18,103 nucleotides of DNA, from positions 1-18,103 of the forward strand of contig CAKOTD010000024.1 in NCBI GenBank assembly GCA_934120015.1, read 5' to 3'. The stretch's first letter is position 1. Every line of letters starts with the position of its first letter. Below the pieces are notes generated by a model. That model was not told where the DNA came from and ran no database searches. It was given only the letters and a program-made list of their open reading frames with translations. This stretch comes from an uncultured Bacilli bacterium (GTDB taxonomy: Bacteria > Bacillota_I > Bacilli_A > RF39 > UBA660). This document shows, one piece after another, positions 1-18,103 of this stretch. Position numbers and translations under genes: made by a program.

Positions 1-372
1 AAAATCCTTCCTTGGTTATATATTTCTATATTACCATAGAAAGGATTTATCTTTACACAAAATTATTTACAGACTCAGAATAGTGTTATTAATCATATAA
101 ATAGTAATGCAAATATTTCATTACATGATAAATTTAAAGATGATGTAGATATTAGTAGCTTATATTATTTTGTTTTAGATAAAATAAAGGATTATGTTCC
201 TTTAAAGTCAACATTAGTAGATAATTATATTGTGAAATGTCATGATAGTATATCTACTATAAATAATAAAGAAACATCTTTTATTGAAGTATGTACATAT
301 ATTAATACAAAAAAAATAATCACTATGTATCCTGTACTTTGTGATTATTATGATAAAATTCCTATAAAAAAA

Positions 373-1074
373 TTAGTATGAATTATTTTTGTTTTTTATA
401 TACTCTTTGAGCATTTTTGTAAGTGCTCTTTTTTCTATTCTTGAAACATAACTTCTTGAAATACCTAGTTCTTTAGCAATTTCTTTTTGTGTTATTTCAT
501 CACATCCATTTAAACCATATCTTTTAATAATAATATCTTTTTCTCTATCATTTAAGGTTTTAAAGTAATTTTTTAATAATTCTAAATTATTTTGATTGTG
601 CAAATCTAGTGCAAAATCAGGCTTAGGTGTTTTTAAAATATCTATAAATGTAATTTCATTACCATCTTTATCAAAGCCAACAGATTCATTTATGCTTATA
701 TTTTTACTATTTTTTTTATTGCTACGATAATACATTCTGATTTCATTTTCAATACATCTTGCACAATACGTAGTTATTCTAGTTCCATGTTTATATGAAT
801 AACTATCTATACCTTTTATTAACCCAATAGTTCCAATACTAATTAGATCATCAGCATCATCTTTTTTATGATCATATTTTTTTACAATATGGGCAACTAA
901 TCTAAGATTATGTTCTATAAGCTTGCTTCTAGCCTCTTTATCTCCTTTAAGTGCTAGTTCGACATATTTTTCTTCATCTTCTTTAGAAAGGGGATCAGGA
1001 AAAATATTATTAGAATATGCAGCTGTAAAAAGATAAAAGTCTTTAAATAATAAATTAATTAATTTCCTTAACAT
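373..1074 (-). CDS. sigK: Sporulation sigma factor SigK precursor (pro-sigma-K), uninterrupted
   Basis: ORF 373..1083(-). Motifs are collinear with B. subtilis SigK as I remember it: NNIFPDPLS at the pro-sequence junction, LIEHNLRLVAHIVKKY, DLISIGTIGLIKGI, ARCIENEI, ISRSYVSRIEKRAL. I place the start at ATG 1074..1072 (MLRKLINLL...) because AGGAG (plus-strand CTCCT 1083-1087) lies 8 nt upstream. The GTG at 1083 used by the ORF track sits inside that RBS. There is no skin-type insertion. Confidence 0.85.
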   Translation of the reverse strand: MLRKLINLLFKDFYLFTAAYSNNIFPDPLSKEDEEKYVELALKGDKEARSKLIEHNLRLVAHIVKKYDHKKDDADDLISIGTIGLIKGIDSYSYKHGTRITTYCARCIENEIRMYYRSNKKNSKNISINESVGFDKDGNEITFIDILKTPKPDFALDLHNQNNLELLKNYFKTLNDREKDIIIKRYGLNGCDEITQKEIAKELGISRSYVSRIEKRALTKMLKEYIKNKNNSY

Positions 1075-1117
1075 ATATCTCACTCCTAATAAAAGATTAT
1101 GTTTTTATTTTCCAATA

Positions 1118-1146
1118 TTTACAAAATAATTTTTTTGATTTATAAT
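1118..1146 (+). promoter_or_regulatory. Sigma-A-type promoter for the RelA/SpoT-like gene (TTTACA-N17-TATAAT)
   Basis: -35 TTTACA at 1118-1123, a 17-nt spacer, -10 TATAAT at 1141-1146. The predicted transcription start lies downstream of the TTG at 1149, which argues for the ATG at 1170 as the start codon. Confidence 0.5.
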
Positions 1147-1169
1147 ATTTGAAAAGTTGGGTGAAAAGT

Positions 1170-2384
1170 ATGATGAATGTGAATTTTGAAACAATGAAGA
1201 AATTTTTTGAAGTAAATAGTATGCAGGAAGAGTTATTAAGAAAAGCATTTAAATTAAATAACAAATACTATTATCTTAGTCCTGATAATATAAATAGTAA
1301 AATAGCACTAGAAACTGGGATACTTTTATTTTTGGATTTGTGTGCAGATTTTGATACAATTATAGCAAGTATGATATATAGATCAACAGTTTCATTAGGA
1401 ATATCTACAGAAAAAATTAAAGAAGAATTTAATGAGGAAATAGCAAAAAAAGTAGGTTTATTAGGACTTTTCGATACAAATTTAGTTAAACCTAGTATTA
1501 ATAATAGATTTTATATGGCAAAATTAATAGGTGTTGATGTAAAAGTTCCTATTATAAAATTAGTAGAAAGAATTGTAACATTCCATTATATTGATAAACT
1601 ATCAGAACAAGAACTTGCTGATTTTGTTATTGAGACATTGGATTATTATGTACCAATAACAAAAATACTTGGTATATATAAATTAAAAAACAACTTAGAA
1701 GATTTGTGTTTTAGATTTGATAATAATTATGAAAAGACACAAGAGATAAAGAAACATATTAGTGAAAGATATAATAATATTATAACTTGTATTAAGCAAA
1801 AATTAGATAATAGCCCTATAACTTTTAAAGAAGATGTGACATTTAAAATAAATCAAAGAAGTAATTATGATATATATAGAAAAGCTTTAGAAGCAGAAAA
1901 AACAGTTGAAGAACTTAATAATGATGATGATATTAGACTTTCTGGTTTTTGTTCTATAAAGTGCTTAGTAAAAAGTAAACAAGAGTGTTATATTATGATT
2001 TATTTAATTCACCAGTTTATGCATCAAATAGGATCATTTAATGATTTTATTGGTGGAGATCAAGGAAATGAATATCATTCAATTCATACTAATGTTTTTA
2101 TTGATAATACTCTAGTAGATTTTAGGATTTGTACTAATGAAATGGATAACATTAATCATTATGGTGTTGTATCAGATTGGAAGAATAATCCTAATCTCCA
2201 AGAAAGATTGAAAAATAATTACAATTTTTATAATCAGTTACTAGCACTAGATGATTATATGGATAAAAAAGAATTTGTAAAAAGATATATTACAGATATA
2301 GTAGATGCTAAGGTAGAAAAAAATTCATATATAAATATACCTACTCAAAAAGTATTAAAAAAGTTTTATCACGATGAAGACTAA
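1170..2384 (+). CDS. Divergent RelA/SpoT-homolog N-terminal-half protein (HD-like plus synthetase-like domains, catalytic motifs degenerate, no TGS/ACT region)
   Basis: ORF 1149..2384. The ATG at 1170 is preceded by GGGTGA. Collinear with the long-RSH N-terminal half: DVKVPIIKLVERIVTFHYI...VIETLDYYVPITKILGIYKLKNNLEDLCFRF resembles DIRVILIKLADRLHNMRTL...ETLEIYAPLAxRLGIxxIKxELEDLxF. QRSNYDIYRKA, ECYIMIYLIHQF, FNDFIGGDQGNEYHSIHT and VDFRICTNEMDNINHYGV resemble GRxKHxYSIYRKM, CYxxLGxIH, FKDYIAxPKxNGYQSLHT and EVQIRTxEMHxxAExGV. The HD, RxKD and EVQIRT catalytic residues are substituted. Confidence 0.6.
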   Translation: MMNVNFETMKKFFEVNSMQEELLRKAFKLNNKYYYLSPDNINSKIALETGILLFLDLCADFDTIIASMIYRSTVSLGISTEKIKEEFNEEIAKKVGLLGLFDTNLVKPSINNRFYMAKLIGVDVKVPIIKLVERIVTFHYIDKLSEQELADFVIETLDYYVPITKILGIYKLKNNLEDLCFRFDNNYEKTQEIKKHISERYNNIITCIKQKLDNSPITFKEDVTFKINQRSNYDIYRKALEAEKTVEELNNDDDIRLSGFCSIKCLVKSKQECYIMIYLIHQFMHQIGSFNDFIGGDQGNEYHSIHTNVFIDNTLVDFRICTNEMDNINHYGVVSDWKNNPNLQERLKNNYNFYNQLLALDDYMDKKEFVKRYITDIVDAKVEKNSYINIPTQKVLKKFYHDED

Positions 2385-2406
2385 ACTAGAAGTTTAGTTT
2401 TTTTTT
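2381..2406 (+). terminator. Rho-independent terminator after the RelA/SpoT-like gene
   Basis: CTAAACT (2381-2387) pairs with AGTTTAG (2391-2397) around a short loop, followed by a run of 9 T. The hairpin overlaps the TAA stop at 2382-2384. Confidence 0.55.
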
Positions 2407-2453
2407 AAGGATTAATTTTTTATTTGTCGTAATATCTATATGGAGGTGATACA

Positions 2454-4139
2454 ATGAAAAAGATAATCTTAATATTATTTTTTTTCATTTCTTGTGTAGA
2501 TATTAAAGCAGAAGTTTTTTATTCAGATTATGGATCCTATAGTGCTTTCACAGAAGAATTTATAAAAGAAGATGATTTAATTAGTGTTGATATACAAAAA
2601 AGATATAAATTATATAATGAAATACGAAGTAATGGAAACTATTATATTGAGGGAAATAATGAGAAAGATTTTCCTTATATTGATAGGGATGATTATATTG
2701 TTACAGATTTTACTGACTGGGTAGATAAAATACCAGATTATGTTCCAAATAGAATGCTTGAAAGTAAAATTATATATGAGTATAGTAAAATGAAAAAGAT
2801 AAGATATATTCATTTATATAATTTTTATGGGAATAATGGTGTCTTTAAAATGGCAGAGTTACGTGTATATAGTAATAATATAGAAATACCTATTAAAGTA
2901 TTTTGTGAAAATTGTAGTGAAAATTTTTCACAAAATGTATTAGATGGTAATAATTATTCGGTTAGGGGATATGTTAAAAATACAACTGGATATATTAGGA
3001 TAGATTTAAATGATTATTATGATGTTGATACCTTGTTGATAGTTCCCTATGTTGCAGATTCATCGAGTGAAAAGAAACGATATTCATTAAAATTTACTAG
3101 AGAAGAGGATTTTAATAGTAGGTCTTATGTAAAGGGAAATTTTAATACTTATTTTCAACACCAAACTGAGGATATAGCAAGTCCATATTCTTTTGATAAA
3201 AAAAATTATCAAGTAGATGATCCTCTATATGAAGAAAGTAAAATTAGTGGTGGAATGGTTTTAGAAACGCTAACAACAAAAGTGGTAGAACATAAATTAT
3301 ATCGTTATAAAGATAAACTATATAGATATTATAAATATAAAAAAGAATATAGTGCTGATTATTATAGTGATAAAAATGACAAATTTAAATATATAGACAA
3401 AGAAAATTATAAACTTTATTACCGTTATAAAAAAAGGGAAAAATTTGAAATAATTGATGATTTAATAATAGATTCATACAACTTTAATTTACATAAATTT
3501 ATATTAAATAGTACATTAGATAATATTAAGGTACAAAGTAATGTTAATGAAAAAATAAATGGTATATATAGTGTTAAATTTATATTGCCATTTATAGAAA
3601 TAGAAAGAAAAGTAGTTGTTGATATTGATGAAAATAAGAAAAATGAAAAAGAAAAAATTAAGGAAGATTTAGAAAATATTAAAAATGAACAGATTAAAGA
3701 TTTAACTAATGAAAATAAAAAATTACAAGATAAATTAAATTTAGAAATTTCAGATTTAATTAAAGAATTTAATAAGTGTAAGAGCTTATTAGATGAAACC
3801 GGAAAAAATAATTTATTATTAATAAATGAAATAAATAATTGTAATCAAAGGATAATAAATCAGAATCAAAATATTGATAGTTTAAAAAGAATAAATAATA
3901 ATAATTTAGATATATATAATAAAGAAATTAATGAAATAAAATTTAGTTTAACCAATTTAGAAAATAAAAATAATAAATTGAATAATTCATATAATATGTG
4001 TTTGAATTCAAAAAAGGAGTATTATAATCAAATTAATAGTATAAAAAGTAGTAGTCATGATAAAAAGATTATTCTTTTAATAATATTACTAATTACAATT
4101 ATTTCCTCTGGTATTTATATAAAACATAAAAAAATGTAG
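2454..4139 (+). CDS. Membrane-anchored surface protein: signal peptide or possible lipobox, globular N-domain, Asn/Lys-rich coiled-coil stalk, C-terminal TM anchor
   Basis: 561-aa ORF with a GGAGGTG RBS 7 nt upstream. The N-terminus MKKIILILFFFISCVDIKA is a hydrophobic signal (FISC is lipobox-like, IKA-E is a possible signal-peptidase I site). Residues ~390-530 are heptad-like N/K/E/L-rich (EKEKIKEDLENIKNEQIKDLTNENKKLQDKLNLE...). The C-terminus KKIILLIILLITIISSGIYIKHKKM is a TM segment with a basic tail. I recognise no family. Confidence 0.65.
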   Translation: MKKIILILFFFISCVDIKAEVFYSDYGSYSAFTEEFIKEDDLISVDIQKRYKLYNEIRSNGNYYIEGNNEKDFPYIDRDDYIVTDFTDWVDKIPDYVPNRMLESKIIYEYSKMKKIRYIHLYNFYGNNGVFKMAELRVYSNNIEIPIKVFCENCSENFSQNVLDGNNYSVRGYVKNTTGYIRIDLNDYYDVDTLLIVPYVADSSSEKKRYSLKFTREEDFNSRSYVKGNFNTYFQHQTEDIASPYSFDKKNYQVDDPLYEESKISGGMVLETLTTKVVEHKLYRYKDKLYRYYKYKKEYSADYYSDKNDKFKYIDKENYKLYYRYKKREKFEIIDDLIIDSYNFNLHKFILNSTLDNIKVQSNVNEKINGIYSVKFILPFIEIERKVVVDIDENKKNEKEKIKEDLENIKNEQIKDLTNENKKLQDKLNLEISDLIKEFNKCKSLLDETGKNNLLLINEINNCNQRIINQNQNIDSLKRINNNNLDIYNKEINEIKFSLTNLENKNNKLNNSYNMCLNSKKEYYNQINSIKSSSHDKKIILLIILLITIISSGIYIKHKKM

Positions 4140-4160
4140 AATTAAAATTTATTCTAGTTT
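4137..4160 (+). terminator. Weak terminator-like hairpin after the surface-protein gene
   Basis: TAGAAT (4137-4142) pairs with ATTCTA (4151-4156) across an 8-nt loop, followed by GTTTT. The stem is AT-rich and short, so support is modest. Confidence 0.35.
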
Positions 4161-4167
4161 TGTCGAA
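4161..4167 (+). promoter_or_regulatory. Perfect Spo0A-box heptamer (TGTCGAA) upstream of spoIIAA
   Basis: TGTCGAA at 4161-4167, about 50 nt upstream of the spoIIAA ATG. In B. subtilis the spoIIA promoter is Spo0A~P activated through 0A boxes. A 7-mer can occur by chance, so the support is positional only. Confidence 0.4.
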
Positions 4168-4217
4168 TATATATTCAAATAATAATGATTGTGATAAATT
4201 TGTATTTGAGGTGATGC

Positions 4218-4562
4218 ATGTTAGAAATTGATATAGATAATAAGAAGGGATTTTTGTTCGTTAAAGTAAGTGGGGAATTAAACGAAAAAACCATTGTAAA
4301 GTGGGATAATGATGTAAAAGATTTAATAATAGATAATGGCGTTAGAAATGTTGTTTTTGATATATCAAATTTGAATAACATTGATATAAATGGTATTAAA
4401 TCTCTATATTATAGTTATAACATTTGCAGAAAGAATAAAGGTATTGCCTTTCTATGTGGTATCAGTAACTTAATAAGAGAAAAACTTAATAAAAGTAATA
4501 TCTTAAATTATATTAATGAAGTAAAAGATGAAAAAACAATATTATCTATTATAACATTATAG
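4218..4562 (+). CDS. spoIIAA: STAS-domain anti-sigma-factor antagonist, SpoIIAA-like, with the phospho-acceptor serine replaced
   Basis: 114-aa ORF with a GAGGTG RBS. It aligns without gaps to B. subtilis SpoIIAA over ~100 aa (SGEL, VRNVVFDISNLNNIDINGIKSL versus [23 protein letters not shown]). It sits immediately upstream of sigF. The D-S58-S-G position is D-I-N-G here (Ile codon ATA at 4386-4388). Confidence 0.8.
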   Translation: MLEIDIDNKKGFLFVKVSGELNEKTIVKWDNDVKDLIIDNGVRNVVFDISNLNNIDINGIKSLYYSYNICRKNKGIAFLCGISNLIREKLNKSNILNYINEVKDEKTILSIITL

Positions 4563-4569
4563 GAGAGAT

Positions 4570-5229
4570 ATGATTGATAATGAAGAACTGATTATTAATA
4601 ATCAAAACTTAATTTATTATATTATTAATACATATTTTGGAAACTATCAAAATAAAAATGATCTTTTTCAGGTTGGCTGCATTGGATTAATTAAAGCTAG
4701 TAAAAATTATAATCAACAATACAATACTAAATTTTCTACATATGCATTTTCCTATATAATGGGTGAAATAAAGAATTATATAAGAAGTGATAAGGGAATA
4801 AAAATTAGTCATGATATGCAAAAAATTGCTTACAAAGTAGAAAAAGTTAGAATTATGTTATATCAAAAATTAATGCGTGAACCAACTATAGAAGAATTAT
4901 CAAACTTTTTAAATATTCAAGAACAAAAGTTAAAAGAAATTATGTGCATACCAACAGGTATACAAAGCTTGGATGAAACATTTGATGATTCAGATAATGA
5001 TTATTATGAATATGTTGCTAGTGATCAAAATAGGAATATTGATGATATAATTGCTTTAAGAGATAGTATAAAAGATTTAAATGAGCTTGAACAAAAAATA
5101 ATTAAAATTAGATACAAATATGATATGACACAAACAGAAACAGCTAAAATATTAGGCATGAGTCAGGTTCAGGTTTCAAGAAATGAAAAAAAAGTTTTGA
5201 TAAAATTAAGAGACAAATTACGTGTGTAA
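4570..5229 (+). CDS. sigF: Forespore sigma factor of the SigF/SigG family, called sigF by position
   Basis: 219-aa ORF. An AGGAG RBS (4561-4565) overlaps the spoIIAA stop. Motifs: DLFQVGCIGLIKA, KFSTYAFSYIMGEIKNYIR, GIKISHDMQKIAYK, MSQVQVSRNEKKVL. Synteny spoIIAA-sigF-spoVA matches Bacillus and Clostridium. Some motifs (DLFQVGCIGL, IAYK) look as close to SigG as to SigF. It is short at the N-terminus compared with B. subtilis SigF. Confidence 0.8.
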   Translation: MIDNEELIINNQNLIYYIINTYFGNYQNKNDLFQVGCIGLIKASKNYNQQYNTKFSTYAFSYIMGEIKNYIRSDKGIKISHDMQKIAYKVEKVRIMLYQKLMREPTIEELSNFLNIQEQKLKEIMCIPTGIQSLDETFDDSDNDYYEYVASDQNRNIDDIIALRDSIKDLNELEQKIIKIRYKYDMTQTETAKILGMSQVQVSRNEKKVLIKLRDKLRV

Positions 5230-5241
5230 TTTGTCTTTTTG
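5211..5241 (+). terminator. Rho-independent terminator of the spoIIA operon
   Basis: Perfect 10-bp stem AGACAAATTA (5211-5220) / TAATTTGTCT (5227-5236) with loop CGTGTG, followed by TTTT. The hairpin contains the sigF stop codon. Confidence 0.7.
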
Positions 5242-5270
5242 TATAAAGTTAAATCTTTTCTCCCATAATA
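5241..5270 (+). promoter_or_regulatory. Sigma-G/sigma-F-type forespore promoter for spoVA (GTATA-N18-CATAATA)
   Basis: GTATA at 5241-5245, an 18-nt spacer, CATAATA at 5264-5270. This matches the B. subtilis sigma-G consensus GHATR-N17/18-CATXHTA as I recall it. It lies directly upstream of the AGGAGG RBS of spoVAC, and spoVA is sigma-G dependent in B. subtilis. Confidence 0.55.
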
Positions 5271-5288
5271 GTTAAGAGGAGGAAAGAT

Positions 5289-5729
5289 ATGGAAAAAAAT
5301 AAATACAAGAAAATTGTAAAAAAGTATACACCAAATGAGAATAGAATTTATAATGGCTTAATTGCTTTTATAACAGGGGGACTAATGGGAATGTTAGGAC
5401 AATTTTTACTTGAAGTTTATTCATATTTCTTAAATATTCCTACTAAGGAAGCAGGAACCTTTATGATTATAACTTTAATAGCAATTGGTTGTCTACTTAC
5501 TTGTTTTGGCTTCTTTGATAAAATAGTTAACTTTTGTAAAGCTGGTTTATTAATACCAATAACAGGTTTTGCTCATTCAATGATGAGTGCAGCACTTGAA
5601 TATAAAAAAGAGGGATTAGTTACAGGTATAGGCGCTAATATGTTTAAATTAGCAGGAACTGTAATTGTTTTCGGAGTAGTATCTGCCTATGTTTTTGGTT
5701 TAATTAGAATAATAATATTTGGAGGCTAA
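5289..5729 (+). CDS. spoVAC: Stage V sporulation protein AC (dipicolinate channel component)
   Basis: 146-aa polytopic membrane protein with a GAGGAGG RBS. It shows the typical SpoVAC/SpoVAEb-family pattern (GGLMGMLGQ..., PITGFAHSM, GANMFKLAG) and is the first gene of a spoVAC-AD-AEb triplet. Confidence 0.88.
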   Translation: MEKNKYKKIVKKYTPNENRIYNGLIAFITGGLMGMLGQFLLEVYSYFLNIPTKEAGTFMIITLIAIGCLLTCFGFFDKIVNFCKAGLLIPITGFAHSMMSAALEYKKEGLVTGIGANMFKLAGTVIVFGVVSAYVFGLIRIIIFGG

Positions 5730-5730
5730 G

Positions 5731-6720
5731 ATGACAATAAAATATGATAATGTTTATATAAATGAAACTGCAACAGTTACTGGTCCTTATGAGAAAAAAG
5801 GACCATTACAAGGATATTTTGATAAAGGCTATGATGACTTTTATTTTGGAATGCCAACATGGGAACAAGCTGAAGGTAAACTTATAGAGGAGTCTATAGA
5901 TATTTTACTTGCAAAAATAGGTAAAACAAGATTTGATATAGATCTTCATATTTCAGGAGACTTATTAAATCAAATAGTTGCTTCTAACTATGCCTCTGCA
6001 TCTTTAGAAATACCTTTTTTAGGTATATATAATGCTTGTGCAACTAGTGTTGAAGGTATAATAATTGCTTCTAATATGATTGAAAGCAAACAGATTAAAA
6101 ACTGCATTTGTAGTGTATCATCACATAATAATGCAGCAGAAAAACAGTTTAGATATCCCGTCGAATATGGTGGACCTAAACCTAAAACTACAACATTTAC
6201 TACTACTGGTGGTGCAGCATGCTATATTACTTATAATAAATCTGGAATTAGGGTAGAAAGTAGTACAATAGGGATAGTTAATGATTTGGGAATAAAAGAT
6301 GCCTATAATATGGGGGCAGTAATGGCACCAGCCGCAGCTCAAACAATATATAGACACTTAAAAGATACAAAAAGGGAAGCTAACTATTATGATTTAATTT
6401 TAACAGGAGATTTAGGAATGTATGGTAAGAAAATATTAAAAGAATATATGCAAACTGAATATGGAATTGAACTAAAAAACTATAATGATACAGCAACAAT
6501 GATATATGATTTGGACAACCAGCCAGTATATGCTGGAGGTAGTGGTCCGGCATGTGCACCTCTTGTAACTTATGGCTATATATTTTCTCAGATGAAAAAG
6601 AAGAAATTAAAAAGGGTACTTTTAGTAGCAACCGGTGCTTTAATGTCAACAACAATGGTAAATCAAAAATTATCAATACCATCAGTTGCTCATGCAATTA
6701 GTTTGGAGGCTATAGAATGA
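5731..6720 (+). CDS. spoVAD: Stage V sporulation protein AD (thiolase-fold DPA-binding protein)
   Basis: ORF 5719..6720. I prefer the ATG at 5731 (MTIKYDNVYI...) because GGAGG at 5721-5725 lies 5 nt upstream, whereas the TTG at 5719 sits inside the spoVAC 3' end. Thiolase-like motifs: NACATSVEG, GGSGPACAP. Position is between spoVAC and spoVAEb. Confidence 0.88.
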   Translation: MTIKYDNVYINETATVTGPYEKKGPLQGYFDKGYDDFYFGMPTWEQAEGKLIEESIDILLAKIGKTRFDIDLHISGDLLNQIVASNYASASLEIPFLGIYNACATSVEGIIIASNMIESKQIKNCICSVSSHNNAAEKQFRYPVEYGGPKPKTTTFTTTGGAACYITYNKSGIRVESSTIGIVNDLGIKDAYNMGAVMAPAAAQTIYRHLKDTKREANYYDLILTGDLGMYGKKILKEYMQTEYGIELKNYNDTATMIYDLDNQPVYAGGSGPACAPLVTYGYIFSQMKKKKLKRVLLVATGALMSTTMVNQKLSIPSVAHAISLEAIE

Positions 6721-7067
6721 TATACTTAAATGCATTTTTATTTTGTGGATTTGTATGTTTAGTTGGACAAATAATACTTGATAATACAAAATTAACACCA
6801 GGGCACGTTACATCAATATTTGTTGTAGTTGGTGCTTTCTTAGACATATTTAGTCTTTATGATAAAATTGTTCTATGGGCAGGTGGAGGTGCTTTAGTTC
6901 CTATTACTAGTTTTGGTCATTTATTAATTCATGGAGCCCTTGAAAAAGCCGCCGATTTTGGATTTATAGGACTTGCTATGGGAATGTTTGATCTAACTTC
7001 ATCAGGAATTATTTCAGCAATAGTATTATCCTTTATTCTATCACTTTTTTTCAAACCAAAAAGTTAA
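6717..7067 (+). CDS. spoVAEB: Stage V sporulation protein AEb
   Basis: 116-aa membrane protein, a paralog of SpoVAC (GQIILDNTKLTPGHV, VPITSFGH). Its start overlaps the spoVAD stop (ATGA at 6717-6720), indicating translational coupling. Confidence 0.85.
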   Translation: MIYLNAFLFCGFVCLVGQIILDNTKLTPGHVTSIFVVVGAFLDIFSLYDKIVLWAGGGALVPITSFGHLLIHGALEKAADFGFIGLAMGMFDLTSSGIISAIVLSFILSLFFKPKS

Positions 7068-7070
7068 TTC

Positions 7071-7099
7071 TTGACTTAGACTATGACTTGGTATAAAAT
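7071..7099 (+). promoter_or_regulatory. Sigma-A-type promoter for the lipoprotein gene (TTGACT-N17-TAAAAT)
   Basis: TTGACT at 7071-7076, a 17-nt spacer, TAAAAT at 7094-7099. An alternative TATAAT at 7100-7105 has poor spacing. Confidence 0.45.
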
Positions 7100-7117
7100 T
7101 ATAATCAAGGGAGTGTA

Positions 7118-7549
7118 ATGTTTATGAAAAAGAAAACTTTTATTATCATGCTTATACTTGGAATTGTTTTTGTGACAGCTTGCCAAAAGAAAACTGAAGA
7201 ACAGAATGATGATCCAAATGCGGAAAAACCTAGAGAAGAGACTATTGCTAATACAAACGCCGATGTTATTAAAGAACAAATTATTGACGGATTAAAAATC
7301 GATAATATTTCAGTTGTTATAACAAAAGAACATACTGATTTTACTGCAGATGTAACAAATACAAATATTGAATCTGTTTATGTTAAATCATTTGATATTG
7401 TATTTAAAGATGAATTAGGAAATGAAATAACAAGAATGCTCGGTTTTGTTGGCACAACACTTGAACCAAATGTTTCAAAAGCTATTACAGCTGGAATTGA
7501 AATGGATTTATCTAATGTAAAGAGTGTGGAATATATTAGAAATTATTAA
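7118..7549 (+). CDS. Small secreted lipoprotein, beta-sandwich-like, unknown function
   Basis: 143-aa ORF. The signal plus lipobox MFMKKKTFIIMLILGIVFVTAC-Q puts the Cys after VTA. AAGGGAG RBS at 7107-7113. The start could be ATG 7118 or ATG 7124. The mature part alternates beta-strand-like segments (SVVITKEHTDFTADVTN..., FDIVFKDELGNEI). Confidence 0.7.
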   Translation: MFMKKKTFIIMLILGIVFVTACQKKTEEQNDDPNAEKPREETIANTNADVIKEQIIDGLKIDNISVVITKEHTDFTADVTNTNIESVYVKSFDIVFKDELGNEITRMLGFVGTTLEPNVSKAITAGIEMDLSNVKSVEYIRNY

Positions 7550-7568
7550 AAGAGCCTTGCTCTTTTTT
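7548..7568 (+). terminator. Rho-independent terminator after the lipoprotein gene
   Basis: AAAGAGC (7549-7555) pairs with GCTCTTT (7559-7565) around a short loop, followed by a T-run. It starts at the stop codon. Confidence 0.6.
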
Positions 7569-7569
7569 C

Positions 7570-7598
7570 TTGCAATTTTTTTCTTAAAAATGTATACT
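7570..7598 (+). promoter_or_regulatory. Sigma-A-type promoter for the giant pilin-like gene (TTGCAA-N17-TATACT)
   Basis: TTGCAA at 7570-7575, a 17-nt spacer ending in TG, TATACT at 7593-7598. An AAGGAG RBS follows at 7617-7622. Confidence 0.5.
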
Positions 7599-7629
7599 TA
7601 ATATATAAGAGATAGTAAGGAGAAACTAT

Positions 7630-10600
7630 ATGAAGAAAAAAGGATTTACATTAATAGAATTATTAACAGTAATAGTAGTACTAGCAATAATCGCATTAAT
7701 AACAGTACCAATAGTAAATGGGATAACAAGAAGAGCAGAAAAATCAGCATTTAGACAAAGTGCAGTAGGAATATTAAATACAATAAAATTAGATAGGTCA
7801 AATAGTGGATATATAGCAAAAGAAGAAAATGATAAATATGAAATAAAAGATAAAAAAATATATTTTGAAGAAGAACCAATAAAAACAAAACATACTGGAG
7901 AGATAACAGGAGTAGGAGATGTATACGTAAATAAAGATGGAAGTATGGCAATAGCGTATACAAATAATAAATGGTGTGCATATAAAAGCTACGCAAATAC
8001 GACGGTAAAGATAATAAGTGGAAATTGTGAAAATGTAATAACAAAAACATGTAAAGAACCAGTATATGAGATAGAAGATGAAGAAATATGGACACAGCAA
8101 AAACAAATAAAGAGTATAGAGGCAGCAAGTGGGGAAGATTGTACAATATATTATAAGGATGAAAATGAGCAGTGGGTGAAATTTGAAAAAAGTATTATAT
8201 ATAAGCAAAATAAATTATATTTGAAATTATTAGGAACATTAAATGAAGAAACAAAATATGAAAAAGACTTGAAAATAGATAGAACAAAGCCAGATAGTAT
8301 AGAGGTAGAAGCACAATCAACAACTCCAAATACAATAACAGTAAATGTAATAGGAACAGATAATGAAAGTGGAATATCAAAATATGCATATAGTAGTGAT
8401 AATGGAGCAACATGGAGTAAATGGGTAGATGAAGACATATATACATTTGAGAATATAGAACCAGGAGCCTATAGAATAAAAGCAAAGGTATATAATGGAA
8501 CATATGGAACAAGTGGAGCAAGAGATTCACTAGGAGTATTAGAATCAGAAGCAACATTAGTAACAACAACAACATGTTCAGTTCCGAAAATAGAAGTAGA
8601 TCAAACAGGATGGGCCCAATCAAAAGTAGTAACAATAGATTATAGAAGTACAACAGGATGTGTAGGAAGTTATAGTATAGATAACGGAGTGACATGGAAT
8701 GAAGGAACAAGTGTAACAATAAGTGAAAATAATGTAAAAGTTTTAGCTCGAAATGTTGTAGGAGATAATGAAACAAGGTCAGAATTATTAATAGATAAAA
8801 TAGATAGAAGTAAACCAACAAATGTAACATATACAACTAAAACAACCCCAACAAGTATAATAGTAAATGTAATAGGAACAGATGAAGAAAGTGGAATAGA
8901 AAGATATGCCTATAGTATAGATGGAGGAAATACATGGACAGCCTGGAGGGCAGAAAATAGTTATACATTTAATAATTTAACACCAGAAACAGAATATACA
9001 ATAAAAGTAAAAGTATATAATGGAACATATAATGGAAAGTATGAAACAATTAAATATGAGACAAATACATATTCTGTAGATAAAAATGTTCAAAATAATA
9101 CAATTTACAAATATAGAATGTTAACAACAACAGATGAAACAACATGGAGTAGTGCATCAAATGAAAAAAAATTAGTACCAGCAGAGACAAATAGAATATC
9201 ATTAGTAGGAGTAGGAGGAAATAAAAAAGTAACATTAGGATGGAATAATGTAACAGGAGTAGAAACATATAGAATACAAAAATTAATAGATGGTATATAT
9301 AAGACAGTAGCAACAACTGAAGGAACTACTTATGTAGATACAGATGTAACAAATAATACAGAGTATACATATAGAGTAATATCTCAAGATGCAAAAGTAA
9401 AAAGTGTAGAATTAAAAATAAAACCAACAGAAAATCAAGAGTTAGGAATAGAAGGAATAAATGGAGATAAGCAAGTAACATTAATATGGGGAAATATAAC
9501 CGGAGTAAAGAAATATAGAATACAAAGAGTAAAGGCAGGAAGCCAAAGTAATGATGAAATGGGTGTACTAGAGTCAAATGAAACAAGGGTAGTAAAAACC
9601 ACATCATGTTTAGCACCAGAAATAACAGTAGAGCCAGCAGGAGATGTGTGGAGAACACAAAAGACTGTAACAATAACATATAAAGAAGCGGAATGTAAAG
9701 TAAGAAAATATAGTATAGATGGAGGAACTACTTGGGAAGAAACAAGTAATGATATAGTAGAAAAAACAATTACCAAGAATAATACAACAGTAATAGGCTA
9801 TGCAGGTGTAAGTGAAACAAAAGGTGAATCAGCAACATTAAAAGTAACAAAAATAGATAATACAACACCAGTAGTAAACATAATAGCAAATAAAAAGTCA
9901 GCAGGTGACGAAGTAAAAAGCAATACATGGAGTAATGAAACATTAACATATACATTTACAAAAACAACAGGAGATAGTGGAGCAACAATATATTATTGTA
10001 AAGATAAAACAAATAGTTGTGAGCCAACAACAAAGGTAACAAATACAGTATCTATGACAGATACAGGAATATACTATATAAGATATAAAGCAGTAAGTGG
10101 TGCAGGAAAAACTTCAACAGTAGATACATATACAGCTAAGGTAGATACAACAAAGCCAACCGCAGTAATAACAGTAAAAAATAGTAGTGGAAATATAGTA
10201 ACAGATGGTAAAATAGTAGATCAAACAGACACATATACAGTAACAATAGGATGTAGTGTAGGGTCATCTGGATTAAAATCTTCTTCATCAAATGTTAAAG
10301 TAGGTACAGATATAAAAAAAGAAAATACAGGAACAACGAATACAAATACATTTGATCTAACTTATAGTGATGTAAGCTATGTATGTCCTGATAAATGTAA
10401 TGAGATTGCCTCTAATGCAGGGAATAGTTGTGCAAACAACTGTACAGAAAATTGCGGGGTTGTATGTAGTAATACAGCTCTTACAGCATATAGAAATAGT
10501 TGTAAACCGGAATGTGAAGCAGCAAATACAAATGGTGGTATATATAATTGTGCTCTTTATGGAGGAACTGTTATAAATAAAATACCTGTAGTAATTACGG

Positions 10601-10857
10601 CAAATTGTACAAATAATGCCAACATAACAGGTTCTGATACAACATTTGAGTTGACATTTCAAGATGATACTACTATTGAAGATATAACCGCAGACGATTC
10701 ATCAGATGATTATTGTACATGTTATACTTCATATAATACTTTGAATACTTGTCAGTGGTATCGTAATTGTTCTTGTACAACACCAAGTGGTAGAAAGATA
10801 AATAAAACTTGCAGAAATAGTGGTAAATCTGATTCATTATGTATTTACAGATGCTAA
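7630..10857 (+). CDS. Giant (1075 aa) protein with a prepilin-type N-terminal cleavage/methylation signal, tandem Ig/FN3-like modules and a Cys-rich C-terminal region
   Basis: The N-terminus MKKKGFTLIELLTVIVVLAIIALITVPIV is the class III (type IV pilin/pseudopilin) signal G-FTLIE plus a hydrophobic helix. Module boundaries K(I/V)DxT(K/T)P recur four times. The modules are duplicated (see repeat features). FN3-like units occur (GNKKVTLGWNNVTGVETYRIQ..., GDKQVTLIWGNITGVKKYRIQ). The last 158 aa contain 18 Cys by my count. No PilB/PilC/PilD-type genes are in the window. Confidence 0.85.
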   Translation: MKKKGFTLIELLTVIVVLAIIALITVPIVNGITRRAEKSAFRQSAVGILNTIKLDRSNSGYIAKEENDKYEIKDKKIYFEEEPIKTKHTGEITGVGDVYVNKDGSMAIAYTNNKWCAYKSYANTTVKIISGNCENVITKTCKEPVYEIEDEEIWTQQKQIKSIEAASGEDCTIYYKDENEQWVKFEKSIIYKQNKLYLKLLGTLNEETKYEKDLKIDRTKPDSIEVEAQSTTPNTITVNVIGTDNESGISKYAYSSDNGATWSKWVDEDIYTFENIEPGAYRIKAKVYNGTYGTSGARDSLGVLESEATLVTTTTCSVPKIEVDQTGWAQSKVVTIDYRSTTGCVGSYSIDNGVTWNEGTSVTISENNVKVLARNVVGDNETRSELLIDKIDRSKPTNVTYTTKTTPTSIIVNVIGTDEESGIERYAYSIDGGNTWTAWRAENSYTFNNLTPETEYTIKVKVYNGTYNGKYETIKYETNTYSVDKNVQNNTIYKYRMLTTTDETTWSSASNEKKLVPAETNRISLVGVGGNKKVTLGWNNVTGVETYRIQKLIDGIYKTVATTEGTTYVDTDVTNNTEYTYRVISQDAKVKSVELKIKPTENQELGIEGINGDKQVTLIWGNITGVKKYRIQRVKAGSQSNDEMGVLESNETRVVKTTSCLAPEITVEPAGDVWRTQKTVTITYKEAECKVRKYSIDGGTTWEETSNDIVEKTITKNNTTVIGYAGVSETKGESATLKVTKIDNTTPVVNIIANKKSAGDEVKSNTWSNETLTYTFTKTTGDSGATIYYCKDKTNSCEPTTKVTNTVSMTDTGIYYIRYKAVSGAGKTSTVDTYTAKVDTTKPTAVITVKNSSGNIVTDGKIVDQTDTYTVTIGCSVGSSGLKSSSSNVKVGTDIKKENTGTTNTNTFDLTYSDVSYVCPDKCNEIASNAGNSCANNCTENCGVVCSNTALTAYRNSCKPECEAANTNGGIYNCALYGGTVINKIPVVITANCTNNANITGSDTTFELTFQDDTTIEDITADDSSDDYCTCYTSYNTLNTCQWYRNCSCTTPSGRKINKTCRNSGKSDSLCIYRC
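8272..8508 (+). repeat. Intragenic module A, copy 1 (KIDRTKP...VYNGTYG)
   Basis: KIDRTKPDSIEVEAQSTTPNTITVNVIGTDNESGISKYAYSSDNGATWSKW...YRIKAKVYNGTYG is paralogous to copy 2 at 8797-9036. The similarity is visible at nucleotide level (aaaatagatagaa..., gtaaatgtaataggaacagat, gtatataatggaacatat). Confidence 0.8.
8530..8796 (+). repeat. Intragenic module B, copy 1 (LGVLESEATLVTTTTCSVPKIEV...)
   Basis: LGVLESEATLVTTTTCSVPKIEVDQTGWAQSKVVTIDY...YSIDNGVTWNE... is paralogous to copy 2 at 9559-9849. Confidence 0.7.
8797..9036 (+). repeat. Intragenic module A, copy 2 (KIDRSKP...VYNGTYNG)
   Basis: KIDRSKPTNVTYTTKTTPTSIIVNVIGTDEESGIERYAYSIDGGNTWTAW...YTIKVKVYNGTYNG. See copy 1. Confidence 0.8.
9559..9849 (+). 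repeat. Intragenic module B, copy 2 (MGVLESNETRVVKTTSCLAPEITV...)
   Basis: MGVLESNETRVVKTTSCLAPEITVEPAGDVWRTQKTVTITY...YSIDGGTTWEE... See copy 1. Confidence 0.7.
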
Positions 10858-10865
10858 AAAATTTC

Positions 10866-10900
10866 AAAACTTTATAAAATTTTATAAAGTTTTTTCTTTT
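10866..10900 (+). terminator. Palindromic terminator after the pilin-like gene
   Basis: AAAACTTTATAAAA (10866-10879) is the exact reverse complement of the adjacent TTTTATAAAGTTTT (10880-10893), followed by TTCTTTT. The stem is almost entirely A/T, so its stability is uncertain. Confidence 0.5.
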
Positions 10901-10902
10901 TG

Positions 10903-10911
10903 TGTTATAAT
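10903..10911 (+). promoter_or_regulatory. Extended -10 promoter element for dxs (TGtTATAAT)
   Basis: TG at 10903-10904, one nucleotide, then TATAAT at 10906-10911. The -35 region is weak (TTATAA-like). The predicted transcript start lies downstream of the TTG at 10900, which supports ATG 10936 as the dxs start. Confidence 0.5.
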
Positions 10912-10935
10912 CTATGTTATAGAGGTTGTGAACTT

Positions 10936-12765
10936 ATGCTAGATAAAATTGATAATATACATAATATAGCTAATTTTAATGATAAAGAACTTTCTGATTT
11001 GGCAAGTGAAATGAGAAATGTAATAATTGAACAAGTATCGAGAAATGGTGGACATTTGGCATCTAACTTAGGACTTGTTGAACTTACAATTTCTTTATTC
11101 AAAAATTTTAATTTCGATAATGATAAGATTATATTTGATGTAGGACATCAATGCTATGCATATAAAATATTAACTGGTAGAAAAAATGATATGATTAATC
11201 TTAGAAAATATAAGGGAATGAGTGGATTTCCTAAAAGTAAAGAAAGCAAATATGACTTCTTTAATACAGGCCATGCTAGTAACTCTATATCAGCAGCTAT
11301 TGGAATGGCAAGAGCTAGAGATCTTTTGGGAAAAAATTACAATATTATTACTTTAATTGGTGATGGAGCAATGACTGGTGGAATGACATTTGAAGCTCTA
11401 AATGATTTAGGTGATCGTAAAACAAAAATGCTTATTATTTTAAATGATAATGGAATGTCAATTTCAAATAATGTTGGCGGACTTTCCAATTGTTTAGATA
11501 AGATAAGAATTAATCCATTTTATAATAGACTTAAGAAAAGGGCACATTATAGACTTGATAAAATTAAAAGTAAAAAAATTAGTAATGTCATTCATAATAT
11601 CAAAAGTGGGATTAAAAATATGTTACTACCATCTATGTATTTTGAAAATTTGGGTATTAAATATATAGGACCTATTGATGGTCATAATATAAAGAAATTA
11701 AACAAAGTTCTTTCCAAAATAAAAAATATAGATGAACCAGTTGTATTACATGTTAAAACTATTAAAGGTAAAGGGTATAAATATTCTGAGGAATGCCCCA
11801 ATAAATATCATGCAGTAGGAGCATTTGATATAAAAACTGGTGCTGTCAATAACAATAATTCTAGTTACTCAAGTACCTTTGGAAATAAGTTATGCTCTAT
11901 AGCTAGTCATAATAAAAGAATAGTAGCAATTACAGCAGCCATGAAAGATGGAACCGGGCTTTCAAAATTTGCCGAAAAGTTTCCAAAAAGATTTTTTGAT
12001 GTAGGTATTGCTGAAGAACATGCGGTTACACTTGCAGCAGGTTTTGCTATATCAGGGTATAAACCTTATTTTGCAGTATATTCAACCTTTTTGCAGAGAA
12101 GTTTTGATCAAATTATAGAAGATGTGTGTATGCAAAAATTACCCGTTACATTTATGATTGATAGGTCAGGACTTGTTGGAGAAGATGGTGAAACACATCA
12201 TGGAATATTTGATAGTTCTTATTTAAATTTAATTCCTAATTTAACAATTATGCAGCCAAAAAGTCTAATAGAACTCGAAAAAATGCTTGATTTTTCTGTT
12301 AGTTTTAATGGTCCACTTGCTATAAAATATTGTAAGGGTAAAAATAACTATAAATTTAATGAAGAAAATACTATTGAATATGGTAAATGGGAAATAGTTT
12401 CTAACGGAAATAATCTTGTTATTATAGCAACTGGTCGTATGGTTGAACTTGCTATGATGGCAAAAGAAAAAATTAAAAAAGATATTATGATTATTAATGC
12501 TAGATTTATTAAACCAATTGATACTAAATTATTAGATAGAATAATTAAAAATAATAATAGGATTTTAGTATTAGAAGAAAATAATATTATTGGAGGTTTA
12601 TCTACTTCTGTTATGCATTATGTTAATAAGAGAATTAATATAATGGGAATAAATGATAGATTTGTTGAACAAGGAAGTATTGAGGAACTATTGAAAGACC
12701 AAAAGATTAGTGTTAATGACATATGCAAAAAAGTAAATAAACTATTAAAAGAAGATATAAAATAA
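10936..12765 (+). CDS. dxs: 1-deoxy-D-xylulose-5-phosphate synthase
   Basis: ORF 10900..12765. I start at ATG 10936 (MLDKIDNI...), with an AGAGG RBS at 10921-10925. Hallmarks: GGHLASNLGLVELT, FDVGHQCYAYKILTGR, a TPP-binding GDGAMTGGMTFEALN...LNDN motif, GIAEEHAVT, DRSGLVGEDGETHHG. Confidence 0.92.
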   Translation: MLDKIDNIHNIANFNDKELSDLASEMRNVIIEQVSRNGGHLASNLGLVELTISLFKNFNFDNDKIIFDVGHQCYAYKILTGRKNDMINLRKYKGMSGFPKSKESKYDFFNTGHASNSISAAIGMARARDLLGKNYNIITLIGDGAMTGGMTFEALNDLGDRKTKMLIILNDNGMSISNNVGGLSNCLDKIRINPFYNRLKKRAHYRLDKIKSKKISNVIHNIKSGIKNMLLPSMYFENLGIKYIGPIDGHNIKKLNKVLSKIKNIDEPVVLHVKTIKGKGYKYSEECPNKYHAVGAFDIKTGAVNNNNSSYSSTFGNKLCSIASHNKRIVAITAAMKDGTGLSKFAEKFPKRFFDVGIAEEHAVTLAAGFAISGYKPYFAVYSTFLQRSFDQIIEDVCMQKLPVTFMIDRSGLVGEDGETHHGIFDSSYLNLIPNLTIMQPKSLIELEKMLDFSVSFNGPLAIKYCKGKNNYKFNEENTIEYGKWEIVSNGNNLVIIATGRMVELAMMAKEKIKKDIMIINARFIKPIDTKLLDRIIKNNNRILVLEENNIIGGLSTSVMHYVNKRINIMGINDRFVEQGSIEELLKDQKISVNDICKKVNKLLKEDIK

Positions 12766-12778
12766 TCATATTGAACTT

Positions 12779-12884
12779 GTCAACAAAAAGTAGATAGTAA
12801 AAAGATTTTATTTAAATCCTAGTTGAGTTCTATTGAATCAAGGTTTTAATGATATTTTTTATAAACTATCTACTTTTACTTGAC
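12779..12884. repeat. 20-bp imperfect inverted repeat (18/20) enclosing a nested hairpin, at the dxs/island junction
   Basis: GTCAACAAAAAGTAGATAGT (12779-12798) pairs with ACTATCTACTTTTACTTGAC (12865-12884). An inner hairpin TTGAGTTC-TATT-GAATCAA lies at about 12822-12840. No T-tract follows on either strand, so it is not a canonical terminator. Confidence 0.6.
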
Positions 12885-12916
12885 TAGTTTATTAATCATG
12901 AGATCTTGATAAATAG

Positions 12917-13386
12917 ACTAAAAAAATTGATTTTTCTGATGATGAATTTTGGTTTATTAATAAAATTATAAATGAACAACCAGATAATTTGGAAAAGGGT
13001 TTAGCATTAGGAAATCAATTAAGCCAATGGTTTGCTTTGTATTATTTTGACAGAATTGATAGGTTAGTTAAAGAAAAGTTAAGAATAAGGTATATGGATG
13101 ATTTTATATTGATTCATCATGATAAACGATACTTGCAATATTGTTTAGAAGAGATAAATAAAGTTTGTAATGAGAAATTAAATTTAGAACTTAATCAAAA
13201 AACACAAATTGGAATTGCATACAATGGCATAGATTTTCTTCTAAACAAAGAATGAGAAAACATATCAAAGCAATAAAAAATTGAAAAACAAATCTATTAT
13301 TGATGAAGAATATAATTAACTCTTTTAAAGCACATTTAAAATATTCTAACGAAAAATGTGATAAATTATTATCAAATATAAAATAA
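12917..13386 (+). pseudogene. Reverse transcriptase remnant (DGR-like), 5'-truncated and frameshifted
   Basis: The open frame from 12917 reads ...EKGLALGNQLSQWFALYYFDRID...RIRYMDDFILI...LNQKTQIGIAYNGIDFL. These are RT motif 4 in the [ILV]GxxxSQ form, motif 5 YMDD, and the GIDFLG-like motif 7. RT motifs 1-3 are absent (in-frame TAG at 12914-12916, no start). After the TGA at 13253-13255 the homology-like tail continues in another frame with internal stops (…IINSFKAHLKYSNEKCDKLL…, ending at TAA 13384-13386). Confidence 0.6.
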
Positions 13387-13431
13387 AATTTATGAATTTT
13401 CAAAAAACAATAAGAAAAAAATGAGATTATA

Positions 13432-13440
13432 TGGTAAAAT
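13432..13440 (+). promoter_or_regulatory. Extended -10 element upstream of the AAA+/VWA cassette (TGgTAAAAT)
   Basis: TG at 13432-13433, one nucleotide, then TAAAAT at 13435-13440, which is 22 nt before ATG 13462. I see no convincing -35. Confidence 0.35.
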
Positions 13441-13461
13441 GTAATTATAGTGGTGATTAAA

Positions 13462-15378
13462 ATGAATAGTCAAGATTTAACTTTATTGTCTGAAGGACAA
13501 ATTTGGGGAAATAGTAGTGAACCTCAATTAGAAGTAATTAGAAAATACGGAACAAAAGCTGCAATTACGGATTTATGTGTTTTAACCGGTGGTTATTTAT
13601 GTGAAGATACTGATGATAATATAGATGAAGATAGATCTTTAACTGGTAGAACTAGTTATTTTTGGACTAGATCTGATGATGGCGATAATGATGTCCGCGC
13701 GGTCTATAAGAATGGTAGTAGGTACCTCAAATCTAGGTATACCCGCACTGGTGCTGTTCGCCCAGTTTTGCAATCTTCTGTAATCTTTTCCCAAATCTCC
13801 CCGAACAGAGTGAGGGGATACAATGGAACAGAAGAAGTAGAATATGGAGAATATCCTCAAAATGCTGCTGATTCAAGAATGCAAAATATACTAGAGTCAG
13901 AATATAATGGAGGAATGAATAAGACAGGAAGAAGTTACACATTTGATTCTGTAAAATATGATGCCTATGATACAGGATTTAAACCTGTAACTTATGAAGA
14001 ATACGAATATCAAGGAAAGAAATATATTCGTATAAAAGCTAACCCTAATTTTGGTGGCAGTAAATTCAAGCTTTCAAATGGTGTTGAATATAGAAAGGGT
14101 GATTACGTTTGGGTAGAAGTATCACCAGTTAAATGGTTGATAGATGATAGAACAGGAATTTTAATTTCAAAAAAAGGATTGGTTTCTGGTATAAGATTTC
14201 TTGATACTATTTATAAAGGTGATTTTGATAGAACAGAAATGAAAGAATATCTTGATAGATATATGCTTCGAGATTTAACTCAAACTGTAACATTTACTCG
14301 TGTTCAAAATATGACACCAGAAGAAAAAGCTAAATTTGAAGAAGAACAAAAACAAGCCGAAAGAAAAAGAAACCCTTATGGTTTAAAATTTGGACAAGTA
14401 AGTGAAGAAGAAATCATAAGAGGAGCAATAGAAAGTGGTGTAGCAGTATTTTTGCATGGCCCTTCATCAGAGGGTAAATCTGCAAGAGTAAAACAAATAG
14501 ATCCTACTTGCGAAATAATATATCTTCGTAATGCGACACCAGAAAGTTTAAATGGTAAAAGTGTATATAATGGATCAACAGGAGAAATGATGGATGTTCC
14601 ACCAACATGGCTTAAGAAATTACAAGAAAAATGTGAAAAGGAACCAGATAGACTTCATGTAGTATTCTTTGATGAAATAACAAATGCTCTACCAAGTATT
14701 CAAGGTATAGCGTTTAATATAGTTTTAGATAGAGAAGTAAATGGTATTTGGAAATTACCAGAAAATGCTAGAATTGTAGCAGCAGGAAATGATATGAAAG
14801 ATTCATTAGCTGCAAATCAGTTAGCAGAACCATTATTCAATAGATTTGCTCATGTATATATTAAAACAACAACCGAAGGTTGGTTAAAGTGGGCAAGTGA
14901 ACATAATATACATCCAGCAATTTATTCTTATATTGCTTATAAGAAGGGTGAAACACTCCGAAGTAAGTATGATGGTGAGAAACCTAATGCTGATCCTAGA
15001 AAATGGGAAATGGCTTCTAAAATGCTTTATGCAACAGGAAGCCCAGAAATGTTAAGGGCATTAGTAGGTGAAGATATAACAAGAGAATTTGTTGAGTTTT
15101 GTAATCAACAAGTAATAACATTAGATGATGTAATAAATGGAAATTATACCGATAGAGATATAAAGGCATTAAATACTGCTGAAAGATATGCAACAACTAT
15201 GGGATTAACGCAGGTAGACAATGATAATTTAGAAAAAGTTAGAGGATTCGTTACAGGATTAGGAGCAGAGTTTGGAGCAATTTTTGATGCTTTATGGACA
15301 CATGGTGATGAAAGTAAGTTAGAAAGACTTGCAGAAGCAAAACTTGCTGAAATGCCGGGAGGAGGTATAAGAAGATAA
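13462..15378 (+). CDS. Cassette gene 1: N-terminal beta-rich (DUF6273-like) domain fused to a MoxR/AAA_5-like AAA+ ATPase with a C-terminal helical extension
   Basis: ORF 13450..15378. I prefer ATG 13462, with GGTGA 5 nt upstream. Walker A is FLHGPSSEGKS (GPSSEGKS at 14458-14481). Walker B is HVVFFDE (DE at 14671-14676). A sensor-1-like RIVAAGND and LFNRF (Arg at 14842-14844) follow, the usual MoxR order. The N-terminal ~300 aa carry SYFWTRS...GAVRPVL and EYGEYPQ...WVEVSPVKWLIDD motifs that I associate with the Firmicute YWLRS/VRPAL domain family (DUF6273, from memory). Confidence 0.8.
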   Translation: MNSQDLTLLSEGQIWGNSSEPQLEVIRKYGTKAAITDLCVLTGGYLCEDTDDNIDEDRSLTGRTSYFWTRSDDGDNDVRAVYKNGSRYLKSRYTRTGAVRPVLQSSVIFSQISPNRVRGYNGTEEVEYGEYPQNAADSRMQNILESEYNGGMNKTGRSYTFDSVKYDAYDTGFKPVTYEEYEYQGKKYIRIKANPNFGGSKFKLSNGVEYRKGDYVWVEVSPVKWLIDDRTGILISKKGLVSGIRFLDTIYKGDFDRTEMKEYLDRYMLRDLTQTVTFTRVQNMTPEEKAKFEEEQKQAERKRNPYGLKFGQVSEEEIIRGAIESGVAVFLHGPSSEGKSARVKQIDPTCEIIYLRNATPESLNGKSVYNGSTGEMMDVPPTWLKKLQEKCEKEPDRLHVVFFDEITNALPSIQGIAFNIVLDREVNGIWKLPENARIVAAGNDMKDSLAANQLAEPLFNRFAHVYIKTTTEGWLKWASEHNIHPAIYSYIAYKKGETLRSKYDGEKPNADPRKWEMASKMLYATGSPEMLRALVGEDITREFVEFCNQQVITLDDVINGNYTDRDIKALNTAERYATTMGLTQVDNDNLEKVRGFVTGLGAEFGAIFDALWTHGDESKLERLAEAKLAEMPGGGIRR

Positions 15379-15770
15379 TGGAAACCAAGAAAGAAATATT
15401 ATTATCATATATTAAAGCAAATGTTGCACCAATATTAGTTGATTTTATATCTGGTAAGGATTTGAATGGTGTAGTTGTAGTACCTGCCAATGTTGATGTT
15501 AAAGAGTTAAATGGTCATTATGATGGAGTAGATTTTATACCTCCTAAATGGCTTAATGAAATATTAAGTACAAATGCTAATAGAATATTAGTAATTGATA
15601 AAATTGATTCGATTTCTAAAGAAGAACAATTAAAGTTTTGTGAATTATTAGAACATAGGAAAATATCTACATTTGAATTACCTAAAAGCTGTGTAATAAT
15701 TGTTACTGCAAATGAAATAAATAAAGATAAAATAAGTGAAGAAATATTTTCATTAGTTGCACGAATTTGA
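15378..15770 (+). CDS. Cassette gene 2: 130-aa degenerate paralog of the gene-1 AAA+ core (Walker A lost, Walker B DE changed to DK)
   Basis: The start overlaps the gene-1 stop (TAATG at 15376-15380). It aligns to gene 1 as follows: IPPKWLNEIL to VPPTWLKKLQ, RILVIDKID to HVVFFDEIT (DK at 15597-15602), FELPKSCVIIVTANE to WKLPENARIVAAGND. The P-loop register reads FISGKDLN instead of GPSSEGKS. Confidence 0.7.
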   Translation: METKKEILLSYIKANVAPILVDFISGKDLNGVVVVPANVDVKELNGHYDGVDFIPPKWLNEILSTNANRILVIDKIDSISKEEQLKFCELLEHRKISTFELPKSCVIIVTANEINKDKISEEIFSLVARI

Positions 15771-15780
15771 GGTGTAAGTT

Positions 15781-17346
15781 ATGAAATATGATATAGCAGC
15801 ATTAAAAAGAAAAATGCTTGTTAAATATCCTTTTTTTGGGAGTGTAGTAGCAAGTGTATGTTATAAAGAAAACAAAGATATTCCAACCGCAGGCACAGAT
15901 GGAGAAACAATATATTATAATCCGGAATATTTAGATGGATTAAGTGTTGAGGAACAAACTTTTATATTTGCCCATGAAGTATGTCATATTGCATTCAATC
16001 ATATATTGAGAAGTGAAGGTAAGAATCCTGAATTATGGAATATTGCTACTGATGGTGTTATTAATCAATTTTTAAAACGAGATGGTTTAAAAATGGCACC
16101 AGGTGGTGTTGATATGGCAGAAGCTATTAATTATGATGCTGAACAACTATATGAAAAATTATTACAAGAAAAACAGCAAGGACAACAACAAAGTGGACAA
16201 GGTAATAGTCAACAAAATCAACAACAAAGTAGTGGTGGTAGTCAAGGTGGAAATAATCAACAACAACCTCAATCACAACAACAGAATGGAGAATCACAAA
16301 ATCAAGAAAGTAAACAGCAAAGTAGTGATGGAGGACAAAGTGGTGATAATCAACAACAATCTCAATCACAGCAACAAGGTAATTCAGGTAGTGGAAGTTC
16401 ACAAGAACAAAAAAAACAATCACAAGAACAGAGTGGTGGTGAATCTGGTGAAGATTCACAAAAAGAAGATAAATCAAAACCAGATGTTGGGCATGATACT
16501 CACAGTATGTGGGAACAAGCAGTAAAAAAACATAAAGAACAACAAGAAAAAACTGATGAAAAAGAGAGTTTATTAGATAAATTATTAGGAAAAGATAAAA
16601 AAGATAAAGAGAAAACTGAACTTGAAAAGAAACAGGAAGAACTTGAAAGTATGGGAGAAAAAGATGCTTTTAAAAAGAACCTTGAAGATAAGAAAAAACA
16701 GCTTGAAGAATTAAAAGAGGCAATTTCAAAACAAGCATCACAGGCTGGTACATCAACGAATAGAGATATTAGAACAGTTAATGATATAGGTACTGCTAAA
16801 CCATTAATTGATTGGCGTTATGTTTTAAGAGAGGCAATTAAGTATGATGTTGATTGGTCTTATAAAAATGCAACATTAGAAGAGGGTGTAGTTAGTGCTA
16901 ATTTAGAAGAACAGCCAATGCCAGAAACTGAAATTGTTCTTGATACAAGTGGTTCAATAAATGAAGTATTATTAAAGAACTTTTTAAGAGAATGTAAAAA
17001 TATATTACAACATACTAAATTAAAAGTTGGATGTTTTGATACAGAATTTTATGGATTTCATGAGATTAGAACAGAAGAAGATATAGAAAAGATGCAATTT
17101 GAAGGTGGAGGAGGTACTGACTTCGACGTTGCTGTAGGTTCTTTCTCAAGACGAGTTGAAAATAAAATAATTTTTACTGATGGTGAAGCTTCAATGCCAG
17201 ATATGCCACTTGATGCAATATGGATAGTTTTTGGTGGTGAAAGAATTAATCCTAAAGGTGGTAAAGTAATTCATATAGACAATGAACAACTTGAAAGACT
17301 ATATAATTATCAAATGACTAATGAAACAAAAGGAAGGTCAAGGTAA
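15781..17346 (+). CDS. Cassette gene 3: HExxH metallopeptidase-like domain, Gln-rich low-complexity linker, Lys/Glu coiled coil and VWA-like domain with MIDAS (DUF2201_N/DUF2201-type architecture)
   Basis: GAGGTG RBS 6 nt upstream. The N-domain is YPFFGSVV...TAGTDGETIYYNPEYL...FIFAHEVCHIAFNH...LWNIATDGVINQFL (HEVCH at 15973-15987). The VWA part has EIVLDTSGSI (DTSGS at 16942-16956), GGGGTDF (Thr at 17116-17118) and IIFTDGEA (Asp at 17179-17181), a complete MIDAS set. Confidence 0.85.
   Translation: MKYDIAALKRKMLVKYPFFGSVVASVCYKENKDIPTAGTDGETIYYNPEYLDGLSVEEQTFIFAHEVCHIAFNHILRSEGKNPELWNIATDGVINQFLKRDGLKMAPGGVDMAEAINYDAEQLYEKLLQEKQQGQQQSGQGNSQQNQQQSSGGSQGGNNQQQPQSQQQNGESQNQESKQQSSDGGQSGDNQQQSQSQQQGNSGSGSSQEQKKQSQEQSGGESGEDSQKEDKSKPDVGHDTHSMWEQAVKKHKEQQEKTDEKESLLDKLLGKDKKDKEKTELEKKQEELESMGEKDAFKKNLEDKKKQLEELKEAISKQASQAGTSTNRDIRTVNDIGTAKPLIDWRYVLREAIKYDVDWSYKNATLEEGVVSANLEEQPMPETEIVLDTSGSINEVLLKNFLRECKNILQHTKLKVGCFDTEFYGFHEIRTEEDIEKMQFEGGGGTDFDVAVGSFSRRVENKIIFTDGEASMPDMPLDAIWIVFGGERINPKGGKVIHIDNEQLERLYNYQMTNETKGRSR
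16174..16460 (+). repeat. CAA/CAG-rich low-complexity tract encoding a Q/S/G/N-rich segment, with an internal 60-nt duplication
   Basis: About 97 codons, of which I count 37 Gln and no aliphatic or aromatic residues. QSSGGSQGGNNQQQPQSQQQ (16225-16284) is repeated as QSSDGGQSGDNQQQSQSQQQ (16318-16377), with 15/20 aa identical. Confidence 0.85.
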
Positions 17347-17391
17347 AACAAAGATTTAGAAAAAAATCTGAATCTTTTTTGTACTATAAAA

Positions 17392-17440
17392 GTGTAATAA
17401 TTAATTGCTATTGAGTAATTGATTATTACACTTCTTTTTA
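17392..17440 (+). terminator. Hairpin with a perfect 10-bp stem downstream of the cassette (possible terminator or IS-end structure)
   Basis: GTGTAATAAT (17392-17401) pairs with ATTATTACAC (17422-17431) across a 20-nt loop, followed by TTCTTTTTA. A weaker hairpin plus T-run (AAAGATT...AATCTTTTTT) lies at about 17350-17380. Confidence 0.4.
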
Positions 17441-17448
17441 TTATGATT

Positions 17449-17636
17449 GAAGTGATTGGATAACGTGAGTCTTTTAGAGATAAAGTTCTCGTCACAAAAA
17501 GTGTTATCCAACCTTCACATAATATATTCGTCTAAACAAGTTGAGATTGAAATAGTTCTCGAGTAAAGGGTCAAAACGATGATATGTAGAGGAGTTGGAA
17601 CCAATCATAATTTAAAGAATAGGAAGGAAAAGAAAA
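17449..17636 (+). ncRNA. Candidate structured non-coding left end of the IS110-family element (possible bridge-RNA-like transcript)
   Basis: The interrupted stem GAAG-TGA-TTGGATAAC (17449-17464) pairs with GTTATCCAA-CCTTC (17503-17516), and about 120 further non-coding nt lie directly upstream of the IS110-type recombinase ORF. IS110-group elements are known to encode a structured guide (bridge) RNA in this position. I did not verify the fold or the guide loops. Confidence 0.2.
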
Positions 17637-18103
17637 ATGAAGTATGGAGGTGGGATTGATATATCAAAAGGGAAAAGCACAATAGCAATATTATCAGTTG
17701 CAGGTGAGGCAATTGAAGAACCATTTGAAATAAATCATGATATTAATGGACTAAATCTATTGGAAGAAAAAATAAAAGATATTCCAAAAGAATATTTAAA
17801 AATGACGGAAGTATTATAGCATATGCTGGATTAGATGCCCCACCATATCAATCCGGACAATTCGAAGCAACAAATAGACATATATCTAAACGAGGAAATA
17901 AATATTTAAGAAAAACTGAATATGAAATAATGAAATCCATACAAAGTAGTTGTAAAACAGATAATGAATTAAAATCTTATATTATCAAAAAAGAAAATGA
18001 AGGTAAATTAAAGAAAGTAACAAAAATTGCAGGATTAAATAGGTTTTTGAGAATGTATTATGGAATTGTGAAAAAGACATATAAAGAACTAGAAATATGG
18101 TAA
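17637..18103 (+). pseudogene. IS110-family transposase/recombinase, internally deleted (N-terminal ~55 aa joined out of frame to C-terminal ~95 aa)
   Basis: 17637-17819 encodes MKYGGGIDISKGKSTIAIL...FEINHDINGLNLL, the N-terminal GIDxSK DEDD-type motif, and stops where the EATGxYH core should follow. From about 17822, in a different frame (open 17747-18103), it reads YAGLDAPPYQSGQFEATNRHISKRGNKYLRKT...GKLKKVTKIAGLNRFLRMYYGIV, the C-terminal Transposase_20-like part. The roughly 200-aa middle is missing. The window ends at its TAA stop. Confidence 0.7.

What the first reader, a model, noticed from the sequence alone, without database searches (positions are those of the whole stretch)
4218..5229. 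spoIIA operon without spoIIAB, and a SpoIIAA whose phospho-acceptor serine is isoleucine
Seen in sequence: the STAS gene stops at 4562 and the sigma gene starts at 4570, so no room exists for the ~145-aa SpoIIAB anti-sigma kinase that lies between them in Bacilli and Clostridia. An ungapped alignment with B. subtilis SpoIIAA places its phosphorylated Ser58 (FMD-S-SGLG) opposite Ile (NID-I-NGIK, ATA at 4386-4388). The next Ser is replaced by Asn. The sigma factor is also short at its N-terminus. Established knowledge: sigma-F activation depends on the SpoIIAA/SpoIIAB/SpoIIE partner switch, in which SpoIIAB phosphorylates exactly this serine. Inference: loss of the kinase together with loss of its acceptor site suggests the partner switch has been dismantled or rewired in this lineage. 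The rest of the sporulation hardware is kept (pro-sigma-K, spoVA, a perfect 0A box, a sigma-G-type promoter). How the forespore sigma is held inactive is then an open question.
Basis: partly seen in the sequence, partly recalled or inferred. Interest (0 to 1): 0.65.

Follow-up and report, generated by a model that had tools for sequence, protein, structure and literature searches.

The report
Sporulation sigma-F operon without its kinase
In a whole clade of small-genome gut bacteria, the operon that switches on the first spore-specific sigma factor has lost its anti-sigma kinase, yet still keeps a remodelled, non-phosphorylatable partner protein, so the textbook "partner switch" that starts spore development cannot work here in its known form.

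Summary
A 114-aa STAS gene (4218-4562) lies 7 nt upstream of a 219-aa sigma-F-type gene (4570-5229). spoVAC/AD/AE follow, and no spoIIAB is present. Profile and structural alignment place Ile57 opposite SpoIIAA Ser58.

This is a clade trait, not a local oddity. In 80 species-level genome loci, all 48 with spoIIAB have Ser at this position (45 of 45 distinct SpoIIAA). The 32 low-GC loci of the short-sigma clade lack spoIIAB within about 10 kb. One of them is an RF39 genome. Their STAS proteins carry almost any residue at the acceptor position.

The orphan STAS is not a relic. Its dN/dS is about 0.1. The flanking Asp and Gly are kept, and new invariant residues have appeared. A Spo0A box is conserved upstream.

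Residues that are invariant in canonical SpoIIAA and sigma-F are lost. A 2024 survey already reported that spoIIAB and spoIIE are reduced or absent in RF39.

I could not scan a whole genome. The replacement mechanism is inferred. The most likely one is phosphorylation-independent, modulatory control by the STAS protein.

The short sigma N-terminus is not linked to the loss.

The parts
4135..4141 (+). Degenerate second Spo0A-like box (TGTAGAA), 26 nt upstream of the perfect box. It overlaps the stop codon of the upstream gene.
   Evidence: Read from the sequence. Many related loci have a second perfect TGTCGAA at the same 26-nt spacing. In the window it carries one mismatch, so it is only suggestive.
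4161..4167 (+). Perfect Spo0A box TGTCGAA within the conserved block ctAGTTTTGTCGAAt, 57 nt upstream of the STAS start codon.
   Evidence: A TGNCGAA box lies 49-65 nt upstream of the STAS ATG in 20 of 24 related loci. The other 4 have one-mismatch versions (TGTCGAT or TGTCGGA).
4191..4201 (+). Conserved -10-like promoter block (window GTGATAAATTT; relatives gtGCTAAATTAt).
   Evidence: Alignment by eye of the 130 nt upstream of 24 STAS genes. Which sigma reads this promoter was not determined.
4218..4562 (+). Orphan SpoIIAA-derived STAS protein, 114 aa, non-phosphorylatable.
   Evidence: Pfam STAS 48 bits. TIGR02886 scores 44 bits against a cutoff of 114.75. The family profile's best PDB hit is SpoIIAA 1AUZ, E=3e-22. 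The AF2 model has pLDDT 95.3, and its best fold match is SpoIIAA 1THN_B, TM 0.90. dN/dS is about 0.09-0.10 in the closest species pairs.
4386..4388 (+). Codon ATA = Ile57, the position homologous to the phospho-acceptor Ser58 of B. subtilis SpoIIAA.
   Evidence: In 140 family representatives this column reads L21 E17 I16 K15 S13 N12 M9 Y9 Q7 D6 and others. The flanking Asp56 (94%) and Gly59 (96%) are conserved.
4570..5229 (+). Sigma-F ortholog, 219 aa, with regions 2, 3 and 4.
   Evidence: Pfam r2/r3/r4. The best NCBIfam model is SigF TIGR02885 at 182 bits, against SigG at 148/136, and below the 321-bit cutoff. The clade profile's best PDB hit is sigma-F of 1L0O, E=4e-57. The sequence falls in a monophyletic 'no spoIIAB' clade in a sigma NJ tree.
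5241..5270 (+). Forespore-type promoter-like site ahead of spoVAC: GTATA (5241-5245), 18 nt, CATAATA (5264-5270).
   Evidence: Read from the sequence. The match to the sigma-F/G consensus is from my memory of the B. subtilis consensus. Conservation was not tested.
5289..7067 (+). spoVAC (5289-5729), spoVAD (ORF 5719-6720; probable start about 5731) and spoVAE (6717-7067), directly downstream.
   Evidence: Pfam and NCBIfam matches at or above, or just under, the curated cutoffs. The same order is seen in relatives.
2454..4139 (+). Syntenic upstream gene: 561-aa protein with an N-terminal signal peptide, a conserved domain of about 330 aa, a coiled coil and a C-terminal transmembrane helix. Function unknown. 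Its association with the operon is positional only.
   Evidence: Homologs sit directly upstream of the STAS gene in at least 13 related loci. There is no Pfam or NCBIfam family. The AF2 model is poor, pLDDT 47.

Best explanation
This is the spoIIA (early forespore) operon of an uncultured, low-GC, small-genome lineage of class Bacilli, of the RF39 type (the 'Tenericutes/Mollicutes-like' gut MAGs). In the ancestor of this clade the anti-sigma kinase gene spoIIAB was deleted from between spoIIAA and sigF.

Shown: the operon is still wired to Spo0A through a conserved 0A box. It still encodes a sigma-F ortholog and is followed by spoVAC/AD/AE. The SpoIIAA ortholog is retained under strong purifying selection. 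However, it has lost the phospho-acceptor serine and a set of other residues that are invariant in canonical SpoIIAA. It has also acquired new invariant residues.

Inferred: the phosphorylation-driven SpoIIAA/SpoIIAB/SpoIIE partner switch no longer exists in this clade. Sigma-F output is set mainly by Spo0A-driven transcription. The STAS protein acts without phosphorylation, through a new interface, as a dispensable modulator. It is most probably a negative one. It could bind sigma-F directly, or it could feed back on Spo0A activation as unphosphorylated SpoIIAA does in B. subtilis. A modulatory role rather than an obligatory activating role is favoured because several sub-lineages keep sigma-spoVA but have lost the STAS gene as well.
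For: The operon anatomy is confirmed and reproducible across assemblies.

Clade-wide pattern: among 80 GTDB species loci, 48 have spoIIAB between STAS and sigma, and 32 low-GC loci (23-33% GC) have none within about 10 kb. The latter form a single clade in the sigma tree.

The acceptor is Ser in 45 of 45 canonical proteins. It is I/E/L/C/D/V/M/K/Q/N, with only 2 Ser and 1 Thr, in 25 orphans. It is hypervariable in 140 representatives.

The orphan family is SpoIIAA-derived, and the sigma is sigma-F-derived.

Purifying selection: dN/dS is 0.09-0.10 for STAS against 0.13-0.14 for sigma.

Canonical invariants E21, D23, H25, F55, S58, S59, G62, G66, R67, G75 and G95 are lost in the orphans. G11, F14, R16, I42, N48, C80 and E105 are newly conserved.

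Sigma positions invariant in all SpoIIAB-regulated loci (G56, V90, P91, R99, R111, K114) are changed in the clade.

The 0A box and promoter are conserved in 20 of 24 loci.

Secondary STAS loss with sigma-spoVA retained is seen in L034, L041, L057, L072, L074 and L077.

One clade member (L029, Ca. Coprosoma) is GTDB order RF39. [quoted passage not shown]

The nearest canonical outgroups keep the full switch: Coprobacillaceae L081 here, and Turicibacter in PMC13492147.

None of the 128 sampled spoIIAB loci is a stand-alone copy or sits next to an orphan-type STAS. A canonical SpoIIAA lies beside 115 of them, 11 are cut by a contig end and 2 are unresolved.

A SpoIIAB-independent role of SpoIIAA in Spo0A feedback is described in the literature (Arabolaza 2003, as reviewed in PMC8256260).
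Against: No complete genome of the clade could be scanned. A divergent anti-sigma factor, kinase or phosphatase elsewhere in the genome is therefore not excluded by my own data.

Placing the window itself in RF39 rests on a sigma NJ tree plus one named member. It is not based on marker-gene phylogeny.

No direct evidence exists for any STAS partner. A mirror-tree co-evolution test did not discriminate: the partial r for STAS-sigma was 0.34 and for STAS-SpoVAD 0.32.

My assignment of the lost residues (for example D23) to the SpoIIAB interface is from memory of the 1TH8/1TID papers and was not computed.

None of these organisms is cultured, so spore formation itself is unproven.
Confidence: 0.6

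Rival explanations
1. The STAS protein is still an anti-anti-sigma. It antagonises a new, non-kinase anti-sigma-F encoded elsewhere, in the way STAS HsbA/PA3347 acts on FlgM. It would be controlled by something other than phosphorylation, such as a ligand, redox state, proteolysis or gene-dosage asymmetry.
For: The STAS protein is under purifying selection and has new conserved residues, which suggests a new partner. The Asp and Gly that flank the acceptor in the conserved loop are retained. STAS proteins that act on non-GHKL partners are known (PMC8256260).
Against: Several sub-lineages keep sigma-spoVA but have lost the STAS gene. That would lock sigma-F off if an anti-sigma needed STAS for relief. 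No candidate small gene is conserved in the operon or its flanks.
Confidence: 0.2
2. A canonical spoIIAB, with a second Ser-containing spoIIAA and spoIIE, exists elsewhere in the genome. The STAS gene here would then be an extra paralog.
For: The whole genome was not available. KO-based absence (PMC10868615) can miss divergent genes.
Against: None of the 128 spoIIAB loci sampled is a stand-alone copy or lies next to an orphan-type STAS. Wherever the contig allowed a check, all but 2 sit in an AA-AB-sigma context, including the low-GC ones. The sigma encoded here is the sigma-F ortholog, and every F/G-type sigma recovered from the clade is of this type. Sigma positions that are invariant in SpoIIAB-regulated sigmas have changed. 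[quoted passage not shown]
Confidence: 0.08
3. The sporulation programme is decaying in these host-adapted lineages. The operon would be a vestige on its way to loss, and the STAS changes would be drift.
For: The genomes are reduced. The STAS gene, and in other families many sporulation genes, have been lost repeatedly. Orphan STAS proteins score poorly on the canonical model, at 19-55 bits.
Against: dN/dS is about 0.1 for STAS and sigma. ORFs are intact in all 26 STAS-bearing lineages. New invariant residues have appeared. The 0A box and promoter are conserved. spoVAC/AD/AE score at or near the equivalog cutoffs, and sigK passes the subfamily SigK model though not the equivalog model.
Confidence: 0.1

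Closest known systems
Canonical spoIIA operon (spoIIAA-spoIIAB-sigF) of Bacillus, Geobacillus and Clostridia, with the SpoIIE phosphatase; structures 1AUZ, 1TH8/1THN/1TID, 1L0O
   Same: The STAS protein and the sigma are the orthologs. They give the best PDB matches by sequence profile and by fold. The gene order and the tight coupling are the same. The operon is Spo0A-box controlled. spoVA genes lie nearby.
   Different: There is no spoIIAB. The acceptor Ser58 is replaced and evolutionarily unconstrained. A further set of canonical SpoIIAA invariants (E21, D23, H25, F55, S59, G62, G66, R67, G75, G95) is lost. Both proteins fall well below the NCBIfam equivalog cutoffs.
[quoted passage not shown]
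   Same: It concerns the same clade-level gene loss. It gives independent, whole-genome support for high-quality MAGs.
   Different: That paper gives a gene presence/absence list only. It does not describe the retained spoIIAA-sigF fusion of the operon, the loss of the acceptor serine, the remodelling and purifying selection of the STAS protein, the conserved 0A promoter or the secondary STAS losses.
Non-phosphorylatable anti-anti-sigma RsfA of Mycobacterium tuberculosis (Beaucher et al. 2002, cited in PMC8256260; details from my own knowledge)
   Same: It is a STAS antagonist in a sigma-F system that is not controlled by serine phosphorylation.
   Different: RsfA still acts on a GHKL-type anti-sigma (UsfX/RsbW) that is present in the genome. 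Here no such partner is detectable near the operon or, according to the literature, in the order.
Non-canonical STAS-domain-only proteins (SypA, RbaV, HmpV, HsbA/PA3347-FlgM; review PMC8256260)
   Same: These are single-domain STAS proteins whose output does not go through sequestering a GHKL anti-sigma, or whose targets are unknown.
   Different: All of them keep the conserved serine and have a dedicated kinase and phosphatase. The family here has neither a conserved serine nor an adjacent kinase or phosphatase.

Membership tests
SpoIIAA (anti-sigma F factor antagonist, TIGR02886) | STAS/SpoIIAA fold | tested here: met
   Pfam STAS 48 bits. The AF2 model has pLDDT 95.3, and its best fold hit is SpoIIAA 1THN_B at TM 0.90.
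SpoIIAA (anti-sigma F factor antagonist, TIGR02886) | Descent from SpoIIAA rather than from another STAS subfamily | tested here: met
   The family profile hits SpoIIAA 1AUZ/1TH8 at E about 1e-22. The next best, TM1442, is at 1e-8, and RsbS at 6e-4. The gene occupies the spoIIAA position upstream of sigF.
SpoIIAA (anti-sigma F factor antagonist, TIGR02886) | Phosphorylatable Ser at the N-terminus of helix 2 (Ser58) | tested here: not met
   The window has Ile57. The column is hypervariable in the family, with Ser in only 13 of 140.
SpoIIAA (anti-sigma F factor antagonist, TIGR02886) | Score above the curated equivalog cutoff | tested here: not met
   44 bits against a cutoff of 114.75. On my own canonical HMM the score is 36 bits, against 91-165 for true SpoIIAA.
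SpoIIAA (anti-sigma F factor antagonist, TIGR02886) | Cognate SpoIIAB kinase encoded adjacent | tested here: not met
   The gap to sigF is 7 nt. There is no SpoIIAB HMM hit in the window, in L001 or in any of the 32 clade loci.
Sporulation sigma-F (TIGR02885) | Group-3 sigma with regions 2, 3 and 4, closest to SigF among sigma families | tested here: met
   Pfam r2/r3/r4. SigF scores 182 bits, above SigG at 148 and SigB at 102. The best PDB hit is sigma-F 1L0O_C, E=4e-57.
Sporulation sigma-F (TIGR02885) | Score above the curated equivalog cutoff | tested here: not met
   182 bits against a cutoff of 321.45.
Sporulation sigma-F (TIGR02885) | Encoded in a Spo0A-controlled operon behind spoIIAA | tested here: met
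   The 0A box is at 4161-4167 and is conserved in relatives. The STAS gene lies directly upstream.
SpoIIAA/SpoIIAB/SpoIIE partner-switching module | GHKL anti-sigma serine kinase present in the genome | not testable with these tools
   It is absent from all DNA held, about 10 kb either side in 32 loci. It is reported as reduced or absent in RF39. No complete genome could be scanned.
SpoIIAA/SpoIIAB/SpoIIE partner-switching module | PP2C phosphatase SpoIIE present in the genome | not testable with these tools
   Literature only: reduced or absent in RF39 (PMC10868615).
SpoIIAA/SpoIIAB/SpoIIE partner-switching module | Phospho-acceptor on the antagonist | tested here: not met

The most novel reading that the evidence does not exclude
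In RF39-type bacteria the first forespore sigma factor is governed by a minimal two-protein module. A SpoIIAA-derived STAS protein has been converted into a direct, phosphorylation-independent regulator of sigma-F, or sigma-F runs with no post-translational hold at all. In that case endospore development can start without the SpoIIAA/SpoIIAB/SpoIIE switch that is regarded as universal.
Probability: 0.25. Interest if true: 0.8.

Novelty: new variant of a known kind. Interest (0 to 1): 0.6.

Why it matters
[quoted passage not shown] 2022 preprint).

Here an entire clade of gut bacteria, sampled from human, mouse, rabbit, chicken and ruminant gut metagenomes and from anaerobic digesters, keeps sigF, sigK, spoVA and Spo0A control but lacks the kinase. 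The antagonist has been re-purposed rather than discarded.

This gives a natural experiment on two questions. What is the minimum needed to start sporulation? And what else can a SpoIIAA-type STAS protein do? It also warns that sporulation predictors based on canonical marker genes will misjudge these lineages.

Tried and rejected
1. AlphaFold2 on a linker-fused, paired STAS+sigma alignment, to test direct binding.

2. Mirror-tree co-evolution of STAS against sigma, controlling for SpoVAD. It did not discriminate: 0.34 against 0.32 for STAS-SpoVAD.

3. My first SpoIIAB HMM gave weak 'hits' in L024, L027 and L077. These were dUTPases, caused by a contaminated seed taken from L077. After I rebuilt the HMM there were no hits in the clade.

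4. The word-indexed homolog search with the STAS protein found only the protein itself. The exhaustive HMMER search was needed.

5. The supplement of PMC10868615 was searched for per-family spoIIAB/spoIIE tables and for the accessions of my loci. The relevant sheets are not held.

6. Taxonomic names for the nearest relatives could not be resolved beyond 'Bacilli/Tenericutes/Mollicutes MAG'. Only L029 is tied to RF39.

7. The AF2 model of the syntenic upstream protein was too poor (pLDDT 47) to use in a fold search.

8. I rejected the idea that the short sigma N-terminus is linked to spoIIAB loss. Canonical operons in L075, L078, L087, L090 and L091 encode sigmas of 217-222 aa.

9. I looked for a sigma-G paralog in the clade. 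All F/G-type sigmas recovered score SigF above SigG, so whether sigma-G exists remains open.
Full report
WHAT IS IN THE WINDOW

The window is very AT-rich, at 19-32% GC. On the + strand, an ORF of 114 aa (4218-4562) is followed after 7 nt by an ORF of 219 aa (4570-5229). Next come spoVAC (5289-5729), spoVAD (5719/5731-6720) and spoVAE (6717-7067).

Pfam identifies the first ORF as a STAS domain and the second as a sigma-70 protein with regions 2, 3 and 4. For the first ORF, the only two NCBIfam models that match are the anti-sigma-antagonist superfamily model (46.8 bits) and the SpoIIAA equivalog TIGR02886 (44 bits, cutoff 114.75). For the second, the best is SigF (TIGR02885, 182 bits, cutoff 321), ahead of SigG (148/136) and SigB (102). 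A sigK gene lies at 373-1083 on the minus strand.

The sigma ORF cannot extend upstream, because a stop codon precedes it in frame. The 7-nt spacer holds only its ribosome-binding site. Codon 57 of the STAS gene is ATA (4386-4388), as stated. The same gene order occurs on contigs from several independent assemblies: 7 contigs were read and 5 places shown. This excludes an assembly artefact.

IS ILE57 REALLY AT THE ACCEPTOR POSITION?

An exhaustive HMMER search of 1.84 billion representative proteins found only 245 relatives with E<=1e-3. This is a small and distinct STAS subfamily.

A profile of 50 of them matches B. subtilis SpoIIAA (1AUZ) at E=3e-22 and G. stearothermophilus SpoIIAA (1TH8, 1TID) at about 7e-22. 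Other STAS proteins score far worse: TM1442 at 1.5e-8 and RsbS at 6e-4. The alignment is ungapped and places Ser58 opposite the column that holds Ile57.

An AlphaFold2 model built on the same alignment is confident (pLDDT 95.3, pTM 0.87). Residue 57 is the first residue of helix 2. The best structural match is SpoIIAA taken from the SpoIIAB:SpoIIAA complex (1THN_B, TM 0.90, rmsd 1.8 A).

Ser50 lies within strand 3 and is not conserved.

IT IS A CLADE-WIDE TRAIT

Sigma homologs 50-64% identical to the window's are all 218-222 aa. They come from gut metagenomes and MAGs labelled only 'Firmicutes bacterium'. Their contigs show STAS-sigma-spoVAC-AD-AE with no gene in between.

A scan of one genome per GTDB species returned 80 loci. 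I built HMMs for SpoIIAB and SpoIIAA from the canonical Bacillaceae and Clostridia loci in that set and searched all six frames of every locus.

- 48 loci have SpoIIAB (192-238 bits) immediately upstream of the sigma.
- 32 loci, all 23-33% GC and labelled Bacilli, Tenericutes, Mollicutes, Mycoplasmatota or similar, have no SpoIIAB anywhere in up to 10 kb on each side.

In an NJ tree of the sigmas, these 32 loci plus the window lineage form one clade, separate from every canonical locus. The Coprobacillaceae (Erysipelotrichales) locus L081 is canonical.

One clade member, L029, is Candidatus Coprosoma intestinipullorum. Its describers assigned it to GTDB order RF39, family CAG-822 (PMC8035907).

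Field et al. 2024 annotated high-quality Bacilli genomes. [quoted passage not shown] This is independent whole-genome support for loss of both the kinase and the phosphatase in at least part of this clade.

[quoted passage not shown] Turicibacter (Erysipelotrichales) also has both SpoIIAA and SpoIIAB.

CO-OCCURRENCE OF KINASE LOSS AND ACCEPTOR LOSS

In a joint alignment, all 45 distinct SpoIIAA proteins encoded next to a SpoIIAB have Ser at the acceptor, in the motif F-M-D-S-S/A-G.

The 25 distinct STAS proteins encoded upstream of a sigma without SpoIIAB have I(5), E(5), L(3), C(2), D(2), S(2), V, M, K, T, Q and N.

Among 140 representatives of the orphan family the column reads L21, E17, I16, K15, S13, N12, M9, Y9, Q7, D6, F4, V3, R3, T3, A1 and G1. 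The flanking Asp56 and Gly59 are 94% and 96% conserved.

The position is therefore unconstrained, not replaced by a specific residue. That is what one expects if nothing phosphorylates it.

THE STAS PROTEIN IS REMODELLED, NOT DECAYING

In the two closest species pairs, dN/dS is low for both genes:

- L015/L020: STAS 0.107/1.21 = 0.09; sigma 0.13.
- L038/L044: STAS 0.113/1.16 = 0.10; sigma 0.14.

Amino-acid identity of STAS and sigma is also similar (83% against 80-85%). All 26 STAS-bearing lineages have intact ORFs. Gaps or overlaps with the sigma gene range from -38 to +11 nt.

I compared 45 canonical SpoIIAA with 127 orphans column by column.

- Kept: G20, D57, G60, G76.
- Lost (at least 80% conserved in canonical, below 45% in orphans): E21, D23, H25, A27, R/K31, F55, S58, S59, G62, G66, R67, G75, G95.
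- Newly conserved (at least 80% in orphans, below 45% in canonical): the N-terminal Met-Leu, G11, F14, R16, I42, C80, E105. In addition, N48 replaces D.

From my recollection of the SpoIIAB:SpoIIAA structures, the region around E21-H25 and the Ser58 loop form the SpoIIAB interface. I did not compute this. If it is right, the old interface has been released and a new constraint pattern has arisen.

FOOTPRINT ON SIGMA-F

The same comparison on the sigmas used 48 canonical and 32 clade sequences. Positions nearly invariant in all SpoIIAB-associated sigmas are changed or variable in the clade. In Metabacillus numbering these are G56, V90, P91, I97, R99, R111 and K114. They lie in region 2 and at the start of region 3. 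Whether they contact SpoIIAB was not tested.

About 30 residues before region 2.1 are missing relative to Bacillus sigma-F. It is not specific to this clade, however. Canonical AA-AB-sigma loci L075, L078, L087, L090 and L091 encode sigmas of 217-222 aa.

REGULATION

The 130 nt upstream of the STAS gene are strikingly conserved across 24 loci. The pattern is ctAGTTTTGTCGAAt, then gTATAAAAA, then about 17 nt, then gtGCTAAATTAt, then GAGGTGA and ATG.

A Spo0A box of the form TGNCGAA lies 49-65 nt before the start codon in 20 of 24 loci. Nineteen of these read TGTCGAA and one reads TGACGAA. One-mismatch variants occur in the other four loci. A second box often lies 26 nt further upstream. In the window the perfect box is at 4161-4167, and a one-mismatch box (TGTAGAA) is at 4135-4141.

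The operon is therefore still the Spo0A-activated early sporulation operon.

Between sigF and spoVAC there is a GTATA-N18-CATAATA site (5241-5270). By my memory of the consensus, it resembles forespore (sigma-F/G) promoters.

SECONDARY LOSSES

Within the clade, at least six loci keep sigma-spoVAC-AD(-AE) but have no STAS gene upstream. These are L034, L041, L057, L072, L074 and L077. In L077, for example, a dUTPase gene abuts the sigma gene.

This argues that sigma-F does not need the STAS protein in order to function. It speaks against models in which STAS must relieve a hidden anti-sigma. It favours a modulatory, probably negative, role.

IS THERE A SPOIIAB ELSEWHERE?

I could not scan a whole genome. 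As an indirect check, I retrieved the 80 metagenomic loci most similar to a Coprobacillaceae SpoIIAB. Their GC content ranges from 26 to 60%.

- 70 have a canonical-scoring SpoIIAA directly upstream (60-161 bits).
- 8 are cut by a contig end.
- 2 are unresolved.
- Most have a full-scoring sigma downstream.
- None is a stand-alone copy or lies next to an orphan-type STAS.

Together with the 48 genome loci, this makes 128 sampled spoIIAB loci. A canonical SpoIIAA lies beside 115 of them, 11 are cut by a contig end and 2 are unresolved. This is weak negative evidence. The stronger evidence is the KO survey of RF39.

MECHANISM

Shown:
- The kinase gene is gone from the operon in a monophyletic clade.
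- The acceptor residue is unconstrained.
- The STAS gene is maintained by selection with an altered conservation pattern.
- Spo0A control is maintained.

Inferred: the phosphorylation cycle is gone. The most economical reading of STAS retention plus repeated STAS loss is that STAS is a dispensable, phosphorylation-independent modulator. It could bind sigma-F directly, as a stoichiometrically co-translated inhibitor or buffer. Or it could keep the SpoIIAB-independent negative feedback on Spo0A activation that is described for unphosphorylated SpoIIAA in B. subtilis (Arabolaza et al. 2003, as reviewed in PMC8256260).

I could not discriminate between these two. Rival readings are listed in the Rival explanations section with what would refute each.

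COMPARISON AND NOVELTY

The proteins are orthologs of SpoIIAA and sigma-F. The module fails the defining tests of the partner switch, having no adjacent kinase and no acceptor. Both proteins fall below the curated equivalog cutoffs.

Non-phosphorylatable antagonists (RsfA) and STAS proteins with non-GHKL or unknown targets (HsbA, SypA, RbaV) are known. Those systems, however, retain a kinase-type partner or the serine.

The gene-level absence of spoIIAB and spoIIE in RF39 was published in 2024. The operon architecture, the unconstrained acceptor, the remodelled and selected STAS protein, the sigma footprint, the conserved 0A promoter and the secondary STAS losses are, as far as my literature searches show, not described.

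I rate it a new variant of a known kind, with interest 0.6.

Noticed in passing
window 2454-4139 (+); homologs in L012-L015, L017, L018, L020, L021, L035, L038, L044, L069: A gene for a 370-630-aa protein sits directly upstream of the STAS gene in at least 13 related loci. The protein has a signal peptide, a conserved N-terminal domain of about 330 aa, a coiled coil and a C-terminal transmembrane helix. This is the position that dacF occupies in Bacillus. It has no Pfam or NCBIfam family. The AF2 model is poor, at pLDDT 47, with only a beta-sandwich at about residues 115-215 reaching 60-80.
   Followed up: partly
L034, L041, L057, L072, L074, L077 (sigma loci of the same clade): These relatives keep sigma-spoVAC-AD(-AE) but have no STAS gene upstream. 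In L077 a dUTPase gene abuts the sigma gene. In L074 and L057 a secreted protein of about 460 aa does. This suggests stepwise dismantling: AA-AB-sigma, then AA*-sigma, then sigma alone.
   Followed up: partly
L026 and L043 (sigma at about 9980-10618): Two clade members carry a 212-213-aa F-type sigma in a different context, with neither a STAS gene nor spoVA nearby. They score SigF above SigG. No clear sigma-G ortholog was seen anywhere in the clade, so it is open whether these bacteria have separate sigma-F and sigma-G.
   Followed up: partly
window 7630-10857 (+): A 1075-aa protein has a type-IV-pilin-like N-terminal methylation motif, FN3 and BNR-like repeats and a Cys-rich C-terminus. Short pilin-like genes also lie between sigF and spoVAC in the RF39 locus L029 and in L034.
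   Followed up: no
window 12989-13255 (+): An 88-aa ORF matches the C-terminal part of a reverse-transcriptase domain (RVT_1, 26.6 bits, just below cutoff). It is probably a remnant of a group II intron or retron-type element.
   Followed up: no
window 13450-17346 (+): A three-gene block sits in a stretch of slightly higher GC (about 29-32%). It encodes a 642-aa protein with no family match, a 130-aa protein, and a 521-aa DUF2201 protein. The DUF2201 protein combines a putative metallopeptidase domain and a VWA-like domain, with a long Gln/Ser/Gly-rich linker. It may be a mobile or defence-type module.
   Followed up: no
window 1149-2384 (+): A short (411 aa) RelA/SpoT-family protein has HD and synthetase regions but lacks the C-terminal regulatory domains. 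It lies between sigK and the spoIIA-like operon, and it is conserved there in the same-species contigs L001-L003.
   Followed up: no
L001 4571-5779 (-), about 4.2 kb upstream of the STAS gene in a same-species contig: A Transposase_mut-family transposase and a truncated Peptidase_S11 (DacF-like) fragment lie upstream of sigK in the longer contig. This hints at local rearrangement near the operon.
   Followed up: no

Follow-up and report, generated by a model that had tools for sequence, protein, structure and literature searches.

The three-gene cassette

Within the 18,103-nt stretch of DNA analysed here (the window), three genes on the forward strand form a compact cassette: g1 (13462..15378, 638 aa), g2 (15378..15770, 130 aa) and g3 (15781..17346, 521 aa). 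The ATG start of g1 is at 13462, with a further GTG upstream at 13450. The g1 stop and g2 start codons overlap as TAATG at 15376-15380, and g2 and g3 are separated by 10 nt, with a GAGGTG ribosome-binding site that overlaps the g2 stop codon. The gene arrangement agrees with a preliminary description of the locus, as does the presence of an extended -10-like element belonging to the trio itself, TGGTAAAAT (read as TGgTAAAAT; 13432..13440, forward strand), followed by the g1 ribosome-binding site. This element is kept in other loci, being conserved in L007 and present in variant form in L004; it is not called by a promoter consensus scan because it has no -35 element. In cassettes that lack an adjoining reverse transcriptase (RT), DNA homology to the window begins at 13374-13430, and homology to other cassettes stops at 17380-17383, at an intrinsic operon terminator on the forward strand (17350..17380; 11-bp stem then T-run, -10.1 kcal/mol, z = -3.98). 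None of the three proteins has a signal peptide, a membrane segment or any hydrophobic stretch of membrane-spanning length.

G1 comprises a DUF6273-like variable domain (aa 1-~275), a helical linker and a MoxR-like AAA+ ATPase (aa ~317-638). The earlier reading of a β-rich domain fused to an AAA+ core was right about the fusion but missed that the β-rich part is the variable domain of a diversity-generating retroelement (DGR). The ATPase motifs it listed are present, namely Walker A (GPSSEGKS, aa 333-340; 14458-14481, forward strand), Walker B (FFDE, aa 402-405; 14665-14676, forward strand), AAGND (440-444) and LFNRF (458-462), and all four show little or no variation in 53 homologs. The ATPase matches phrog_1297 at 3.6e-46, and Foldseek searches with an AF2 model of G1 give as best matches NorQ, which is the top structural match, the MoxR ATPase CHU_0153, MCM and dynein. 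For the N-terminal domain the DUF6273 match is weak (0.077 for the window protein, below threshold; 3.5e-6 for the best homolog), and a lectin fold is unconfirmed, Foldseek against PDB and BFVD returning nothing significant despite a model with pLDDT 93.5.

The sequence of G2 supports its being a degenerate AAA+ α/β core of G1-like ATPase descent, much as the preliminary description had proposed in calling it a crippled copy. It aligns with G1 residues 317-465 (hhalign probability 91%, E 1e-6) and is without P-loop, Walker B Glu and Arg finger. The gene occurs in Bacilli-type cassettes and is missing from a two-gene, Clostridia-type version.

G3 joins a zincin-like metallopeptidase domain (DUF2201_N, aa 8-178) to a VWA-like domain (DUF2201, aa 385-500), families that the preliminary description had named and that a Pfam search returns at 2.9e-36 and 1.3e-13. 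The linker (aa ~131-330), first Q/S/G-rich and then K/E-rich, varies in length. As previously described, the protein has a zinc-peptidase motif, HEVCH (aa 65-69; 15973-15987, forward strand), to which H74 can be added, and a full MIDAS, with DTSGS at 16942-16956 on the forward strand (D388, S390, S392) together with T446 and D467; in 47 homologs these residues are invariant or at least 90% conserved. G3 matches phrog_1314 at 2.4e-68 and is weakly similar to the minigluzincin MJ1213.

Template repeat, variable repeat and reverse transcriptase

In 12 related loci g1 belongs to a longer array, with an avd-like gene first and then a template repeat (TR), the RT, G1, G2 and G3. The gene upstream of the TR matches Avd models (NF033474 at 1e-5 across the full profile; PHROG 'Avd protein of DGR' at 5.5e-11) and the intact RT matches RVT_1 at 9e-19 and a PHROG RT at 2.8e-106. 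Between avd and RT lies an 80-100 nt repeat that matches G1 codons ~77-103. When this TR is compared with the corresponding variable repeat (VR) in ten loci and L093, mismatches fall at TR adenines in 12/12, 10/10, 11/11, 10/10, 12/12, 11/12, 9/11, 7/9 and 11/14 cases; the window VR (13692..13771, forward strand; g1 codons 77-103), set against the TR of locus L012, has all ten of its mismatches at TR adenines. Mismatches so nearly confined to TR adenines are the signature of a DGR.

Variation among the proteins follows the same pattern. Across 120 G1 proteins that are at least 90% identical, the nine columns of highest entropy coincide exactly with the nine TR codons of the form AAN, and dN/dS is 2.1-5.2 in the VR compared with 0.06-0.65 in other segments of g1 and g3; the g2 values of 1.8 and 1.0, obtained against the two closest cassettes, are uninformative at such low divergence. 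Of the 80 VR bases, 18 differ between two strains that carry the same island (98.3% nucleotide identity), and 15 of those 18 lie at TR-A positions; the rest of g1 differs by 2.3%. The VR sits on a predicted β-hairpin (strands 78-81 and 87-90) and the loop that follows. At its 3' end, GCTGTTCGCCCAG, it is GC-rich and similar to the homing (IMH) end known from other DGR repeats. A possible short hairpin 3' of the VR (TCCCC...GGGGA, 13798..13818, forward strand) is perhaps a DGR target-recognition element, though a weak candidate only: across 16 loci 88.8% of cells are paired and two pairs show compensatory changes, with a folding z-score of only -1.35.

In the window the DGR half is decayed. The dead reverse transcriptase noted earlier beside the cassette is real (RVT_1 5.8e-6), and tblastn with the intact L012 RT identifies it as a pseudogene remnant at 12920..13392 (forward strand) covering RT aa 168-353 of 353, damaged by a 4-codon deletion, a frameshift costing about 16 residues and two in-frame stops; an SQ motif (LALGNQLSQW) and YMDD are still readable. 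Homology to intact loci begins at 12890, and avd, the TR and the 5' half of the RT are missing. The three target genes, by comparison, are intact and under purifying selection.

Could the RT nevertheless be an unrelated mobile-element scar beside a generic vWA-MoxR conflict cassette, as the preliminary description supposed? In 60 of 79 loci the cassette has no adjoining RT sequence, which favours such a reading, but the explicit TR/VR relationship contradicts it, and nucleotide homology of 85-86% with L012, L021, L027 and L036 runs without a break from the RT remnant into g1 and on through the cassette (12890-17379). The fragment is the 3' remnant of the RT that diversifies gene 1 in relatives, and we regard the scar explanation as extremely improbable. 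That the cassette serves a DGR as its target module is, in our judgement, close to certain. An intact RT is found nearby in only 12 of the 79 loci, and 5'-truncated remnants upstream of G1 form a graded series in seven, the window included. Many cassettes, that of the window among them, may thus act with fixed specificity or not at all.

Island, distribution and inheritance

The cassette lies inside an island of ~5.5 kb that has 15-bp direct repeats at both ends and was inserted with dxs on one side and a convergent sigma-factor gene on the other. The left copy, ATAAAATAATCATAT (12757..12771), overlaps the dxs stop codon, and the right copy lies just past the window end. A filled site (L094) and an empty one (L089) define the insertion: L089 positions 4889-4903 align to both island junctions, and homology of the window to L089 stops at 12771. 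At the left edge, between dxs and the RT remnant, is an imperfect palindrome of ~120 nt (12772..12891), a self inverted repeat that folds at -35.8 kcal/mol (z = -6.4 against shuffles). The dead IS110 element of the preliminary description is also real. It is an internally deleted transposase remnant (17637..18103, forward strand; DEDD_Tnp_IS110 0.0037), present also in L094, in which frame translations reveal an N-terminal piece of 60 aa and a C-terminal piece of ~95 aa in another frame, and it is inside the island yet outside the cassette proper.

Horizontal acquisition, suggested earlier, is borne out. For the window dxs a single relative exceeds 72% identity, whereas for G1 over 120 clusters reach at least 90%, and a 93%-identical relative has the empty site. 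Less AT-extreme codon usage, offered as a sign of transfer, fails: third-position GC in the cassette (0.09-0.15) matches that in host genes (0.11-0.17), so that composition is no evidence of transfer, and the higher overall GC of the cassette is due to amino-acid content.

Decay on the island raises the question of whether the cassette in this genome is a functionless relic, kept only since its insertion was recent. The DGR half is dead, its neighbours include the dead IS110 and the palindromic element, and the 93%-identical relative lives without the island. Against this, the three reading frames are intact with all catalytic motifs, dN/dS outside the VR is low in g1 and g3, promoter and terminator are conserved, and the two strains that retain the island have VRs that differ in a DGR-like pattern. 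We consider a relic improbable.

The trio is a conserved unit in about 129 species; its hosts are small-genome gut Bacilli plus some Clostridia. Its surroundings are mostly housekeeping genes, not defence islands, and PADLOC gave no meaningful match. Direct phage origin is unsupported: among 2.9 million viral contigs there is no close relative, and a lone distant match adjoins a prophage lysis module but lies outside it.

The ATPase and zincin-VWA families are nevertheless shared, in the same order, with a widespread phage gene pair (PHROG 1297 and 1314), whose two members adjoin in more than 500 phage records. The pair is found in Schitoviridae, where it adjoins helicase and DNA polymerase genes, and in PA5oct-like and group 2.2 jumbo phages, and a role in virion assembly rather than defence has been proposed for it (PMC7824862). 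By analogy, the cassette might have a housekeeping-type role as chaperone and maturation protease, serving a variable client such as a prophage or surface-protein precursor, with the DGR keeping the chaperone matched to its fast-evolving partner. In syntenic loci the divergence of the cassette roughly keeps pace with that of the flanking genes, a pattern that resembles vertical, core-like inheritance and would suit such a role. However, across the 79 loci no client gene recurs together with the cassette, and DGR diversification argues for an unpredictable ligand. The phage versions, at 25-33% identity and within replication or early-gene modules, are without variable domain, G2 or DGR, and the small gene between phage ATPase and metallopeptidase-vWA genes is unrelated to G2. 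On balance this explanation seems unlikely.

Proposed function and relation to known systems

What might a diversified ATPase-protease cassette do? In intact relatives the VR receives a copy of the TR that the RT makes with adenine-specific errors, and the β-hairpin on the N-terminal domain of G1 is rewritten in the process. That domain would sense ligands in the cytoplasm, phage proteins or those of other invaders being the most plausible ones. By analogy with NorD on NorQ, the G3 MIDAS may dock on the G1 ring. Once a ligand is bound, ATP-driven remodelling would be coupled to the G3 zincin, activating or releasing it, and this protease might then cleave the captured ligand or a host target, leading to immunity or abortive infection. 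G2 could be a non-catalytic ring partner or regulator. That G1 and its partners form a sensor or conflict system we hold to be an even call, and for the statement as a whole, a DGR-target module with a cytoplasmic sensor driving a VWA-tethered protease, we put the chances a little above even. The conflict-system reading of the preliminary description survives as the best guess.

The same anatomy could serve a machine that captures and degrades, in which the variable domain is a substrate receptor and the AAA+ ring unfolds the bound protein and passes it to the G3 zincin. The difference is between a retargetable protease and a triggering sensor, and only the target of the protease distinguishes the two. 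The binding domain is fused straight onto the ATPase, the protease is tethered via the VWA domain, and NorQ, the nearest structural relative, engages its VWA partner through the ring. However, a pore-loop or translocation function is without support here, the ATPase inserts are modelled at low confidence (pLDDT <50 at 421-427, 448-468 and 493-510), and MoxR-class ATPases are known as remodelling chaperones, not as processive unfoldases. We think this mechanism has a small chance of being correct.

Pairing of a MoxR-class AAA+ ring with a MIDAS-containing VWA partner is shared with NorQ-NorD, CbbQ-CbbO and RavA-ViaA. Those systems mature defined metalloenzymes and sit in the operons of those enzymes; unlike the cassette, they have neither peptidase nor hypervariable domain. 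With the DGR of Bordetella phage BPP-1 (avd-TR-brt, target mtd) the intact loci share the avd-TR-RT core, adenine-specific mutagenesis, AAY-rich TR codons and a GC-rich repeat 3' end. In BPP-1, however, the target is upstream of avd and the VR C-terminal, whereas here the target is downstream of the RT with a VR near the N-terminus, an arrangement reported to be rare, with 3 cases among 372 DGRs (PMC5758913). Published work presents DUF6273 itself as a C-type-lectin-like DGR target that is N-terminal and has a VR hairpin (PMC10743442; bioRxiv 10.1101/2024.10.15.618418). Gut-phage DUF6273 targets, including the 'tentaclins', resemble G1 in their gut Firmicutes setting and in often outlasting a lost DGR; they serve phages in receptor binding or decoration and carry Ig-like domains, whereas G1 is cytoplasmic, cellular and ATPase-fused.

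Comparative work has linked DGR-diversified lectin-fold domains to MoxR-vWA conflict systems, with 'VMAP ternary' vWA-MoxR DGR systems reported in cyanobacteria, gammaproteobacteria and other multicellular bacteria (Kaur et al. 2020, PMC7159879; Dore et al. 2024, PMC10907252). There too the ligand-binding domain is varied by a DGR and partnered by a MoxR-class ATPase, a VWA protein and a peptidase. The proteins have been predicted to act inside the cell, and a role as sensor has been put forward. Their variable domain is C-terminal, usually on the VWA protein, or a separate target beside the ATPase, whereas here it is N-terminal and on the ATPase itself. Their third component is a VMAP protein, whose peptidase is trypsin- or caspase-like; in the cassette the third gene encodes a dead AAA+ core, and the VWA protein itself carries the peptidase, a zincin. 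The hosts also differ, being multicellular bacteria in the one case and small-genome gut Bacilli and some Clostridia in the other. We infer that, of the systems described so far, DGR-linked MoxR-vWA conflict systems come closest, and that the cassette would represent a new architecture of this kind in a new host group.

Cassette genes and their domains

The cassette comprises three genes on the forward strand, g1 (13462-15378, 638 aa), g2 (15378-15770, 130 aa) and g3 (15781-17346, 521 aa). A check of the open reading frames places all three where the preliminary description had put them, and the details on which it had based a tight operon, namely a TAATG overlap between g1 and g2, a 10-nt gap with GAGGTG between g2 and g3, and a promoter-like TGnTAAAAT element at 13432-13440, are also found in the window sequence. 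The unit ends in an operon terminator with an 11-bp stem (17350-17380).

The Walker A (GPSSEGKS), Walker B (FFDE), sensor 1 (AAGND) and arginine-finger (LFNRF) motifs of g1 are all present, and are invariant or nearly so across 53 g1 homologs. The match to AAA_5 is sub-threshold for g1 itself (15 bits against a Pfam gathering cut-off of 22), and 20 of the 53 homologs reach E 0.01 or better. When a model of full-length g1 was compared with known structures by Foldseek, the best matches were NorQ (probability 1.00, E 1e-5), the MoxR ATPase CHU_0153, MCM and dynein; the VWA gene, g3, shares the operon with this MoxR-like ATPase. A PDB sequence search gave no match for g1 or for a profile of the 53 sequences, NCBIfam gave nothing useful for any of the three proteins, and an Rfam scan of the window found no known RNA family.

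The view of g2 as a crippled AAA+ core has held up, in that the whole of g2 aligns to the α/β core of g1 (hhalign 91%, E 1e-6) and, compared with g1, has no P-loop, no Walker B glutamate and no arginine finger. For g3, the Pfam matches to DUF2201_N (2.9e-36, 125.9 bits) and DUF2201 (1.3e-13, 51.6 bits) are both above threshold, and in 47 homologs the residues of HExxH (+H74) and MIDAS vary little or not at all. With both domains and both motifs present, g3 is assigned as a DUF2201_N + DUF2201 (PF13203/PF09967) zincin-VWA protein. Neither a membrane segment nor a signal-like N-terminus was found in g1, g2 or g3. Gene layout and protein sequence place the g1 ATPase on one transcript with the dead AAA+ core of g2 and the zincin-VWA protein of g3, all three being cytoplasmic.

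Some variation in length is seen within these families. The Q/S/G-rich linker of g3 is encoded by internal, imperfect DNA repeats of ~119 nt (16165-16383), and among homologs G3 ranges from 369 to 761 aa, with a widely variable linker length. The P0412-type variants of G1 (580 aa) share 88% identity with the window protein as far as Walker B (aa 410), after which they have an unrelated C-terminus of ~165 aa, giving chimeric or truncated ATPases.

A retroelement target and its decay

A 354-aa reverse transcriptase (RT; RVT_1 9e-19) lies directly upstream of G1 in 13 loci and is its sole recurrent neighbour; it is intact in 12 related loci. The window is contiguously homologous, from 12890 to 17379 (85-86% nt), to the RT-G1-G2-G3 segment of four related loci (L012, L021, L027 and L036). 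In the intact loci a repeat of 80-100 nt, the template repeat (TR), lies between the RT and an upstream gene of 193-203 aa, and matches G1 codons ~77-103, the variable repeat (VR). Mismatches between the two fall overwhelmingly at TR adenines, with 12/12, 10/10, 11/11, 10/10, 12/12, 11/12, 9/11 and 7/9 among the intact loci and the same pattern (11/14) in an IMG/VR locus, L093, that is 50% identical; ten related loci plus L093 span 7/9 to 12/12. The upstream gene resembles the accessory gene avd of diversity-generating retroelements (DGRs), matching the PHROG Avd profile (5.5e-11) and, below the curated cut-offs, NF033474 of NCBIfam (1e-5, over the whole profile) and Pfam bAvd (1.4e-5). Since the avd-TR-RT order and adenine-specific mutagenesis are the defining features of a DGR, we conclude from these comparisons that G1 of the intact relatives is a DGR target.

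Several further features accompany the intact elements. A short hairpin lies directly 3' of the TR (L012 8692-8740, L058 8691-8740, L093 6703-6760) and shows clear compensatory changes (AGATT/AATCT, AGGTTTT/AAAACCT, GAATCG/CGATTC); it is followed by a conserved AAAACAGGTCAGAGAAATATATTTTA and is probably the spacer part of the DGR RNA, for priming. Upstream of avd, several intact loci (L031 at 1729-2398, and L012, L035 and L036 in the same place) carry two tandem genes for 87-aa XRE-type HTH proteins, on the opposite strand, and an unannotated 162-aa gene; these are candidate regulators of the element. Between two and five G1 paralogs stand in tandem and share one or two G2-G3 sets in L032, L037, L041, L042, L047, L049, L052, L069 and L077, and in L042 four VRs are matched by one TR, making it a multi-target DGR.

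The window VR (13692-13771) differs from the TR of L012 at 10 positions, 10/10 of them TR adenines. The window has no TR or Avd gene of its own and no intact RT adjacent to the cassette; what is present is a 3' remnant, covering only RT aa 168-353 and interrupted by a frameshift and stops. This fragment had been taken for an unrelated scar, a view that was not borne out, as it is the 3' remnant of the same RT gene that is found upstream of G1. RT remnants shortened from the 5' side to differing extents are found in seven loci, the window included, implying that the DGR half decays repeatedly while the target operon persists. On this sequence evidence the window copy is an orphaned DGR target, its retroelement decayed.

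Decay of the retroelement also raises the possibility that the cassette is a functionless relic in the window genome. In the closest 120 G1 proteins (identity 90% or more), nine columns have an entropy of at least 2.4 bits (aa 82, 83, 84, 86, 88, 89, 90, 94 and 96), and they coincide one for one with the nine AAN codons of the TR. Entropy averages 1.54 bits over the VR, against 0.31 for the remainder of the N-terminal domain and 0.11 for the ATPase. The dN/dS ratio is 2.1-5.2 for the VR and 0.06-0.65 for other segments of g1 and g3, whereas g2, compared with the two nearest cassettes, gives 1.8 and 1.0, uninformative values that come from very few substitutions. Between two strains that carry the island, the VR differs at 18/80 bases, 15 of them at TR-adenine positions, compared with 2.3% over the remainder of g1. 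Two explanations fit: a DGR located elsewhere in the genome still acting on this VR, or a swap of the N-terminal region by recombination. A hairpin 3' of the VR is weakly supported.

The VR lies in an N-terminal region of ~275 residues that is itself a module of wide occurrence, with 1679 clusters at 50% identity, often a stand-alone protein of 270-350 aa and elsewhere present as tandem copies or fused to ankyrin, LRR, DUF4116 or pentapeptide repeats. The DUF6273 HMM matches window g1 at 0.077, sub-threshold in Pfam, and reaches 0.01 or better in 11 of the 53 homologs, with 3.5e-6 as the best value; published work on gut phages describes DUF6273 as a DGR target that is N-terminal, resembles C-type lectins and has a VR hairpin (PMC10743442; bioRxiv 10.1101/2024.10.15.618418). 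An AlphaFold2 model of the domain (pLDDT 93.5) places the VR on a β-hairpin (strands 78-81 and 87-90). Foldseek found nothing significant for this model in PDB or BFVD, the best BFVD match being a DUF6273 protein (E 0.11). A lectin fold is treated as likely rather than proven. Taken at the level of sequence and model, the retroelement rewrites a hairpin in the N-terminal domain of G1, which continues into a MoxR-like ATPase whose catalytic motifs are intact.

Insertion beside dxs and spread of the cassette

The window dxs has a single relative above 72% identity, compared with more than 120 G1 protein clusters at 90% identity or above, implying that the host lineage is rare and the cassette widely shared. 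In a relative that is 93% identical in nt across the pilin-like gene and dxs, the island is missing and a convergent sigma-factor gene follows 15 nt after dxs; a 185-kb contig from the window's species (98.3% nt) has the same island, then the same sigma gene and its neighbours. Comparison of filled and empty sites defines an insertion of ~5.5 kb bounded by a 15-bp direct repeat, ATAAAATAATCATAT (left copy at 12757-12771). Inside it lie the RT remnant and the cassette, together with a 120-nt palindrome and an IS110 that has an internal deletion. The palindrome is near-perfect (12772-12891; z = -6.4), lies at the left island edge immediately after the direct repeat, and may represent a MITE-like element or a site of recombination. 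Neither terminal inverted repeats nor an integrase were seen for the 4-kb promoter-to-terminator unit. Base composition and codon usage, previously offered as a sign of transfer, were rejected as evidence, the GC3 of the cassette being no different from that of host genes. The suggestion of a phage-borne origin was likewise dropped: IMG/VR holds no close relative, and one distant locus there lies beside a prophage lysis module with an ABC-transporter gene in between.

Relatives of g1 were found in 129 species in a scan of one genome per species, most of them uncultured gut 'Bacilli/Tenericutes' MAGs (CAG:417, CAG:605, CAG:609, Faecisoma) and some of them Clostridia, such as Lentihominibacter and Zhenpiania hominis, so that at least one carrier, the latter, is cultured. 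That the trio is a conserved unit is shown by G1-G2-G3 adjacency down to about 50% identity; Clostridia-type loci, including the two-gene form of Z. hominis, have G1-G3 without G2. No recurrent neighbours were found besides the DGR genes, the flanks being otherwise unrelated from locus to locus, mostly housekeeping, and including pheST, tyrS, tsaD, pnp, dinB and LysR.

Other features of the window were noted in passing. Its first ~118 nt (1-118), which hold the hairpin AAATCCTTCC...GGAAAGGATTT, recur inverted in contig L001 at 12380-12492, about 90 nt past the window's right end, and may be a terminator-like repeated element or an inversion substrate. A 411-aa protein with HD_4 and RelA_SpoT domains but without the usual C-terminal regulatory domains (1149-2384) is apparently, from its domains, a short bifunctional Rel-type enzyme. 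At 4218-5229 a STAS (SpoIIAA-like) gene is followed 8 nt on by that for a 219-aa sigma factor; the SpoIIAB-type anti-sigma kinase gene that lies between the two in the usual spoIIA operon is not present. The product of the gene at 7630-10857 is 1075 aa long, carries a type IV pilin methylation motif at its N-terminus and has BNR and fn3 matches; the gene has internal DNA repeats (~190 nt, 8319-8505 and 8841-9030; also 9203-9286 and 9449-9532), and its product varies in length by strain (1075, 1080 and 995+ aa).

Possible function and relation to known systems

What might such a cassette do? Genome-based predictions cast DGR-diversified MoxR-vWA systems as antigen sensors; to our knowledge none has yet been put to the test, and those described so far are large loci of many genes in bacteria that are difficult to grow. 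Among catalogued anti-phage systems, PADLOC-DB 2.0 gave weak partial matches only (HamB 0.032, Csn2 8.6e-4, GajB 0.0098).

The principle of combining a DGR with MoxR, vWA and a peptidase is already known from comparative genomics of multicellular bacteria, for which a sensor role has been predicted (PMC7159879, PMC10907252). In contrast to those systems, this family carries its variable domain at the N-terminus, in fusion with the ATPase; its peptidase, a DUF2201_N zincin, is joined to the VWA protein; and its hosts are unicellular, small-genome gut Firmicutes. A fourth difference is the third gene, here G2, encoding a pseudo-AAA+ protein of 130 aa, in place of the VMAP-domain protein with a peptidase or other effector of the ternary VMAP systems (Kaur et al. 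2020); no such protein emerged from the gene-neighbourhood comparison, in which no gene besides G1-G2-G3 is conserved with the cassette. Literature searched on DUF2201, and on DGR surveys mentioning ATPase-fused gut targets, yielded no account of such an architecture, the nearest being a remark that in CPR certain DGR targets have a match to a Midasin-type AAA domain (PMC5758913).

If NorQ-NorD-type pairs and the published DGR-MoxR-vWA predictions are taken as analogies, the variable domain would sense an unpredictable intracellular ligand, invader proteins being the most plausible, and the ATPase would then activate the VWA-tethered zincin or deliver substrate to it. A protease that simply captures and degrades its targets would use the same variable domain and zincin and is a rival to this sensing model. 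A second rival, an assembly chaperone, takes its model from phage: g1 matches phrog_1297, a phage ATPase family (3.6e-46), and g3 matches phrog_1314 (2.4e-68), and in phage nACB1 an ATPase and zincin-VWA pair of these two families is encoded by adjacent genes, the homologous phage pair having been proposed as an assembly chaperone (PMC7824862). The likeness is at the level of domain families only, and the cassette is not phage-borne. A small gene lies between the phage ATPase and VWA genes; as a counterpart of g2 it was rejected, there being no similarity.

We tentatively propose, as a possibility rather than an expectation, that the cassette is a compact, self-contained somatic-diversification immune receptor of unicellular, small-genome gut bacteria, in which a DGR-written, lectin-like sensor sits directly on a MoxR ring that licenses a VWA-tethered zincin by way of its MIDAS, and orphan cassettes such as that of the window go on being re-diversified by a DGR in trans. 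If this immune-receptor reading is true, multicellularity would not be a condition of DGR-programmed intracellular sensing, and a unit of three genes, or six counting those of the DGR, would be of a size to test directly.

For annotation, an RT fragment beside such a cassette is to be read as a decayed DGR and not as unrelated debris. The family is compact, its three target genes being accompanied by avd, TR and RT, and is common in human-gut Firmicutes; DGR-linked MoxR-vWA systems of this kind extend beyond multicellular bacteria. Because the ATPase itself bears the variable domain, how binding is coupled to ATP hydrolysis can be tested directly.
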